A stretch of 64,000 bases of DNA from a virus. Its lineage: Duplodnaviria; Heunggongvirae; Uroviricota; Caudoviricetes. Below, one piece after another: positions 1-64,000 of this stretch (positions within the stretch are counted from its first letter, which is position 1; each line of letters starts with the position of its first letter). The notes beneath the pieces were generated by a model. The model was not told where the DNA came from. It worked only from the letters and a program-made list of their open reading frames with translations, and ran no database searches. Location of the stretch: the IMG/VR virus record IMGVR_UViG_3300022661_000054. The stretch is one strand, 5' to 3'. A program made the position numbers and the translations under genes.

Positions 1-1053
1 TTGCCAATATTCCTCATATGAAGTATTGCTTTCATAAGCCTCTGCTGCGCTATCTCTATAGATTTCAAGTAATTGATCATAATACTTATCTAATAGAATG
101 TCAAAATGATCTTTTAAAAAGGCATGCCAAGCGTCTTCATCTTCTAGTGTATTAAGTCCACCTGGAACATCTAAAACATCTTCTTCGGTTATGAGGTCAT
201 GTTCCCACATGTCTACTGCAACATCATATTTTGAAACGGTATATGTATAGTGAACAGTTTCTTCGTGTTCACCATAAGTACCAGTTTCTCTGTCTTGTTT
301 ATTATCTAAAAGAGTAACTTCTAAATCATTATAATCAAACTCGACAGCTTCTTTACCATTAAAAGCTTCGTCAAGAAAATCTAAGTAGTTATTTTCTCTA
401 AAGGTTAGAGTTTCTCCTCTAGACTTAATAGCAGCCTCACAGTGATCACAGAGCCAGCCCATATCTACTTCATAACGGCACTGACTACGATCGTAGAGTT
501 CTTCACACCAAGTGCACTCAACTACTTCGTCTGCACAGTCTGGACAGATCCAACCATGCTTCTCATCGTGCTTACAGTCTTCTTTTGGATAAAGCTCGTT
601 ACAGCAAACACATTCAACTGTGTCCTCGTTTTCTTCCATAGCTTCTACTAACTGTTCGATTGTCATTCCTTCTGGAATAGGTTTTCTAAAGTTGTCCGGG
701 ATTTCATCTAGCACCGAAACTTCCGAAGTTTCAGATTCAAAATCCACGGAGTTGTCTAAAGCATCAAACTCTGGATCACGGTCTGGATTATATTCTGCAA
801 AGTCACCATGAGTAAAAACAGAGGCAGCAGGTTCATCTGCTGAAACATCTGTCATCATATCTTCCCAAGACCAGATGGCACCAAGGTCATTAGAGTCGGT
901 ACACTCACCAAAATCATTCCTGCAAACTTCAGTTTGAGTAATAATAGGTTTGTTGTCCAAACAACCTAGAGCGTATTCTTTAGCTTCATCGAAAAAATTA
1001 AAATACTCATCTTCACAGTCTGGGCACTTAACAAAATAAATATATTCAATCAT
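1..1053 (-). CDS. Acidic protein with tandem Cys-rich zinc-finger-like repeats; 3' end runs off the window (absent from ORF track)
   Basis: Manual translation from ATG at 1053 (MIEYIYFVKCPDCEDEY...) is open to base 1; contains VECVCC..WICPDC and VECTWC..WLCDHC repeats; AGGAG RBS and late motif upstream. Confidence 0.8.
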   Translation of the reverse strand, partial: MIEYIYFVKCPDCEDEYFNFFDEAKEYALGCLDNKPIITQTEVCRNDFGECTDSNDLGAIWSWEDMMTDVSADEPAASVFTHGDFAEYNPDRDPEFDALDNSVDFESETSEVSVLDEIPDNFRKPIPEGMTIEQLVEAMEENEDTVECVCCNELYPKEDCKHDEKHGWICPDCADEVVECTWCEELYDRSQCRYEVDMGWLCDHCEAAIKSRGETLTFRENNYLDFLDEAFNGKEAVEFDYNDLEVTLLDNKQDRETGTYGEHEETVHYTYTVSKYDVAVDMWEHDLITEEDVLDVPGGLNTLEDEDAWHAFLKDHFDILLDKYYDQLLEIYRDSAAEAYESNTSYEEYWQ

Positions 1054-1083
1054 GTTAAATATTCTCCTAAAAATTTAATCACA

Positions 1084-1095
1084 TAATTTAGCAAA
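1084..1095 (-). promoter_or_regulatory. Putative phage late promoter TTTGCTAAATTA
   Basis: Copy of the recurrent intergenic motif, about 30 nt upstream of ATG 1053. Confidence 0.7.
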
Positions 1096-1105
1096 TCGAA
1101 ATTAC

Positions 1106-1573
1106 TTAAATTTCATCAAGTAGCCCAGAAGCTCTTAGAATTCTTTCTGACTCTGAAATTAAAAAAGTTTCGTTCACGTCTCCGGCGACTAAGAATACCT
1201 TAAGTATCCGACCTTTGTAACAGAGCCGTATATCTCGATAATCTCCATTATGAAAATACTCTAATTTTGCTCCAACGAAATTCGGACAATTTCGGAAATC
1301 TGTAATTAAGTCCAAATGTTGATCTATGTAGCGGCACATGTCTTCTCTATAGTAGTGGTTAAACATGCCTAAATCAACTAGCTGGTTATTCCACTGTGCT
1401 ACACACTGTGAGCCGGATACATCAGAGAGAAAATAGATCTCTTGTCCTCGATATCTTATAGCATCATATCTAAGAGGGTATCCAGCTTCTAGTGCTTCTT
1501 TAGAGATCTCGGATAATTGCTCTGAGCTCGTCGTCAAGTCTACTATTTGTCTGTCCAGTAAATTCGATTCCAT
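1106..1573 (-). CDS. Hypothetical protein (true start probably downstream of 1573)
   Basis: ORF fills the gap below the helicase; 5' end overlaps the helicase by 74 nt. Confidence 0.6.
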   Translation of the reverse strand: MESNLLDRQIVDLTTSSEQLSEISKEALEAGYPLRYDAIRYRGQEIYFLSDVSGSQCVAQWNNQLVDLGMFNHYYREDMCRYIDQHLDLITDFRNCPNFVGAKLEYFHNGDYRDIRLCYKGRILKVFLVAGDVNETFLISESERILRASGLLDEI

Positions 1574-3227
1574 CTACGAGGTATTCTCCTAATTCTTTTT
1601 TAGTTTCAATAATCTGCTGAACCCGCTCATCTATTGTATCTTTACATAAGAGTACGGTAATGAAAGCAGGTCTTTCATTATTAACACGCCATATTCTATC
1701 TGTGCCCTGATCAAACATCGCAGCAGTATAAGGAGTATCTAAACAGATCAAGTAAGCAGCAGAGTTTAAGGTCCAGCCAGTTCCAACTTTTCCCCAAGTA
1801 CCTATGAATACTTGTTCACTAGGGTTATCCTGGAATCTGGCTACATTATCTGCTACAACTGCATCAGGAACATCTCCTGTATTAATACTAAAACGAAATT
1901 GTCCTAATTTCGCTGCAAGTTCATTTAGAGTTTCTTTAAAGACCGAAAGCACAACTACCTTCTCACCTTGAGATGTTAGCTCTTGGATTAACTCAACGCA
2001 GCGGTCTACTTTACATGAACTTACTTTCTGAGTAGTTAATAAGCTAGGACATGCAGTAGCCTGACGTAATCTAGTAGTAAGTGCAAGTAAGCTTGAGGTC
2101 TTAAGTTCAATCTTATCAGCCTCTTCTTTAACACCTTCCTTAATAGCTTCGTAAAACTTTCGTTGATCATCTTCCGGTTCTAGAAGTTCTAGAGTTATAG
2201 TCTTCGGTGGCATGTCTGACCTAACCTGATCTAGAGTTCTTCTAAGTGAACACTCGTTAATCTCTTCTTGCAGAACCTCAAGGTTCTTAAAGCCAATTAC
2301 CTGAGAATTCTTGAAACCTCCAAAGTTACAGTACTGAGATTTATAATTAGTTAAAGTAGATTGGTCATTATCAGTCCAAGAAAGGGGGACATATGCAGAT
2401 AGCGGGTTATTAGTGATCAGAGTTCCTGTGGCAGCTACCTTAAACGGTGCTTCTAGTTTTAATAAGTTAGTTCCTTGCTGAGAAGTTTTAGTTGCAGCTT
2501 TGTGTGCTTCATCGAAAGCGATCATTCCAAACTTGTTACTAGACTTCTTAAACGCTTCGATGATCCTGTCATCTCTTAAACTCTCTAAGTTAGTAATGAC
2601 GAAGAACTCCTCAATAGGATCCTTGAGCTGTGCGGCTCTCTTATCCATGGACCTATATCTAACTGTACCGGTTCTAGTAGTGTACTCACCAAGCACTACT
2701 GCCGACTCGGTCGAAAACTTTTCGATTTCCTTCTTCCAGTTCTGCTTAAGTGAATTAACGCCGCAGATAATAAAACAGTGATCAATTATACCTCTGCGCT
2801 TAAGAGTCTCTGCTAACCAGATAATTGAGTTAGTCTTGCCAAGGCCCATTGAGTCTAAGAGTAACCACTTCTCATGTGCTAGACCAAAATTAATAGCTTC
2901 TAGCTGATGCTCGAACGGTTTCATCTTGAATGAAACTTTTTCTTTTTCGGAAAGCGGCTCTAAGTTAAATTGTCGACTGAAATGAAACTGTCCAGATTCC
3001 GGTGTATCTAATAATTTAAGTTGTATCTCGTCTAAGAAAGTAAGGCTATCTAATAGTCTTCCTAAATAACACACCGGGAATTCCCATACTTTATCTGCTT
3101 TGTGATAGTAATAAGTCGGTATAGTCTTGAGTGCGTCTACTATGTATTGATTAAAGTCAAATGAAACTACTAACGACGATAATCCAGAAATTTTCTTAGG
3201 CGGAGATATTTCGTGTATTGTTACCAA
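1500..3227 (-). CDS. SNF2-family helicase/translocase with N-terminal HARP-like domain
   Basis: DSMGLGKT Walker A, FDEAHK Walker B, ATGT motif III, GTGWTL and QGTDRIWR motifs; N-terminal VSFDFNQYIVDALK...KVWEFP resembles HARP. Confidence 0.9.
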   Translation of the reverse strand: MVTIHEISPPKKISGLSSLVVSFDFNQYIVDALKTIPTYYYHKADKVWEFPVCYLGRLLDSLTFLDEIQLKLLDTPESGQFHFSRQFNLEPLSEKEKVSFKMKPFEHQLEAINFGLAHEKWLLLDSMGLGKTNSIIWLAETLKRRGIIDHCFIICGVNSLKQNWKKEIEKFSTESAVVLGEYTTRTGTVRYRSMDKRAAQLKDPIEEFFVITNLESLRDDRIIEAFKKSSNKFGMIAFDEAHKAATKTSQQGTNLLKLEAPFKVAATGTLITNNPLSAYVPLSWTDNDQSTLTNYKSQYCNFGGFKNSQVIGFKNLEVLQEEINECSLRRTLDQVRSDMPPKTITLELLEPEDDQRKFYEAIKEGVKEEADKIELKTSSLLALTTRLRQATACPSLLTTQKVSSCKVDRCVELIQELTSQGEKVVVLSVFKETLNELAAKLGQFRFSINTGDVPDAVVADNVARFQDNPSEQVFIGTWGKVGTGWTLNSAAYLICLDTPYTAAMFDQGTDRIWRVNNERPAFITVLLCKDTIDERVQQIIETKKELGEYLVDGIEFTGQTNSRLDDELRAIIRDL

Positions 3228-3345
3228 ATTTGAAATCTCCTAAATTACAAAATGAAATATTCTCAATTCCGAAATTGATCCGATTACGGAAAACGAAATA
3301 ATCGAAATCTCGGAAGTTTCGCGCTACGTATATACGCGCGTAAGG

Positions 3346-3396
3346 AAAAAAGGCCTTTTTAGCTAAATGTATCTGAAATTAGCTAAAACTCGGCCT
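3346..3396 (-). terminator. Probable rho-independent terminator
   Basis: Imperfect stem aggcc..ttttagcta / tagctaaaa..ggcct with a minus-strand T6 tract, just after stop 3407. Confidence 0.5.
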
Positions 3397-3406
3397 AAGT
3401 GTATTA

Positions 3407-3712
3407 TCAATCTAAAAGAGAAACGTATTGCGTTCCGAAATCACGTTCAGGAGCTTCTTCTTTAGCTCTATATGTAACAGTTGCTTCTATAACAAAAGGT
3501 TTTTCACAATATTCACATACGAAATGCTCAATCATATCCGGTTCTTTTGTTTCTGCGTAATCTTCATATAAAATTCTACCGAAAGAATCCTTAACTACTT
3601 CTTCTGGCTGTCCTATAAGAGAACCTGGCATATAAAGTTCTCCTGGAAGATATTCAGCCCCACAATGTGGACATCTAATAACTGGTGATTTATGAGTAAT
3701 TTGTGTTTTCAT
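3407..3712 (-). CDS. Small zinc-ribbon protein
   Basis: CPHC and CEYC pairs; AGGAG RBS. Confidence 0.75.
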   Translation of the reverse strand: MKTQITHKSPVIRCPHCGAEYLPGELYMPGSLIGQPEEVVKDSFGRILYEDYAETKEPDMIEHFVCEYCEKPFVIEATVTYRAKEEAPERDFGTQYVSLLD

Positions 3713-3779
3713 TTAAGCTCCTGACCAAAAATTTAATTTTTTGAAAATTTTTAAAAAAATAATTAGCACGCGTGCGCGC

Positions 3780-3816
3780 CTCTAGCACTATATATAATAT
3801 ACTCTAGCACTATATA
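3780..3816 (+). repeat. Direct repeat CTCTAGCACTATATA x2
   Basis: Exact copies at 3780-3794 and 3802-3816. Confidence 0.9.
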
Positions 3817-4017
3817 GATCTAAACGCGCGCGTTCAACGCTATATTATAATAAATTATAATAAAATATATTATTTAAATTATTTATATATTTTATATTTT
3901 TTATTTTGACTAAAGATCTATTTTAGTAAAAAACTAATATTGCAGCAAGCTGCTAAGCCTTCGGCTAAAGCCTCAGTCTTATTAGTATTAAATAAATACT
4001 TTAGTACTACCTAAAAT

Positions 4018-4025
4018 ATTATACA
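4018..4025 (-). promoter_or_regulatory. TGTATAAT -10-type (early/middle) promoter element
   Basis: Same element recurs at 7891, 40095, 52397, 58047 and 59163 (variants at 10496, 14259). Confidence 0.5.
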
Positions 4026-4420
4026 GTATATAGATTATTAATTTAATAATTTTTTAAAAAATTTTCAGAAAAATATTTAATTACGAGCGGGCTATTAATT
4101 TAATAATTTATTAAATTAATAATTTATTAAATATTTGTGAATTTTTTGTAAATTTTTAAATTACACGACAACATATAATTAAATGCTTAAAACTATCGTA
4201 AAACGTACGAAATTCTTCCATATTCTAGTTTTTATTATTAAGTAGTATAATTTGCCTACTAATTAGTAAAATACGTTCTGGGACGAATTATGGACCAAAT
4301 ATGAGTATCTTAATAATTATTATTAGGTTAGCTTTATTTTAAAATAGCTCCAGGAGGCTAATATTTCTTCTGTAAGACCTTTTTATAGATTATTAGGTCT
4401 CCTATATTAGCTAAAAAGAA

Positions 4421-4451
4421 AAAGACCTTTTATATCATGTAAAAGGTCTTT
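4421..4451 (-). terminator. Rho-independent terminator
   Basis: Stem aaagacctttta / taaaaggtcttt with T tract, after stop 4459. Confidence 0.8.
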
Positions 4452-4458
4452 AAATTTA

Positions 4459-6477
4459 TTATGTAGATTCTTTCCAGCCTGATGCAGTCTTAACAAAGAC
4501 AGTATCGGCTTCTACCCATTTGTCATTTGCTTTAACCCATACTTGTCCTTCGGTCCACTTGTTATCTGCTTTAATTCGGACTATTCCTGCATTCATAACA
4601 GTGTGCACTTCAGAACTAACCGTATCACTGTATAGTTTATTACCATTAGCATCTTTAGTATAGGCCTGGATCGTCATGCGAACAGTATCACCTGGTTTAA
4701 AATCATATGACACTGGGTCTATTGTAACACCGGTCTGAGACGTTTCTCGGTTATAGTCTATAACTGATTTATTATTCCTCGTAAGACATATTCTATAACC
4801 GCTTGGTGTAACACCAGAAGGCGGATTCCACGAGAATATCCAATTTTCTTTTATAGTTAATCTTGATTTAGTATATGATAAAACTGGTGGGCTTGGCTCA
4901 GTAGCACTCGGATAATATATAGCGTTAACTGATGTAGCTGTGGCAGTTTTAGTTTTAGATACGTTTTTTCCTGCATAGGTAAAAGTGGATTCAATATAAG
5001 CTGCTACTGTACAATTTTTAGTTAGTTTAAGCGGGTATTTGTCTGTACCTATCGTAAATGACCCGCCGCTAGTTGCTGTCAAGCTTACGGGGGTCCAGTT
5101 ACTAGCACCATTAATTTTATAATAAACAGTAGAACTTGTAATACCATTATTAATACCATTTGTACCTTTATTACCCTTTATAGTAACAGTATTATTTCCA
5201 TTATCTATTATCTGTATGGAACCTGCTTCACCCTCAGTTCTATAAGTAATACTTTTAGTTATAGTACTACCTATAGTTACTGCGCTGCCTGCTTTAGCAA
5301 AGGCATTAGCCATAAAAGCTTTTACTGTATAATTTTCTGTTTTGCCACTAAGCTCTCTTGTTGTCTGATTAGACGTTTGTGAAGCGCTTGTTGTTAACAA
5401 CGGATATTCTTTTGAAGTATTAGCCCCAGGCGTTGAATCAGAATTACGAATTGGGTTTGGAATGCTACTAGAGGAACTCGGAGTTACTGTGTAATATAAA
5501 GCTGAATGAGCTAGAGCGTTATCAATTCCATTAGCGCCGTTTTTATAAGTAACAGTAAATTTTTGTCCTAAGTCATCTACCGGTTGTATACTGACAACAG
5601 AGGGCGTGCCACCATCTGTCCAGTAGTCTAAAGTGCCAGAAGTCATGCTAGCTGTTAGTGCACTACCTGTACCAGAAAAATAACTACGTGCTACAGCCTT
5701 TACCGTATAGTCTTTAGTTGGCAGAGCACAACCATTTTCTGATGTGCTTGAGTTATTTATTGTTATATTGTAGTCGTTTCCAGAATTAGGTGTTAGTGTT
5801 ACTTTATGAGTCGGCAGGCTACAAGCACCAGCATCGCTAAATGTAGGAGTACTCCCATTATGTGTATAATAAATAGCCATGCCTGCTATAGGATTATTTA
5901 CACCGCTCTTACCTTGCTTTCCTTTTATAGTAAAAGACTTAGCTTGATGACCTGCAGTAATACTAGTTATAGTAGGAGCAGTTCCAGGGCCTATATATTT
6001 TGGAATAGACAAAGAGAACGTCATGGAGCCTTTTTGAGTTCCTGCCCAGTCGGCCCAACCTACTCCAATAGTTATTTGAACACTTGTAGTATCTTTAGTA
6101 AGTTCTGATATATAAAAACCGAAACAGAGATGCTCCTTGTCCCATTTACCGGCCGTGTTACGGTTTGTATAGTGAGCATAGATAGTGTCACCACCATAAA
6201 CGCGGCTATTACTAGTCTCACCTGTAGTAACATTAGCAAATCTTGTTGTATTTGTATATTTTTTTGTCGACGCGTCGTATCCATCGCCAGCCCAATAATG
6301 AGCAGCAATTGAATTATGAGTCCAGTCAGTAGTTGGGATATCGGGAGTAAAACAAACACCAAATTTAAAAGATACTGCTTTTTCCGTTCTAGTAACATCA
6401 CCACGGTAAATATTAACTTTCATTTTAACATTACCGTAGGAACTCGTAGATTGTGCAGTAGAATAGACGTAAGCCAT
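4459..6477 (-). CDS. Virion fibre/adhesin-like protein with Ig/FN3-like repeats
   Basis: Thr/Ser/Gly-rich beta protein; three FTI/VT..G.NG.NN..YY repeats, FN3-like FSWNPPSG..GYRI, C-terminal W-x-VK repeats typical of phage fibre ends. Confidence 0.65.
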   Translation of the reverse strand: MAYVYSTAQSTSSYGNVKMKVNIYRGDVTRTEKAVSFKFGVCFTPDIPTTDWTHNSIAAHYWAGDGYDASTKKYTNTTRFANVTTGETSNSRVYGGDTIYAHYTNRNTAGKWDKEHLCFGFYISELTKDTTSVQITIGVGWADWAGTQKGSMTFSLSIPKYIGPGTAPTITSITAGHQAKSFTIKGKQGKSGVNNPIAGMAIYYTHNGSTPTFSDAGACSLPTHKVTLTPNSGNDYNITINNSSTSENGCALPTKDYTVKAVARSYFSGTGSALTASMTSGTLDYWTDGGTPSVVSIQPVDDLGQKFTVTYKNGANGIDNALAHSALYYTVTPSSSSSIPNPIRNSDSTPGANTSKEYPLLTTSASQTSNQTTRELSGKTENYTVKAFMANAFAKAGSAVTIGSTITKSITYRTEGEAGSIQIIDNGNNTVTIKGNKGTNGINNGITSSTVYYKINGASNWTPVSLTATSGGSFTIGTDKYPLKLTKNCTVAAYIESTFTYAGKNVSKTKTATATSVNAIYYPSATEPSPPVLSYTKSRLTIKENWIFSWNPPSGVTPSGYRICLTRNNKSVIDYNRETSQTGVTIDPVSYDFKPGDTVRMTIQAYTKDANGNKLYSDTVSSEVHTVMNAGIVRIKADNKWTEGQVWVKANDKWVEADTVFVKTASGWKEST

Positions 6478-6479
6478 AC

Positions 6480-7145
6480 TTATTCCTCCTTATCTAATAC
6501 AGAATCAATCTTAGTAAGAATATCTTCTATGATTTCCTTAGTAGCATCAGAAAGATTTTTTTCTTCATCGTCTTTAGCATTTTCATAATAGTATTTAGAA
6601 AGTTCATGAAGGTCTCCCTTGTCTATAGAGAAGGAACCCCAGTCACAAATCATTTCTAATATATAAATATAAGGCATATCTTCTCCGAGCCAGAACTCTG
6701 GGTGATGCTCATTATTCATCCAGTGATGCTTCCATGCTTCGTCGAATCCAGGAATAAAGTCTAATGGCTTTCCATTAATATCTTGCGGACCGAAGAACTT
6801 TTGAGCGTAGGCTTCAAATTCTTCTTCACTAAATTTAGATTCATCATGTTCTGCTATAATTTCGTCGAAGACTTCCGTGTCCATTTCTTCAAAGAGCTCA
6901 GGAAGATTTTCTTTTAGCCAGTCAGCAAATTGAGAAACTCTTTCTTTATGTCCGATGACGTAGTTCTTATACTCTTCTTGGTAATCGTCTAAGTCTTCAT
7001 TTATTATATTAAGAAGACCGAAAGCATTTATTAAATTCATAAAATTCATTTCTGCCTTTCTATATAGAATAAAAGCTTCCAAGAACTTAAGTCTCAGAAG
7101 CCAGTTTTTATTTTTTGAGCCATCTATAACATTCTTATTTTCCAT
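6480..7145 (-). CDS. HD-fold/DUF5662-like putative phosphohydrolase (likely start ATG 7049)
   Basis: HKERV, HDESKFS, AWKHHWMNNEHHPEFW and EMICDW motifs; GAAAGG RBS before 7049. Confidence 0.65.
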   Translation of the reverse strand: MENKNVIDGSKNKNWLLRLKFLEAFILYRKAEMNFMNLINAFGLLNIINEDLDDYQEEYKNYVIGHKERVSQFADWLKENLPELFEEMDTEVFDEIIAEHDESKFSEEEFEAYAQKFFGPQDINGKPLDFIPGFDEAWKHHWMNNEHHPEFWLGEDMPYIYILEMICDWGSFSIDKGDLHELSKYYYENAKDDEEKNLSDATKEIIEDILTKIDSVLDKEE

Positions 7146-7150
7146 TCATT

Positions 7151-7160
7151 TAATTTAGCG
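7151..7160 (-). promoter_or_regulatory. Putative late promoter CGCTAAATTA
   Basis: Motif copy upstream of the DUF5662-like and fibre genes. Confidence 0.65.
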
Positions 7161-7310
7161 TAACTTTATAGCCGAAGTTTTAATATTTTAATAATCTGAT
7201 AATCTATTAAACTAAAAACATTTTACATATATAATCTATCTTATATGGCAAGTTAGCTCTAACCTGTTTGTGTAATATTATATAAACAAGTTTTTCTATA
7301 TATATATAAT

Positions 7311-7344
7311 AAAAAGAACTTAAGTATCTCTACCCAAGCTCTTT
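7311..7344 (-). terminator. Rho-independent terminator with GAGA tetraloop
   Basis: 14-bp stem pairs fully only on the minus strand (three G-U pairs), followed by T tract. Confidence 0.8.
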
Positions 7345-7350
7345 ATTTAT

Positions 7351-7554
7351 TTACATATATAATTCCTGTAGTTCTTTTTCTGCTTCTTTATTTATTTCTC
7401 TTCTATATTTCTTTTTGAATAGTCTTCGATTTTTCTTTTTCATCTTAGACCAACCATTATGATTATTTGCCCAGCAGACCCAGCGTTTACTAAACCAAGA
7501 TTGTTTATTTTCTGAAAACTGTCTACGAGTTATTTCTGACTTTCTCATACTCAA
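7351..7554 (-). CDS. Small basic hypothetical protein
   Basis: Lys/Arg-rich 67 aa; 4-nt overlap with upstream gene. Confidence 0.6.
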   Translation of the reverse strand: MSMRKSEITRRQFSENKQSWFSKRWVCWANNHNGWSKMKKKNRRLFKKKYRREINKEAEKELQELYM

Positions 7555-7859
7555 CCCTCTTTAATATCTTTTACATATACCTCGAACTCGTCAAAGGTAT
7601 CTTCAACTATCTTTTCTTCTATTACTTGCCAGTCAATAGAAATTATATTAGATAGAATATACATGATTCCTTCTTTATCTCTTAAGTAGCCGTCGGAAGT
7701 TACGTCTATCATTATATATTCAGGAGCCGAGCATTTAAGTCTATTTATAATAATCCAGTTATATTCAAGTCCCTCGTGTTCCTTTCCGTCTACTGTAATA
7801 AAAACAGGTTTATATTTTCTTATATTGATTTTTTCTTTTTCAAATAATTTTTTGAACAT
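7551..7859 (-). CDS. Hypothetical protein
   Basis: GAGGGA RBS; TGTATAAT at 7891-7898. Confidence 0.75.
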   Translation of the reverse strand: MFKKLFEKEKINIRKYKPVFITVDGKEHEGLEYNWIIINRLKCSAPEYIMIDVTSDGYLRDKEGIMYILSNIISIDWQVIEEKIVEDTFDEFEVYVKDIKEG

Positions 7860-7890
7860 CTAAATCCCTCAATTTTTTTTATTATATATT

Positions 7891-7898
7891 ATTATACA
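7891..7898 (-). promoter_or_regulatory. TGTATAAT -10-type promoter element
   Basis: Recurrent element upstream of gene 7551-7859. Confidence 0.55.
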
Positions 7899-7936
7899 AT
7901 AATAAGCAGCCGTAATTAAAAAAATAAAATTATTTG

Positions 7937-7965
7937 TTTACAAAACAAATCTTCTGTGTTATGAT
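7937..7965 (+). promoter_or_regulatory. Host sigma-A/sigma-70 promoter TTTACA-N17-TATGAT with extended TGn
   Basis: Near-consensus -35/-10, 17-nt spacer, A-rich UP element, AAAGGAGG RBS downstream. Confidence 0.8.
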
Positions 7966-7999
7966 AAAAATAAATAAATTTTAAAAGGAGGATTTTATT

Positions 8000-8554
8000 A
8001 TGTTCTACTGTACTATTTATCAACAATCAAAGCTCTCAGATAAATCTACGTGCGAGTTATTTATCAGTTTATCTTATTTAGACAAAGTTGATGCGGAAAA
8101 CTATAAGCAAACTTTAATTAAGCAGGCACTTGAAAATGGAGGCAGTATCTATTTAGACGACGGTGACTGTACTACAATAACCGGCAAGATTGTACTTAAA
8201 ACGACAGGAATTACTACCAATCGCAGTAACAGTCATTACAGAATTAATATAGAAAATGAAACTACTAAGTTTTCATTCCTATCTCAAGAAGCAAAGTCCA
8301 CAGTACCTATTTACAAAGTAACTGACGGGCTCGCTTATGAAGTCCGAGTAGAAGAACTTAAACAGAGGAAATTCTTGGAGCATCAAGCAAAGTTAGACGA
8401 AGCTAGTCGTAATCTAAAAATGTTTGCTGATGAAATAAAACCTATGACAGATCTTTATGCTGTTTTAAGATCATTTGTTAGGTATTCTAATCGTAAGTCT
8501 GACAAAGAAAAACTTGCTACCTTAGCTATTAAAAAGATTCAAGAATTATCTTAA
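8000..8554 (+). CDS. Hypothetical protein, the only credible plus-strand gene
   Basis: Own promoter, perfect RBS and terminator; 184 aa. Confidence 0.85.
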   Translation: MFYCTIYQQSKLSDKSTCELFISLSYLDKVDAENYKQTLIKQALENGGSIYLDDGDCTTITGKIVLKTTGITTNRSNSHYRINIENETTKFSFLSQEAKSTVPIYKVTDGLAYEVRVEELKQRKFLEHQAKLDEASRNLKMFADEIKPMTDLYAVLRSFVRYSNRKSDKEKLATLAIKKIQELS

Positions 8555-8563
8555 ATTACATAT

Positions 8564-8608
8564 AATAAAAAAGAGCCTAAGATATTTTTCTTAAGCTCTT
8601 TTATTTTT
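8564..8608. terminator. Bidirectional terminator between convergent genes
   Basis: aaaagagcctaaga / tcttaagctctttt stem with A/T tracts on both sides. Confidence 0.8.
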
Positions 8609-9057
8609 CACTTTTCTTCTCTTAGCACTTCCTCAAAGTGTTTAATAATCTCTGCTCTCATAGCAGGTACATCATCAATTCGTTTTGAGTCGCTGCCATT
8701 ATAATAATTACTAGAATAAGTTTTTGTGTGGCAATCGATTATTTTCATTATTAAAGCTAATTCTAATTTAGTCATGTTAACTCCCTCAATCATATCAATA
8801 AGCTCTTTCTGCCACAGGTATTGTTTTCGGTCATCTAAGAACTCATCTTCAAGATATAACTTAAAAATATATTGCAGATTCTCATCTACAATAATTTTCC
8901 TATATCTCGGAGTAATATCGATAATCAAACTTAGACGTTCCTTATTAAAAGGTTTAAACTGAGGAGGCAGAGCACAGTATCTTTCTAGTTTAAAAGTATA
9001 AGCGTCATTGTATTCTGACTGAAGAAATTCTATAATATCTTTACAAAATTGATTCAT
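8608..9057 (-). CDS. Hypothetical protein (internal RBS and ATG at 8775)
   Basis: AGGAG RBS; tightly packed operon. Confidence 0.7.
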   Translation of the reverse strand: MNQFCKDIIEFLQSEYNDAYTFKLERYCALPPQFKPFNKERLSLIIDITPRYRKIIVDENLQYIFKLYLEDEFLDDRKQYLWQKELIDMIEGVNMTKLELALIMKIIDCHTKTYSSNYYNGSDSKRIDDVPAMRAEIIKHFEEVLREEK

Positions 9058-9069
9058 AGTGTCTTCTCC

Positions 9070-9279
9070 TTAAACAGTAAAACCATGCAGTCCTGTAAAG
9101 ATGTCACCTCTATAAGGACTTATATTAAAAATTTCAGATACGGAGGTTTCACTATCCATATAGTTTATGAACTTACGAAGTTTCTCTTCAGCTTCGTCAG
9201 GGTTAGAAGCTATCACAAGAGCATTATCTTTTGTGTATGTAGCTCCGTTATCTACATCAAATTCGATTCTATATAACAT
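9070..9279 (-). CDS. Small hypothetical protein
   Basis: GAGGTG RBS; operon packing. Confidence 0.7.
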   Translation of the reverse strand: MLYRIEFDVDNGATYTKDNALVIASNPDEAEEKLRKFINYMDSETSVSEIFNISPYRGDIFTGLHGFTV

Positions 9280-9291
9280 TATAACACCTCG

Positions 9292-9711
9292 CTATTCAGA
9301 TACTTCACCAAAGATTTTATCAATAACCCCTTCTTCAGCAAGCTTAGGATAGAACTCTTTTACGTAGTTAATATATTCTTGAGAAACTTCACCAGACTTT
9401 CCGTCCATAATGAGGTCGAAGTCAGCCTTCCACTTTACTGGCACCTTAAATTCATAGGTTCCATAGGTGCTGTCATATTCATCGTCATAAGTCTTAATAA
9501 AGTTTTCATCTTTATAAAGCTCTTCTTCACCAAAGCCAGCATCTCGATTACCTCCACCTACCCGAGTGTAGATAGCAATATTACCTTCATCAGTAACATA
9601 GCAATCTCTGAAGCGAGGATATTCATTTTCTTTTCTACCGAGCATAGGAAGAATAGCAACACAAGCAGGGTTAAATCCCATCAACATATTATATAAACTC
9701 ATAGTCATCAA
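9292..9711 (-). CDS. Hypothetical phage protein
   Basis: Conserved-looking YPRFRD..YTRVGGGNR..DDEYDSTY pattern; overlap with upstream stop. Confidence 0.75.
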   Translation of the reverse strand: MMTMSLYNMLMGFNPACVAILPMLGRKENEYPRFRDCYVTDEGNIAIYTRVGGGNRDAGFGEEELYKDENFIKTYDDEYDSTYGTYEFKVPVKWKADFDLIMDGKSGEVSQEYINYVKEFYPKLAEEGVIDKIFGEVSE

Positions 9712-10277
9712 CCTTTCTTTACTTTATATGTTTGTTTATCTTCAATTTCAATTAACTTCTGTAGAGCTTCATCAGTAGTATACCGGTCATAGTAAATGTG
9801 TGAAGGACCGCCTGTAAGAACTTTAATCCAGCCTTTGTTAAGAAGAAAGTCATCTGGATTATTGTAGCTATCTGTTTCTGCTCTGTATCTAGTCCACTCT
9901 TTAGGATAGTTCATCGTAACAAGTTCATTGGCTAGAGAGGCATGTCCCATATATTGACACATATAAGTATTACCTAAAGTATCAATCCAGCCATAACTGA
10001 AATGTTCGTTATTTATAATTTCTTTAAACAGGTCATAGTGAGAAGAAAGAGATGGCCAGGTATCTGATTCGATAATAGCAATGCACTCAGGTTCATAGAA
10101 AGAATGATAACCACCACACTTATTCATACAGATAGGCATGGTATCTTCTACACCATACTTGTCAATAGCATAACGAACGTACCAATACTGCATGGCTTCT
10201 TCAAGGTCGTCGATATATTCCCAAGCTTCAATGTCTCCCCAAGATTTTTTATAAATACAATATTTTTTGGTGCTCAT
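9708..10277 (-). CDS. Hypothetical phage protein
   Basis: AGGAG RBS; YGWID..G..Y.C..MGH and LLNKGWIKV pattern. Confidence 0.75.
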   Translation of the reverse strand: MSTKKYCIYKKSWGDIEAWEYIDDLEEAMQYWYVRYAIDKYGVEDTMPICMNKCGGYHSFYEPECIAIIESDTWPSLSSHYDLFKEIINNEHFSYGWIDTLGNTYMCQYMGHASLANELVTMNYPKEWTRYRAETDSYNNPDDFLLNKGWIKVLTGGPSHIYYDRYTTDEALQKLIEIEDKQTYKVKKG

Positions 10278-10290
10278 ATTAGTCTCCTTA

Positions 10291-10464
10291 TTATGTTGTA
10301 ACTTCTTGAATTGAAAGTATATCAGGAATAATATAGTATCTTTTTTTAGCTATCTTATAACATTTGCTTATCGCTTGAGCTTCATTTTTTGCAGCTATAA
10401 CGGTTATGTTGGAAGTGAAATGAACTTTGTATGTAATTTTATAAAGCTTCTTCTTACCAAACAT
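10291..10464 (-). CDS. 57-aa hypothetical protein (absent from ORF track)
   Basis: MFGKKKLYKITYKVHF...QEVTT*; GGAGGAG RBS; TGTATTAT at 10496-10503. Confidence 0.75.
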   Translation of the reverse strand: MFGKKKLYKITYKVHFTSNITVIAAKNEAQAISKCYKIAKKRYYIIPDILSIQEVTT

Positions 10465-10533
10465 TAAGTATCTCCTCCAAATTAGTTTTTATTTTATAAT
10501 ACAGTGTAGCAGCTAATAATTTAATAAATTAAT

Positions 10534-10573
10534 AAAGAACAGCACCAAAATAAAAATTCTGGTACTGTTCTTT
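10534..10573 (-). terminator. Terminator downstream of pnuC
   Basis: aaagaacagcacc / ggtactgttcttt stem. Confidence 0.75.
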
Positions 10574-10582
10574 GTGTTTTAG

Positions 10583-11272
10583 TTACTTAGACGTTTTCTC
10601 AAGCTTGCTCCAGTTATACCAACCATAGAAAGCATTTGCAGTCCAAGCAATATACATTGCAACCATAGACCACTGACCGAGAATAATAAACATAACCAAA
10701 CTAACTACGTCAATAAGAATCCAACAAGCCCACTGTTCTCTGTATCGCCAAACCATAAGAAGCTGAGCAATAACAGCAAGAGCCACAGTCATAGCATCAA
10801 GATAAGGAAGAGTACTACCAAGAACAGCTTCACCAAAATAACCGAGTAGGAAGGTACTAAGTGCAACTACTGCTGCAGAAACCAGCCACTGCCAAAGCTT
10901 AAACTTTTTAGCTTTTACCTGTTTAGTACCATCTTCATTCTCAATCATATTCTTCTTCCACATAAAGACGCCGAAAATACAAACAATGAAGTAGAATACC
11001 TGTTCACCAAATTCGAGATATAATGCGAGGTCCCAACAGATAATCATATATGTAATCATCTGAAGGAAGTTAAAGAAGTATGAAGAAATCTTTCCTTTTG
11101 CCGTCAGAGCTACACAAATAACACCAGCAAGTCCGCAGACAATTCCAATAGCCGAGTCAGGCACAATAAAATACATAATCACCTGAAGTAATACCAAGGA
11201 AGCGAAAAAGATTTTTTCAAACGTATTATAACCGTTCCAAAATTCATTCTTAAGCCATTTTACCATTTTCAA
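10583..11272 (-). CDS. pnuC: Nicotinamide riboside transporter PnuC
   Basis: Multi-TM protein with AKGKISSY, PYLDA, AQLLM..RYREQW..W and YGWYNW PnuC motifs; adjacent to nadR. Confidence 0.9.
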   Translation of the reverse strand: MKMVKWLKNEFWNGYNTFEKIFFASLVLLQVIMYFIVPDSAIGIVCGLAGVICVALTAKGKISSYFFNFLQMITYMIICWDLALYLEFGEQVFYFIVCIFGVFMWKKNMIENEDGTKQVKAKKFKLWQWLVSAAVVALSTFLLGYFGEAVLGSTLPYLDAMTVALAVIAQLLMVWRYREQWACWILIDVVSLVMFIILGQWSMVAMYIAWTANAFYGWYNWSKLEKTSK

Positions 11273-12356
11273 TAATCTCCTTTACATCATCAACAATTCT
11301 TTTAAAATTATTATAATAACCACCGTCAAGGATAGTTACTTTATCCCAATTACCAGAAGCTTTTATATTATTACACAAAATTTTAAAAAGCTCCATTCTC
11401 TCATCTGTTCCACTAAATGCCATATATCTAGTATGGTCGTCTACAAATACACCGTGTGGACAAAGAAGGTAAATTCTATCCCACTTACATTTCTTAGTAA
11501 TAGCATCTGCTGCAACAGCAATTTCTTCGAATTCTTCTTCAGTCAAATCAAGTTGAGGGTCTTTGCAGTAGTACTCAGCATACATACGAGTTGTCATACT
11601 ATCAGAGTCTGCAAAGAAGATACCCTGATTGCTGGGGGAGTTAATCAGTTTCTTATTCATCTGATATTGACCGTCAAGAAAAGCCATGTAGTCAGCACCA
11701 TCAAGTTCCCACTCAGAAATATAGCTTTCTTCCATATAATCTCTGGCATACTCATGAGAATACGGAGCGTTGAAATACTTACCGAGGTCTTTTACTAAGG
11801 TTGTCTTTCCTTCACTTGCTGTCCCGCAGATAAGAATATTCGTACTAAACACTCTTCTGAACGGGAAAGTAATCTTATCCCAATGCTTAATGGGATTCTG
11901 TCGAATCATTGTAGCAGAAATAGGATTAAGTGTTCTATCAATCTGTACAACTTCATATCCTGCACTATCAAGATATACAAAGTATTCAGGTTCACTAACA
12001 TAGAATACTGATCTACCCTCAGCTCCAAATGAAAAGATTCTTTCAATTTCAGCTAGTACACCATTCCAACCGTTAGGGTAAGCTTCGATGCCGAGCTCAG
12101 TTTCGTCAATAGGATATACAGCGACTAAATCATCATCTGCAAAGAATTCTCTTACATACCTATAACGTAACTTTAGTGGCATTTCTTTTCCGCCTCTGTC
12201 ACCATCTCTACCGTCAACCAAGACAATGCAACCACCGTCACATTCTTTCTTAGCTCTCATAATTAAATCAAGATGGCCTTGATGAAGCGGTGCGAAGGTT
12301 CCGAATACTACACCGATTTTTTCGCCTTTCAGTTTTTTCTGATACGTGTAAATCAT
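11250..12356 (-). CDS. nadR: Bifunctional NMN adenylyltransferase / ribosylnicotinamide kinase (NadR without HTH)
   Basis: GTFAPLHQGH (HxGH), ISATMIR, Walker A GTASEGKTT, EYARDY. Confidence 0.9.
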   Translation of the reverse strand: MIYTYQKKLKGEKIGVVFGTFAPLHQGHLDLIMRAKKECDGGCIVLVDGRDGDRGGKEMPLKLRYRYVREFFADDDLVAVYPIDETELGIEAYPNGWNGVLAEIERIFSFGAEGRSVFYVSEPEYFVYLDSAGYEVVQIDRTLNPISATMIRQNPIKHWDKITFPFRRVFSTNILICGTASEGKTTLVKDLGKYFNAPYSHEYARDYMEESYISEWELDGADYMAFLDGQYQMNKKLINSPSNQGIFFADSDSMTTRMYAEYYCKDPQLDLTEEEFEEIAVAADAITKKCKWDRIYLLCPHGVFVDDHTRYMAFSGTDERMELFKILCNNIKASGNWDKVTILDGGYYNNFKRIVDDVKEIIENGKMA

Positions 12357-12442
12357 TTTAAGTTAACTTGTCCTCCGTACAAAATAATTTATTCGCTTAT
12401 TTTAAAATACAATACAAAATCGGTTAAATTAACAGATATAAC

Positions 12443-12498
12443 AAAAAAAAGAACAATACCAAAAAGAATAATGCTCTTTTACTCCGGTATTGTTCTTT
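12443..12498 (-). terminator. Terminator upstream of nadR
   Basis: aaagaacaatacc / ggtattgttcttt stem with T8 tract. Confidence 0.8.
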
Positions 12499-12510
12499 AT
12501 ATTGTTCTTT

Positions 12511-12720
12511 TTAAATTTTATCTATAAGGGGCTGTTCTGTAATATTAATAACCATAATTTCTACATCATCGCCTCGTCTCTGAAGTTCTTCAAGTGAATC
12601 TTGAGCCATACACTTAATTCTGTAGATAGAAGCTTGATTGTAATATTTACCCCACTTATTTACACCCTTGCCTCTGTAATATTCACCAGTAGTTTTATTT
12701 TTAATTATATAATAATCCAT
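12511..12720 (-). CDS. Small hypothetical protein (start revised from 12768)
   Basis: AAGGAG RBS before ATG 12720; MDYYIIKNKTTGEYY. Confidence 0.65.
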   Translation of the reverse strand: MDYYIIKNKTTGEYYRGKGVNKWGKYYNQASIYRIKCMAQDSLEELQRRGDDVEIMVINITEQPLIDKI

Positions 12721-12731
12721 AGCAATACTCC

Positions 12732-13109
12732 TTAAAGAAACATAAGAGCAGTCAGTCCAATCTGACATAAATGGACAGTTTGGTCAATCCAGAGGTTAAT
12801 AAGTTTTTTATTAGCTTTTAAATCATCTGTGATTGCATGCACCACTAAGTTAGTTAGAAGGATATAAACAAAGAAAGGCGTTATATTAAAGTTCATCGTA
12901 AAAGTAATAGGAAGCATAATCATAAACGCCCAACTGAAGGAGTGTACAGATAGACCTACCATATAATCATATTGATACAACTTCTTATATCCAGGTTGTT
13001 CTTGCCACCAGGACTTTTGCTTTAAATTGTTAAGTAAACCTTTTTGTAAATAATAGTCATCTATAATATGGCAAAATATCATTAGTAAAATAATAAACAA
13101 CTTATTCAT
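12732..13109 (-). CDS. DUF3307-like membrane protein
   Basis: HIIDDYYLQ, H..., HAITDDLK and IDQTVH motifs in hydrophobic helices. Confidence 0.7.
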   Translation of the reverse strand: MNKLFIILLMIFCHIIDDYYLQKGLLNNLKQKSWWQEQPGYKKLYQYDYMVGLSVHSFSWAFMIMLPITFTMNFNITPFFVYILLTNLVVHAITDDLKANKKLINLWIDQTVHLCQIGLTALMFL

Positions 13110-13497
13110 TAACTATTCGCTCCTTAACAATAAAAGTATTTTCTTTCTCTTCTATAATTTCGTATTTACTATAAACCTCATTGAAAGACGCCGTGTCTTC
13201 TACTTTAATTTCATACTGAGTTTCTATGTAATCGGCGGGACAGACTTTACATAAGCAAATAAGTAATACTAAACTAAAGAATCCGCCAACTACAAGAAGC
13301 AGTAGTTCTTTTGGATGCCAATGTTCGCAACTAACGACTCCTCTTGCCTGATCTTCCGCAGTACCCTTTTTAAATGCAATATGCTGACGAGTAAAGAAGA
13401 TTATTGCAGCAACGATAAGCGGTAAAAAGCCTAAAAGAAACTGCCAACCAGCAATCTGATAAATTTCGATAGTATCTAAAATAGTTACTCCAGTCAT
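13102..13497 (-). CDS. Two-TM membrane protein
   Basis: Two hydrophobic segments; GGAGG RBS. Confidence 0.7.
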   Translation of the reverse strand: MTGVTILDTIEIYQIAGWQFLLGFLPLIVAAIIFFTRQHIAFKKGTAEDQARGVVSCEHWHPKELLLLVVGGFFSLVLLICLCKVCPADYIETQYEIKVEDTASFNEVYSKYEIIEEKENTFIVKERIVNE

Positions 13498-13499
13498 TT

Positions 13500-14207
13500 T
13501 TAGTCCTCCGTTTTAATCATAATTCTAGCTCCAGTAATAGCAGGAACTGTCCAGTCTTCATTGTCAAAAATTCTGATCATAAATTCAACATTGTCGATAT
13601 AAGGAATATAATTTCTAGTAAGAGTATCTTTATCCCAGCCTACTCTAAAGAAAGTAGTTTTTCCTGCCTCTATGTGATCTACTGAAAACAAAGGCTTACA
13701 GTTTATATTCATAATAGTAGCGTCATCGATAGTGATTGTTAAAACTTTATTAGTCTTATTTGTTACACGCAGTTCATAAGCAAACTCATACCAAGATTCT
13801 TTTTCATAGTAGCCGACGAGCGCAATGTTCACTAGTTCATTATCTAGAATAGTGATACCGTTATTAGTAATTTCTGAATTGTGATAAATCTTTAGAGAAG
13901 TATCTACAATAGGAGTTGTAGTATTATTACATGGTGGGCAATTTTTTTCTTTTTTAATAATAGTAGTTTGTTGGTCGACACAGACCCATTTATTTTTGTA
14001 AATATTATATGTATATTCTCTTAGTATAAGTTCGCCAGTTTCTTCATTATAAAAAGTTTGCTGAAGAACATTGTCATACTGATCTTTTACTTCGTCGACC
14101 AGAGTTAGAGGTGACCATGCTTTTTCCTTAGTCTCTTTAGTAGCGCTGCAGCCAGTACATGATACACAAATAATACACACTAGAACTAAACAAATTAATT
14201 TTTTCAT
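13500..14207 (-). CDS. Putative lipoprotein
   Basis: MKK, hydrophobic core and CTGC lipobox-like signal. Confidence 0.65.
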   Translation of the reverse strand: MKKLICLVLVCIICVSCTGCSATKETKEKAWSPLTLVDEVKDQYDNVLQQTFYNEETGELILREYTYNIYKNKWVCVDQQTTIIKKEKNCPPCNNTTTPIVDTSLKIYHNSEITNNGITILDNELVNIALVGYYEKESWYEFAYELRVTNKTNKVLTITIDDATIMNINCKPLFSVDHIEAGKTTFFRVGWDKDTLTRNYIPYIDNVEFMIRIFDNEDWTVPAITGARIMIKTED

Positions 14208-14230
14208 ATTTAAATAAGCTCCTTACCTTA

Positions 14231-14284
14231 AAATAAAAAATTTAGATAACCCTATCATATTATACTCTAAGGTTATCTAAATTT
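14231..14284 (-). terminator. Terminator ending the tail operon; loop contains AGTATAAT
   Basis: 14-bp stem aaatttagataacc / ggttatctaaattt with T tract. Confidence 0.75.
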
Positions 14285-14295
14285 CAACACTTTTA

Positions 14296-15588
14296 TTAAA
14301 TTTTATCTAAATCGCCTTTAATTCTTGTTAAACTAAGATTTGTTGCATAGCCATTAGGACCTATATTATCTACCTGTTTAGTTACAATATAAAGACCGCT
14401 AGATATATGTTTTTTACCACCTGGGAAAATTACGTTAAGTCTTACATACTGCATTAGAGTGGCAGGTCTTAAAAGTCCTTGTACTTGAATATTGGCATTT
14501 ATAGGGAATTGCGTTGCTTTTGTCCACCAAACTTGGTCCGCAGCCTTCGTATCAAATTTATCGGTTCGAGCCATACTTGTAGGAGCAAATACATCTTCCC
14601 ATAATCCTTCACCATTTATACGTCGAGCGTAGTTTTCAGGGTGAGCTAGATTTTGATATTCATAGTATATAGAATAATTTTCATTTTTTTCGATATTAAA
14701 AGATCTAACTATCGTTGACGTGTTTATACCAATATCAATTTCATAAGCTTCACCATGATCCATTACAGTAGAAACTTTTGAAACTTTAAAATATGGACCG
14801 CTTTTACTTTTTGATCTATCCGCGCTAGTAATTGAGTCGTCAAATATTGAAAGAATATAAATATCCTTAACTAATCCAGGTGCTGACCCTTCTGGAATCA
14901 TACAACCAGCCAAGTAGTTAATATAGTCTATTGCAGAAATATTCTGTTTTGACTCTATCTCTACAGCCATGTCATCACCTGCAATAAGTGAATCTAGATC
15001 AGAAACCTTCATGCCTGTAAAAGTATTTTGTAAACTTTTATTATTTTTAAAGAGTTTTTTAATTTCTTCACTAGGTTTAACTTTATTACCAAAAGTTGTG
15101 CCTGGCATTGTTATGCTACCATCAGTAGATAGAGCCGCGCTAGAAACTGCCTGTACTGTATAAGTAATAGTGCTACCTTGCAAATTAAATGCTTGATTTA
15201 CATTTGTTATAATAGCTTCTTCATTTTTATAAATGTAAGCAGGCGTCTCAGCATCGCCATAAGTAAAAATAATTTTTCTCGAACGGCTTACACTGGAAAA
15301 GACCTTTTCAAAAAAATTTGGGTCATCATACTGAGTAACTGGATAATTTATTTCTAGAGTATATTTATTAACCTGCCCATTTATTTTAGTAACCTGCATA
15401 GAAGTTATATATTGCGGATACTGAATTGAATATGAAGTATAGAAACCTGCCTGGTTTTTGCCCCATGATTTTGTTTTTTCATCAAAAATACCAAAGGTAT
15501 AATCGCCAATAGTAACTTTTATCCACGGTACTTGTATTCTAGCTTGGCTTGACAATAAACTTTTATTTTTAATTATTCTACTACTCAT
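14296..15588 (-). CDS. Baseplate hub protein (gp27/GpD-like)
   Basis: Position after LysM gene; C-terminal ISSGLYIVTKQVDNIGPNGYATNLSLTR typical of hub proteins. Confidence 0.6.
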   Translation of the reverse strand: MSSRIIKNKSLLSSQARIQVPWIKVTIGDYTFGIFDEKTKSWGKNQAGFYTSYSIQYPQYITSMQVTKINGQVNKYTLEINYPVTQYDDPNFFEKVFSSVSRSRKIIFTYGDAETPAYIYKNEEAIITNVNQAFNLQGSTITYTVQAVSSAALSTDGSITMPGTTFGNKVKPSEEIKKLFKNNKSLQNTFTGMKVSDLDSLIAGDDMAVEIESKQNISAIDYINYLAGCMIPEGSAPGLVKDIYILSIFDDSITSADRSKSKSGPYFKVSKVSTVMDHGEAYEIDIGINTSTIVRSFNIEKNENYSIYYEYQNLAHPENYARRINGEGLWEDVFAPTSMARTDKFDTKAADQVWWTKATQFPINANIQVQGLLRPATLMQYVRLNVIFPGGKKHISSGLYIVTKQVDNIGPNGYATNLSLTRIKGDLDKI

Positions 15589-15914
15589 TTATTAATCCTT
15601 CCAAACTCTACACTAGAAATACTAGGAATCTTTAGGGTATTATACTTATCTTTTAGTGGTTTAAATGAATCTTGAATATCATTGAAATACGCAATAACCC
15701 ACCAGAAAGTAGGATTATTATAATATTTTAAAGCGAGTGAGTGTAGAGTATCATTGCTTTTTACTTTGTGCGTAACAAATTCCGCGTTTGTTTTTAGATT
15801 AGTACCAATACCATAAATTTCTTTATCCGTTAAAGTATCGTAGTAGTAGGGGGTGTTTGTATACCTACTTAGATAATCATAGTCAGCGTAAGTTTTCTTT
15901 TTTAATGTATCCAA
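15585..15914 (-). CDS. LysM-domain baseplate protein (gp53/gpX-like)
   Basis: HKVKSNDTLHSLALKYYNNPTFWWVIAYFN...LKIP. Confidence 0.8.
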   Translation of the reverse strand: MDTLKKKTYADYDYLSRYTNTPYYYDTLTDKEIYGIGTNLKTNAEFVTHKVKSNDTLHSLALKYYNNPTFWWVIAYFNDIQDSFKPLKDKYNTLKIPSISSVEFGRINK

Positions 15915-15929
15915 TACAAATCACCTCTT

Positions 15930-16520
15930 TTAAAAATTCATCCCCTGCCGTAGTGTAGCAGTAAGACCTCTAAAAGAACCGTTCTTAAAAATAGTAGTCG
16001 AATCATAAGGGTCGACTTCTGAAATGGTAAAGTCTATTTTCATTGTGGCATATTTCTCGTTTACTAAAATAGGCTTTCCGTAGGTAACGCGTACTCCACC
16101 ACTTACTACGCCTTTTATAAAAACTTCTCTACCGAGTCGGATTGCTACGAGTGGCGGCTCAATAGCTTTATTAGAAAGATTATACTTTGGAACGGCAATA
16201 GCCTGGAGCGCATGAATAAATTGCTCAGCCATATCATCCCCGTCTGAGAATCGTCCATTGCCGTTGACAGCATTAATCTCTTCAAACATGTCTCTATGGA
16301 AATTTAAACTAATTGCAATAGTTCTAGGTCCGGCATTACTAAAAGTATACACAGGGGCAGAACGGCCTAAAGCTGTGCTACTGGCAAAAGAAGAATCCAT
16401 GTTATCAGTAACTTCATCAGGATAGCCTGGTAACATCCAATATTGGTAGTCTTCGTCTAAATGTGAAATATAAATGTAACAATCCGGAAGTATTCTACTT
16501 AAAAGATCATTATTTGCCAT
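15930..16520 (-). CDS. Tail tube initiator / baseplate-tube junction protein
   Basis: LGRSAPVYTFSNAGPRTIAISLNF and PPLVAIRLG patterns; synteny. Confidence 0.6.
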   Translation of the reverse strand: MANNDLLSRILPDCYIYISHLDEDYQYWMLPGYPDEVTDNMDSSFASSTALGRSAPVYTFSNAGPRTIAISLNFHRDMFEEINAVNGNGRFSDGDDMAEQFIHALQAIAVPKYNLSNKAIEPPLVAIRLGREVFIKGVVSGGVRVTYGKPILVNEKYATMKIDFTISEVDPYDSTTIFKNGSFRGLTATLRQGMNF

Positions 16521-16534
16521 TTTTCTGCCCTCCT

Positions 16535-18208
16535 CTAAATATCAAATATTCCATTATAAATATCAACGTTTTGAATATTGTCTTGCAGTTTAACCTTGTT
16601 ATCTGAATCTTTTGTCCAGCTAGCATACCACTTTTCAGCATCTTTATCTACATAACCTAAAATATCATATAAAGTGCTTTTATAATTGTGGCCCAATTTT
16701 GGCTGATATCCATAGTAGGCAGGATTATGGCCGCTATGTCTGTTTATAAGTACGCCATTTTCTATTTTAACCGGGCCGAAATTCATTATATAGTCATATA
16801 TGATTTTTTGCATTTTATCTTCCCATAAGCCGTTTATTTTAAAATAATGCTTATTTTGTTTCATTACTTCTTGAGCACGTTTTATATTATCTGGGATTTC
16901 ATCAAGAGGTGTAATAGCGCTCTTGCTTAAGTACTCTACTAGTCTATCTGCAAATGGGTATGACTCACCAGTGTTAAATTCTAGTAACTGTACTTTACTT
17001 ATAGGTTTAAAAGTACTTATATTTAAATCAATTTCATTACCAAAGTTCATAGCAACATGATTTTGCTTATATTCCCAGAGTTCGTTATCATTCGATGAAG
17101 TTATATATCTAGGATTATCTGCAGTATCACCGAGTTGTTCATCATAGTTTGGATTTAATATTTTAAGTGGTTTAGGCACATATCTAAAATCGTTAAAATA
17201 ACGATAGTCTCCCTCGAGAATTACTATAGAAGATTTACAAGATGAAGGTACTCTAATAAATAACTTAAGATCTTGTTCACGTTGAGCAATATCCCAGCGA
17301 TTAATGATATCATTATTAAATAGAGAAGCGCTACCTTCATTAGTCAGACTATTAGTGTCTGTATTCCACTTAGACACATCTAACAAATCATATAAAAAAG
17401 GCTGCTTGAAGTGCGTACTATTTACTTTTTTATAGGTTTTAGTAATTAAGTCTACAGATTTTTTATCGGTGCTTAAAGTAGTATTATAAAAGCCACAAAA
17501 TAATTCAATACCAAATGAGCTGTCTATAGCAATGGTATAATTAGCAAAAAGCTTTACAGGAAAAGCATATATACGATATTTAGAGTCTTGAGAGTTAAAT
17601 ATATTATAAGTTATTTTATACGTGTCTATATACGGTTTATTAGTATTATCTGTGGGCTTAGTATTATCATAGTTTGGGTTTATCTTTTGAATCGGCTGTC
17701 TAGAAATTTCATGTCTATAATAAATGTTATTACAAATTTTGTTATTAAAACAATTATATAAAGACATCAAGTTAACACCATATAAGTCTCTTAAAAAGCG
17801 AAGATAATTCCCAAGATATTCATGTGTAACAGTATCATAAGTATTTCCAGGGCTATTTAATACCCTTGTTAGCCCTGGAACGTGCTTATTGTCTTCGTAG
17901 AAAACGGAAGAAGCTTTTTTCCAATGTAAGCTACTATAATTTGATAGTGGCTTACGTGTATCATAATTCCATAAATAGCTATAAAGTTCATTATCTTTCA
18001 AGTAAGGAAATTGTAAAGCATTTTGTGTTACAAAGCTTTTATGAGTAGAGTTAAATGACTCTAGTACTCTAGGGTCTTCATGTCCAGGATGTTCAGCAGC
18101 ATATTTTACAAAATCTCTCGTATAAATACGACATGTAGGTAAGTTAACAGAGGATAATAACTGTTTTAAATATCCTGTAAAAATATGTGTATTATTAAAT
18201 TTAAACAT
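16535..18208 (-). CDS. Hypothetical virion (baseplate-region) protein
   Basis: 557 aa between tape measure and tube initiator; GGAGG RBS. Confidence 0.6.
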   Translation of the reverse strand: MFKFNNTHIFTGYLKQLLSSVNLPTCRIYTRDFVKYAAEHPGHEDPRVLESFNSTHKSFVTQNALQFPYLKDNELYSYLWNYDTRKPLSNYSSLHWKKASSVFYEDNKHVPGLTRVLNSPGNTYDTVTHEYLGNYLRFLRDLYGVNLMSLYNCFNNKICNNIYYRHEISRQPIQKINPNYDNTKPTDNTNKPYIDTYKITYNIFNSQDSKYRIYAFPVKLFANYTIAIDSSFGIELFCGFYNTTLSTDKKSVDLITKTYKKVNSTHFKQPFLYDLLDVSKWNTDTNSLTNEGSASLFNNDIINRWDIAQREQDLKLFIRVPSSCKSSIVILEGDYRYFNDFRYVPKPLKILNPNYDEQLGDTADNPRYITSSNDNELWEYKQNHVAMNFGNEIDLNISTFKPISKVQLLEFNTGESYPFADRLVEYLSKSAITPLDEIPDNIKRAQEVMKQNKHYFKINGLWEDKMQKIIYDYIMNFGPVKIENGVLINRHSGHNPAYYGYQPKLGHNYKSTLYDILGYVDKDAEKWYASWTKDSDNKVKLQDNIQNVDIYNGIFDI

Positions 18209-18222
18209 TTAAAATATCCTCC

Positions 18223-21207
18223 TTATACTGTTGTGGTCCAGCCACCAAGACTTACATTACCACTAATGCCATTAGATCCACTGTAACTACTTCCAGAAGA
18301 ACTTGTTCCACCAGAGCTGCTATTAGAACCATCTAAGCTAGCAACACCACCCTGCGCACCACTACTATTAGTTTTAGTCAAGCCGTAATCATCAACCTTA
18401 ACTCTAAAGTAACTATTTCCATGTGCAACATCATCTAATAATTCATAGATTTTTAAAACAGTTGTATTTAAAACATCTACTTGATTTGCTTCAGCTTCTT
18501 CCTGAGCCTCAATCATTTGTTTTTTATTGGAATCTTTTGTTTCTTGAATAGTGGAATTTTTAATATCACTACTTGAAGCATTTCCAACGTAGCCTGACTC
18601 GGAAACGGAAGACTCGCCACCGCCAGCCATTTTTAGCAGGTTTCCGTCCCCTCTAGGTGTTATAGTTAAACCAGATCCAGATTCAATACCAAGCTGACTA
18701 AGCATTTTTTGGCCACTAAAAGAGTTTCCTAGTCCAGCAATTAGAGAGCCCATGCTAGTAAGCATACCGCCACTCATGGCTGCTACACGCATTATATCTG
18801 CGATAGTGGTATTTAATGCTACTGTATTACCCATGATGGATATATCAGGGAAAGGTATACCTCCAACAGTGTCGTCTAATAAACCAGCAACTTTGTAAAT
18901 AGCATAAGCTACAGGATTACTAGCAATTCCACTAGCAAGTGTATAATTAGTATTTGACCACATGTTGGTCATCATTTCACCTAAACTAGTACGTTTTCCC
19001 ATCGTGCCTGCCATCTCCGATAATTGATATAACATATTATTATATGTCATAGAATTATTAAAGATAGACTCAGTACTGCCTGGAAGTACTAGATTTGTGG
19101 CGGCTTTTAGATCTGATGCTTTTACACCAAAAACATCTGCTAATTGCTGTTGTACTACTTTATTATCTTTTGCAGAATCAGAAAGCTCTGCTAAGTAATT
19201 TACTGCAGCTTGTAATAATTTATTTGTGTCACTAGAATTAATTCCGTCAGTAAGAATGTCAGCGATAGATAGTCCGGCATCATTAGCCGCCATAATAAGT
19301 AGGTTACCAGCACCACCGCTAGTAAGACCTTCAATTTGACCGGCAGCAATCTGACCTAATGCATTAGAAATGCCTTGTACAGCATTTTGAGACATACCTA
19401 CTGAATATAGAGAACCTAACCATTTCTGTACTTGATACTCGACCTCAGTTGCCTCGGCCCCAGACATCAGAGACTGCATCTCTTCTAAGCTTCCACGCAC
19501 ACTATCTGCGACGCTTTTTAAATACTCAGTATTCTCATACATATTATTTAAAAATGAATTAAGGGCTGATTCCATACCAAGGCGCCCAGCAGTAGAATCT
19601 TCCTGCTGAATACGAATTAATCTTAATAGCGTACCATCTGCAACTTCAAAAGTATTTGCAATTTTACTTTGTATCGTCATTAAGAAGGCTCTTTGCTCAA
19701 GGTCAAACGCAATACCTTCATCAACTAAACTTTTAATATTTTTTGAAAAGTCTTCTTGCTTAAAATAAGGGTTGATTGCACCAACACTCATTATGTCTTT
19801 TGTAATCTGATCCCAATAAGAACCAGATGACGTTTTATTAGAGGAGCCTTGTAATCTAGTGTCAATATCGCTTTTATAAGAAGCAATATCCTCGATGGTG
19901 TTTTCTAGGTTTTTTGCAAAATTGCTCAAAGCTTTAACAGCTACACCGACTACGGCTTTAATGTCTGTTTTACCAGTTTCTGCATTAGTTGTTAAATCTT
20001 TAAAAGCATCTATACGGTCTTTTAAGGTTTGACCTTTACCAGTTAAGGTTCCTAGTAGCTCATCGCCCTTAGCCTGAGCTTGTCGTTTTTCAGCTTTTTC
20101 TTTGTCGCGTAGTTCTTTGTCCTGCTCATACTGCCGAATTTTAGTAAGCTTTTTTAGGGCGTCTTCCTCGAACTTAAACTTTTTGGCAGCCTCACGTTGA
20201 ATTCTTGTAGCTTCTTCTTTTTCTAGAATTCCGTTGTTTTTACGTTTAGACTTTAATTCTTGCTCAGCTATCCACTTGAGTCGTTTTTCATTTAGCTCTC
20301 GAATGCTTTGCTCATTTTCATTTGCATTAACTTGTCTAGAACGTGTCTCGCCAGCTTCATTATAACCTAGATCGTTTTTTCCGTCTGTATAATTTTCACT
20401 AGTAGCGTAATCAATCTCAGTATTAATGTTATTTATAAGGTCTTGCGCAGCGAGCTCTGCACTAGCAGCTTCTTGTTGCTTAGAAAGTCTTAGGTCAGTA
20501 AGATGAGCTAACTGTAGCTCGCTACCTTTAGCGCGTTCGTATCTAGCTATTTCTAAGTCTTTTAAAGTATTTTCAAGGGCAGTTCTACGTTCTAAATGAC
20601 TTTCATGTAAGTCGTCTAGTTGCTTTTGCTTTCTAGCCGCTATATCAACCTGCTTTACAGGACCGCCGTCTTGGTCCGTTACTTCATTTCTACGAGCCTC
20701 TTGTTCTTGACGGAAGAACTCAGCCACTTGATCAGCAAAGTCTGTTTGAGGTTGTGGTTTGTCCATTTGATCAAGTTTGTCATCGGATACAATGCTTTCC
20801 TCAACAACCGGTTCTTTTTTATTTGCATTATTATTATCATTTTTAGAAGAGTTATTACTACTAGCCTCAGCACTTCTAGAAACACTTTCTCCTGCATCTT
20901 TAAAGCTTTCAGCAATCTTACCGGCCGCTTCTTGAAAGTTATCTGAAGTTTTATCTACAATATCTTCAAGGATTAAAAAGCCATCGGTTAGTGCACTCTG
21001 TTTTCTTGCAATAAGGTCTAAATTTCTAGAATATACATCAAAAAATTCTTCTAAGTAAGCGATTCTTTGTTTACCGATATCTATTTCACCAGCAAGAACT
21101 TTTTCGATAATTTCTTCCTGCCGAGCTGGTAAGTTTTTTAAATCTTTTACAGTTTTAGAAAAGGCTTTAATTTGTTCAGGTGATAATTTACCGAAATCTT
21201 CTGCCAA
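18223..21207 (-). CDS. Tape measure protein (TTG start)
   Basis: 994-aa helical/coiled-coil protein after the chaperone gene; AAAGGAGG RBS. Confidence 0.75.
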   Translation of the reverse strand: MAEDFGKLSPEQIKAFSKTVKDLKNLPARQEEIIEKVLAGEIDIGKQRIAYLEEFFDVYSRNLDLIARKQSALTDGFLILEDIVDKTSDNFQEAAGKIAESFKDAGESVSRSAEASSNNSSKNDNNNANKKEPVVEESIVSDDKLDQMDKPQPQTDFADQVAEFFRQEQEARRNEVTDQDGGPVKQVDIAARKQKQLDDLHESHLERRTALENTLKDLEIARYERAKGSELQLAHLTDLRLSKQQEAASAELAAQDLINNINTEIDYATSENYTDGKNDLGYNEAGETRSRQVNANENEQSIRELNEKRLKWIAEQELKSKRKNNGILEKEEATRIQREAAKKFKFEEDALKKLTKIRQYEQDKELRDKEKAEKRQAQAKGDELLGTLTGKGQTLKDRIDAFKDLTTNAETGKTDIKAVVGVAVKALSNFAKNLENTIEDIASYKSDIDTRLQGSSNKTSSGSYWDQITKDIMSVGAINPYFKQEDFSKNIKSLVDEGIAFDLEQRAFLMTIQSKIANTFEVADGTLLRLIRIQQEDSTAGRLGMESALNSFLNNMYENTEYLKSVADSVRGSLEEMQSLMSGAEATEVEYQVQKWLGSLYSVGMSQNAVQGISNALGQIAAGQIEGLTSGGAGNLLIMAANDAGLSIADILTDGINSSDTNKLLQAAVNYLAELSDSAKDNKVVQQQLADVFGVKASDLKAATNLVLPGSTESIFNNSMTYNNMLYQLSEMAGTMGKRTSLGEMMTNMWSNTNYTLASGIASNPVAYAIYKVAGLLDDTVGGIPFPDISIMGNTVALNTTIADIMRVAAMSGGMLTSMGSLIAGLGNSFSGQKMLSQLGIESGSGLTITPRGDGNLLKMAGGGESSVSESGYVGNASSSDIKNSTIQETKDSNKKQMIEAQEEAEANQVDVLNTTVLKIYELLDDVAHGNSYFRVKVDDYGLTKTNSSGAQGGVASLDGSNSSSGGTSSSGSSYSGSNGISGNVSLGGWTTTV

Positions 21208-21228
21208 AGTAATTTCCTCCTTTATCGG

Positions 21229-21480
21229 TTATCTTTTATTATTTTGCTGTGCCTCGACAAAGGCTTGTGCTGTAGCGTCTTTCTTTTCGTTAATACATTC
21301 AATTAAATATACTCTGTCTTGATATGCTAAGTTCAACACGTCTGTATAACTAGTATGTAAGTTATCACTTACATACCAACATTCCTTTACGATTTCTTTA
21401 TATCTCTTAGGTCCAAAAGGCGTACCGTCATTAGATAGTTGTGGGTCTAAAAAACTCGGGCCCGAAGCGAAAAAATGTAG
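21229..21480 (-). CDS. Start-less ORF in the +1 frame: probable frameshift extension of the tail chaperone (gp51/gpT-like)
   Basis: Stop-to-stop ORF LDPQLSNDGTPFGPKRYKEIVKECWYVSDNLHTSYTDVLNLAYQDRVYLIECINEKK...; no ATG; overlaps two T6 runs in the upstream gene. Confidence 0.7.
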   Translation of the reverse strand, partial: LHFFASGPSFLDPQLSNDGTPFGPKRYKEIVKECWYVSDNLHTSYTDVLNLAYQDRVYLIECINEKKDATAQAFVEAQQNNKR

Positions 21481-22225
21481 TTACTTCTTCACCACACTTT
21501 GGACATGTGAGATATAAAATATTGTCCAAGCCAATCTGTTGATTTAATTTATCTATATTATTTAAAATTTTCTGAAGATCAAGAGCAGGCAAATTTGTAA
21601 TTATATTTTCAAGCTCCGTTTCTGATTTTTTCTCGCCATCAATTAAATCGATATTAGTAAGTAGACGAACTAGAGTTTCAAAGTCGATTGTAGCATTTTT
21701 ATATCTGCGTTTCATATCTTTTACTTTAACTTCCATCTCTTCAACCATACGTGGTGATAAGAAGTTGAGTGTGATAATACGACCGCTTTTTGGAAGCGAG
21801 AAGGTTTGAAGACCTTTAACGTCATCTTCATTAAATTCTTTTACGTCAAGCTGACCTAGTTTAGCAACAGTTTCAATAGCCTCACCACAGCTGGGGCAGC
21901 GCAGAGCAACTTTATAGTCCTCACCATATGTCACTATTCTTAGTTTATGAAGTAAGAACTCATAATCACCTAGGCTCATATCATAGACATGAATAGCTGG
22001 CTTTTCAATACAGCAGCCTTCGATAATATCAGCTAATGTCTTAAGAGGTGTACTAGAAGGTGATAGTCTCTTCATCTCGTCGCGGGCTGTCATGCTACGA
22101 AGCTCAATATGCGGATTTACGGTTTCATTATAAATCTTACCTTTAGATGGTAGTTCGTAGCCTTCCATAATAGTGTAATCTGTTTGTCTTTCCATAATAC
22201 TTTGTCCTTTCATTTTAAATATCAC
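21431..22225 (-). CDS. T4 gp26-like baseplate hub / tail assembly chaperone (likely start ATG 22195)
   Basis: ELPSKG, MTARDE, LRIVTYG, two CxxC (CPSC, CPKC), C-terminal FF motif; lies between tube and tape measure. Confidence 0.75.
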   Translation of the reverse strand: MIFKMKGQSIMERQTDYTIMEGYELPSKGKIYNETVNPHIELRSMTARDEMKRLSPSSTPLKTLADIIEGCCIEKPAIHVYDMSLGDYEFLLHKLRIVTYGEDYKVALRCPSCGEAIETVAKLGQLDVKEFNEDDVKGLQTFSLPKSGRIITLNFLSPRMVEEMEVKVKDMKRRYKNATIDFETLVRLLTNIDLIDGEKKSETELENIITNLPALDLQKILNNIDKLNQQIGLDNILYLTCPKCGEEVTTFFRFGPEFFRPTTI

Positions 22226-22386
22226 ATTTCGCGATTTTCAAAGTAATGTTCTAAAATGTATCTTATAAGTGCAGATACTGTAATGCCACGGGCTTGTGCA
22301 GTTTCTTTTAATCTATCTATTAAAGGCTTTGACGATTCAAATGTTTGTATAACTTTATCACTTCTATCAACTTTCTTGCGTCCCAT
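22222..22386 (-). CDS. Ribbon-helix-helix DNA-binding protein (start revised from 22431)
   Basis: IQTFESSKPLIDRLKETAQARGITVSALIRYIL; AAAGGA RBS. Confidence 0.75.
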   Translation of the reverse strand: MGRKKVDRSDKVIQTFESSKPLIDRLKETAQARGITVSALIRYILEHYFENREM

Positions 22387-22420
22387 GATATAAGTATCCT
22401 TTCTTATTGTATAACACATA

Positions 22421-22432
22421 TAATTTAGCAAA
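22421..22432 (-). promoter_or_regulatory. Putative late promoter TTTGCTAAATTA
   Basis: Motif copy between terminator and tail operon. Confidence 0.7.
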
Positions 22433-22450
22433 AGTATAAATAGATTTATT

Positions 22451-22485
22451 AAAAATAAAAGACGTTCCTAAATAGGAACGTCTTT
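22451..22485 (-). terminator. Terminator after tail tube gene
   Basis: aaagacgttccta / taggaacgtcttt. Confidence 0.85.
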
Positions 22486-22500
22486 ATTATAATTATTTAT

Positions 22501-23085
22501 TTAATCTAAGTTCATTTCAGCGCGGTCATATTCAAGCTTCGCGGTAATTTGTCTCTTACCGTCGTTCTCTTTGTCGAATTCACCTTCTGTAATGCTACTA
22601 ATCCAGCAGCCATGAATTGTCCAGCTTCTAACTTGTTCGAAGTCTTGAGTATACTCGATTAAAGTTGCAGTCTTCTTATAGTCTTTCATACGGCCACCCT
22701 TACGAGTATAAACGTTATACGCAAGTGCTTGCCAAGCCATAAGAATAGACTTAGTATCCAAACCAACTACATCATCTACAACGATACTGCCAGTATCAAA
22801 TTCAGGAGTGCCTGCAAAAGTAACAGTATCATTACCTCTTTTATACTTGTTAACACCGAGAGTAAAGTGAGGTACAGGTGCTTTAATAACATTAAGTTTT
22901 AAAGTTTCCTGAGCTTTTGAAATCTTGTCACCCTCAGCAGCGCTGTCAGGATCTCCACTATAAGCGGCATTAATAATATTATCAATATCATCAACAATAA
23001 GTGAGAAGAAGCCAGTTCTAGCAGCTTCATAATTAGCAAGATTAGTGCTTATATGTTGAGCAGATAAGCTATTTGACATTTTCAA
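22501..23085 (-). CDS. Tail tube protein (gp19-like)
   Basis: FAGTPEF, AWQ, YKKTATL, RSWTIHGCWISSI, LEYD motifs; directly after sheath. Confidence 0.85.
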   Translation of the reverse strand: MKMSNSLSAQHISTNLANYEAARTGFFSLIVDDIDNIINAAYSGDPDSAAEGDKISKAQETLKLNVIKAPVPHFTLGVNKYKRGNDTVTFAGTPEFDTGSIVVDDVVGLDTKSILMAWQALAYNVYTRKGGRMKDYKKTATLIEYTQDFEQVRSWTIHGCWISSITEGEFDKENDGKRQITAKLEYDRAEMNLD

Positions 23086-23100
23086 TTATCTCCTTTCAAA

Positions 23101-24897
23101 TTAAATTGACTCAGTTGCATTTACTGCAGTTTCGCCGAAGGAATCTTCAAGAGAGACTTCGAGGTCAAAATCTTCTACAGCTTCGATAGGAATAATTCTA
23201 ATCTTGGCTTTTAAAGTTGCTTTATTTGGATTCTCTTCGTAAACTTTTATAATTTTATAATCACGAATTCCTTGGTCTGCTTTCATAGACTCGAGAGTCG
23301 GTCTAATAGCGTTTTTAAAGTTTACCCAAAGCTCATCACTATTTGGATCAAAAGTAAAACGACGACATGCTACATAGAGCTGTTTTTTAATAGTTGTACA
23401 TAATTGTCTGATATTTAAGAAATGTCCTGCTTTAAGATTTCCACCACCGTCTTCACTAGGTAGTATAAGTGCTGTTCTGTTTCCCCAAAGATAGTAATTA
23501 CCTCTAAAGTTAGCAATTACGTTACAGGCAAATTTTGGTTGCGCTGTTTGTTCTTTAGTAATGAATCTTGGTTCGAGTGCATTTATTGCAATTTCTCCAA
23601 GTTTAACAGAAGTTCTTTCTACTGCATAACTAGAGACACCACGATTATAACCTGCAGCAGCATACCATTCAGCAAAACCCTGTCTTAGTGAGTTCATAAA
23701 GCATGCTAGATAGTGAAAAGCACCAGGAAACTTATTATTATTAAATTTGTCATCAGAGGACATATCATAATAAACACTTGGCACTGTTAATGCACAGTAC
23801 GCACCATTATCACCGATGCTGCTTGCTACCTCATCGAGTGCTTCTATAATACGTTCTTCAGGTGTCAGGTCTAGATTTTCTGTTGTATAAGAATTTTCAG
23901 CTAGTTCTATTAGAGCAATGCAATCTCCCCTGCCGCTATTTTTAACTACATCACTATACATAGCTAAATTTGCAATACAACTATTGGCTGCATTAATTAA
24001 TCCAGTATCTGATATAATTAGCGTATTAATTTCATTTTCAATATTCGTTATATCATTATCAATTAATGTTTCTATAGTTGTTTTGTTATTAATATGATAA
24101 GCAGCTGGCACGGTATATGTAGTTACTTCATCATTATTATCATTAAATCGAGTATCAAGCCTTACAAAACCTCTATAGTCACCATTGTCACCTTTATCTA
24201 AACTTTCATAATTCGTTGCTGAAATGGTAAATACACCATTTTCAATATCAGATTCTTCAGGGTCTAGATCCATACTGGTTAAAATTCTTCCATACGCTTT
24301 CTGAAGTTCATCGTCAAGAGCATCTTCAAAACTTATTGGATTATCGTTTGTTTCATCTTCAGCCTCATCTCTGACTCGTCTATTCGCAAGCTTGACAGCC
24401 TCTTCTTTTGCTTTAGCCCATATATTTAAGGCGCCATCAGCAATAGCAAGTTTGCTTTCAAGAGCAGTTTTTTGTGCGCGGATATCATCACCAGTAGAGG
24501 ACTCCAGAAGTCCATGAGCAATAAATCTAAAATCATAGCTAACTTTATCCTTAAAAGGTGCCCAAAAGCTTTCTTGTCCCAGTTCTGAGATATTTTCTAT
24601 TGGCTTAAATACAATAGGATAACCAAGATTCAATAGTTCATACGCCATCTGATTGCCATAGTGATATACTATAGTACCGTCATCCATTTTATGCTCTGGT
24701 GCATCTTTACCAATAGCTGCGTCAAAATCCTGTTTAGAACTTAATTCATATACTCCATATGAATCAGGCTGTACTTTAGTTGTTCCTTGTACGTTTGCAT
24801 TATTGCGAAATCCTGCAATCAATACCGCATAATTGGCATACTGACCAGTTACCCCAGGATTGGTATAATCTTTTTCATTAATAAGTATTTTTGGCAT
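23101..24897 (-). CDS. Tail sheath protein (gp18-like)
   Basis: MPKILINEKD N-terminus; WYAAAGYNRG, LWGNRT, LNIRQL, FTFDPN and IIPIEAVE sheath motifs. Confidence 0.9.
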   Translation of the reverse strand: MPKILINEKDYTNPGVTGQYANYAVLIAGFRNNANVQGTTKVQPDSYGVYELSSKQDFDAAIGKDAPEHKMDDGTIVYHYGNQMAYELLNLGYPIVFKPIENISELGQESFWAPFKDKVSYDFRFIAHGLLESSTGDDIRAQKTALESKLAIADGALNIWAKAKEEAVKLANRRVRDEAEDETNDNPISFEDALDDELQKAYGRILTSMDLDPEESDIENGVFTISATNYESLDKGDNGDYRGFVRLDTRFNDNNDEVTTYTVPAAYHINNKTTIETLIDNDITNIENEINTLIISDTGLINAANSCIANLAMYSDVVKNSGRGDCIALIELAENSYTTENLDLTPEERIIEALDEVASSIGDNGAYCALTVPSVYYDMSSDDKFNNNKFPGAFHYLACFMNSLRQGFAEWYAAAGYNRGVSSYAVERTSVKLGEIAINALEPRFITKEQTAQPKFACNVIANFRGNYYLWGNRTALILPSEDGGGNLKAGHFLNIRQLCTTIKKQLYVACRRFTFDPNSDELWVNFKNAIRPTLESMKADQGIRDYKIIKVYEENPNKATLKAKIRIIPIEAVEDFDLEVSLEDSFGETAVNATESI

Positions 24898-24972
24898 ACC
24901 AAATATATCTCCTTATTTTAATTTATTTATACAAATAATAAACTGAACTTTGTATTTGTTCAGAACTTCAAT

Positions 24973-24984
24973 TAATTTAGCAAA
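24973..24984 (-). promoter_or_regulatory. Putative late promoter TTTGCTAAATTA
   Basis: Motif copy upstream of sheath. Confidence 0.7.
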
Positions 24985-25641
24985 TTATTTTAATTCATAT
25001 TCAAATAAAATCTCTTCCTCCTGTGGGTCTTGAATTTTATCTGCAGTAGTAACTTCTACGCCGATTAGTTTCCATCCACGTTTTTGAGGAATACTAAATA
25101 AAAACCCATCTTGTAATTCTAATTGAATAGTCCACTTATAAAATTGACCTGCAAAAAGATGAGTAGCAATGTCACTAGTATCAGATACCGTACTGAGTAC
25201 TCTTAGATTGGCTGTATGTCTTACAGCGTACTTATCGTTGTAAGGAACCTCTATAATAATTTGTGGGTTATTAATCAACTTAAATAAATATTGACGTATA
25301 TATTCGTCAGCTTCTATACGTTTCTTTGTATAAATATCTAGCTGATATGTAGTTTTTATTGGAATGACATTTAAATGTACTGCAGTAGCCGTATCAGAAT
25401 CTGAATCTAAGACCAAGCCATCGAAAGATTTATTTTGTTTTATAGCTGATTCAATTTCAATATCTTTATTTCTAGATATAGCAATCAAAGGAAGTTTTAA
25501 TGGCTTATCGTTCGTATCTTCAGCATTGAGTTGAATAAGCCTATTGGACTCATCTGGTGACAGAACTCTAAGTTTTGAAGAATCTGCTAGCCAGCCTTTT
25601 ATTTTCTGAGTAATAGCTTCATCATAATAACTTATTGCCAT
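24985..25641 (-). CDS. Tail terminator / sheath stabiliser (gp15-like)
   Basis: LKLPLIAISR, IPIKTTYQLDIYT patterns; synteny. Confidence 0.55.
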   Translation of the reverse strand: MAISYYDEAITQKIKGWLADSSKLRVLSPDESNRLIQLNAEDTNDKPLKLPLIAISRNKDIEIESAIKQNKSFDGLVLDSDSDTATAVHLNVIPIKTTYQLDIYTKKRIEADEYIRQYLFKLINNPQIIIEVPYNDKYAVRHTANLRVLSTVSDTSDIATHLFAGQFYKWTIQLELQDGFLFSIPQKRGWKLIGVEVTTADKIQDPQEEEILFEYELK

Positions 25642-25657
25642 AAGTAAACACCACCTA

Positions 25658-25984
25658 TTAATATTTTAGTGCGCTTTGTAGAATTTTGCTTCCTGGTATA
25701 GCGCCATTTCCATATGTAATTAGTCGAGCAATTTTATCCAACTTAGGATCTTTGAACATTAATATTATATTTCCTGAATCATCGTTATAGTGAGTTAAAT
25801 TTAGTAAAAGTTTAACGCACATATCTTTTAAAGATATTTTATATTGTTGTTGGATATATCTTTCCATTAAAATTTCCGTCGCGTGAAATGGATAACTTCT
25901 AACTATATAGTAAGCATCTAGCATTGTGTTGCGGTAAAGGTAATCTTGCGGGACATGTTGGTTATTATTAACAGTAAAAAACAT
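25658..25984 (-). CDS. Hypothetical protein in neck region
   Basis: Operon packing. Confidence 0.6.
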   Translation of the reverse strand: MFFTVNNNQHVPQDYLYRNTMLDAYYIVRSYPFHATEILMERYIQQQYKISLKDMCVKLLLNLTHYNDDSGNIILMFKDPKLDKIARLITYGNGAIPGSKILQSALKY

Positions 25985-25985
25985 A

Positions 25986-27059
25986 TTATTTAAATCTTGA
26001 TACTAGAATACTAACTAGCTCTTTCGCTTCCTCATTAGATAAAGTCTCATTTGAAAAAATAGTAGATACTAAAGCGGTAGCCTCTTTTAAATTGGCTGCG
26101 GATATGTTTGAAAAACCTTTATGAGAAAGTGCCGCGCGCGCCTCTTTAATGCCATTAGCTATACTTAAATACTGAATAGTGGCAAAAGCATGCTCAGGTG
26201 TTTTTAGCTTTGATGCTAAAGTATTTATACATACAGAGGTCTTTCCTTGGTTTTTGATAGGTGCTGTATTATCGCCTATAAGCTTATGAACTAAACTAAT
26301 ATCATTTAGCAGCACAGAGGCACTTTTAGTTGATACTGAGGCTAACTTACTCTCTGGAATGCTATTTATTTTTTCAATAGACGCGTTTTTCAGAATCTGT
26401 AAAAAAATACGTTTATTCTTATTTTGTGTTTCTACAGTATACTTACCATCAGTAGCAACTAAAACTTTTTTTTGGTAGTCAAGGTAAGTGCTTATCTCGG
26501 TTACTGATTTGGTGTATAAATCTTTGCAGTAAATAATATTATAATTAGAAACTCTAAAGAATTCACTGTGTGCTATTTGTTTTTTAGCAATAGCATTATG
26601 TATCGCTTTATAGGTATTTGAATTTAGTAACTTAGTTTGCAGTAGTTCTTTTTGTACATATGGTAACGATAAAAAGGCAAGAATCGGATTTCCAGCTTTT
26701 TTGAATCCTAGTACAGTAATATCATTTTGAAGCTGATCACCTAACTGTTTCAATAGTTCTGCATTAGCACTTCCAAAAACAGCATTAAAATATTCATTCC
26801 AAAATTGTTTTTTAATCGTATATTCTGATTCACGAGACTCTTGGTCTAAATTACGATTTGCATCAAGCCGCGCCTTAAGGTCTTTTGCCCAATCGTAATT
26901 TGCAGGGTATTTCTTAGCGGCTTCTGTTGATTTAGCTGGTTGTTCAGACTTTGTAGCTTCATTTTTATCAACAGTGTTATTACTAGCAACTTTTGCATTA
27001 TTTAAAATCGACTGCAGGTTTACGGTCAAAAAATCTGATTCAAATAATTTTTCTGACAT
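25986..27059 (-). CDS. Hypothetical protein, possible internal head protein
   Basis: 357 aa; N-terminal LFES site. Confidence 0.6.
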   Translation of the reverse strand: MSEKLFESDFLTVNLQSILNNAKVASNNTVDKNEATKSEQPAKSTEAAKKYPANYDWAKDLKARLDANRNLDQESRESEYTIKKQFWNEYFNAVFGSANAELLKQLGDQLQNDITVLGFKKAGNPILAFLSLPYVQKELLQTKLLNSNTYKAIHNAIAKKQIAHSEFFRVSNYNIIYCKDLYTKSVTEISTYLDYQKKVLVATDGKYTVETQNKNKRIFLQILKNASIEKINSIPESKLASVSTKSASVLLNDISLVHKLIGDNTAPIKNQGKTSVCINTLASKLKTPEHAFATIQYLSIANGIKEARAALSHKGFSNISAANLKEATALVSTIFSNETLSNEEAKELVSILVSRFK

Positions 27060-27586
27060 TAATCATCGTCCTCTCTATCTATGAGTAATGGCATATCTTC
27101 TTTTTCATGTGCCGTAGTTATAAGATGCTGCTCATCTACTGATTCGTATTCTAGAGCAATTTCACATGCTATAGAAGCAGGGTAAATCATAATATTAGAC
27201 ATACTTATTACACGGAAAGTTCTGCCTTCACCATCGTCAAGTCCGCTTGGAACTTCAAATAAAGCACCGACCTGAAGGTCTGGTAGATCATAAGGAACAT
27301 GAATAACAGAAGAACCTTCTTGTAGTTCTGCCACCCACCCAGCTTTTCTTAAGGACTTCTGATCAGGGTGTTCTTCGAATAAACAACCAACTAATATTTC
27401 TGGTTTATATCCTGTTTGAATGTCAGCATACATGTCATACTCTTTATTTTTAAGTGGAGCTTTATATTTACAGTTAATACCATGCAATGCCGTCATCTGC
27501 TTAAACCACGACCTATGAAGTTTTATATCTTTATTAAGCAAGATGCCATAGTTTGTTTTAATATCTGACATAAAAGCTCCTTTCAA
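27059..27586 (-). CDS. Neck/head-closure protein (gp14-like); likely start ATG 27571
   Basis: Synteny; HGINCKY, LQVGALFEVP..RTFRVISM pattern; GAAAGGAG RBS. Confidence 0.5.
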   Translation of the reverse strand: MKGAFMSDIKTNYGILLNKDIKLHRSWFKQMTALHGINCKYKAPLKNKEYDMYADIQTGYKPEILVGCLFEEHPDQKSLRKAGWVAELQEGSSVIHVPYDLPDLQVGALFEVPSGLDDGEGRTFRVISMSNIMIYPASIACEIALEYESVDEQHLITTAHEKEDMPLLIDREDDD

Positions 27587-27593
27587 AGAATCT

Positions 27594-27631
27594 TAGAAAG
27601 AATGCTTGAAATATTTCAAGCATTCTTTCTA
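27594..27631. repeat. Perfect 38-bp palindrome
   Basis: TAGAAAGAATGCTTGAAAT-ATTTCAAGCATTCTTTCTA. Confidence 0.95.
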
Positions 27632-27637
27632 TATAAA

Positions 27638-29647
27638 TTACTTACGAGTAAAATTAAAAGACTCAGCAATAAAAGTCTTATTTAATGTTTTAGTATCACC
27701 AGTGAGAACGAATTGCTTATCAAGCCCAAGCTTTTCATTTAAGCCATGTAGTACTGCTTTGCCTTCTTCGTTAGTGTATGCTTCGTTAAAAGTATAAGAA
27801 ATATTTCTAGTATTACCTGAAGTGAAAAATACTTTACCATTTACTGAGAGTTTTTCATCTAAATAAGAGCATTCAGTAAGTCTAAAGCCGGCAACATTTC
27901 CGTAAGCTTCTACTAGTGAATCTGAGATTAGCTTTTCTAAAGCGGTTTCTTGTAGCTCTTCTACACCAGACATTAAGGTAGTTAATCCTTCTGTTGTAGC
28001 CTCTTCGTTTGAAGTAGCTTCTTCTGATTGACTTTCTTCTTCAGTTTGATTCATACCGCCTTTAGCCATAAGTTTAGCGCCCTTCATGGCTTTTTTAACA
28101 ACATTAAAATACTTTTCTAGCTGATCATTTTCAAGCTCACCTTTAAAGTATTCACATAAAAATACAGCATCAGTGCCATTTTCATCCTTAGCTAGGTAAA
28201 CAAATGCAGGCCCATTACCAGGTTGGGTACTCCAACCCTTTGCAATATTGTCAGCATCCTTGTAATTTTTCTTAATTTGTTTTCCGTTCTTACCAAGTAC
28301 CAAGTCTTTATTATTAAAAGACGGCGCCATTGTAATAAGCTTACCATTAGAATACTTTTCAGTAAAGCCTAAAACAATGAATGTGTGGAATCTTTGATTT
28401 TTCTCATCAGGAATAAGTTTGCCAGAATTATCTACTTTAACAGTACCGTAATCTTCCATAGCGTTTTCACGAACCCAGTCAGCCTTAGCTTCGCGAGATT
28501 TTAACTTACTAGATATTTTATCTATGGTGTCTGCAAACTTATCTTTTACTTTATCAAAAATACCTTCTTCTAATTCTTCTGAAGTCTCGTTTAGCTCTAC
28601 AATTACTCTGCCTTCTTTTTGTGCAGCGAGCTCACGTGCTTCTTCTTTAGAAGTACATGGTACTCCGGCATAAGTCCCATCTGAATTTATTACAGCATAT
28701 TTTAAAGTTTCATTATTTACATTTACAGATTCAGTAAGTTCATCATTTTGTTTACCAGCATCTTCAGAGATAATGCCAAGAGGATCTAACACTTTATCTA
28801 GAAGACCTTCTTCTACTTTTTCATCCTCATTAAATTCATCCATCATTGCTCTTGCTTCGCCGTCAGTTATAGGTTTTTTAAATTCAGGTGAATTAATAAG
28901 CTTTTCAAAGTCTTCTGCCGAGGTTTCAAGTTCAGTATCTTCTGTTAAGTCTTCTGTTAAGCTTACAGCATCAGCAGAGCTAGCATTGAAAGACTCATTA
29001 GCTTCAGACTCATCATCTTCAATATCTAAATCAAGTTCTTCTAAATCACCGCCAAGGTCGAGGTCTGCTAAATCTTCTTCAGATCCGTCTTCATTAGGCT
29101 CTTCAACAGATTCATCATCAACAGGAATATCCTCACCGTCGGTCATCTCAAGTTCAGTGTCGTCAGTAGCTTCTTCAGGCTCAGCCTCACCAACTTTACC
29201 AATCAAAGTATAGCCAGATTCATTACCACAGTGCTGACAAACTTCATTTACATTTACAGTTGTTGGATCATCTTCAGATTCTACAATGTCTTCTTTGTCT
29301 TTATAAAATAAAGTCATACATTGAGGACACTGCATAATATATTTACCGACATATGAAGTTAATAAGTCTTCAGGTGAGTCTGCGTCTAAGTCAACAATTT
29401 TCTCAATACGGGCTAATTTAGCTTTAGCTACTTCAGCCTCTCTTGCCTCTTTTGCATTATCTAGACCATCAGTAGTACCAATATCATAATATTCTTCAAA
29501 AAGTGCATCAAATTTAGATTTGCGTGAGAATATTTCAGTCAGTGCTGGCTTGTTAGCCTTTACACCTTTTTCAGCTACTGGTACGTCTATTTCATCTAAA
29601 GCTTTAAATGCGGCTTCTAAGTCAAACTTTGTAATAGATTCTTTCAT
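27638..29647 (-). CDS. Large acidic protein with zinc ribbon and many L/I-x-E sites; probable prohead core/internal protein
   Basis: CPQC/CQHC; acidic linkers; LTED, LTES, LEEG, LVEA, IAES. Confidence 0.6.
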   Translation of the reverse strand: MKESITKFDLEAAFKALDEIDVPVAEKGVKANKPALTEIFSRKSKFDALFEEYYDIGTTDGLDNAKEAREAEVAKAKLARIEKIVDLDADSPEDLLTSYVGKYIMQCPQCMTLFYKDKEDIVESEDDPTTVNVNEVCQHCGNESGYTLIGKVGEAEPEEATDDTELEMTDGEDIPVDDESVEEPNEDGSEEDLADLDLGGDLEELDLDIEDDESEANESFNASSADAVSLTEDLTEDTELETSAEDFEKLINSPEFKKPITDGEARAMMDEFNEDEKVEEGLLDKVLDPLGIISEDAGKQNDELTESVNVNNETLKYAVINSDGTYAGVPCTSKEEARELAAQKEGRVIVELNETSEELEEGIFDKVKDKFADTIDKISSKLKSREAKADWVRENAMEDYGTVKVDNSGKLIPDEKNQRFHTFIVLGFTEKYSNGKLITMAPSFNNKDLVLGKNGKQIKKNYKDADNIAKGWSTQPGNGPAFVYLAKDENGTDAVFLCEYFKGELENDQLEKYFNVVKKAMKGAKLMAKGGMNQTEEESQSEEATSNEEATTEGLTTLMSGVEELQETALEKLISDSLVEAYGNVAGFRLTECSYLDEKLSVNGKVFFTSGNTRNISYTFNEAYTNEEGKAVLHGLNEKLGLDKQFVLTGDTKTLNKTFIAESFNFTRK

Positions 29648-29661
29648 TTATAATAGTCTCC

Positions 29662-30381
29662 TTAATCAATTAAGTATGTCATATTAGAATTTAATCGAAG
29701 AAGTTCACGAAGCTCTTTTAGCTCTGTATTGCCTTCTTCTAAAATTTTATCACCATCTTGTGTCCAAAGGGCATTGGACTGTGCAAAGCGTGTTCTAATT
29801 CTTCCTAAAACTACTTTAGTCAGCGCGACACAATATTTAATTAAAATATCAATCCAATAATCACTTTTAATATCTTCAACACTGGTTAATTTTGGTATAT
29901 ATTCAATAGTAACCATGCTAGGTGCAGAGTTAGCTCTATTAATATATAATTTTTTATTATGGCGGTCTTCTTTAAAAGACATGTCTGTTGACATCGTATT
30001 TTTCATTTGATACATAGACATCCATGAAGCATAATTCATAACATAGTCTTGTAGATTATACATTGTTCCACCATTGCTGAATATTGCAAACTGGGCCATT
30101 TGAATTGGGTCATTAGTAACTGAAATACCGTTAGCATCTCCAAGGCCTTCTGTTCTGTACACTTTAATAATAGAACTAACTTTTTCTTTAAAAAATTCTC
30201 CGTCTAAGTCTATACAGCTTGCAAATGGCACTGTTATCATTGTGCTTTCATCAAAAAATCTTTCAAGCTCTCTTAATGCTTTTTTAACAACAGAGACAAG
30301 AGTTTCATCATTTATTTCCATTTCTAATATATGGCCTGTTAACTCAAGCTTAATTTCATCTAAAATGTCTTCAAGTTTCAC
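29662..30381 (-). CDS. Neck protein / head-tail adaptor (gp13-like)
   Basis: WIDILIKYCVALTKVVLGRIRTRF...DGDKILEEGNTELKEL matches gp13-type C-terminus. Confidence 0.75.
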   Translation of the reverse strand: MKLEDILDEIKLELTGHILEMEINDETLVSVVKKALRELERFFDESTMITVPFASCIDLDGEFFKEKVSSIIKVYRTEGLGDANGISVTNDPIQMAQFAIFSNGGTMYNLQDYVMNYASWMSMYQMKNTMSTDMSFKEDRHNKKLYINRANSAPSMVTIEYIPKLTSVEDIKSDYWIDILIKYCVALTKVVLGRIRTRFAQSNALWTQDGDKILEEGNTELKELRELLRLNSNMTYLID

Positions 30382-30409
30382 TTTTTCATCTCCTTGCTAA
30401 CATATCAAT

Positions 30410-30421
30410 TAATTTAGCAAA
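30410..30421 (-). promoter_or_regulatory. Putative late promoter TTTGCTAAATTA
   Basis: Motif copy upstream of neck operon. Confidence 0.7.
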
Positions 30422-30441
30422 TAATTTATAATACATGAACG

Positions 30442-30487
30442 TTAATAATAAAAAGAGACTTCGTGCGAAGTCTCTTTTTATTATTAA
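30442..30487 (-). terminator. Long terminator hairpin
   Basis: ttaataataaaaagagacttcg / cgaagtctctttttattattaa. Confidence 0.85.
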
Positions 30488-30489
30488 AT

Positions 30490-31473
30490 TTAGGCGGTTA
30501 AGTCGATTACAGCTTTGCTAAGTTTATCAGTAGAGCCAGCTGCTTGGTCTGTTTGTGGCATAACACTTCTTGGAGCAGCACCACTTACCGGCTGGCTGCT
30601 TGAACGCATTTCACCTACATTATTAGCTATAGTATTTGCAACAGCTTCTTTAGAATCGCCTCTACCTTTGGCCTGCATAGCTTTTACTACTTCGTCACAG
30701 ATATTATCCATAACGAATTTTTTAATTTCTTCATTAGAGGTTGTTAGCATATTGTCATTACCAACTTCATTTACAAGTTTAGCGGCTGGGTTGGAGGCAA
30801 CAATAGCTAACTGCGTAGCTTTTAACATATCTTCCCAAGTAACACCATCAATAGCAGGAAAGTTCATTACTTTAATAGTACAGTCACCACCATTAAGGGC
30901 ATAAGCTTTAGACCATCTATGGTGACCATCAATAATATACTTACCAGCATAAGTAATAGTTGGGTCATTAAATGCTTCTGTTGGTTTATTAATAATGTCA
31001 ACTGCCCAACCTGGTTTATTAATCATACCTAAAGATTTAGATAAAGAAATATTTTGTTGTGTTGGAATAAGCTTTGAGCACTTAATACCTCCAACTTCTA
31101 CACCAGATTTTTTAACTGTTTTAATAGCATCATCACCAAGTTTATAGTGTTGTTTGAGATAATTTAAAAATGCTTCAGATTTACCGTCACTTTGAAGAAT
31201 TTTAACAAACTGTTCATAGTCACTGTTCTTAAGCTTATTTAATACTGCTGTAGCTTCTTGGCTATTACCTGAAGCTGTGTTTTGTTCTGTTTTTTCAACT
31301 TCAGTATTTTTTTCTTCAGTAGCTGTTTCAGTGTTATTTGTAACTTCATCAGCTTCATATAGACGGTTTAGTTCACTAAATGCTTCTTCAAGTGAGTAAA
31401 GAGTATCCGCATCTGCATGATTCGAAAAACCTTCAGTAAGACTTTTATCATTAAAAAACCTACGTCTATCCAT
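30490..31473 (-). CDS. ParB/sulfiredoxin-fold protein with acidic N-terminal leader
   Basis: LIPTQ and YIIDGHHRW motifs; LTEG, LEEA, LYEA sites in leader. Confidence 0.7.
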   Translation of the reverse strand: MDRRRFFNDKSLTEGFSNHADADTLYSLEEAFSELNRLYEADEVTNNTETATEEKNTEVEKTEQNTASGNSQEATAVLNKLKNSDYEQFVKILQSDGKSEAFLNYLKQHYKLGDDAIKTVKKSGVEVGGIKCSKLIPTQQNISLSKSLGMINKPGWAVDIINKPTEAFNDPTITYAGKYIIDGHHRWSKAYALNGGDCTIKVMNFPAIDGVTWEDMLKATQLAIVASNPAAKLVNEVGNDNMLTTSNEEIKKFVMDNICDEVVKAMQAKGRGDSKEAVANTIANNVGEMRSSSQPVSGAAPRSVMPQTDQAAGSTDKLSKAVIDLTA

Positions 31474-31516
31474 AGTGTAAAAACTCCTTGTAAACTATTA
31501 TAATTTTAATTCTAAA

Positions 31517-31526
31517 TAATTTAGCT
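31517..31526 (-). promoter_or_regulatory. Putative late promoter AGCTAAATTA
   Basis: Motif copy. Confidence 0.6.
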
Positions 31527-31550
31527 AATTTTATGCTTATAAAAGGTAAT

Positions 31551-31580
31551 AAAAAAGAGGCTTCTTCGGAAGCCTCTTTT
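31551..31580 (-). terminator. Terminator after major capsid gene
   Basis: aaaagaggcttc-ttcg-gaagcctctttt. Confidence 0.9.
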
Positions 31581-31595
31581 AAAAATGTTTAATAA

Positions 31596-32936
31596 TTAGT
31601 CTACGATACGGCCTGCAACAAGGAGAGAATCGTTAAGAAGAGCTTTAGCATACCAAGTACTGAAGCCCTGAGCAAGACCGCCATCAGGAGTACCAAGAAG
31701 CTGAGTAGGAACGATTGCCATGTAAGGTGCATAAACACCAGCAGAACTCATCATATCGTTACCATTCAAGCCAAGGAAGAACTCACCAGACTTAAGCATA
31801 GGAGAAACATAAACGTTTAGACCGTCAAGCTCACCAACTTTATAAGGACCATTCATCTTAGCATTCTTAACAGCAGTGAAGCCGTTTACGAAGCGAAGAA
31901 CAGGAAGAACATCAGAAGCAATTACCATATAGTTAGGATGGAATTTCTTAGTTCTGTTGTAGATGATAGCCTTACCCATTTCAATAACCTCTAAGAAGCC
32001 ATTGTAATGCTCGAACTTAGAAACACCAGCAGGAAGGGTCTTAGACCAATCAGCTAGATTATCATCATGTGCGAAAGCAGCGGTGTAGAGCATGTCAACG
32101 ATCTCAGTATCGATTTCATAAGCTAACTCGCCACAAGCCTGCTCAGCAATCTGCTTGTCGAGAGAGAAACCGTAATCAGTCTTAGCCTGGAAAGCAGTAA
32201 TCTGATCATAACGAACAGCAATTCTGCGAGGCTCAGCAACTAGAGGAATATGCTTCATTCTAGGACCGATTGCAGGAATTTCAGTAGCAGGAACTTGTTC
32301 CATCTGGAATCTATCAATGATATAGGCAACCTTATCGCCTTCTTTAATGCCAGAAATATCATTTGTATATTTACCATTTACTTTATAAGTAGCGGTCATA
32401 GGAGCATGGCTGTCTTCTGCTAAATATTTAAAGCCATCAGCTTTAATAGTAAGGCCAGTGCCCTCTTCACCCTCTTCGAAAGCAAGCTTGCCTTCCGCAC
32501 CGATAGTCTCAACAACAACCTGAGAAGTGAAGTTCATACGGGCGTCGTCCATCTTACCATGGCCGAATACGCTGTTGAACATATCATTCTTCTTAACGCC
32601 GCCCTTATCAGTAAGAGAAACGTACTCAAGATAAGCAACAGAACCGCTATAAGAAGTCATAGGATGAACGATAACAAGGTCATTAGCAATAAGAGAAGGA
32701 ACTGCAATGTTAGTTAAGTTGAGGCAGAACTTCTTCCAAGCGCCCATGCTATCACGGCTAGTAGCACCGATTTCAGTGTTTAAGGACTCAGTGATCCAAC
32801 GATTAGTATTGTCTAAAAGAACAGCAGTAGTAAGAGCTGTATTGCTAGACATAGTTTTGCCTTCAAAGTTCTTAGCAACATAAGCTTCAGCAACTTTGAG
32901 CTGGCGAGAATAAGTCTCTAAAAGATTTTGTCTCAT
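31596..32936 (-). CDS. Major capsid protein (T4 gp23-like)
   Basis: LIANDLVIVHPM, AEPRRI, EIDTEI, GVYAPYM motifs; ITES maturation-type site. Confidence 0.9.
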   Translation of the reverse strand: MRQNLLETYSRQLKVAEAYVAKNFEGKTMSSNTALTTAVLLDNTNRWITESLNTEIGATSRDSMGAWKKFCLNLTNIAVPSLIANDLVIVHPMTSYSGSVAYLEYVSLTDKGGVKKNDMFNSVFGHGKMDDARMNFTSQVVVETIGAEGKLAFEEGEEGTGLTIKADGFKYLAEDSHAPMTATYKVNGKYTNDISGIKEGDKVAYIIDRFQMEQVPATEIPAIGPRMKHIPLVAEPRRIAVRYDQITAFQAKTDYGFSLDKQIAEQACGELAYEIDTEIVDMLYTAAFAHDDNLADWSKTLPAGVSKFEHYNGFLEVIEMGKAIIYNRTKKFHPNYMVIASDVLPVLRFVNGFTAVKNAKMNGPYKVGELDGLNVYVSPMLKSGEFFLGLNGNDMMSSAGVYAPYMAIVPTQLLGTPDGGLAQGFSTWYAKALLNDSLLVAGRIVD

Positions 32937-32997
32937 GATTATACCTCTTTCTAAAAGTTAATAATTGTAATTTAATAATTTTATATGAGCTTATGTA

Positions 32998-34962
32998 TTA
33001 CTTCAATCCGGCAAGCTCTAGAAGGTCATCATCAACCTCATATCCATATTCTGGGCTTCTGTTTACCTGTTTAGAAACAGATTCAGCAATACGGGCTGAA
33101 GTTTTTGTTCTTCCGCCGAATGGAAGTCTACTGAAACTTACAGTAGAATCAAGGATTTGGTCACAAACAGCATCAACATCTGCTAGAGTGTAGTTTTCAT
33201 TGAGGCGGCTTGTAATTTCAGAAGGCTGAACACCTAACATGCTTGCTTTAGATTCAACATATCTAGTAAGTGTTTCAATAAAGCGAGCTTTATATGATTT
33301 AGCTAAGTTTGTTCTTTCCTGAAGTTTTTCAGTATAAACTTTAGTCTGACCTTCTAATTTAGCTTCAAGAGCCTCTGACTTTTTAGTAAGCTTTGAAAGT
33401 TCTTCATTAAGACGTCTCTCAGCAGCTTTACTTGTGTTCATACTCTCTTTTAGCTGTTGTGCGTTATTAACCTTTTCAGTTAATGTTTCAATAGTTTTGC
33501 TTGATTGTGTTAACTTTTCTGTGAGCTCTTTTACTTTAGATTGTAGCTCAGGAACTTTTGCAGCTTCTGCACTAGTATTTCTAAATGCAGTTCTGTACCG
33601 TGTTAATTTTTCTTGTAACTCTTGTTCTTTGGCATCGCCAACTGTCTTAGCCTTACGCAAATCTTTAACTTCGGTTTCCAAAGCTTCCTTCTGACGAATC
33701 ATCTCTTTTAAGCTTTCAATTACTTCAACATCTCCGTCATCATCGGCTGTGTCTTCGTCCTCGCCAACTTCTTCGATAGTTTCAACAGGGGTTTCTTCAT
33801 CTTCAGTTGTCTCTATATTTGAATCTGCCTCAACTGATTCTTCATCAGTCTCTTTGCAGTGAACACCTAGAACTAAAACAGGCTCTTCACCATCTTCATC
33901 TACAAAAGATGTGAAGCCGTCTAACTCATGCTCTTCGCCATTGATTTCAACAGGCTCAAGTTCAACTTTAGTGTCATCATCGAACTCCTGGAGAAGCTCA
34001 ATAGCATCTTTAACAGTATCAAGATTTTCTGTTTCTGTGTTATCAATATCTACAAATACTTCTGCAGCGGCTTCTTCAGAATCTTCTAAGGGTTCCTCTT
34101 CTGTAGCTTCGTCAGCAATATCCTCAGCAGACTCTTCAGTAGACTCTTCAGTTACTTCCTCAGAAGATTCTTCAGTCACTTCATCGGCTTTATCATCAGA
34201 ATCTTCATCTGCAGGCATTTCTTCTACAAGAACTTCTTCTTCAGCATCTGGGTCCATTGGAATATCCTCAGCAGTTAAAACTTTTTTTTCTGCTTTAACT
34301 TCTTCATAAGCCTCAGTAAGTTCTTCTTTAATATCTATATTTAAATTTTCTAAAGCTTTTTTCATAGCATCTTTATCCTCTTCTTTTGCAGCTTTGTAAG
34401 ACTCTGCAAGAGCTTTCTTAAGCTTCATACCATTAGAGTCTAAAGATTCACAAACATTAAGTCTTGCTTTTTTAACTGCAGGTAGTTGAACAATATCCCA
34501 AGTTTCGAGAAAAAATGTTTCTGGATCTACTTGATTATTATCCATAACGTCTCCGGAGCCTCGTGAGCTAATTCCGGGAACGAATCCGTAATCTACAAGC
34601 GTTTTTAGCAATCTACCATTAGGAGTATCTAAAATATCAACATAGGCAACTAAGTCATCACCGACAATTTTAGGAACTTCTGGAATGCAGGCACAAGCTT
34701 GCTTCATATCAGTTTCTTCTCTATCAGCAGGATGCCCTAATTCCAAGAAAAGTGCTTTAGTGGCCACTTTTTCTAAGAAAATGTCATCTTCAAGAGCTTT
34801 CTCCCAAAGAGGTTTATTATATAGTCTTCCGTTTCTAGTACTCTCAACACAAGTAGCGATAGGACCATATAATCTACCTAATATATGCCTAGCTGTCATT
34901 TCTTCCTGCGATAATGGCTGCATTTGTAACGCTTCAAGAATTCTTTTATTCTTTATATCCAT
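32998..34962 (-). CDS. Prohead protease (gp21-like) fused to an acidic linker and coiled-coil scaffold
   Basis: RNGRLY, ELGHP, GISSRGSG, WDIVQLPA; C-terminal heptad-rich region. Confidence 0.85.
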   Translation of the reverse strand: MDIKNKRILEALQMQPLSQEEMTARHILGRLYGPIATCVESTRNGRLYNKPLWEKALEDDIFLEKVATKALFLELGHPADREETDMKQACACIPEVPKIVGDDLVAYVDILDTPNGRLLKTLVDYGFVPGISSRGSGDVMDNNQVDPETFFLETWDIVQLPAVKKARLNVCESLDSNGMKLKKALAESYKAAKEEDKDAMKKALENLNIDIKEELTEAYEEVKAEKKVLTAEDIPMDPDAEEEVLVEEMPADEDSDDKADEVTEESSEEVTEESTEESAEDIADEATEEEPLEDSEEAAAEVFVDIDNTETENLDTVKDAIELLQEFDDDTKVELEPVEINGEEHELDGFTSFVDEDGEEPVLVLGVHCKETDEESVEADSNIETTEDEETPVETIEEVGEDEDTADDDGDVEVIESLKEMIRQKEALETEVKDLRKAKTVGDAKEQELQEKLTRYRTAFRNTSAEAAKVPELQSKVKELTEKLTQSSKTIETLTEKVNNAQQLKESMNTSKAAERRLNEELSKLTKKSEALEAKLEGQTKVYTEKLQERTNLAKSYKARFIETLTRYVESKASMLGVQPSEITSRLNENYTLADVDAVCDQILDSTVSFSRLPFGGRTKTSARIAESVSKQVNRSPEYGYEVDDDLLELAGLK

Positions 34963-34992
34963 AATCGTCCTCTTTAATTACAGCATTCTAAA

Positions 34993-35003
34993 TAATTTAG
35001 CAA
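34993..35003 (-). promoter_or_regulatory. Putative late promoter TTGCTAAATTA
   Basis: Motif copy upstream of protease and capsid genes. Confidence 0.7.
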
Positions 35004-35036
35004 TTTATTAAATTATAAACTTAATAAATTATTAAA

Positions 35037-35429
35037 TTATTCTACATCTTCCTGTTCGTCAGAAGTGCCTTCGCCACTGTTGACCTCAGGATCTTTTTCA
35101 GGCTCACTTGCTACAGGAGCTTTAGGCTCTTCAATGTTTGCAGGTGCAGGTTCATTGGTATCTGTGTCCTCTACTAAGATTTTTTCAAAGCCTTCAATTT
35201 TGCTACCAGTAGGTTTGCCCTCTTTGTCAAATTTAGCAGCAGTAGTGTCAGCTACATAGAACTCGCCTTCATATTCATAAATAGTTTTGCCTGCATACTC
35301 AGCATCTTTAAAAGAAGCTAATTTTGTGTCATCAGCATTTGGATAGATGCTAGACTTAGAAGCATAGAAAGTTCTTTCTCCGCCAGCAGCAACATCATAA
35401 ACTACTTTATAACCGTTCTTATAATTCAT
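35037..35429 (-). CDS. Hypothetical late protein with acidic tail
   Basis: AAGGAG RBS; own late motif. Confidence 0.7.
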   Translation of the reverse strand: MNYKNGYKVVYDVAAGGERTFYASKSSIYPNADDTKLASFKDAEYAGKTIYEYEGEFYVADTTAAKFDKEGKPTGSKIEGFEKILVEDTDTNEPAPANIEEPKAPVASEPEKDPEVNSGEGTSDEQEDVE

Positions 35430-35490
35430 TATAAATGTCTCCTTATATGAATAGTAATTTTTAAATATTTAGACTTACTGTCTAATCAAT

Positions 35491-35502
35491 TAATTTAGCG
35501 AA
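35491..35502 (-). promoter_or_regulatory. Putative late promoter TTCGCTAAATTA
   Basis: Motif copy. Confidence 0.65.
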
Positions 35503-35516
35503 TTTTTTTGTAATAA

Positions 35517-35549
35517 AATAAAAACCATAGCTTAGCTATGGTTTTTATT
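35517..35549 (-). terminator. Terminator
   Basis: aataaaaaccatagct / agctatggtttttatt. Confidence 0.85.
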
Positions 35550-35554
35550 AAAAA

Positions 35555-36028
35555 TTAATTTAAAGCTTCTCTACGCCCACTGATATGCTCAAGAACAATT
35601 AAGTCTGTTTTTAGCAGTTTGATTAAAGCTAGACAGTGTTCAAGCGCACCAGTAGCATAGTAGTTATTTAATACTCTAGTTATTTCTTCTGCTCTTACTT
35701 CCCGCTGAAAAATTTCTTTGTTAGAAGTCAACTTTTTTGCGTATAAATTAATCTGAACAAGTAGACAAGATAAAGTTGTAATTATTTCGTCAGGATCTTC
35801 AATTTCTTTTACAATATTATGATATAGCGGAGATTTTTTTTGATTGTGCTTTTTACGCAGCATCTCATAAAAGTTGGCTACCTCAATACCACGATTATCT
35901 AAGATAAACTTTAATACGTCCATTGGGATATCTTTTGTAGTGATAAGCTTTTTCATAGGGTTATCAATATTGATACCCTTATCTTCTAGCGAGACTAAAA
36001 TAGTTAAACAATCGTTTTTTGTAATCAT
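35555..36028 (-). CDS. Hypothetical protein downstream of portal
   Basis: GAAAGG RBS; 157-aa helical ORF. Confidence 0.7.
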   Translation of the reverse strand: MITKNDCLTILVSLEDKGINIDNPMKKLITTKDIPMDVLKFILDNRGIEVANFYEMLRKKHNQKKSPLYHNIVKEIEDPDEIITTLSCLLVQINLYAKKLTSNKEIFQREVRAEEITRVLNNYYATGALEHCLALIKLLKTDLIVLEHISGRREALN

Positions 36029-36053
36029 TTTTTAAATGCCTTTCTAATCAACT

Positions 36054-38000
36054 TTAGTTATTTTCTGAAAAATCTTTTTCTGAGTCCAAGTCAGCAGGGG
36101 AAGGAAGATCATCTTCTGTTAAGATATTACTAGTAAGTTCTTGTTCCTCAAGAAGAATGTCGCCTGTTCCTGTATTAAACGCTTCTAACGCATCAAGTGA
36201 ACCGAGGTCCATGTCTTCTTCTGCAGATGATTCTGTTTCAGCGCTGTCCATATCTGCGGCCTCCGATGCAGTGTCTACTTCCTCGCCTTCCTCTTCAGCT
36301 TCAAGAGCAGCTTTTTCGATAGCCTCAATTTCAGCATCAATTTCAGTGTTAAGAGCATCACCATAATTGAGCGCCGATAGTAAGGCTTTTAGAATACGTA
36401 GACGACGTGGCTTGTCTTCGATATCAGTAAATAGACCTTGCATACTGCTAATAGCATTAATCTTATTTGTTAATTCATTACGATAATCAATTTCTTCTTG
36501 AGTTACTGGTGCTTTCATTTTTAAAGTGAAGTTATTTAGATAACTCTTAAGTCCTTTGTTTAACAGGAATAGATTAATAGCATCAGTAATAGCTTGAATC
36601 ATTGCATTTTGTACACTTTTAACACCTTTAGCATAAACACTAGATAAAATAGATAGCGAAGTACCACCATTAAACCCGGCCCCATCGTCTGTCCAGCCAA
36701 AGTACTGTTTAGGAATGCCGTAAGAAGAATAAAATTTATTATTCCACCAATCAAGGTCTGCTAGATTTTTTACTTCAACATCCCCGCCAACAGCTTCAAC
36801 AGTAATCTGCCCTTGCCCGCCATGAGTAGCAAAATAAATATTATTTTCAACAGGACCTGGATTATTATATTCTGACATAGAGTTTCCAACATTGATCGCA
36901 CTCTTCTGCTCCATCATATCTTTAACTCTACGTAGTACTTGTTGTACTTGTTCTTTCGGCATATCACCGACTTCAACACCTACTTTACGAACGATGCTAG
37001 AACGTGTAATTCTATTTAAGAGCGCCGCATTCTCAAGTAGTGCTTTTTCACGCCAAATTTTATATGAATCATATAATAGTGACTTGCCACGACGAACACT
37101 ATAAGACTGGCTCTTCTTCCCGTCTTCACCTATGAAAAGCTCAACTTTCTCAGGAAATCTTGTAAAGTTATCTTCTAGACAGGCGTGTACAAAGTCGTCT
37201 GCTTGATACACATTTACATCAGCTGACTTCATTCTAAAGTTATATGTACCTGTCATAGATGACCCAGAAAAAGCTGAAGTAGCATCTAAAGCAGACTCAT
37301 TATTAGGCACTTCTATATAGCCATATGTTTTACCAAATTTAGTTAGCTCAAACATTGTGCCTGGGTCATCAACAGGTTCTACATAAAAACTGTACGGGTC
37401 TGTATCAGAATGTAAGTTTAAATTAACCGCTTCGTCAAGTTTATCTGCATGTGAATTTTTATTTAAATCGTCATATGCTTCATTTAGAGTGCTACGAGCA
37501 GAGTTAGCGATATTAACGTTATCAGGCGTAAATAGCTCATCTGCATAATCCGATTCTCTATACAGACGTAGGTATAGGTCACCATATTTTAACAGTGCGT
37601 ATGTCCAGCCGTACATGTTTTTATCGGCATTCATTATATTTAGTATATAGTTAACAAATTTGCTAATCTGTGGATCATTAGCTTCACACCAAATAACATG
37701 TCCATTATCGGCCGGTTCACAAACATCTTCTGCATAGGTTCTTAGAATAGCAGAAACAGAAGAATCTTGTGCCATGGTGTCAATAAGTTGATATACTTGA
37801 TCTCTTGCGTTTGAGATGCTGGTGAAGTTCTCTAATGAGGACATATCCAGTCTGCTGGTTAAACCAGCCTCGATAATATTATCAACTAGAGTTTTTTGAA
37901 CATCAATATCTAAAGTTGTGGTATTGTCCAGTGTCACAGGCTGTGTTTGACTACCGACTAGTGGATGTGATGTTTTCTTTTTTGTTTTATTTTCAGCCAT
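36054..38000 (-). CDS. Portal protein (T4 gp20-like)
   Basis: KYGDLY, RGKSLL, RITRSSIVRKVGVEVGDMPK (cf. gp20 RITRAP..VDTGNMP), YGIPK; follows terminase. Confidence 0.85.
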   Translation of the reverse strand: MAENKTKKKTSHPLVGSQTQPVTLDNTTTLDIDVQKTLVDNIIEAGLTSRLDMSSLENFTSISNARDQVYQLIDTMAQDSSVSAILRTYAEDVCEPADNGHVIWCEANDPQISKFVNYILNIMNADKNMYGWTYALLKYGDLYLRLYRESDYADELFTPDNVNIANSARSTLNEAYDDLNKNSHADKLDEAVNLNLHSDTDPYSFYVEPVDDPGTMFELTKFGKTYGYIEVPNNESALDATSAFSGSSMTGTYNFRMKSADVNVYQADDFVHACLEDNFTRFPEKVELFIGEDGKKSQSYSVRRGKSLLYDSYKIWREKALLENAALLNRITRSSIVRKVGVEVGDMPKEQVQQVLRRVKDMMEQKSAINVGNSMSEYNNPGPVENNIYFATHGGQGQITVEAVGGDVEVKNLADLDWWNNKFYSSYGIPKQYFGWTDDGAGFNGGTSLSILSSVYAKGVKSVQNAMIQAITDAINLFLLNKGLKSYLNNFTLKMKAPVTQEEIDYRNELTNKINAISSMQGLFTDIEDKPRRLRILKALLSALNYGDALNTEIDAEIEAIEKAALEAEEEGEEVDTASEAADMDSAETESSAEEDMDLGSLDALEAFNTGTGDILLEEQELTSNILTEDDLPSPADLDSEKDFSENN

Positions 38001-38016
38001 AATCTACGGTCTCCTC

Positions 38017-40068
38017 TTATAAAATAATAATACCGTTCATAATATCTTGGTATGTTTCATATTCTTGTTTTTTCTGTTGAGCTACTACAGCATCAGCTGC
38101 AGACATATCAAAATAAATTTTAGTTAATTCTTCTTCAAAGGAAGCAATCATTTGATGCTTTTTGTAGTCATCAGAGTCAGCTACATTAACATCTAAAGAC
38201 GTTTCTAGATTTTCTCCATAATCATAAGCATATTCTTCTGCAAACTCACTTGCTAAAAATAGTGAACCGCAGACTGCGTCAGCCTGGTCTTTTGAGAAAT
38301 TTTGTGGGTGGTCTATATGGCCATCTGAAAGCCTCTCTAAACTGACTATTTCTTCAGTAAGCAATGTACAATCCTTATACATTTGTATATGACGTTCATA
38401 TATAGCAGATTTAAAAAAAGCATATGGTAAACACGTTTTTGTAGAGTTATCTACACGGTCAACAGAAAGTATTTTAGTTTTAAATCCATCACTTTTTAAC
38501 TGCTGCTGAATTTGAGCGCTTTGATAGGTATCCGAGCTGACTCCTTTTATAGCAAAACCTCGGTCTCTTAACCAACGTATAAAGTTTCTATTTTTTTCAA
38601 AACTTACTTGAAATCCTTTAGGGGCTTTGACTGACACAGAAAAAGCTAATTTAAACTCAAGTTCTTTACTCGGGTCACTACTACCTGCTTGCTGAGGGCG
38701 TTTTCCGGTTATCCAAACACCAGCAATACCAGTTTTGTCTCCAGATAAAGACATATCAAGATGTATAAATAACGGTCTAGCCATGTCCCTAGGATTAACA
38801 CGTGATAAATCAAAGAAGTTAGAGTATTGCATCACATCATCTGGACTATTACCAACTTCAATAACGTCTTTAGTAAATGGATTTCTATAAGTATCTGTCT
38901 TTATCTGGTTTAGACGGACACCTGAGATATATTTAGTCGTACTTGAAGTTGAAATACCTGCATTATCAGTGAGGGCAAGGTCCATGTTATCTTCAAAAGC
39001 TTCTCTATAAATAGGAGGAACTTTTAGCATAAAGTAACCTTTTTCTCTATAAGCGTTTACTTCTTCTTCAGTAGCATCTATAGGTAGAAGTTCATGCGCT
39101 AAGAATTTATTACCGACTGCAACATAAAAACTTCCAGGGTCATCTGGAGATCCTTTATCATTTCTCACTACCCACTGTGGTTCATCTACAATTAGAGTTG
39201 TCTTACTCTCATTTTGTCGCTTCATTTCTATGTACGATTCCATAAAAGCTTGTTCAGAATCTTTTGATGAAGCAATAATATTCATCGTTGGAAGATAGGT
39301 GCCTTTACCAAAACGAGAAATCATACGAGCATCAATCTGAGAAATCATCTTTTTTAATTTTGCTTTTTGTTTTTCTACATTATTACCAACGCCGAAGTTA
39401 ACTTCATCAGAAAAGTTTGAAAATAGGGCACGACCAACAACGTGACGATTGCTAGAACCAAATACAAGCTCAATTCCCTTTGGAGGTTGCCACTGTGGGT
39501 TTGTTCTACTAGCGTTCATATTACCGCGTTCCATAAACCAGTCGGAACTTTGTAATAATTGTTGCATTTTATCCCAACCAACACCTTGAGCAGCCTCTAA
39601 TGTGACGTTTAGCATTGAGAATGTGATCTTGTCTATTGGCTGCATACCGTAGTATGTATAAGGGTCTTTTAGACACAACATTCTATATAATAAATATAGC
39701 TGACATACTACTGCGATAAAAGATTTACCAAGACCGATAGAGCCGGTTAAAATTACAGTATTGTATCTTGTAGTTAAGTTATCGGGAAATATCTCTTTTA
39801 ACTTTTCAACCCAATATGGGAATACTGTGCACTTTCGCTCTCCAGTAAACTCATCTTTAATATAGAGTCCACGCCCAAGATAGCGTTCATCCGAAATAAA
39901 CGTCATTATGTCTACTGGTACTTCTTCAAAGTCGGAATATTTTAGGTCTTCTAACGTGTTTGAAAAACCTTCTTGCGAGTACTCTTTTAAAATTTCAAGT
40001 GCAAGCGCACGCTCTTCAGGAGACAGGCTATTTAGTTGTTCTAAACTTATTTCGTTTGATATCATCAA
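38017..40068 (-). CDS. terL: Terminase large subunit
   Basis: Walker A GSIGLGKS, Walker B FSDEVN, RNase H-like HLDMS, SSDTYQS and KDQADA acids. Confidence 0.9.
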   Translation of the reverse strand: MMISNEISLEQLNSLSPEERALALEILKEYSQEGFSNTLEDLKYSDFEEVPVDIMTFISDERYLGRGLYIKDEFTGERKCTVFPYWVEKLKEIFPDNLTTRYNTVILTGSIGLGKSFIAVVCQLYLLYRMLCLKDPYTYYGMQPIDKITFSMLNVTLEAAQGVGWDKMQQLLQSSDWFMERGNMNASRTNPQWQPPKGIELVFGSSNRHVVGRALFSNFSDEVNFGVGNNVEKQKAKLKKMISQIDARMISRFGKGTYLPTMNIIASSKDSEQAFMESYIEMKRQNESKTTLIVDEPQWVVRNDKGSPDDPGSFYVAVGNKFLAHELLPIDATEEEVNAYREKGYFMLKVPPIYREAFEDNMDLALTDNAGISTSSTTKYISGVRLNQIKTDTYRNPFTKDVIEVGNSPDDVMQYSNFFDLSRVNPRDMARPLFIHLDMSLSGDKTGIAGVWITGKRPQQAGSSDPSKELEFKLAFSVSVKAPKGFQVSFEKNRNFIRWLRDRGFAIKGVSSDTYQSAQIQQQLKSDGFKTKILSVDRVDNSTKTCLPYAFFKSAIYERHIQMYKDCTLLTEEIVSLERLSDGHIDHPQNFSKDQADAVCGSLFLASEFAEEYAYDYGENLETSLDVNVADSDDYKKHQMIASFEEELTKIYFDMSAADAVVAQQKKQEYETYQDIMNGIIIL

Positions 40069-40094
40069 GTCGAAAATTCTCCTTTTTACTATAT

Positions 40095-40102
40095 ATTATA
40101 CA
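40095..40102 (-). promoter_or_regulatory. TGTATAAT -10-type element upstream of terminase
   Basis: Recurrent element. Confidence 0.5.
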
Positions 40103-40105
40103 ATA

Positions 40106-41029
40106 TTACTTTTTATCTTCCGTTTCTTCGTGTGATGCCTCTGTTGCTTTGGTAGCAGAGGCCTTATTGTCAGAAGTTTCTTTAGTTTCTTTATCCTGTT
40201 CTTTAGAAAGTTTATCAGCATAAACTGGGTTAATATTAGAACCTTTTTTAAACTTTCCACGATTTTTTGCCCAGTCATTAATAACATCGATAAGGTCTTT
40301 TCCAGTTTCTAAGTCTTCATTATCAGCTACTATTTCATTCTCAGCTGCTTCATCGGCAGGCACTCCATAAAGCTTTGGAAATACCAATTTTAGGAAAGCT
40401 TCTGGTTTTTTCTCAGATAAGAAATGACAATAGTTATTAATTACAGAGCTGACACGCATCATCCAGTCACCATTAGCTAATACTAATAATGAGTGTTTAC
40501 AACCTCTACCTTTATCATCGTTGGGGTTTGCAATACCTTTGCCGGGTCCTGGGTCTTTAGAAGAATCATCAACAGACACATTTTTTAAGATATTCCAGTG
40601 AGCAAAGCGATATTTAAAATCTGGACAAGTACATTTTATATAAACATCTGTAGTATTAAATACTTTTGTCAATGCTTGAACAATTGTTCTATATTCAAGT
40701 TTATTGCCGTTATTTTTTATATTCTTATTAATTTCAGCAACAACGCCCTCAAGTTTAATAGTAACAGTATACTCATCGCTTTCTCCGACGACAGGAATAT
40801 TCACTAATAAAATATCCTGTTTAAAAAGTGAGTTCATGTCTATCTTATTATAGCTTTTAACAGCATTAGCAAGTTTAGAGTACTTCTTTCTTTGGAATCT
40901 ATTAGCGCCTCTTTCTTTGTTTTTATACACACCAACGTTTCTAGACTGTGCTATGAGAGAAGTACGATTAGCTTCTGTTAGTTTAAGTAATTCAGTTAAG
41001 CATTGTTCCTGAAGAGTTTGTTTTCTCAT
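40106..41029 (-). CDS. SWIM zinc-finger protein
   Basis: CTCPDF...GCKH signature. Confidence 0.7.
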   Translation of the reverse strand: MRKQTLQEQCLTELLKLTEANRTSLIAQSRNVGVYKNKERGANRFQRKKYSKLANAVKSYNKIDMNSLFKQDILLVNIPVVGESDEYTVTIKLEGVVAEINKNIKNNGNKLEYRTIVQALTKVFNTTDVYIKCTCPDFKYRFAHWNILKNVSVDDSSKDPGPGKGIANPNDDKGRGCKHSLLVLANGDWMMRVSSVINNYCHFLSEKKPEAFLKLVFPKLYGVPADEAAENEIVADNEDLETGKDLIDVINDWAKNRGKFKKGSNINPVYADKLSKEQDKETKETSDNKASATKATEASHEETEDKK

Positions 41030-41062
41030 TACTATTTAAGTCCTTTCAAATGAATTACTGTA

Positions 41063-41074
41063 TAATTTAGCAAA
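41063..41074 (-). promoter_or_regulatory. Putative late promoter TTTGCTAAATTA
   Basis: Motif copy. Confidence 0.7.
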
Positions 41075-41090
41075 TTATTTAGAGATAAAA

Positions 41091-41122
41091 AATAAAGAGT
41101 GCCTACTTCAGCACTCTTTATT
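41091..41122 (-). terminator. Terminator
   Basis: aataaagagtgc / gcactctttatt. Confidence 0.85.
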
Positions 41123-41126
41123 AATT

Positions 41127-42629
41127 TTACATATTTACGTCAATAGTTCCACGAATATCATAGTGTTTAGTAGGTAACTGTGTAGTTGCCATTTGGCTAA
41201 AATCATACTTACCATTTTCATGCGTACTAGCTTCAATAACAAAAGGTAAACTTCTGACAGCTCTAAGTACTGAGCTTATTTCTGAGGCCTTTAGGTTATA
41301 GATATAAAACATTCCATTATCTTGAATTACAGGCGGATGTTGATTTGCCATTTTAGTAATTTGATTATATATATCAAGACGTTTTTTATTGTCTAAGCGT
41401 TCTTCTAAAGAAAGTCGTTTAGATACAAGTTCATTTCGATATTCTTTAAACTTATCTAGATAACCTTTATTACGAAGCTCTTTAAAAGCTAAATTTTCTA
41501 TTGAATATTCACCTTTTGATATTCCTTTTTTACGAAGTTTTTCATAAATATCTTCAAGTATCTTTACAACCTTTTTTTCGTCATCTAGCTTATCTGATTT
41601 TATATCATCGATAAGTTTTTTACAGTCAGCTTCCCATTCAGCTACAAGCTCATCAAGTGCCTTAGTATCATATTCTGGAATATCTTCAGCTACAGGCTTT
41701 TTAATCCATTTGTTTTTCTTTACTGAATATACACCATTGCTAACTCTAGCACTGTCCTCAGTCTCAACAAAGATCTCTAATGGAATATCATAAAGCTTTA
41801 TATCAAGTTGTTTATTAAAAATAGTTCTATAAGCGCCATATAAAGCTGCTGCGATCTCTTTGTCATATTTGGCAGCTTTTGCATTAGCTAGTACATGTAG
41901 GTCTATATCACTATCTTTTGTGTAGTTATAACTAGCATTAGAACCAATAAATATTATATCTTCAACTTTTATTCTAATATCTTGCTCTTTTAAATCGGCT
42001 AAAAATTCATCTACAATTTCTAGCATTTTATCTCTAACACGATCTTTTAAAAGTTCTTCTTTTGTAAATAATTTTGAATTTAAAGTATTATGCTTTTCTA
42101 CTGCTTCATTAAGGTTTGCTACATCTTTTTGTGAAATTTGTTCTATAAGTTCTGTAACAGAAACTTGATCACATAAACTTGCAATATACTGTGCGTCGTT
42201 TAGCCAAACATTATTAGCAACATTTTTAAGATCATTTGATGTATAGCCCCAGTTTTTAATTGCACGCTTTAGCTGGTCAATAAGTTCCTGCCAATCAATT
42301 GCTATTGCGACTATTAAATACTTTAAAGCTATATCAAGCTTAGGTTGAGGTGCTTTTCTTCTAACTTTAGTATTAGCAGCCTTATTATAAGAAGCCATTG
42401 ATTTATTATATTTACCAATACTTACATTATATGAAATTCCCCAAGGAGTTTCATTAAAATGCGCTTTGTTCCATGCATCTCTGTCTGGTGTTCCTTGTTT
42501 AGCCTCATAACTTAGTTTGGCAGTTAAGAGTTTTTCAAAGTCCTCTCTACTAGGTATTACTAATTTAGGGTCTGTTATTTGTGGTACTGCCATATTAATC
42601 CTCCTTAACAGCTCGCATAGGAACAACAA
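41127..42629 (-). CDS. Multidomain protein with Pol-beta-superfamily nucleotidyltransferase (likely start ATG 42593)
   Basis: FIGSNASYNYTKDSDIDLHV (GS..DxD) plus EIFVE third acid; AAGGAGG RBS before 42593. Confidence 0.75.
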   Translation of the reverse strand: MLFLCELLRRINMAVPQITDPKLVIPSREDFEKLLTAKLSYEAKQGTPDRDAWNKAHFNETPWGISYNVSIGKYNKSMASYNKAANTKVRRKAPQPKLDIALKYLIVAIAIDWQELIDQLKRAIKNWGYTSNDLKNVANNVWLNDAQYIASLCDQVSVTELIEQISQKDVANLNEAVEKHNTLNSKLFTKEELLKDRVRDKMLEIVDEFLADLKEQDIRIKVEDIIFIGSNASYNYTKDSDIDLHVLANAKAAKYDKEIAAALYGAYRTIFNKQLDIKLYDIPLEIFVETEDSARVSNGVYSVKKNKWIKKPVAEDIPEYDTKALDELVAEWEADCKKLIDDIKSDKLDDEKKVVKILEDIYEKLRKKGISKGEYSIENLAFKELRNKGYLDKFKEYRNELVSKRLSLEERLDNKKRLDIYNQITKMANQHPPVIQDNGMFYIYNLKASEISSVLRAVRSLPFVIEASTHENGKYDFSQMATTQLPTKHYDIRGTIDVNM

Positions 42630-43347
42630 ATTTTAAGTTACAACCGTCGCAACAGCGCCCGTCAGCTGATGACATAAAAGGCTCAGGATTATTTCCATGA
42701 CCTTCAACAGGTTCTCCGCAGATACAACAGAAATTTTCTTTAGCTTCTGTTAGCTTTTCACCGTATACATTATAATCATCAAAATCTAAGTTAAAGAAGC
42801 TTTCTTCTAACTCTGTAGCATCAGTCATACGGTCGGAGTACTCTGCTTTGAATTCTTTTTCAGGCGCTTTAGCAACATTTGCAAAATGTTTACGATCTTC
42901 TTCTTTTTTGATAGAAAGATCGTAATCCATGACTTTTACTTTATTTTTATCGTAAAGAATTCCATCGTCATAGTAATAAATAATATCACTATTCATAAGC
43001 TTTGAAACGTCTTTATCGTCGCCTAGATTATTTAAGGTATAAATAGAGCAGTTAGCATTACCAATTTCAATTAGAGCTTTAATAATTTCTGCTTTATTGC
43101 TGCAGAATAAATTCTGTGGGCGGATGTAGTAACGACGTACATATCTTTTTGCTTCAGTAAGTGCGCCTCCTTCTGATACAGCAGCATCTATGGTTGCACC
43201 TTGGTCAAAATCTGTACCCATAGCTTTATTAAATCTATCAATATTTAACCCAATACTACCGGTGGTATAACCTATAGAGTCACATACTTTTTTAGTTCTG
43301 CGTCTTCTCTTTTTGGCTTCAGCCATAGCTTCTTTATTTGTAGTCAT
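42595..43347 (-). CDS. Hypothetical protein with C-terminal zinc finger
   Basis: CCICGE..GNNPEP..CCDGC; LTEA x2, LEES. Confidence 0.7.
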   Translation of the reverse strand: MTTNKEAMAEAKKRRRRTKKVCDSIGYTTGSIGLNIDRFNKAMGTDFDQGATIDAAVSEGGALTEAKRYVRRYYIRPQNLFCSNKAEIIKALIEIGNANCSIYTLNNLGDDKDVSKLMNSDIIYYYDDGILYDKNKVKVMDYDLSIKKEEDRKHFANVAKAPEKEFKAEYSDRMTDATELEESFFNLDFDDYNVYGEKLTEAKENFCCICGEPVEGHGNNPEPFMSSADGRCCDGCNLKFVVPMRAVKED

Positions 43348-43378
43348 TAGAAGTATTCTCCTTATGAAAAGTATATTT

Positions 43379-43437
43379 AAAAGAAAGACGGAACGCAGCG
43401 GTGGTGAAAGGCTAAGTCCACCGCCACGACCATCGTA
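43379..43437 (-). ncRNA. Candidate small hairpin RNA or attenuator
   Basis: GC-rich 16-bp interrupted stem with 13-nt loop and U tract, immediately after a late motif. Confidence 0.5.
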
Positions 43438-43449
43438 TAATTTAGCAAA
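43438..43449 (-). promoter_or_regulatory. Putative late promoter TTTGCTAAATTA
   Basis: Motif copy. Confidence 0.7.
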
Positions 43450-43450
43450 A

Positions 43451-43486
43451 AATAAAACACCTTAAAAAATATTAAGGTGTTTTATT
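43451..43486 (-). terminator. Terminator ending the AAA/vWA operon
   Basis: aataaaacaccttaa / ttaaggtgttttatt. Confidence 0.85.
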
Positions 43487-43490
43487 ATAT

Positions 43491-43943
43491 TTAGTTACCA
43501 TAAAGGTCTTCATCAGAAATAGGCTCACCAGAAGGCTCATCGAAATCTACAAAATATTCGAAAGGCTCAAAGTCAGTACTGTGTATTTTAGTGTTATCTG
43601 GAACTTCGTCGTAAGAAGCTTCATAATTTAGTTCAATGTCTGCAGTAACTTTAGGTTCTACTGCTACTTCTACTTCTGGGGTTTCTACAGGTGCATTAGG
43701 TACAGCACAGTCTTCAGCCGCTAAACTAGCATCGCTAGTTAAATTTTCCAAACCGCCTATAAAAACATAATAACTAGTAAGTAGGTTTTTAAGTAGTTGA
43801 ACTAAAGCAATATTTTCTTTAGTTGTTTCTATGTTTTCAATCTGATGCTGTAGATGTTCAATATCTTGCCAACTTTTAACTTCTAAGTCATTTAGAAAGT
43901 CTTTAGTAATTTTTATTTTATCTTTTAATTCGTATGTACTCAT
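43491..43943 (-). CDS. Acidic hypothetical protein
   Basis: AAGGAG RBS; last gene of operon. Confidence 0.7.
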   Translation of the reverse strand: MSTYELKDKIKITKDFLNDLEVKSWQDIEHLQHQIENIETTKENIALVQLLKNLLTSYYVFIGGLENLTSDASLAAEDCAVPNAPVETPEVEVAVEPKVTADIELNYEASYDEVPDNTKIHSTDFEPFEYFVDFDEPSGEPISDEDLYGN

Positions 43944-43952
43944 TTAGTCTCC

Positions 43953-45752
43953 TTAAGCGTCAGCAGTACTGAACGAGAATTGCTGTGTACCTCCACGTCC
44001 TTTAAGATCGCGTGGCAGTCTAGGTGCATTTATACCATCACGCCATAGGTACCAAACATAACCTGGAACAATATATGATAAAGCTTTTGGACCATTCCAC
44101 CAATTTTCCATATCAGCGTCAGTCATGATAATAACATTTGTTGCTTGCGTACTAATAACATTTTTAACAATTTCATTCCAACCAGAGGTACCGCCAGAAG
44201 CACGAGCGTCTCCTGCATCCGTATAAACATCATCAGAAAAGTAAAATATATTTATTTTAATTTGTCCATTTTCTTCCATTTCAACTAGTTGTTGAACAGC
44301 TTTTTGTCCTACAGCAATATCACTCTCATCCCAAGAACCAGACTGGTCAAAATAAAAGTCAATAACTGGAATTTTCTTGTTTGATAACTCATTTATTTTT
44401 TTACCAGGCTGAAGTACGCCAGCGCCCATGTTACGTCTACTAATAGCACCCCAAGAGTCATCACGAGTTTCTTCTACGTGAACTTGTAGTGCTATGGCTC
44501 TATACAAACTACTTAAAAAGTCTTGGAAGCCTTTAAAAGAGCTTCTAGCACGAGCTTTATATTTATTTGCTTCTTTTTCGCGTGCTTGAACTGCTTGGGT
44601 CTCAGCACGAATTTGTGCTATATCTTCTGCAGATAATTCTTGCTGTGTTCTAGTACTAGCTATATCATCTTTGATTTCTTGTGCTTGAAGTGCACGATCT
44701 TCATCAGACGTAAATGTAAGGTCAGAGTCACCTAGAGCTTCTATCGCATCAAATACTCTGTTAATCAATAAATTGAATTCATCATCAGAAATATCTTTTA
44801 AACTTTTTGAAACTGCTTCAGTAAGCGATTCCAGAGCTTCTATGGCTTTTTCTAGCTCACGTACTAGACTAGCTGAAGCTTTTTTAGTTTTTGCTTTATC
44901 TAAAGCAACTTTAGCAGCCTGTAGTGTACGTTCACGCTTTATTTTACGGGCTTCCTGTTTTGTTTTGGCAGTTTCATCATCAAAAGTATCTCTTAGATTA
45001 TCATCTAATAAGTCATCTTCATCAAAGTCTTCGATGTCATCGTCATCAGATAGCTCATTATCATCATAGCCGTCTGACGCAGCAGCATCATCTGATTCAT
45101 CGCCGTTTAGCTCACCGGTATCATCGCTGAGTTCATCTGTATCTGTAGAAGACTCAGTACCATCAGCTGCTTCAGAATTGTCGTCAACATCAGAGTCGTC
45201 CTCTGTGCTATCTCCGTCAGCATCTGCTGAGGTTTCGTCACTTGTAGAATCGTCTGTTTCTGCATCAGTAGGTGTTTGTTCATCATCCGACTTTTCAGCA
45301 TCTTTAGAAGTACCATCCCCTATGCTATCATCATCAGAAGCAGTGTCAGTGGTATCGTTTGAGCCGTCAGTATCACCGCTATCATCTGTACTATCGGTTG
45401 TATCACTATCAGCACCAGAGCTTGATGAATTACTAGATGAATCAGAATTGTTACTAGAATCATCTTCAGGGTCGTTATATTGTACCTGATCAAGGATATT
45501 ATCTTCATCCTCAATTTCTACATCATCATTACTGCCAGGTGCTTGGTGTTTTCTCGATGGCTGAAGTAGATCAGGGTCTATCTCAACGTCTTCAGCACCA
45601 CCGCCACCACCAGCTACTCCAGCTCCACCTCCAAAATTAGGTGGTGGAGTTCTTGAATCTAAAATAGCTTCGATTGCCTCTAAAGCTCCTCGTTTTGCTT
45701 CTGGATTTGTTAAGTCTAAACCAAGACTATCTAAAATATCTTTAATATCCAT
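43953..45752 (-). CDS. vWA (MIDAS) protein with long Asp/Ser-rich linker
   Basis: FYFDQSGSW (DxSxS), GGT, IMTDAD. Confidence 0.8.
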   Translation of the reverse strand: MDIKDILDSLGLDLTNPEAKRGALEAIEAILDSRTPPPNFGGGAGVAGGGGGAEDVEIDPDLLQPSRKHQAPGSNDDVEIEDEDNILDQVQYNDPEDDSSNNSDSSSNSSSSGADSDTTDSTDDSGDTDGSNDTTDTASDDDSIGDGTSKDAEKSDDEQTPTDAETDDSTSDETSADADGDSTEDDSDVDDNSEAADGTESSTDTDELSDDTGELNGDESDDAAASDGYDDNELSDDDDIEDFDEDDLLDDNLRDTFDDETAKTKQEARKIKRERTLQAAKVALDKAKTKKASASLVRELEKAIEALESLTEAVSKSLKDISDDEFNLLINRVFDAIEALGDSDLTFTSDEDRALQAQEIKDDIASTRTQQELSAEDIAQIRAETQAVQAREKEANKYKARARSSFKGFQDFLSSLYRAIALQVHVEETRDDSWGAISRRNMGAGVLQPGKKINELSNKKIPVIDFYFDQSGSWDESDIAVGQKAVQQLVEMEENGQIKINIFYFSDDVYTDAGDARASGGTSGWNEIVKNVISTQATNVIIMTDADMENWWNGPKALSYIVPGYVWYLWRDGINAPRLPRDLKGRGGTQQFSFSTADA

Positions 45753-45772
45753 TTGTTATAACTCACCTTTCT

Positions 45773-46930
45773 TTATACGTCTTTTATAGCATCTCGTATT
45801 TGAGTTAGAACATCATCATCAAATTTACTTGAGTCCAAAGTTTTAACTACTTTATTCCAAGCATCTTTATATTCTTGCGAATTTGCCTTTTTCTTTATAT
45901 TAAATTTTTGTGGATTATAGTTAATATTATCACCCATATTTTTTAAAACGTCAGAAGCCAACATTTTATCTTCAGGCGTGTACAATGAGCAAATAACTTC
46001 GCCTGTTTTTGGGTGCGTTATATCAAAAACTTCTTGCGGATCTGTTAAAGAAATTTCTTTAACGATGTCTAAAAGTTCTTGCTTTTCTGCATCTGACTCC
46101 ATGTCTTTTAAAGCTTCATAGACAGTGATAACTAGCTTTTTATAGATATCAGCATAGTTGTTAAAAGCCTTTGATTTAATAAATATGTCCATAGGTGCAC
46201 GAATGCCAGAAGGACGCATAAAGTCGCTATATCTAGTAATAAGCTCGGCACCTTCCATTTTCATCATATCAACTTCATTATAAGTACCATCTTTAATTGG
46301 TTTCCAATTTGGGTCACTTCTGATCTCACTATTGATTTTAATTAATTCTTTAGACAGTTCATCATACATAGCCTCAAGAGTCATGTTTGCCCAATTGCCT
46401 CTATGGTCTTCAGTCACTAATCCACCAATAACTTTACCATTTAGTTGCATAGCACGTACGATTTTTTTATCTGTAGAAGTATATCTTTTATTAGATATTT
46501 CAAAGTCCTCGATGCAGTTTAAAATCCTATGAAGACTTGAACTATAACGAATATGTTCATAGGCTTCATCAGGGTCATTTGCATGAAGCTTCTTAAAAAC
46601 ATACATCAATCTAATTTGATGCATCATTAAGTTATGAGCTAGCTCATGACGTAATAATACATCTAATTGATTAAAAATGCCTTGACCGCTACCTAAAAAG
46701 CCATCACTAATAAACACAGTTGCTTCATCAAAAGAAATAGCAGCTGTAAAGTCAGGATGCTTTTTAGAATCAATAATATTAAAGTCCAATTTCCAAAATC
46801 GCTCTGCATACTTTCTATGACCTTTATCTATTAAAAGCTGACAGAGAGCTTTTTTTGTGCGGCGCTCTCTGTCAGTCATAAAGTGTCTTGTAATTGCAGA
46901 AGATTCTAACAATGCTTTATTTATGTGCAT
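45773..46930 (-). CDS. HExxH metallopeptidase-like protein (DUF2201_N-like)
   Basis: FTAAIS, LRHELAHNL, NCIEDFEIS. Confidence 0.75.
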   Translation of the reverse strand: MHINKALLESSAITRHFMTDRERRTKKALCQLLIDKGHRKYAERFWKLDFNIIDSKKHPDFTAAISFDEATVFISDGFLGSGQGIFNQLDVLLRHELAHNLMMHQIRLMYVFKKLHANDPDEAYEHIRYSSSLHRILNCIEDFEISNKRYTSTDKKIVRAMQLNGKVIGGLVTEDHRGNWANMTLEAMYDELSKELIKINSEIRSDPNWKPIKDGTYNEVDMMKMEGAELITRYSDFMRPSGIRAPMDIFIKSKAFNNYADIYKKLVITVYEALKDMESDAEKQELLDIVKEISLTDPQEVFDITHPKTGEVICSLYTPEDKMLASDVLKNMGDNINYNPQKFNIKKKANSQEYKDAWNKVVKTLDSSKFDDDVLTQIRDAIKDV

Positions 46931-46960
46931 GCTATATTCTCCTTTAAACAGAGTGTTGAA

Positions 46961-48448
46961 TTATAGTGAGAAGTCAAAACTCTTAATACGATTTAAAGCA
47001 TCTGAAGCGCTAACTTTTGCTGAACTGCCCGCAGCGGAAGCAGTCGAGCCGAATAAGTCAGAGTCAGTTTCTTCACCGGCATCACCAAATACACTATCAA
47101 AATCACTATCATCTATATTAGAGTTAGACTGTTGAGCAGTATTATTTGCAGCAGGAGCTGCTTTAGTAGGCTCTGAGCCATCAGGTAATGCAACATCAAG
47201 TTCTACCCAAGGATCTAGTATTTCATGAATCATCTCTTTATCCTTATCTAAGAACTTTGAGTACTTATCAACCCAATTTAAGAACTTATCTTTATTATAA
47301 CCATGTGACATGAGAGCATCTGTAATAGCACGTTGGTTTAGCATTTTAGCCTTATCATTAAATAGATCAAGTAAGTCATCACGGCTATCAAACTCAAAAC
47401 GTGGGTCGTTAATTAACGCATTAGCTAAATTCATAATTTTATTATAGCGAATATAGAAGAAGTTATAATTTTCATCTTTAGGATCTAATGCTTCTAATAG
47501 TTTATTTAAATGGAAAACAATATATCTGATTGCATCGTCAGGCTTTGAGTCCCAATCCATAGTATCTACAAAACGTGACATTTCAGCATCATTTAAATCC
47601 ATAGCACCAGGGTCTGTTGGAACCGATGGGTTTATACATGCAACGGTAAAAAGTAAATTTTTGAATTCTCTCGTACCGTCTTTATTAGGACCCTCAACAG
47701 TATGCTCATTAATAAGTGTAAGAAGTGACGCACGAAGCTTTGGAGCTGCACGGTTAAACTCATCTAAGAATAGAACAGAATTTGGTTCTTCTAATCCATC
47801 AAGAGCAGTAGAGAATGAACGTTTTACTTTATGAACCTCATTACCATCTGCATCTGTTTCAACAGAATCAACAGGGAAGCCATTTAGAATTGCTCCAAGA
47901 TCATCGTTCTTAGCGTTTAGATAGAAAAGATTTACACCTCTATCCTTTGCCCATTGCTTAGTAATACCAGTCTTACCAGAACCAGGCAATCCACATACTA
48001 GCAAGTCGACACCGTCTTTAGCCCCAGATGCATGTGCAGCCATAGCGTTAGCTAGGCAGTCATCTAGTTTGTCAGTTAATTCACTCGGTACATCAAGCGG
48101 TGCCCAAGCTGTAACGTCTAGTCCTTTTGCATGTGTTTTAATTTCTTTTGCAATAGTTTCTGCTTTTTCGTCTGAGTAGGTCTCCTTACCATCAGAAGCA
48201 GCTTCTGCAGCATCTTGAACAACATCTGCAATTTCATCGACAGAAGCTGTTGATACATCATCAATAGTTAAGTCATCTACAGTGGAGTCTTCCGCAGTCA
48301 TTTCATCCTCAGTAAGCTCAGCAGCCTCAGCTATTTTCTCTAATTCTTCAACTGCTTTAGCAGTGCTTTCTACCAACTTTTGTTTAAGTATTCTCATTAG
48401 TATTACCTCCTTATTAATCTCTACGCATCCAAGTGTGAAGTTCATCAA
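46961..48448 (-). CDS. MoxR-type AAA+ ATPase (likely start ATG 48397)
   Basis: GLPGSGKT, LFLDEFNRA, ACINP, SRF arginine finger; GGAGG RBS before 48397. Confidence 0.85.
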   Translation of the reverse strand: MMNFTLGCVEINKEVILMRILKQKLVESTAKAVEELEKIAEAAELTEDEMTAEDSTVDDLTIDDVSTASVDEIADVVQDAAEAASDGKETYSDEKAETIAKEIKTHAKGLDVTAWAPLDVPSELTDKLDDCLANAMAAHASGAKDGVDLLVCGLPGSGKTGITKQWAKDRGVNLFYLNAKNDDLGAILNGFPVDSVETDADGNEVHKVKRSFSTALDGLEEPNSVLFLDEFNRAAPKLRASLLTLINEHTVEGPNKDGTREFKNLLFTVACINPSVPTDPGAMDLNDAEMSRFVDTMDWDSKPDDAIRYIVFHLNKLLEALDPKDENYNFFYIRYNKIMNLANALINDPRFEFDSRDDLLDLFNDKAKMLNQRAITDALMSHGYNKDKFLNWVDKYSKFLDKDKEMIHEILDPWVELDVALPDGSEPTKAAPAANNTAQQSNSNIDDSDFDSVFGDAGEETDSDLFGSTASAAGSSAKVSASDALNRIKSFDFSL

Positions 48449-49466
48449 GTTCTTCTTTGCTGTAGCCTTCAGTTGCTTTTTCCCAGCTTACAGCGCGTTC
48501 TACAGCTTCTTCAATATCTTCAAAAGATTCATTTAATGTGGCGGCCTTAATAACACATGGACCGAACTCAGTTCCAACCATAAAGTATCCGCCAGTCTGA
48601 TTACCATTTTCATCTGTTTGAATTTTATCAGCTTTATTTTTAACGACCTGTAAACCAGATACATTCACAGGAATAGCATTAGCATTAATAATAGCATCTA
48701 AAAATGCTTGTGCGTCATTCGGGTCATCGAAGAAACATGTACAGTCGGTATAACCATTACCACTACTGATACAAACTTTATTAGTATTACCAACAATATA
48801 TTTAGGATTAGTGGCTAAAGGTTTTACATGTACTATTGCTGCATTTTTAGAATTATCTAATTTACCTTTAATATAGTAAATCCACTCAGTGTCCGCCTGA
48901 AGTCTGGTACCGGCAGTTCCAGGATTTCCAGGAAGATCAATAAGGTCTCTAACTTTGCTGAGCTGCGAACCAGATTGTTTATAGCCATTTTTAGGTGCCT
49001 GACCTGAAATTCTCGCAGAAGCTGCCCTAGGAGCTCTATTTGATATAGCTGAAATATATCTACCGTATTTATAAACAGCATCACCTAACAATGTCTTTTT
49101 AAACTCATCTATCTCATATGGTGTTCTAACAGTGTCATCCCAGTAGAGTTGTAACGCATCAGCTAACCAAACAATAGCTTTTGCAACTACTTCTGGTTTA
49201 AATGATTTATTTTTGCCGCTACCGTCATAATTTACTCTATAGTAATAACGAGACATTTCTCTAAGCTGATTATCTAGATCTGCAAAATCTCTATTTACTA
49301 ACTCATTACAGATCTCTTGAGCGGCAGTAACATAGCTTGGACGTGAAAAAGTACCTGGTGTATTAGTTCGTAGGTTTTTTTGATTTATACCGCCGGCAAC
49401 AGTAATATCATGCATAAGTGATTTTGCTGCTTGTTCTGCCTCTGGCGTAGTAAAAATACGAGCCAT
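48414..49466 (-). CDS. Hypothetical late protein
   Basis: AAGGAG RBS; first gene after late motif; C-terminal LNES. Confidence 0.7.
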   Translation of the reverse strand: MARIFTTPEAEQAAKSLMHDITVAGGINQKNLRTNTPGTFSRPSYVTAAQEICNELVNRDFADLDNQLREMSRYYYRVNYDGSGKNKSFKPEVVAKAIVWLADALQLYWDDTVRTPYEIDEFKKTLLGDAVYKYGRYISAISNRAPRAASARISGQAPKNGYKQSGSQLSKVRDLIDLPGNPGTAGTRLQADTEWIYYIKGKLDNSKNAAIVHVKPLATNPKYIVGNTNKVCISSGNGYTDCTCFFDDPNDAQAFLDAIINANAIPVNVSGLQVVKNKADKIQTDENGNQTGGYFMVGTEFGPCVIKAATLNESFEDIEEAVERAVSWEKATEGYSKEELDELHTWMRRD

Positions 49467-49505
49467 ATTAACTCTCCTTTATTTTAATAATATTTTTAAA
49501 TCAAT

Positions 49506-49517
49506 TAATTTAGCAAA
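49506..49517 (-). promoter_or_regulatory. Putative late promoter TTTGCTAAATTA
   Basis: Motif copy. Confidence 0.7.
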
Positions 49518-49543
49518 TTAAAATGTTAACCATGTTTCATTTG

Positions 49544-51397
49544 CTAATCAATACTAATAATACCTCTACATTTTGGAAATGTGGAGCACCCATAAAACAA
49601 CTTTCCGAATCTGCTTCGTCTAACTATCATTGGCTCACCACAATTTGGACAAGTTTTTTCAGGCATCTCTGGTGCTATGCCAGTTTCATTAGTATCTTTA
49701 ATAACTCCTTGTAAATTTTTATAGAAGATTTCCATATAGTCCAGCATAGCAACTTTACCAGCTGCAATTTTGTCTAACCGTTCTTCCATTTCTTTTGTAT
49801 AGTTTACATTAACCAACGTTGGGAAAGATCGATCACAATAATCTGCTAGTTGAAGGCCTCTGTCGGTTGGAACTATGTGTTTTTCTTCCAGTTTGGCATA
49901 TCCGCGTGATGGACTTAGGATAGTTTCTACTATACTAGCATAAGTAGACGGTCTCCCAATCTCTCTCGCTTGAAGTTCTTTAACCAAACTTGCTTCTGTA
50001 AATCGTGCTTTTGGTTGAGTAAATTTTTGTATAGTTTCTAATTCAGTATCTTGTAATACTTCACCTACAATAAACGATTCTGGACAACCAAAAATTTGAT
50101 TATCTTCAAATTCATAAGCTGCTTTATATCCAGTATCCAATAACTCCTTAGAACTTAAACTAAACTTATGATCATTATTATTTATTGTATAAACAGTTTC
50201 TGCTATGGTAGCAGCAGGCATTACAGAAGCAATAGTACGTTGCCAAATTAATTTATATACTTTTGTAAGAAGTGGATTATTTATATGTGTGGACAGTATT
50301 TCAGGTGTCATATTAGGGTCTACCACCCTTAGCGCTTCGTGTCCGTCTTGGTCTGTAGACTTCTTTTTACTCTTTCTAGGACCAACGTATTTTTTACTAC
50401 CATAAGTGCTTTCTATAAAAGTTTTAAGTTCTGGTAAAAATTCAGCTGTAATCTCTGTTGAATCTGTCCTCATGTATGTAATTAGCCCGACGTGTTCTCC
50501 ATTTACTTTAATACCTTCAAAAAGTTTTTGAGCACAGCTCATTGCATCTTTAACTCTTAAACCAAGTCTGGTAGCAGCTTCTTGCTGAAAAGTTGCGGTA
50601 CAAAAAGGTTGTTTTGGAGATTCCTTGTGTTTAGTTGTTGCTGTATTTTCTACAGTATATAGAGAATTTTTACAATCAGCCACCACGGCGTCTACATCAG
50701 TCTGCTTATTAAATTTATTAATAATTTCTTGTTTATATCCGGAGTATTTTGCTTTAAATGCATTACCACATTTAGTAAAATTTAGATATAGGTTAAAATA
50801 TATTTCAGGAATAAATTCACTTATTTCCTTTTCGCGTTCTGATACTAGTTTAAGTCCGACAGACTGACAACGGCCCACCGACTTTGCACCAATATACTTT
50901 TTTACAATTGGTGAAAGCGAGTAGCCAATAAGTTTATCTGTCATTATTCTAGCTAATCCTGCATCTACTAAGTTATTATCAAAAGGCACAGGATTTTCTA
51001 TTGCACTGACAACAGCTTTTGGTGTAATTTCGTGCATTACAACCCTAAAAGTTTTTTCTATTGGTAAGTTGCAAAATTTTACTAGACTCCAAGAAATTAT
51101 TTCTCCTTCTCTATCATTGTCAGATGCAACATAAATTCTATCTACAGAAGTAGCTTTAGTAGCAATCTCATCTACTATTTTTTTCTTGTCGTCGGCAACA
51201 ACTAAATTCATATTAAAGTTCTTTTTTGGGTAAATGCCTGAGTTGTATGCGGGACCACCGTCTGCTAGCTTCATAATATGTCCAACTGAAGCCATCACTA
51301 CTGCTTTTGTATATCCAGCTCTCTTCAGAATTCCTGATATAGTTTTTAATTTATTTGGCGACTCAACAATTACTAATATTTTATCTGTTTTATTCAC
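49544..51397 (-). CDS. topA: DNA topoisomerase I (type IA)
   Basis: VESPNK, DNDREGE (TOPRIM), SVGRCQS, catalytic GLITYMRTDS, IGRPSTY, one C-terminal zinc ribbon. Confidence 0.95.
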   Translation of the reverse strand: MNKTDKILVIVESPNKLKTISGILKRAGYTKAVVMASVGHIMKLADGGPAYNSGIYPKKNFNMNLVVADDKKKIVDEIATKATSVDRIYVASDNDREGEIISWSLVKFCNLPIEKTFRVVMHEITPKAVVSAIENPVPFDNNLVDAGLARIMTDKLIGYSLSPIVKKYIGAKSVGRCQSVGLKLVSEREKEISEFIPEIYFNLYLNFTKCGNAFKAKYSGYKQEIINKFNKQTDVDAVVADCKNSLYTVENTATTKHKESPKQPFCTATFQQEAATRLGLRVKDAMSCAQKLFEGIKVNGEHVGLITYMRTDSTEITAEFLPELKTFIESTYGSKKYVGPRKSKKKSTDQDGHEALRVVDPNMTPEILSTHINNPLLTKVYKLIWQRTIASVMPAATIAETVYTINNNDHKFSLSSKELLDTGYKAAYEFEDNQIFGCPESFIVGEVLQDTELETIQKFTQPKARFTEASLVKELQAREIGRPSTYASIVETILSPSRGYAKLEEKHIVPTDRGLQLADYCDRSFPTLVNVNYTKEMEERLDKIAAGKVAMLDYMEIFYKNLQGVIKDTNETGIAPEMPEKTCPNCGEPMIVRRSRFGKLFYGCSTFPKCRGIISID

Positions 51398-51551
51398 CTG
51401 TATATTGCTCCTTGTCTAAAGACTGTTCTAAAGACTTTTCGAGCAATTGTCGAATTAAAGCAGAAATACTTAATGAGCGTTTAAAGGCTTCTACCCGCAA
51501 GGCTTCTCTCAGCTCATCAGATATTTCTAGGCTTATCATCTTTTTTGCCAT
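51390..51551 (-). CDS. 53-aa ribbon-helix-helix protein (absent from ORF track)
   Basis: MAKKMISLEISDELREALRVEAFKRSLSISALIRQLLE...; GGAGG RBS; overlaps topA start. Confidence 0.8.
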   Translation of the reverse strand: MAKKMISLEISDELREALRVEAFKRSLSISALIRQLLEKSLEQSLDKEQYTGE

Positions 51552-51562
51552 AAAAACCTCCA

Positions 51563-52351
51563 TTATTTATGTGATTTTTTCTTTAGACTTTTTACATAGT
51601 TATTAAAGTCTCTTTTTTGTGCTGCTTTTTCAGCACGATTCATTCCAATAATTGCTTTATTTGCTGCTTTTTTAGCTTTTGCTCTTTTAGCTGTCTCTTC
51701 CTCATTTTCGATAACAGCAATACGACCATTAATAACACTTTCAGTAAACTTTAGATGCTGAAAAGCTGTAGCTGCCTCCTCGTCTGCTTCAATAGCACTA
51801 TTTAAACTTGCTAACTTGCGCGGCAAAAAAGTATCTTTGTAGAAAGGAATGATTTCAGTTAAGTCCGAGTCTTCAATTTTACCGTCTTCTTCTATGTCAG
51901 ACACAAGGCCTAGCTCATTTGGCAGTACTCCATCTAAAATTTGTGCTTGCTGATCAAATAAACTTGCTGCAATGCCGATAAGTTTATTATCTTCATACTT
52001 AAAATCTTCATTATAATAAACTACTGTGATTTCTTCAGGTCTACCAATAACAATTTCTTTGCCTGGCATTGACGCACAAGTTTCAATAGTAATTTTTAAG
52101 CCTTTTTTCTTTGTAATAATTGGATTAATAAAGGTTTTAATTTGGTCATTAAAACGCAGACAAAAAATACGCTTATTAATTCCAATTTGTGGTGCTGAAA
52201 GAGCTAGTAAGCTATTATCATTTTCCATGACAGCTTTAATTTTAGCAATAATATCAGTGCCTTCTTCAGTTTTAGCACCTTCTTCTGTTAGAAAGGTAAG
52301 CGGTTCAGCAGGTTGTGCTAACTTTTCTAAGTCAAAAATAATTGTTTCCAT
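51563..52351 (-). CDS. def: Peptide deformylase homologue lacking HExxH (probably inactive)
   Basis: LSAPQIG, FINP, ETCAS; QHExDHLxG replaced by DQQAQILDG; basic C-terminal helix. Confidence 0.8.
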   Translation of the reverse strand: METIIFDLEKLAQPAEPLTFLTEEGAKTEEGTDIIAKIKAVMENDNSLLALSAPQIGINKRIFCLRFNDQIKTFINPIITKKKGLKITIETCASMPGKEIVIGRPEEITVVYYNEDFKYEDNKLIGIAASLFDQQAQILDGVLPNELGLVSDIEEDGKIEDSDLTEIIPFYKDTFLPRKLASLNSAIEADEEAATAFQHLKFTESVINGRIAVIENEEETAKRAKAKKAANKAIIGMNRAEKAAQKRDFNNYVKSLKKKSHK

Positions 52352-52396
52352 AAATGTTCTCGCTTTCTATATTAAATTTAGCCAATGCTACTTTAT

Positions 52397-52404
52397 ATTA
52401 TACA
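52397..52404 (-). promoter_or_regulatory. TGTATAAT element (late-like GGCTAAATTT nearby at 52374-52383)
   Basis: Recurrent element, next to an AAATTAAT tandem repeat. Confidence 0.5.
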
Positions 52405-52452
52405 ACAAATTAATAAATTAATAAATTAATAATTTTAAAAAAGACGAGTTTA

Positions 52453-52818
52453 TTACTCGTCTTTTTTACTTAAAGCTCTTAAAGCTGCTTTAAAATGTAT
52501 AAGTGCATCAGAATTCTCTTCTTTAACGGAGTCAATATCTGCACCGAGCTTTTGCAACTCTTCTAAAATTTGATTATGCTGTTTTACATAGCCTATTTTC
52601 TTGGATTCCCTGTTCGGCATATCGAGAAGATACATAATATAAGCCAATCTATGGTAATTTGCCTCAAGACTTGCTACAGTATCGGTTGCTTCTTGCATTT
52701 GTTCTTCTGTAATAAGACCTTCTTTAAGAGCTTCTTCAAAATCAGCTAAATTTTGTTTTTCTTCTAGATACTGCGAAAGCATAGTATAGAAGTAGTGTCT
52801 TACATCTTTTACTGCCAT
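52453..52818 (-). CDS. Hypothetical helical protein
   Basis: AAGGAG RBS. Confidence 0.7.
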   Translation of the reverse strand: MAVKDVRHYFYTMLSQYLEEKQNLADFEEALKEGLITEEQMQEATDTVASLEANYHRLAYIMYLLDMPNRESKKIGYVKQHNQILEELQKLGADIDSVKEENSDALIHFKAALRALSKKDE

Positions 52819-52830
52819 AATATATTCTCC

Positions 52831-53190
52831 TTAAACATTTTCAAACCACTGCTGGATTGGCGGAAAATCTTTCCATGCCTCATAGTCAGTAATTTCTTCT
52901 ACTGTTTTAATGTCTTTTTTAAAGTCATTAATAAATTTATCAATTTCTCTACATATAACCGGCTCTTTGTAGTCTATCTTTTTATAGCTCACTGAAAAAT
53001 CATTTAATAATGTTTCAAGATCAGGGCAGATAGGACCGAATTTTAATATAGAGGTCTTTCCAAGGACGGTTTTAATTATAATATAATAATTATCTAATTG
53101 ATTATTTGTGCATCGCAGAGCAGTATTACCGATATCAACAACGTCAATAGATTCATTAAATGTTCTTTGTACTGAAAATTCAAAAATCAT
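52831..53190 (-). CDS. Hypothetical protein
   Basis: Operon packing. Confidence 0.7.
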   Translation of the reverse strand: MIFEFSVQRTFNESIDVVDIGNTALRCTNNQLDNYYIIIKTVLGKTSILKFGPICPDLETLLNDFSVSYKKIDYKEPVICREIDKFINDFKKDIKTVEEITDYEAWKDFPPIQQWFENV

Positions 53191-53197
53191 TTAGAAC

Positions 53198-53497
53198 TTA
53201 CACGCCTCCGATTTTTAAATAATATTCATCTTTATCGAAATCGGCGATTAAGAATAGTAGATACTTATTGTTATCTTCTTCTAACTCAAAATAGTTAGTT
53301 ACCTTAACCGTAGAATTACTGGTATTAGTGCCAAATGTAGGAAATTCAGTATTAATTGCATTTTTACTTAATTTTGTATAAATTTTAGCATACTCATCAC
53401 TATTTTCAAATTCAATTTTATAGAAGTGATTATCGTAATTACCTGTTTGTTCTATTTCAAGTCGATCCAAAATTCTTTGTATATTATTGTCCGCCAT
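53198..53497 (-). CDS. Hypothetical protein
   Basis: Operon packing; GAGGA RBS-like site. Confidence 0.7.
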   Translation of the reverse strand: MADNNIQRILDRLEIEQTGNYDNHFYKIEFENSDEYAKIYTKLSKNAINTEFPTFGTNTSNSTVKVTNYFELEEDNNKYLLFLIADFDKDEYYLKIGGV

Positions 53498-54047
53498 CCT
53501 CGTTCTCCTCTATAATTTCTTCTGATTCTACTGCAACAGCTTCAATAGCCTGCTTTGCTGTTAAATTGTCAAGAAGATTCATTACTGCTGATTTAACACG
53601 TTCTCTAGAATCTCTGCTAAGGTTGCTGGGTGATCCACCAATGTTAACTTCATTTGTTTGGTTGTTTACTTGAATAAGAGGCATTTCACCTGCACCTGAC
53701 ACCTGCTTTTGTCCTCGCTCAATAAGATCCTGAACGACTTTCAGACCGTCAAACAGTTCTTTGTTTGAGATTTCATCTGGCCGTGCAGTAAATCTAGTAA
53801 GTGCTTGATCCGTTATAGCGTCTAAAAGGTCACTTAGTTTATTAACTCTAACCATTGTTTTCTTATTTTGATTAGCGTTGAATAAATAGGTTAGGTCTTT
53901 AGCTTTTTGCTCATCTGTTTCAGAAATAATTTGCTCGATTAAAGCTAAAGATTCTTCATTTAAATTAGGCACTGTTAAGTCTGTAACTGTGTCAGCATTT
54001 TCGTCAGTCACAGGCAAATTAGTAAAATCTTTAGTTTCATCAATCAT
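53484..54047 (-). CDS. Hypothetical protein, possible terminase small subunit
   Basis: Helical core followed by IQVNNQTNEVNIGG beta segment, as in gp16-type TerS. Confidence 0.35.
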   Translation of the reverse strand: MIDETKDFTNLPVTDENADTVTDLTVPNLNEESLALIEQIISETDEQKAKDLTYLFNANQNKKTMVRVNKLSDLLDAITDQALTRFTARPDEISNKELFDGLKVVQDLIERGQKQVSGAGEMPLIQVNNQTNEVNIGGSPSNLSRDSRERVKSAVMNLLDNLTAKQAIEAVAVESEEIIEENEDGGQ

Positions 54048-54049
54048 TA

Positions 54050-54379
54050 TTAAATTACCTCTTCACAAATAGCTAATAGTTTATCTGCAAAAGCCTGTTC
54101 AAGTGCTAATTCCAGTGGGTTAATATCAGAATTTAACGCAGATTTAATAGAAGCTTTAAGGTTCTTACCTGGCACAAATTTACACTGCATATCGAGTAGA
54201 TTTACACTAAGAGAGCCTATACCGATATTAACTACTACCTGCTCCTCTCCTCTACGCTTTGCATCATTGATAATGCTACCTATACTTAAGCATGCTTTTT
54301 CTACTAATTCATTTGATACTTTTGTAGGTAGTCTAAGCAGAGTACCTACATCATTAATAATACTTACTTGTGTTGCCAT
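54050..54379 (-). CDS. HU/IHF-like DNA-binding protein with truncated arms
   Basis: Two helices, GEEQVVVNIGIGSLSV, then KFVPGKNLK (cf. HU FKPGKALK); no RNPxTG arm. Confidence 0.6.
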   Translation of the reverse strand: MATQVSIINDVGTLLRLPTKVSNELVEKACLSIGSIINDAKRRGEEQVVVNIGIGSLSVNLLDMQCKFVPGKNLKASIKSALNSDINPLELALEQAFADKLLAICEEVI

Positions 54380-54381
54380 AA

Positions 54382-54615
54382 CTAAATTTCCTTTCCGTCA
54401 CTATCTACTCGTTTTAAAATTTTCATTGGGTCTTGACCGTTTAAGTTCCAGATACTTTTTAAAATATCTTTTACATATACTTCATATGACTTATCTAGCT
54501 TATACTGAATACAGTGTGCCATTATTTCAATAGGTTTATACTTATTAGTAAAAATATCACGTATAAAGGATACACGTGTTTCAAACGTTCTTGCATCTCT
54601 GTTAAACTTTGCCAT
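54382..54615 (-). CDS. Small hypothetical protein
   Basis: GAAAGGA RBS for the next gene lies inside; operon packing. Confidence 0.6.
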   Translation of the reverse strand: MAKFNRDARTFETRVSFIRDIFTNKYKPIEIMAHCIQYKLDKSYEVYVKDILKSIWNLNGQDPMKILKRVDSDGKEI

Positions 54616-55010
54616 TACTGTTTCTGAATTTGACTCCTATCAATATTATATTGTTTCATAATAGGCAGCAACTGTACATATAGTTCAGTTACTCTATCTT
54701 TTTCTTTTTTAGTAAGTTTACCTAGCTTATTCTGCGCCGCTGTAAAAGTTTCACCATCGATATTTATATATTGATACATTAGCAAAGCATTTGTTACTAC
54801 TGCCATTTCAGCTTCTGTCGGAAAGGTAACAGTTCTACCGGCAAAATATGTAAGCAGTCTAGTCATATTTGCGCCGTCTAATAAATAGCATAATTCACTG
54901 GTAACGGCATATTCAGGTATATCTTGTACTTTAAACAATATGAAAAGCATTAAAGAATAAATGTCTGATAAATGTAGTGAATTAAGATTTTTTTTAATAT
55001 TATTCTTCAT
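54615..55010 (-). CDS. Mor/C-family-like transcription regulator
   Basis: SELCYLLDGANMTRLLTYFAGRTVTFP resembles the Mor EL.G..L...FGG..YIP signature. Confidence 0.5.
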   Translation of the reverse strand: MKNNIKKNLNSLHLSDIYSLMLFILFKVQDIPEYAVTSELCYLLDGANMTRLLTYFAGRTVTFPTEAEMAVVTNALLMYQYINIDGETFTAAQNKLGKLTKKEKDRVTELYVQLLPIMKQYNIDRSQIQKQ

Positions 55011-55815
55011 TATATACTGCCTCCGTTGCGGATGATAAAATATTTTTTAAGTCTGCTTCACTAATATCAGATGTTTTATAGCAGTCCATAATTTCTAGTT
55101 TAATAGCCATAAAAAATTCTTTTAATAAAACTTTTGTGTAATTAGACATGCTCTTCGGTAGGTGCCATAGAATCACGCTCTGTGGGGTAGCATCTAATTT
55201 TTTCTTATTCTTTAAGATTTGAATACTGGTTAAGAGTATTGAAATCTTTAAATTTTGATATTCTGGTGTTGACTCGTTAAAAGGCGACTTTTGTAGAATT
55301 TTATCTAATAGATTACTACTTTTAGATAGAGCTTCGTAAAGATACTCTTTAAACTGCAAAGTCACTCCTGCACTCTCTCGTGCGCTACTCTTTAATTGTT
55401 CTTCATAGGCGAAGGCATCAAATTTCTTAGATACAAACTCTTCTTCAATAACTTCTCTAAAGCTCTCTCGTTGATACTCAATTTTCATTGGGTATAATAA
55501 AGCTTTAGTGTAATTCAGACACGACTTTATCGGTCTGATTAATTTACCTTTAATAGTTTTTCCTTGATTTATTTGGTTTTTGCGTAGTGCAAAAAATAAA
55601 CGATTTGCTGCATAAAAAGAGTACATATCATAGTCTTGAAAGTCTTTAAACATACACTTCTTAATAGCTAAGGCTTTTACTAGTAACCATAAATAATTAT
55701 AAATGGTATTTTCTAATTCAGGGTTTTCGCCTGGATTAACTATTTTTGGTACGTTTTCGTCAATATACATACAAAGCTCCGTATATCGAAGATTTGCAGG
55801 CTTTTTCCAAAGCAT
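55000..55815 (-). CDS. Candidate gp55-like late sigma factor
   Basis: Helical pattern IYNYLWLLVKALA..F..Y.....IKSCLNYTKALLY resembles sigma region 2; adjacent to the gp46/47-like pair. Confidence 0.4.
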   Translation of the reverse strand: MLWKKPANLRYTELCMYIDENVPKIVNPGENPELENTIYNYLWLLVKALAIKKCMFKDFQDYDMYSFYAANRLFFALRKNQINQGKTIKGKLIRPIKSCLNYTKALLYPMKIEYQRESFREVIEEEFVSKKFDAFAYEEQLKSSARESAGVTLQFKEYLYEALSKSSNLLDKILQKSPFNESTPEYQNLKISILLTSIQILKNKKKLDATPQSVILWHLPKSMSNYTKVLLKEFFMAIKLEIMDCYKTSDISEADLKNILSSATEAVYNEE

Positions 55816-55835
55816 TCTATAGTTACCTCATTTCT

Positions 55836-57698
55836 TTAGTATAGTTCGCTGATACCATGCTCATTTTTAATGACTCTGATCTCAGAGTCCACAGGAAGTT
55901 CAAGTTCCTCGGCATGATGTGAAATTATAAAAACAGATTCAACAGTTTGCAATTCTTTTTCAAGAAGCTGCATAACAGCCTGACAACTCTTTTTGTCTAA
56001 GAAGTCAGTAACCTCATCTAAGACTAAAATATTTGCACTTAAACCTAAATATGAGGTTAATAGATCTCTGATAGCTAATTGCAAAATTAAATCAACTCTC
56101 TGTTTTTCACCACCAGATAGCCCGTCAAAAAGCTTACCACAATAAGTGATATCTAAAGCGTTGCCATTTAAGCTTAGTGAAAGTTCTCTAGTACCAAAAA
56201 CAGTATTACAGTAATCTTTTGCTCGATTATCTATATAATTTATAATATTAGTTAATAAATACCCACGAAAATCTCTTCTGATTAGCTGGTCCATTTTCTT
56301 AACAATGGAAATACGCTGATCAAAGTCTTCTTTGGATAAGCTAGTTATGGCAATTAAATTAGTAAGACTGGCTACTTTAGCTTCTAACTGAGTAATGTTC
56401 TCTTGCTGCTTTTTAATATAACTATCCCAGTTTTGTTTATCATAAACAAGCTTATTATAAGTATTTTTTTCTAGTTCGAGATTAGCTAAACAGCTAGCTT
56501 GACTAGCTTTATTTAAACTTATATTTTGTCTAGTCTCTGCTATAGCTTTATTTACAAGAGCTAGTTCATCTTTAAAAGCGTTATCGATTTGTGTTATGTA
56601 CTCTTGATGCTGTGCATTACACTTTACGATATCATCATTGGTAGCGCTAAAAGCAGCTTGAGTGATAGCTAATCTAGCTTCCTGTTCACCTGTATCAGGT
56701 TTACTTACATTTGGAATATGTTGCCCGCAAGTAGGGCATGTATCTACAATAGCCTTAAGTTTTTTGATTTCTTCTGTTAAATTTGAGATTTCAAAACTTA
56801 ACCTGGTTTTTTCTTCAGAAAGTTTTGTATAAGAAGCAGTATAAGCAGAAAGTTCTTCTGTACTAACTTTAGCTTTTTCATCAGTGATTGATAGTAACTT
56901 TGTATTTAGCTCTTCAACCTGATTTTCTAGAGAGATAATTATGCTAGCATACTGATCTAGTTGATGTTGTATTTGAGCAATTTTAGTGGCCTGTTCTTCT
57001 ATTAACAAATCAAAATTAGGCTGTTGTCTGTTTGCAGTTTCTGTTCGCAAATGCTCAAGTGAAGCTAAATGACCATTTAATTGCGTTTTGTTTGTAAGTA
57101 AGCTATCTTCAAATTCTCTTATTTTGCTACTTAGTTCTTGTTGTCTAGCTACTATTCTAGCTTTTAAGTCTTCAATCATAAAATCTGACTTAGTAAGCTT
57201 TTCTAGTAAATCTTTTCTACCACTAGGACTAAATGAGGAGAATTTGTTTGGCATCCCCTGCCCGATAATAATAGTGGAAGCGATAAGATCTTTTGTTAAC
57301 TCAGGAATAAGCTCTTGTAGCTTTTTATCAGATTCACGAATACCTTTACCGCTTAGATCAATATCATTTTTAAATATTTTTAATTCTGATTTTGGAGTTA
57401 CACTACGATGTAAACTAAATAAATCTTTATTATATAAGAAGTCCAACTGCACCCAGCAGTCAGGTTCTTCAGTATTAATATTTTTTAAATTTGTTTTAAT
57501 ACCATTAATAGTTTCACCCGTCAAGGCATAACAGATAGCACCCCACAGAAAGCTTTTACCGGAACCGTTAGATAAGGCATTGTCTTTAATATAATTATTT
57601 TGTCCTGAAACTAGACAAAAACCTTTATTCTGCAATTCTAATTCAGCGTGGCCGTAGCTTCCAAAGTTATGCACTATTACTTTTTTAAATTGAATCAT
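55836..57698 (-). CDS. sbcC: SbcC/Rad50/gp46-like ABC ATPase
   Basis: NGSGKS, Q-loop GQG, CPTC zinc hook, LSGGEKQR, VLDE, ISH. Confidence 0.9.
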   Translation of the reverse strand: MIQFKKVIVHNFGSYGHAELELQNKGFCLVSGQNNYIKDNALSNGSGKSFLWGAICYALTGETINGIKTNLKNINTEEPDCWVQLDFLYNKDLFSLHRSVTPKSELKIFKNDIDLSGKGIRESDKKLQELIPELTKDLIASTIIIGQGMPNKFSSFSPSGRKDLLEKLTKSDFMIEDLKARIVARQQELSSKIREFEDSLLTNKTQLNGHLASLEHLRTETANRQQPNFDLLIEEQATKIAQIQHQLDQYASIIISLENQVEELNTKLLSITDEKAKVSTEELSAYTASYTKLSEEKTRLSFEISNLTEEIKKLKAIVDTCPTCGQHIPNVSKPDTGEQEARLAITQAAFSATNDDIVKCNAQHQEYITQIDNAFKDELALVNKAIAETRQNISLNKASQASCLANLELEKNTYNKLVYDKQNWDSYIKKQQENITQLEAKVASLTNLIAITSLSKEDFDQRISIVKKMDQLIRRDFRGYLLTNIINYIDNRAKDYCNTVFGTRELSLSLNGNALDITYCGKLFDGLSGGEKQRVDLILQLAIRDLLTSYLGLSANILVLDEVTDFLDKKSCQAVMQLLEKELQTVESVFIISHHAEELELPVDSEIRVIKNEHGISELY

Positions 57699-58011
57699 TA
57701 GGCTTCAACCACTCCTTCATATTTAACTTAATAAATTCACAAAAATTATTCCAATGAAATTCTTTTTTGTCTATATCTGTGCTTTTTTGATATGCTTCAA
57801 ATTCTGCTATCGTAGCAGCAAGCGTAGCAACATTTGTTTTTATCGGTTCTTCTAATTCTGCCTCAGAAGTAATTACTAGCGTATCTCTAATATATTTAAG
57901 ATATTCCACAAATAAAATTAAACCTGAATCTATTTTTGTAGGTAATTGTTTAATCAGATTGTTAAAGCTTTTTAAATAAGCTCTATTTAGATGTTTATTT
58001 GCTTTTTCCAT
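57685..58011 (-). CDS. Hypothetical protein
   Basis: GAGG RBS; TGTATAAT at 58047-58054. Confidence 0.65.
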   Translation of the reverse strand: MEKANKHLNRAYLKSFNNLIKQLPTKIDSGLILFVEYLKYIRDTLVITSEAELEEPIKTNVATLAATIAEFEAYQKSTDIDKKEFHWNNFCEFIKLNMKEWLKPNDSI

Positions 58012-58090
58012 ATGTTCTATAGAACCTCTTCCTAATTCCTAATAATATTATACAATAATTTTAAATAAGTAAGTATTTTGTAAAATGAGC

Positions 58091-59122
58091 TTATTTACAA
58101 ACTTCACCTAGCTCTTCGTCCAGCAAGGAAGAGTTTTCAATATTTGTTTTGCAGCATTCTATAAAACGAGCTAAATGATCAACTGATAGGTCTAATTCAA
58201 CAGTATTATCAGAATATGTTTCAAATTTTTTTACTAAGATAATTCTTGACTCAATAATAGTATCTTTTAATTCTGTTAAACGTTGCTTAACTTTTTCTAC
58301 TAAAACACTATCACATTTTATAGAAACTATTGCATTATTTTTTAAAGTACTCAGAAGCTTAATATCTTGTTCTGTATCAATTTGGATTTTATAAAAATTA
58401 TATGCATAAGGATTTTCAATGAATGTGAGCTGCAAAGTTTCAGTATCTAAAACAGCAATATTATGGCTATGCTTGAAAGCATCCTCACCAAAATCTTTAC
58501 CAGTTAAATTACCTAAATTGATTATTTTTTTAGAAACTGCCTGCCCATTATGAAGATGCCCGTTAACAAAAAGTGAGCAGTTAGCCTCAATCTCATCAAT
58601 AGAAAAACCAGTTCTTGACATAACAGGCCCAAGCTGAACACCACTAATATCATTATGTGAAAGTATGACAACCGGTCTATCTTCTTTTAGCTTGTAGAAA
58701 TATTCTTTTAGAGGTCGTCTGTCACACTCTACTACGTAAGGTAAAAAACAGATAAAACAGTCATCAAGAGGTAAAACAGAAGGTTCTGTCACGATTTTGT
58801 GTCTATCTCCTAAAAAACTATTTACAGAGTTAAACAACAAACTGCTTGTAGATGCGTCATGATTGCCTACGAGGCTATAATGCATTATATCTGACCAGTT
58901 AATTTCATTACAAGCAGTTATAGTTTCGCTTGCTAGGTCTGGTTTATCAAAAAAATCTCCTAAACTTATAATATAGTCACAGTTTAGCTCTTCCGCTTTT
59001 CGCTCCAGCCAATTTACAGAAGCAATACAATTTTCAAGTCTGCTCGGGTATTTTGTGCCCCATTTATTTATGATGCTCGCTCTAGGACACATGTGCAAAT
59101 CAGTAAAAAGTAAAATTTTCAT
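58091..59122 (-). CDS. sbcD: SbcD/Mre11/gp47-like metallophosphoesterase nuclease
   Basis: TDLH, LGDFFD, GNHD, SH, GHLH all intact. Confidence 0.9.
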   Translation of the reverse strand: MKILLFTDLHMCPRASIINKWGTKYPSRLENCIASVNWLERKAEELNCDYIISLGDFFDKPDLASETITACNEINWSDIMHYSLVGNHDASTSSLLFNSVNSFLGDRHKIVTEPSVLPLDDCFICFLPYVVECDRRPLKEYFYKLKEDRPVVILSHNDISGVQLGPVMSRTGFSIDEIEANCSLFVNGHLHNGQAVSKKIINLGNLTGKDFGEDAFKHSHNIAVLDTETLQLTFIENPYAYNFYKIQIDTEQDIKLLSTLKNNAIVSIKCDSVLVEKVKQRLTELKDTIIESRIILVKKFETYSDNTVELDLSVDHLARFIECCKTNIENSSLLDEELGEVCK

Positions 59123-59162
59123 TTAATCTTTCCTTTGTTATTTTTATCTACAACTACCTTAT

Positions 59163-59170
59163 ATTATACA
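59163..59170 (-). promoter_or_regulatory. TGTATAAT element upstream of sbcD
   Basis: Recurrent element. Confidence 0.55.
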
Positions 59171-59183
59171 GTATATAAAAAGT

Positions 59184-59209
59184 AAAAGCGGTCATAAAAA
59201 GACCGCTTT
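59184..59209 (-). terminator. Terminator
   Basis: aaagcggtc / gaccgcttt with T tract. Confidence 0.8.
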
Positions 59210-59215
59210 ATATAA

Positions 59216-59788
59216 TTAATTAATATAGTTAGCTGCCATTTCAGCCATTCTTGTTAGAGTAACTAAAGGATAAGCTCTACAAATATCATGAATATCCGGT
59301 GCAAAGTCGGTTGGGCGTGAGTGTATAATAGCTTCAATTTGCTCATCTGTTAGTGGTACCAGGTTTTTAATCTGCATATACGAACTAAAGCCTAAATCAC
59401 CATAAACAGGACGATTGGTACCTTCACGAGTTTTATATGCAGGAACCGCCTCCCATTGTCCGGTTTCTTCATTCTTTACGTTTTTCATATAAGCTTCATA
59501 CATAGTTGCTTTGTAGATATCTTTAAAAAACGCTACTTTAATAACATCTTCTTCAGAGTATCTGCCTGGGAAATAAGCATTACACAATACACCAAGTTCA
59601 TGAGCAGTTCTTAAAGCACGCTCACATAAACCGCCAGGATAAGCTCCGGTATACTGAGCCGAAGCAGGAGCATTAAAGTAATTGACTTGGTCAAGTAGCT
59701 TATTAATCTCTGTTAGATCAATATTTAGTTTAGAGAGCAACTCCACAAATCTAATTTCATTATTATTTTTTTGTTCTAGTGTTAACAT
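59216..59788 (-). CDS. HD-domain homologue with metal ligands replaced (probably inactive)
   Basis: YFNAPASAQYTGAYPGGLCERAL vs family APAS..HH.AY.GGL.EH; AFFKDIYK vs LLHDxxK. Confidence 0.7.
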   Translation of the reverse strand: MLTLEQKNNNEIRFVELLSKLNIDLTEINKLLDQVNYFNAPASAQYTGAYPGGLCERALRTAHELGVLCNAYFPGRYSEEDVIKVAFFKDIYKATMYEAYMKNVKNEETGQWEAVPAYKTREGTNRPVYGDLGFSSYMQIKNLVPLTDEQIEAIIHSRPTDFAPDIHDICRAYPLVTLTRMAEMAANYIN

Positions 59789-59800
59789 AAAACCCTCCGA

Positions 59801-60604
59801 TTAAAAATCTTTTAATACTTCTTCTATGATAAACTGACTCATTCTTTTTGTACTTTTACAAGCACAATTTCCAACGGCAAAACAGTTAGGTACAAGTAAT
59901 GACTGTCCTACGTTTGTAGTTTTAAGGTAGCCAGCCTCTTTTGATATGAACTTATCAGATACAAAGTCAGTTTCAGGTGTAGCAGCAGTTTTTATAAATA
60001 TGGCAGAACATGTTACGGTAGAATAATTGCTAAGCTCAACGTTACTAAGAAGGTCGTCCTGCAAAATGGCTTTTACAATCGTCGTATTCGGTAAAGCAAC
60101 AATGTTTTTTGTTTCAGTGAGTTTTTTAACGTTTGCAGGTGTAATATTTTCAATAGTAAGATTTTCAGTACATAAATAAACGTGCTTATATTTTTTTGCT
60201 ACAGCCAATGCAAATTTTACATCGCTATTGCTTTGCCCTACAACAATAGCAGGCTGATTTTTTGCCGCTTTAGGGATATCTAAGGTATTATTAAATACAC
60301 AAGGTACCTGTTTATTGTTAAGTACTAAAGGCTCATATTTGAGTCCTGACGCTATAATTAAGTGAGTGCAATATACACGGTCTCCATTTTTAAGATAACA
60401 ACCGAACAGTCTATTTTTATAGTCTGTAAAAATGACTTCTTCTTTAATATATTCCACATTTAAGAAGTCATGAGTAGTAGTACTTCTAAACTCACGACTA
60501 ATAAAAGCTATTTTAATAGTTGGCTTACCGTATGCAATCTTTTTTATAATATTATTGCCTTCAAGGCTATCGCCAATAATAACTATATCTACTTGGTAGT
60601 TCAT
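59801..60604 (-). CDS. Thioredoxin-reductase-like protein with degenerate FAD/NADPH motifs and no CxxC
   Basis: DIVIIGDSLEG, LIIASG, IVVGQSNSD, GYLKT, VPNCFAVGN colinear with TrxB. Confidence 0.7.
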   Translation of the reverse strand: MNYQVDIVIIGDSLEGNNIIKKIAYGKPTIKIAFISREFRSTTTHDFLNVEYIKEEVIFTDYKNRLFGCYLKNGDRVYCTHLIIASGLKYEPLVLNNKQVPCVFNNTLDIPKAAKNQPAIVVGQSNSDVKFALAVAKKYKHVYLCTENLTIENITPANVKKLTETKNIVALPNTTIVKAILQDDLLSNVELSNYSTVTCSAIFIKTAATPETDFVSDKFISKEAGYLKTTNVGQSLLVPNCFAVGNCACKSTKRMSQFIIEEVLKDF

Positions 60605-61569
60605 TTAGTCTCTCCTACAGAATTACTTAATTTTTGTTGTTTTAATTGACTAATACAGAGTTGTCTATCTACTGGTACAGATTCTAGATTTTGCCAAGTA
60701 ATAAGAGTATCTCGTACATTATCACCTGACTGTTGCCAAGTGCTAAAATATGGACAAACAGCATCCGGTCTTGTCTCTAAAATATCTGGATTTGTTAGAG
60801 GATTATATTCACACCAATGACATAGAGCTGTTACAGTAGGCTTAAAGTCTTCTTTCTGAATACCGCTAAAAAGCTTGTCTAAAACATCACGGCCTTCCCC
60901 AACAATATCGTCAGATAAAGCTCGCTGTCGAATATTACACAAAGGCAGATCATATTCACATTTAATTTTATTTAATGGGATATTCCACAGCTTTTCTGCT
61001 GCCATCATATAAACGGCAAACTGTAAAGGCGCTTTTAATTCGCTATTTTGTGCTTCTACAGCCCAAGTTTTAATATCTTGTATTAGTATTTCATTTGTTT
61101 CAGTATCTAAGAACGCACGGTCGATAGACCCATTAAAAGAGTGCACATTATCATAATTATATTCAAATTTTTGCTCAATACCTATAATTTTTAAATTAGG
61201 GTTTTCTTGCATAAATTTCTCAAGTCTATAAATAGCTGAGTCGAGATACAAATACATTTTTTCTTGATAAGTGCGTCCTGATTTATCCTTAGAGTAAAAT
61301 TCAGTTGGATATTTCAATGCAATCTTTCTGCATTCAATAATAAATTTATTTTTTAATTCTATATAATTAATACTCTGTCCGACTTGAAGTATTTTTGCAA
61401 TTTCTTCTTCTATGGAATGTACGAGTGACCCGAAGTCAGTCGCAATATTTGCATTAAAGATAAAATTTTTATCTAAATACTTTATCTTAAACTTGAATCG
61501 GCATTGCTTATAACAAGAGATTTTAGAGTAAGAGTATCTATCAAGAGTTTTAAGATTAATTTCCTGCAT
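60601..61569 (-). CDS. PD-(D/E)XK nuclease, Cas4/AddB-like with Fe-S cysteines
   Basis: SYSKI..Y.QC, GSLVH, GSIDR, DIKT, LQFAVY, CHWC..CP. Confidence 0.85.
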   Translation of the reverse strand: MQEINLKTLDRYSYSKISCYKQCRFKFKIKYLDKNFIFNANIATDFGSLVHSIEEEIAKILQVGQSINYIELKNKFIIECRKIALKYPTEFYSKDKSGRTYQEKMYLYLDSAIYRLEKFMQENPNLKIIGIEQKFEYNYDNVHSFNGSIDRAFLDTETNEILIQDIKTWAVEAQNSELKAPLQFAVYMMAAEKLWNIPLNKIKCEYDLPLCNIRQRALSDDIVGEGRDVLDKLFSGIQKEDFKPTVTALCHWCEYNPLTNPDILETRPDAVCPYFSTWQQSGDNVRDTLITWQNLESVPVDRQLCISQLKQQKLSNSVGETK

Positions 61570-61578
61570 TAGCCCTCC

Positions 61579-62514
61579 TTATAAAGTAATTTTATAAGCT
61601 AGATTATTAGCTAAGTAATTAAACATTTCACGCTTATCTAATTCAAGCTTAGACGTTTTTAATTTCAAATCAAAATTTGTTAAAAATTTTATTTTTTGTT
61701 TTATAGCCTCTATATTAAGACTACGATAATTATTCATTAGATGTTTATAATAACCAGCCGAAATTCCGCAGTTTTCAGCATTTAGCAGTGGATTTTGTGT
61801 AACAATAATAATGTTTTTTAATTTTGATAAAGCTCTATTAGCTAATACAACAGGCTCTAAGTCATTATAACCACTATATTTCAAGAATTCACGTAATACT
61901 AAAATATTACCATCAACTAAAGCATCCGCAACAGTAAATAAATCAGCCTTATAAAGATCTAGCTGTGGATCAAACCTGATAGAACTAAAAATAACTTTCT
62001 GCTCTTCTTTGCTGAATAAAGATACTTTATCAAGCTCGTTTAAAATACGTTCAATATTATTGTTTGTTGCCTTAATTAGCCACAAAAGGTCTTCTTCAGC
62101 TACACTTGGACAAAGCATTTTTGCATAGTCTAAAATTTGCCATTCTTCGAGCTCTGGAAACTTTATGATAAAACTTTCAACACTGTTAGCAATACTTTTA
62201 TCAACTTGGTCACATACTACAATAGTATTTTCAAACTGATTATAATTCTCAGCTCTTTCATCAAAAGTTTCTACTGTTAAAATATTAAGAGTTCCTTCTT
62301 GTGCTGTGAGTAATGCAAGGGACGATTGCTGAGGTTCATAAATACTACTTATTTTAGTAATACCGCCTTCAGCTAATTTACATAGTGCTTGCACGTACTG
62401 ACTTGCTAAAAAATTATTATCTTTACGAATAAAAATCATAAAGTCAGACGGTACGACATTATTAGTAACGCAGTCTTTAAGTTCTTTTAGAGTCATTACT
62501 GTACCGCCTCCCAT
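61579..62514 (-). CDS. holA: DNA polymerase III delta subunit-like (likely start ATG 62496)
   Basis: LLWLIKATNNNIERILNELDKV and DLFTVADALVDGN match delta; follows delta-prime. Confidence 0.7.
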   Translation of the reverse strand: MGGGTVMTLKELKDCVTNNVVPSDFMIFIRKDNNFLASQYVQALCKLAEGGITKISSIYEPQQSSLALLTAQEGTLNILTVETFDERAENYNQFENTIVVCDQVDKSIANSVESFIIKFPELEEWQILDYAKMLCPSVAEEDLLWLIKATNNNIERILNELDKVSLFSKEEQKVIFSSIRFDPQLDLYKADLFTVADALVDGNILVLREFLKYSGYNDLEPVVLANRALSKLKNIIIVTQNPLLNAENCGISAGYYKHLMNNYRSLNIEAIKQKIKFLTNFDLKLKTSKLELDKREMFNYLANNLAYKITL

Positions 62515-63290
62515 AAAGTAGTAAGATAGTTTAACATTAAGGCTTCTTTTAGTAAATTTTGCTGTGTAGCATACTGTTTAAACTTATTTGTTACATTAAA
62601 AATAATTAAGCTTTTAACATTATTATTGTTTTTAAAGTCCTCAAAAGCCAGATATTCAACCACATCAAAAAATAGATTAAAATCTATCTTATTATACAAG
62701 TCCTTGTAGTTTATTTTAGTAGAAATAACCAGAGTATTTGCGTAAGACGCACTAGATATATTATTAACAACATTTTTACCTAATGCAATAACTTCAGCAA
62801 AACTGCTTTCTGTCAAGTTTAGTAGTTTGCCAGGTGTTTTAAATATTTTAAATGCAAGGTCGTTAATATTTGCATTAGTAATCTGCTCAAGTTGTTCTTT
62901 TGTATAAGGTTCAAAACTATATTTTATGCATCTATTTAGTACAGTTGGAAGTACATTAACTTCAGAATTTGCAATTAAAATAATATAAACAGATTTAGAA
63001 GGTTCTTCTAGAGTTTTCAGAATAATGTTTTGCTGCTTCTCTGAAAATTTATTTAAATTGATAAGATAAAGAGTATCAATCGTCTTAAATAAAAACTCAT
63101 CTAAATCCGTGGATGCAGCTGTATCTTCAAGCTCCACAAAATCTAATTCAAATTTTTCAGCTACATGCTTTGCAACAGTATGCTTTCCACAACCTTGCGG
63201 ACCTACAAACATCAAAGTTTTAGGTAAAGTTTGTTTTGTATAAGAATCAATAATTGAGGTTAGTTTAGCTTGGCCAATAATACTAGTCAT
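62496..63290 (-). CDS. holB: DNA polymerase III delta-prime subunit-like
   Basis: IIGQ, GPQGCGK, NIILKTLEEP, LPTVLNRC. Confidence 0.8.
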   Translation of the reverse strand: MTSIIGQAKLTSIIDSYTKQTLPKTLMFVGPQGCGKHTVAKHVAEKFELDFVELEDTAASTDLDEFLFKTIDTLYLINLNKFSEKQQNIILKTLEEPSKSVYIILIANSEVNVLPTVLNRCIKYSFEPYTKEQLEQITNANINDLAFKIFKTPGKLLNLTESSFAEVIALGKNVVNNISSASYANTLVISTKINYKDLYNKIDFNLFFDVVEYLAFEDFKNNNNVKSLIIFNVTNKFKQYATQQNLLKEALMLNYLTTLWEAVQ

Positions 63291-63309
63291 AGATTAACAC
63301 CTCCTATTA

Positions 63310-64000
63310 TTAAATCTTACGACATATCTGAAGCATATAGGCCTCCACAACAGCCTTTACAGAAGTATCATATTTAATAGTATTTTTAGCTTCTAACAGC
63401 TTATCTGTTAAATAGTTAAACCAATCAAGGGCCCCTTCAAAAGAGGTCGTATAAGCAATATTTGTCATGCTATCGGCTGAGTTTTCTAGATAGGCAGGAA
63501 TATTTGTTAAAGCTATGTTTTTAAATAAAATATATTTTGTCAGCTCCAAAATAAAGCTTAAATATTCATTAACAAATTGTTTAAGGTCTTTACCTTCATT
63601 ATCTAACGTTTCAATAGCCGCAAGAGTGAATTGCTCATTTCCTCCAATAAGGCAGTTAGTTAACTTAAGCATTCGCTCAAAAGGCGCTTCACCAAGTACC
63701 AACTTAGTATTTTCCAGGCTAAGGTCGGTTGAAAGATCCGCGCACTGATCTAACTTTGTAATAGCTTCACGCATGCATCCGTTACAAAGTTTGCTAATTA
63801 GCTCACAAGTATCTTCATAGTTAGTGAAGCCTTCCTGTTGACAAATATAAGCTAATCGTGCTTTAATATCTTGAGAATTAATTTTTGCAACGTTAAAACG
63901 TTGCATTCTATTTTGAACAGTTGTAGGAATTTTATTAGGTTCTGTAGTGCAGAAAATAAAAATAGTATACTCAGGGCATTCTTCTAAGCACTTCAAAAAT
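63310..64000 (-). CDS. dnaX: DNA polymerase III gamma/tau subunit; 5' end beyond window
   Basis: FLKCLEECP, FIFCTTEPNKIPTTVQNR, GCMREAITKLDQ; frame open to the window edge. Confidence 0.85.
   Translation of the reverse strand, partial: FLKCLEECPEYTIFIFCTTEPNKIPTTVQNRMQRFNVAKINSQDIKARLAYICQQEGFTNYEDTCELISKLCNGCMREAITKLDQCADLSTDLSLENTKLVLGEAPFERMLKLTNCLIGGNEQFTLAAIETLDNEGKDLKQFVNEYLSFILELTKYILFKNIALTNIPAYLENSADSMTNIAYTTSFEGALDWFNYLTDKLLEAKNTIKYDTSVKAVVEAYMLQICRKI

Follow-up and report, generated by a model that had tools for sequence, protein, structure and literature searches.

Three intact genes in the replication and recombination region of a tailed phage probably encode separate, non-catalytic descendants of once-active phage enzymes, each now predicted to have a binding or scaffold role of its own. 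The window analyzed here, 64,000 nucleotides with a base composition of roughly 32% GC, is probably a piece of a roughly 220-kb jumbo phage from gut or rumen whose clade appears to be abundant in metagenomes. The ancestors would have been an active phage peptide deformylase (PDF), a YhaM-type HD phosphohydrolase, and a low-Mr thioredoxin reductase (TrxR), whose metal, redox, or cofactor residues would have been lost in a separate event per gene. The PDF and HD genes would already have been dead (i.e., lacking the canonical catalytic residues) in the ancestor shared by the sampled relatives, TrxR would have died later, and each gene would then have been kept as an intact protein by purifying selection. 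Homology, residue loss, conservation, selection, staggered history, and operon layout were observed directly, and we infer that all three proteins now serve individual binding or scaffold functions.

All features described below lie on the minus strand of the window. The strand block is headed by clamp-loader genes (61579-63996; delta-like, delta-prime-like, and the 3' part of a DnaX-like gene), followed by a gene for a Cas4-like PD-(D/E)XK nuclease with intact motifs (60601-61569), whose stop codon overlaps the start of the TrxR-like gene (ATGA) in the window's genome only. The TrxR-derived pseudoenzyme (59801-60604, 267 aa) was assigned by Pfam, TIGR01292, and motif alignment, and the HD-domain-derived pseudoenzyme (59216-59788, 190 aa), encoded after a 12-nt spacer, by profile searches. 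These two genes are tightly adjacent in most relatives, with a spacer of 2-13 nt in six of the seven that have both. An intrinsic-terminator-like hairpin with a T-run (59185-59209), directly past the HD-like stop codon, closes the clamp-loader/nuclease/TrxR-like/HD-like unit. Further along lie SbcD (58091-59122), a small ORF (57685-58011), and SbcC (55836-57698), a segment with intact motifs (55836-59122), and a conserved 109-aa protein (54050-54379) with a possible armless HU/IHF-like fold proposed from weak structural matches. The PDF-derived pseudoenzyme (51563-52351, 262 aa; Pfam and motif alignment) is encoded ~7 kb from the TrxR-like and HD-like genes in another transcription unit, together with a small putative ribbon-helix-helix (RHH) DNA-binding protein and TopA, and terminator-like hairpins separate the two units. 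The 57-aa RHH-like gene (51390-51563), whose pattern was read by eye, overlaps the PDF-like stop with its start and the TopA start with its end, and its product is 65-82% identical among related loci. TopA, a type IA topoisomerase (49544-51397), is the last gene of this unit. Among the related loci, the TrxR-like gene is absent from L013, where a gene for ribosomal protein bS21 occupies the slot, and both the TrxR-like and HD-like genes are absent from L020. Relatives in the jumbo-phage clade of the PDF-like protein also encode bS21.

The PDF-like protein matched PF01327 over residues 11-143 (E = 4.9e-21; 75.4 bits, cut-off 22.8) and scored below the level of the functional-PDF equivalog TIGR00079 (47.1 bits vs. 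a cut-off of 103.95). Its motifs were read from an alignment with solved phage and bacterial PDFs. Motif 1 (GxGxAAxQ) is LLALSAPQ, with the Gln retained and both Gly replaced (LALSAPQ at nt 52187-52207); motif 2 (EGCLS) is ETCAS, with the metal Cys retained (nt 52070-52084); and in motif 3, QHExDH is replaced by DQQAQI (residues 133-138, nt 51938-51955), HExxH aligning as QQAQI. None of the 120 best-scoring relatives contained HExxH anywhere, and both His and the Glu of motif 3 are gone in all ingroup members. The same 120 relatives share FDQQxQ in 116 cases and FDQ-x-x-x-[ILMV]-[LI]-DG in 119, the remaining one falling outside the search pattern. The motif-2 Cys is present in at least 98 of them, with the rest outside the search pattern, and is gone from the PDF-like proteins of L013-L015 and L017-L019.

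The PDF domain (residues 1-144) is followed by a family-specific extension (residues 145-262) whose middle is acidic and whose tail is rich in Lys and Arg. The net charge of the last 45 residues was +5 to +13 in every dead PDF examined (window protein, 13 related loci, and the 120 best relatives from the database); it was -9 (L020) and -5 (L022) in PDFs keeping both metal histidines. A new role in binding RNA, ribosomes, or DNA is suggested by the basic tail of the dead PDFs. In E. coli, ribosome binding of PDF is mediated by its C-terminal region (PMC5591237). The phage protein would have kept much of the fold and cleft framework, with a nearly invariant Gln-rich site in place of HExxH and a newly acquired, strongly basic tail. 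From tail charge and analogy, we propose that it most likely binds ribosomes, rRNA, or nascent chains without catalysis, with DNA binding beside the RHH protein and TopA being less likely. More specifically, and only as a tentative idea that we consider somewhat unlikely, the dead deformylase might be a translation-takeover factor that docks on formyl-Met nascent chains or at the exit site of the ribosome and, during infection, either blocks host PDF and other exit-site factors or reads and protects fMet N-termini.

Viral PDFs characterized so far are active, with perfectly conserved catalytic motifs and very short C-termini (PMC5591237). The PDF-like protein shares a phage-encoded PDF fold with those of cyanophage S-SSM7 (3uwa, E = 1.6e-10) and Vibrio phage Vp16 (5mtc, E = 3.6e-6), which were among its best PDB sequence matches, but it is their opposite in motif conservation, in activity as predicted from the lost residues, and in the length of the C-terminus. 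It also resembles the inactive or weakly active 'type 3' PDF paralogues, such as the second PDF of Staphylococcus aureus and Streptococcus pneumoniae, in having a PDF fold with substituted conserved motifs encoded by a gene that stays intact (PMC12690207, PMC5591237). However, type 3 PDFs are cellular and occur beside an active PDF, whereas in the complete genomes of relatives the dead phage copy is the single PDF-family gene, with no second, active PDF. In addition, and unlike in type 3 PDFs, the whole HExxH is swapped for a conserved Gln-rich motif, and an extension of roughly 115 aa, including the basic tail, is present.

No direct Pfam or PDB sequence match was obtained for the HD-like protein, and its membership of the HD superfamily was confirmed at the level of profile searches. 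It matched phrog_28876 (E = 6e-15), a family weakly similar to the YhaM HD domain, and an exhaustive profile search tied it to 1429 proteins; homologues in Streptococcus virus MS1 and Faecalibacterium phage FP_Epona are labelled HD or metal-dependent phosphohydrolase. In an alignment of 138 sequences (the window protein and 137 family representatives), 66 had the canonical H..H..HD..H..D, some of which pass PF01966, including P0402 (29.1 bits vs. a cut-off of 22). The window protein shares its length and framework motifs (APAS..Y, GGLxE, and a K after the HD position) with HD phosphohydrolases of phage replication modules, but differs from them at the ligand histidines and the terminal Asp, having T47, R57, K89-D90, S157, and E183 at the positions of the consensus H, H, HD, H, and D. 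Non-ligand residues occupy four of the five ligand positions; at the remaining one, that of the second His, relatives have H or Y and the window protein has R. This His is still present in 67 of the 120 closest relatives, all of which have KD in place of HD, and the ligand positions are degenerate in each of the 13 closest family representatives. HDOD is a known HD-like fold without catalysis, and one live HD-family member also matches it, but the HD-like protein itself is outside the HDOD family. It would be an HD fold devoid of metal, perhaps still able to bind a nucleotide or nucleic acid.

The TrxR-like protein matched PF07992 (E = 9.2e-11; 42.1 bits, cut-off 26.1) and TIGR01292 (E = 5.5e-16), yet reached 58.2 bits in the latter against a cut-off of 343.45. 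It has the colinear two-Rossmann-domain layout of low-Mr TrxB (TIGR01292), a canonical member of which occupies the same slot in L019, but lacks CxxC and has degenerate GxGxxG, GD, and NADPH-loop motifs. FNNT (residues 104-107) stands where CxxC is expected, the FAD motif GxGxxG is GDSLEG (11-16), the C-terminal GD is GN (GNCA at 245-248), the NADPH GxGxxA loop is GQSNSD (123-128), and no conserved acidic residue occurs at the end of beta-2. CxxC of any kind was absent from all 120 best-scoring relatives, among which GDSxxG is invariant and the NADPH loop is hypervariable (89 variants). Compared with the live L019 form, two segments are missing and the protein is ~35 residues shorter. CxxC is likewise missing from TrxR-like ferredoxin-NADP reductases, but these retain both nucleotide motifs and are therefore no match for this protein either. 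A thioredoxin gene was not found in the complete relatives. The TrxR-like protein would be a cofactor-less double-Rossmann scaffold, evolving faster than its neighbours and dispensable in some lineages.

Alternatively, the three proteins might still catalyse reactions at remodelled active sites or by a new chemistry, for example as a metal-independent or differently liganded PDF-fold hydrolase or a TrxR-fold binder of another dinucleotide. A different chemistry is possible despite the lost canonical residues, and the invariant QQxQ (PDF-like), GDS (TrxR-like), and KD (HD-like) could represent a remodelled active site; that these replacement residues are almost invariant argues for a conserved site and against free drift. 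We nevertheless regard retained catalysis as unlikely, given the loss of the PDF His pair and Glu throughout the ingroup and of the Cys as well in L013-L015 and L017-L019, the degeneration of all three FAD motifs and of the hypervariable NADPH loop in the TrxR-like protein, and the state of the five HD ligand positions.

Live forms related to each of the three proteins were identified. The PDF of L022 is canonical (GLAAPQ, EGCLS, and QHELDH; TIGR00079, 105.3 bits, cut-off 103.95) and already has the homologous C-terminal extension. The TrxR of L019 is canonical as well (GAGVAG, CAVC, GSGNTG, and GD; TIGR01292, 237.6 bits over the full length) and is encoded in the same syntenic slot, flanked by the Cas4-like and HD-like genes. 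A live HD protein, P0381 in L030, adjoins a clamp loader and SbcCD, and live members of this family stand alone in many other phages. The sequence-only reading had proposed that host folds were repurposed, and this origin needs revision, as the live ancestors were already phage genes (L022 PDF, L019 TrxR, and L030 HD). The inactivations of the three genes are staggered on the phage tree, with TrxR live in L019 and PDF and HD both dead there. Inactivation of the TrxR-like gene came after that of the PDF-like and HD-like genes; because the basal branching of L019 and L014/L015 is not settled, the order of events rests partly on deletions common to the dead TrxR-like proteins.

This history also bears on the earlier proposal of a cluster forming an undescribed system, in which the dead enzymes and the HU-like protein would function together as decoys, dominant-negative partners, ligand sponges, or replisome subunits. 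All of them lie inside a ~9-kb stretch of the replication/recombination block, whose layout is syntenic down to ~45% identity, and the close spacing of the TrxR-like and HD-like genes in six of seven relatives is compatible with a joint function of these two. However, the catalytic residues were lost at different times, as in L019, and therefore the genes are better described as separate repurposed proteins than as one new system. Moreover, the TrxR-like gene is missing from L013 (with bS21 in its slot) and L020, the latter also without the HD-like gene, the PDF-like gene belongs to the separate RHH/TopA unit ~7 kb away beyond terminator-like hairpins, one of them directly after the HD-like gene, and live HD-family members occur alone in many other phages. 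A single co-functioning system is thus improbable, and separate non-catalytic descendants remain the preferred reading.

Median dN/dS was 0.09 for the PDF-like, 0.06 for the HD-like, and 0.14 for the TrxR-like gene, and 0.12 for TopA and 0.08 for SbcC, SbcD, and the Cas4-like gene, all values being approximate because dS was saturated (~2). The ORFs are uninterrupted in L013-L019, down to 29-55% identity, and are full-length in hundreds of 90%-identity clusters. Over the same loci, the catalytic motifs of the neighbouring enzymes are invariant, with TopA keeping the Toprim Glu, DxD, and catalytic Tyr, the Cas4-like nuclease D..(D/E)xK, QxxxY, and four Cys, and SbcD and SbcC all nuclease and ATPase motifs. 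The view that the genes are decaying remnants heading for loss, open only by chance or recent origin, could draw on the TrxR-like protein, which is the fastest evolving of the set (mean identity 58% vs. 67-78% for TopA, SbcC, SbcD, and the Cas4-like, PDF-like, and HD-like proteins) and has been lost in some lineages. It is very unlikely, however, as dN is far below dS in all three genes, full-length ORFs persist across these clusters and divergent lineages, and a random 267-codon frame would be open with a probability of ~1e-9 (arithmetic from roughly 32% GC). These results support the conclusion that the three proteins are pseudoenzymes maintained by selection, not decaying genes. The sequence-only reading is upheld in this respect: three intact homologues lack their catalytic residues (the HD-like one as identified by profiles), as do the 120 best-scoring relatives of each, the neighbouring enzymes keep their active sites, and dN/dS (about 0.06-0.14) is below 1 and like that of the neighbours.

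That the PDF, HD, and TrxR similarities are spurious or over-read, leaving nothing to explain, is scarcely credible: direct Pfam or PDB sequence matches are lacking for the HD-like and HU-like proteins, but curated models match the PDF-like (E = 4.9e-21) and TrxR-like (E = 5.5e-16) proteins, the HD-like profile recovers canonical PF01966-passing HD proteins and GenBank phage homologues annotated as HD, and doubt is left for the HU-like assignment only.

The 109-aa protein gave no Pfam (E <= 1, including PF00216), PHROG, NCBIfam, or PDB sequence match, and a six-frame search of five related phage records with PF00216 returned nothing at E <= 10. Its AF2 model was mediocre (pLDDT 63.6); it shows the helix-helix-sheet order of HU/IHF (PF00216), but the arm segment is apparently missing and an extra C-terminal helix is present. 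HU chains headed the Foldseek list at E values of only 0.03-0.3, with 20-27% identity over ~70 residues, and comparison of the model with HU (VIA) gave Z 4.5-4.9 and an rmsd of 3.2-3.5 over 69-70 residues. In an unbiased structure search, HU-type chains scored Z 3.8-4.3, below an unrelated top match (Z 6.2). An HU/IHF-like identity is weakly supported by the predicted model, and the earlier description of an HU homologue without arms was not borne out by sequence models, Foldseek E values, or Z scores relative to unrelated folds.

Pseudoenzymes are well studied in eukaryotes and, to our knowledge, little charted in phages. One phage lineage here offers three clean natural series from live to dead enzyme, with live forms persisting in relatives, and comparing matched pairs of live and dead orthologues would directly test what a phage gains from a dead enzyme. 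The labels 'peptide deformylase' and 'thioredoxin reductase' are attached to hundreds of metagenomic copies and would mislead surveys of auxiliary metabolic genes. In particular, the dead deformylase contradicts the published picture of viral PDFs as active enzymes with short C-termini, and it could reveal a new phage action on ribosomes or nascent chains.

The window belongs to a 96-kb virus record whose estimated completeness is 43%. The phage has genes for a portal protein, a prohead protease, a major head protein, and a tail sheath. A protein identical to its thioredoxin reductase (TrxR)-like protein was also found on a 220-kb contig, and related IMG/VR contigs were 220-237 kb long, one of them with direct terminal repeats. 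Therefore, the phage is a jumbo tailed phage of an abundant metagenomic clade. Near-identical DNA was not found among GenBank phages. Additionally, a gene encoding nicotinamide-nucleotide adenylyltransferase was identified at 11250-12356 (minus strand; phrog_3462, E 8e-68), which is consistent with the 'NAD-jumbo phages' reported in PMC11662467. The window reads cleanly with translation table 11. In L013, the most distant of the close relatives, in-frame TGA codons interrupted otherwise intact TopA, SbcD, Cas4-like, and 271-aa genes (L013:1746-12898), which points to a probable recoding of TGA in that phage.

The minus strand carries every gene across 46.9-64 kb. In order of transcription, the first unit comprises clamp-loader genes, a Cas4-like nuclease, the TrxR-like gene (59801-60604), the HD-like gene (59216-59788), and a terminator, followed by SbcD, a small ORF, and SbcC. 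Seven small or medium conserved ORFs, including the HU-like candidate, come next and end in a terminator-like hairpin, and the peptide deformylase (PDF)-like gene (51563-52351), a gene for a 57-aa ribbon-helix-helix (RHH)-like protein, and TopA (49544-51397) are last. The same gene order was found in 13 IMG/VR loci, with 51-76% identity of the PDF-like protein. As a control, TopA, SbcD, SbcC, and the Cas4-like nuclease showed invariant catalytic motifs in this locus set, down to about 40% identity.

Several other features of the block were observed. The 131-aa ORF at 54615-55010 (minus strand) showed the highest conservation in the block (87% mean identity, dN/dS 0.02) and overlaps a conserved 271-aa ORF (55000-55815, minus strand); neither had a family match. 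A hairpin (52420-52470, minus strand; GACGAG..CTCGTC) with a T-run lies 3' of a 121-aa ORF and was absent from the consensus-scan list. The motif GCTAAATTA had 13 exact occurrences on the minus strand at 1084-49514, always on the coding strand, against 2.3 expected by chance, and none between 49515 and 64000, the replication block; this distribution would be consistent with a late-promoter element not shared by the pseudoenzyme genes. A late-promoter-like near-match 5' of the PDF-like gene was dropped, since one-mismatch matches to the motif were no commoner than chance. An AT-rich stretch with TATAAT precedes the PDF-like gene, suggesting that this gene may have its own transcription start.

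The PDF-like protein (262 aa) is the most telling of the cases. It matched PF01327 (E 4.9e-21). When it was aligned with PDFs of known structure from phages and bacteria (3uwa, E 1.6e-10), DQQAQI fell where these have QHExDH, so that the loss of HExxH reported by the sequence-only reading was borne out; the Cys of motif 2 (ETCAS) and the Gln of motif 1 were retained. A large protein database contained 1001 relatives. HExxH was found in none of the best 120, and the site read FDQQxQ in 116 of them; thus, the replacement residues at the old active site are nearly invariant. Two distant phage loci (L022 and L025) encoded a fully canonical PDF (GLAAPQ, EGCLS, QHELDH), and the live protein scored 105.3 bits on TIGR00079, above the equivalog cut-off of 103.95. 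The C-terminal extension of the window protein was homologous to that of live L022, the locus used for this comparison; the L025 contig stops at the PDF domain. At locus L020, the motif was QHHIDH, with the catalytic Glu alone replaced, and the PDFs of L013-L019 were dead, with the Cys present in some and absent in others. The net charge of the last 45 residues was +5 to +13 in all dead PDFs examined (the window protein, 13 related loci, and the 120 best-scoring relatives in the database), as opposed to -9 in L020 and -5 in L022. These results indicate that the metal site was lost in the same proteins that gained a basic tail.

In E. coli PDF, ribosome binding is mediated by the C-terminal region, and the viral PDFs that have been characterized are active and have short C-termini (PMC5591237); some bacteria have inactive 'type 3' PDFs (PMC12690207). 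Based on the E. coli protein, the basic tail, and the near-invariant site, we tentatively favor a role of the PDF-like protein as a non-catalytic binder of the ribosome, rRNA, or nascent chain, although the probability that we assign to it is well short of even. Alternatively, it may bind DNA alongside TopA and the translationally coupled RHH-like protein. The gene for the latter (51390-51563, minus strand) separates the PDF-like gene from TopA; its product was 65-82% identical even in distant relatives, and the apparent pattern of one beta-strand and then two helices resembles that of a ribbon-helix-helix DNA binder. No second PDF was encoded in the complete relatives, and two unannotated Listeria phage fragments (31% identity) were the sole matches to the PDF-like protein among GenBank phages. 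For the C-terminal extension, nothing usable came from the Atlas feature search, and the PDB profile search returned only chance-level rows (E at least 0.08). The AF2 model of the full protein (26-row alignment) was too poor for a fold search or cleft analysis (mean pLDDT 42.5).

The TrxR-like protein (267 aa) matched PF07992 and TIGR01292 (E 5.5e-16), but its 58 bits on the latter fell short of the equivalog cut-off (343). It carried FNNT in place of CxxC, GDSLEG at the FAD loop, GQSNSD at the NADPH loop, and GN in place of GD, in agreement with the earlier description of a TrxB-like protein without CxxC and with broken glycine motifs. Among the best 120 of 445 database relatives, CxxC did not occur anywhere in the protein, GDSxxG was invariant, and the NADPH loop appeared in 89 variants. 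Every nucleotide-binding motif is degenerate, and the protein is best seen as a putative cofactor-less scaffold or adaptor. Locus L019 encoded a canonical 300-aa TrxR (GAGVAG, CAVC, GSGNTG, GD; 237.6 bits on TIGR01292, full length) in exactly the same slot, with the nuclease on one side and the HD-like gene on the other. Dead forms in L014 and L016 shared deletions with the window protein, and in L014 the TrxR-like and HD-like genes were separated by an additional ORF (L014:1650-2287; about 200 aa) containing a Cys-rich, zinc-finger-like motif. The TrxR-like protein evolves fastest of the set, and some lineages do without it. TrxR-like orthologues came from tblastn searches of the loci that the PDF-like query had retrieved; the TrxR-like query alone yielded no loci and had no protein match in GenBank phages. 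Thioredoxin and class I/II ribonucleotide reductase were rejected as partners, since neither was encoded in the complete relatives, in which class III NrdD was the sole ribonucleotide reductase; in the phage studied here, NrdD lies outside the window (G000:C1:86177-88030). In L013, the TrxR-like gene was absent and its slot was filled by a gene for ribosomal protein bS21 (about 2650-2900; PF01165, E 5e-12). The related phage G004 also encoded bS21 (G004:C1:18795-18938; PF01165, E 1e-12), and no significant match was found in G001 and G002, the (near-)complete relatives closest to the window.

The HD-like protein (190 aa) had no match of its own in direct Pfam and PDB sequence searches. Profile searches linked it to phrog_28876 'metal-dependent phosphohydrolase' (E 6e-15) and, when exhaustive, to 1429 relatives; canonical family members passed PF01966, and GenBank phage homologues carry HD-protein annotation. 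When the window protein was aligned with 137 representatives of the family, the canonical H, H, HD, H, D appeared in 66 of the 138 rows, and the window protein had T, R, KD, S, E, confirming the lack of His ligands. Of 787 relatives in the large protein database, the best 120 all had KD, and the second His position was H in 67 and Y in 52. The protein appears to keep the family framework around a metal-free pocket and could possibly bind a ligand or nucleic acid. On another phage contig (L030), a live HD-family member adjoins a clamp loader and SbcCD. Other live members were fused to an ABC-type ATPase or about twice as long (P0437, 370 aa; P0411 and P0430, 435-439 aa), indicating that the family has multi-domain forms.

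The fourth protein, formerly read as an HU homologue without arms (54050-54379, minus strand; 109 aa), was not confirmed as such. No sequence model matched it, and nothing was found in the PDB profile, PF00216 six-frame, or GenBank phage tblastn searches. Leads from Atlas features were weak (0.80-0.83), some of them viral clusters in which PF00216 is partly present. With a mediocre AF2 model (pLDDT 63.6), HU chains led the Foldseek list only at E 0.03; VIA Z was 4.5-4.9 over about 70 residues, and in an unbiased search HU matches were not above unrelated folds.

Pairwise dN/dS (NG86; dS was saturated at about 2) was 0.09 for the PDF-like, 0.06 for the HD-like, 0.14 for the TrxR-like, and 0.11 for the HU-like gene, and 0.08-0.12 for TopA, SbcC, SbcD, and the nuclease. 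Together with the loss of catalytic residues conserved among relatives, in line with the sequence-only reading, these low values argue that the three enzyme-derived genes are functional in some sense and not pseudogenes. The live counterparts and gene absences in distant syntenic loci (L014-L027), added by a profile-based scan, changed the interpretation. In a tree of five neighboring proteins rooted on L020, PDF was dead in 14 of 14 ingroup lineages and HD wherever the locus reaches the HD gene, and L019, with live TrxR, was placed in a basal polytomy. The simplest history would be three independent inactivations at different times, followed by loss of the TrxR-like gene in some lineages. Since the live PDF (L022), TrxR (L019), and HD protein (L030) were already phage genes, the proposed repurposing of host folds was not supported. 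Dead enzymes do stand beside intact ones, but that they form, with the HU-like protein, one co-functioning system is improbable: a joint function is favored only by the location of the genes in one replication block and by how closely the TrxR-like and HD-like genes follow each other, and against it are the staggered inactivations, the separate transcription units of PDF-like/RHH-like/TopA and clamp loader/nuclease/TrxR-like/HD-like, and independently varying gene presence (TrxR-like absent from L013, TrxR-like and HD-like from L020).

In the literature searched, we found no description of dead phage deformylases or of the proteins derived here from TrxR and HD enzymes. As a kind of thing, pseudoenzymes are already known, inactive PDF paralogues among them; new here are the phage setting, the series from live to dead, and the gain of a basic tail.
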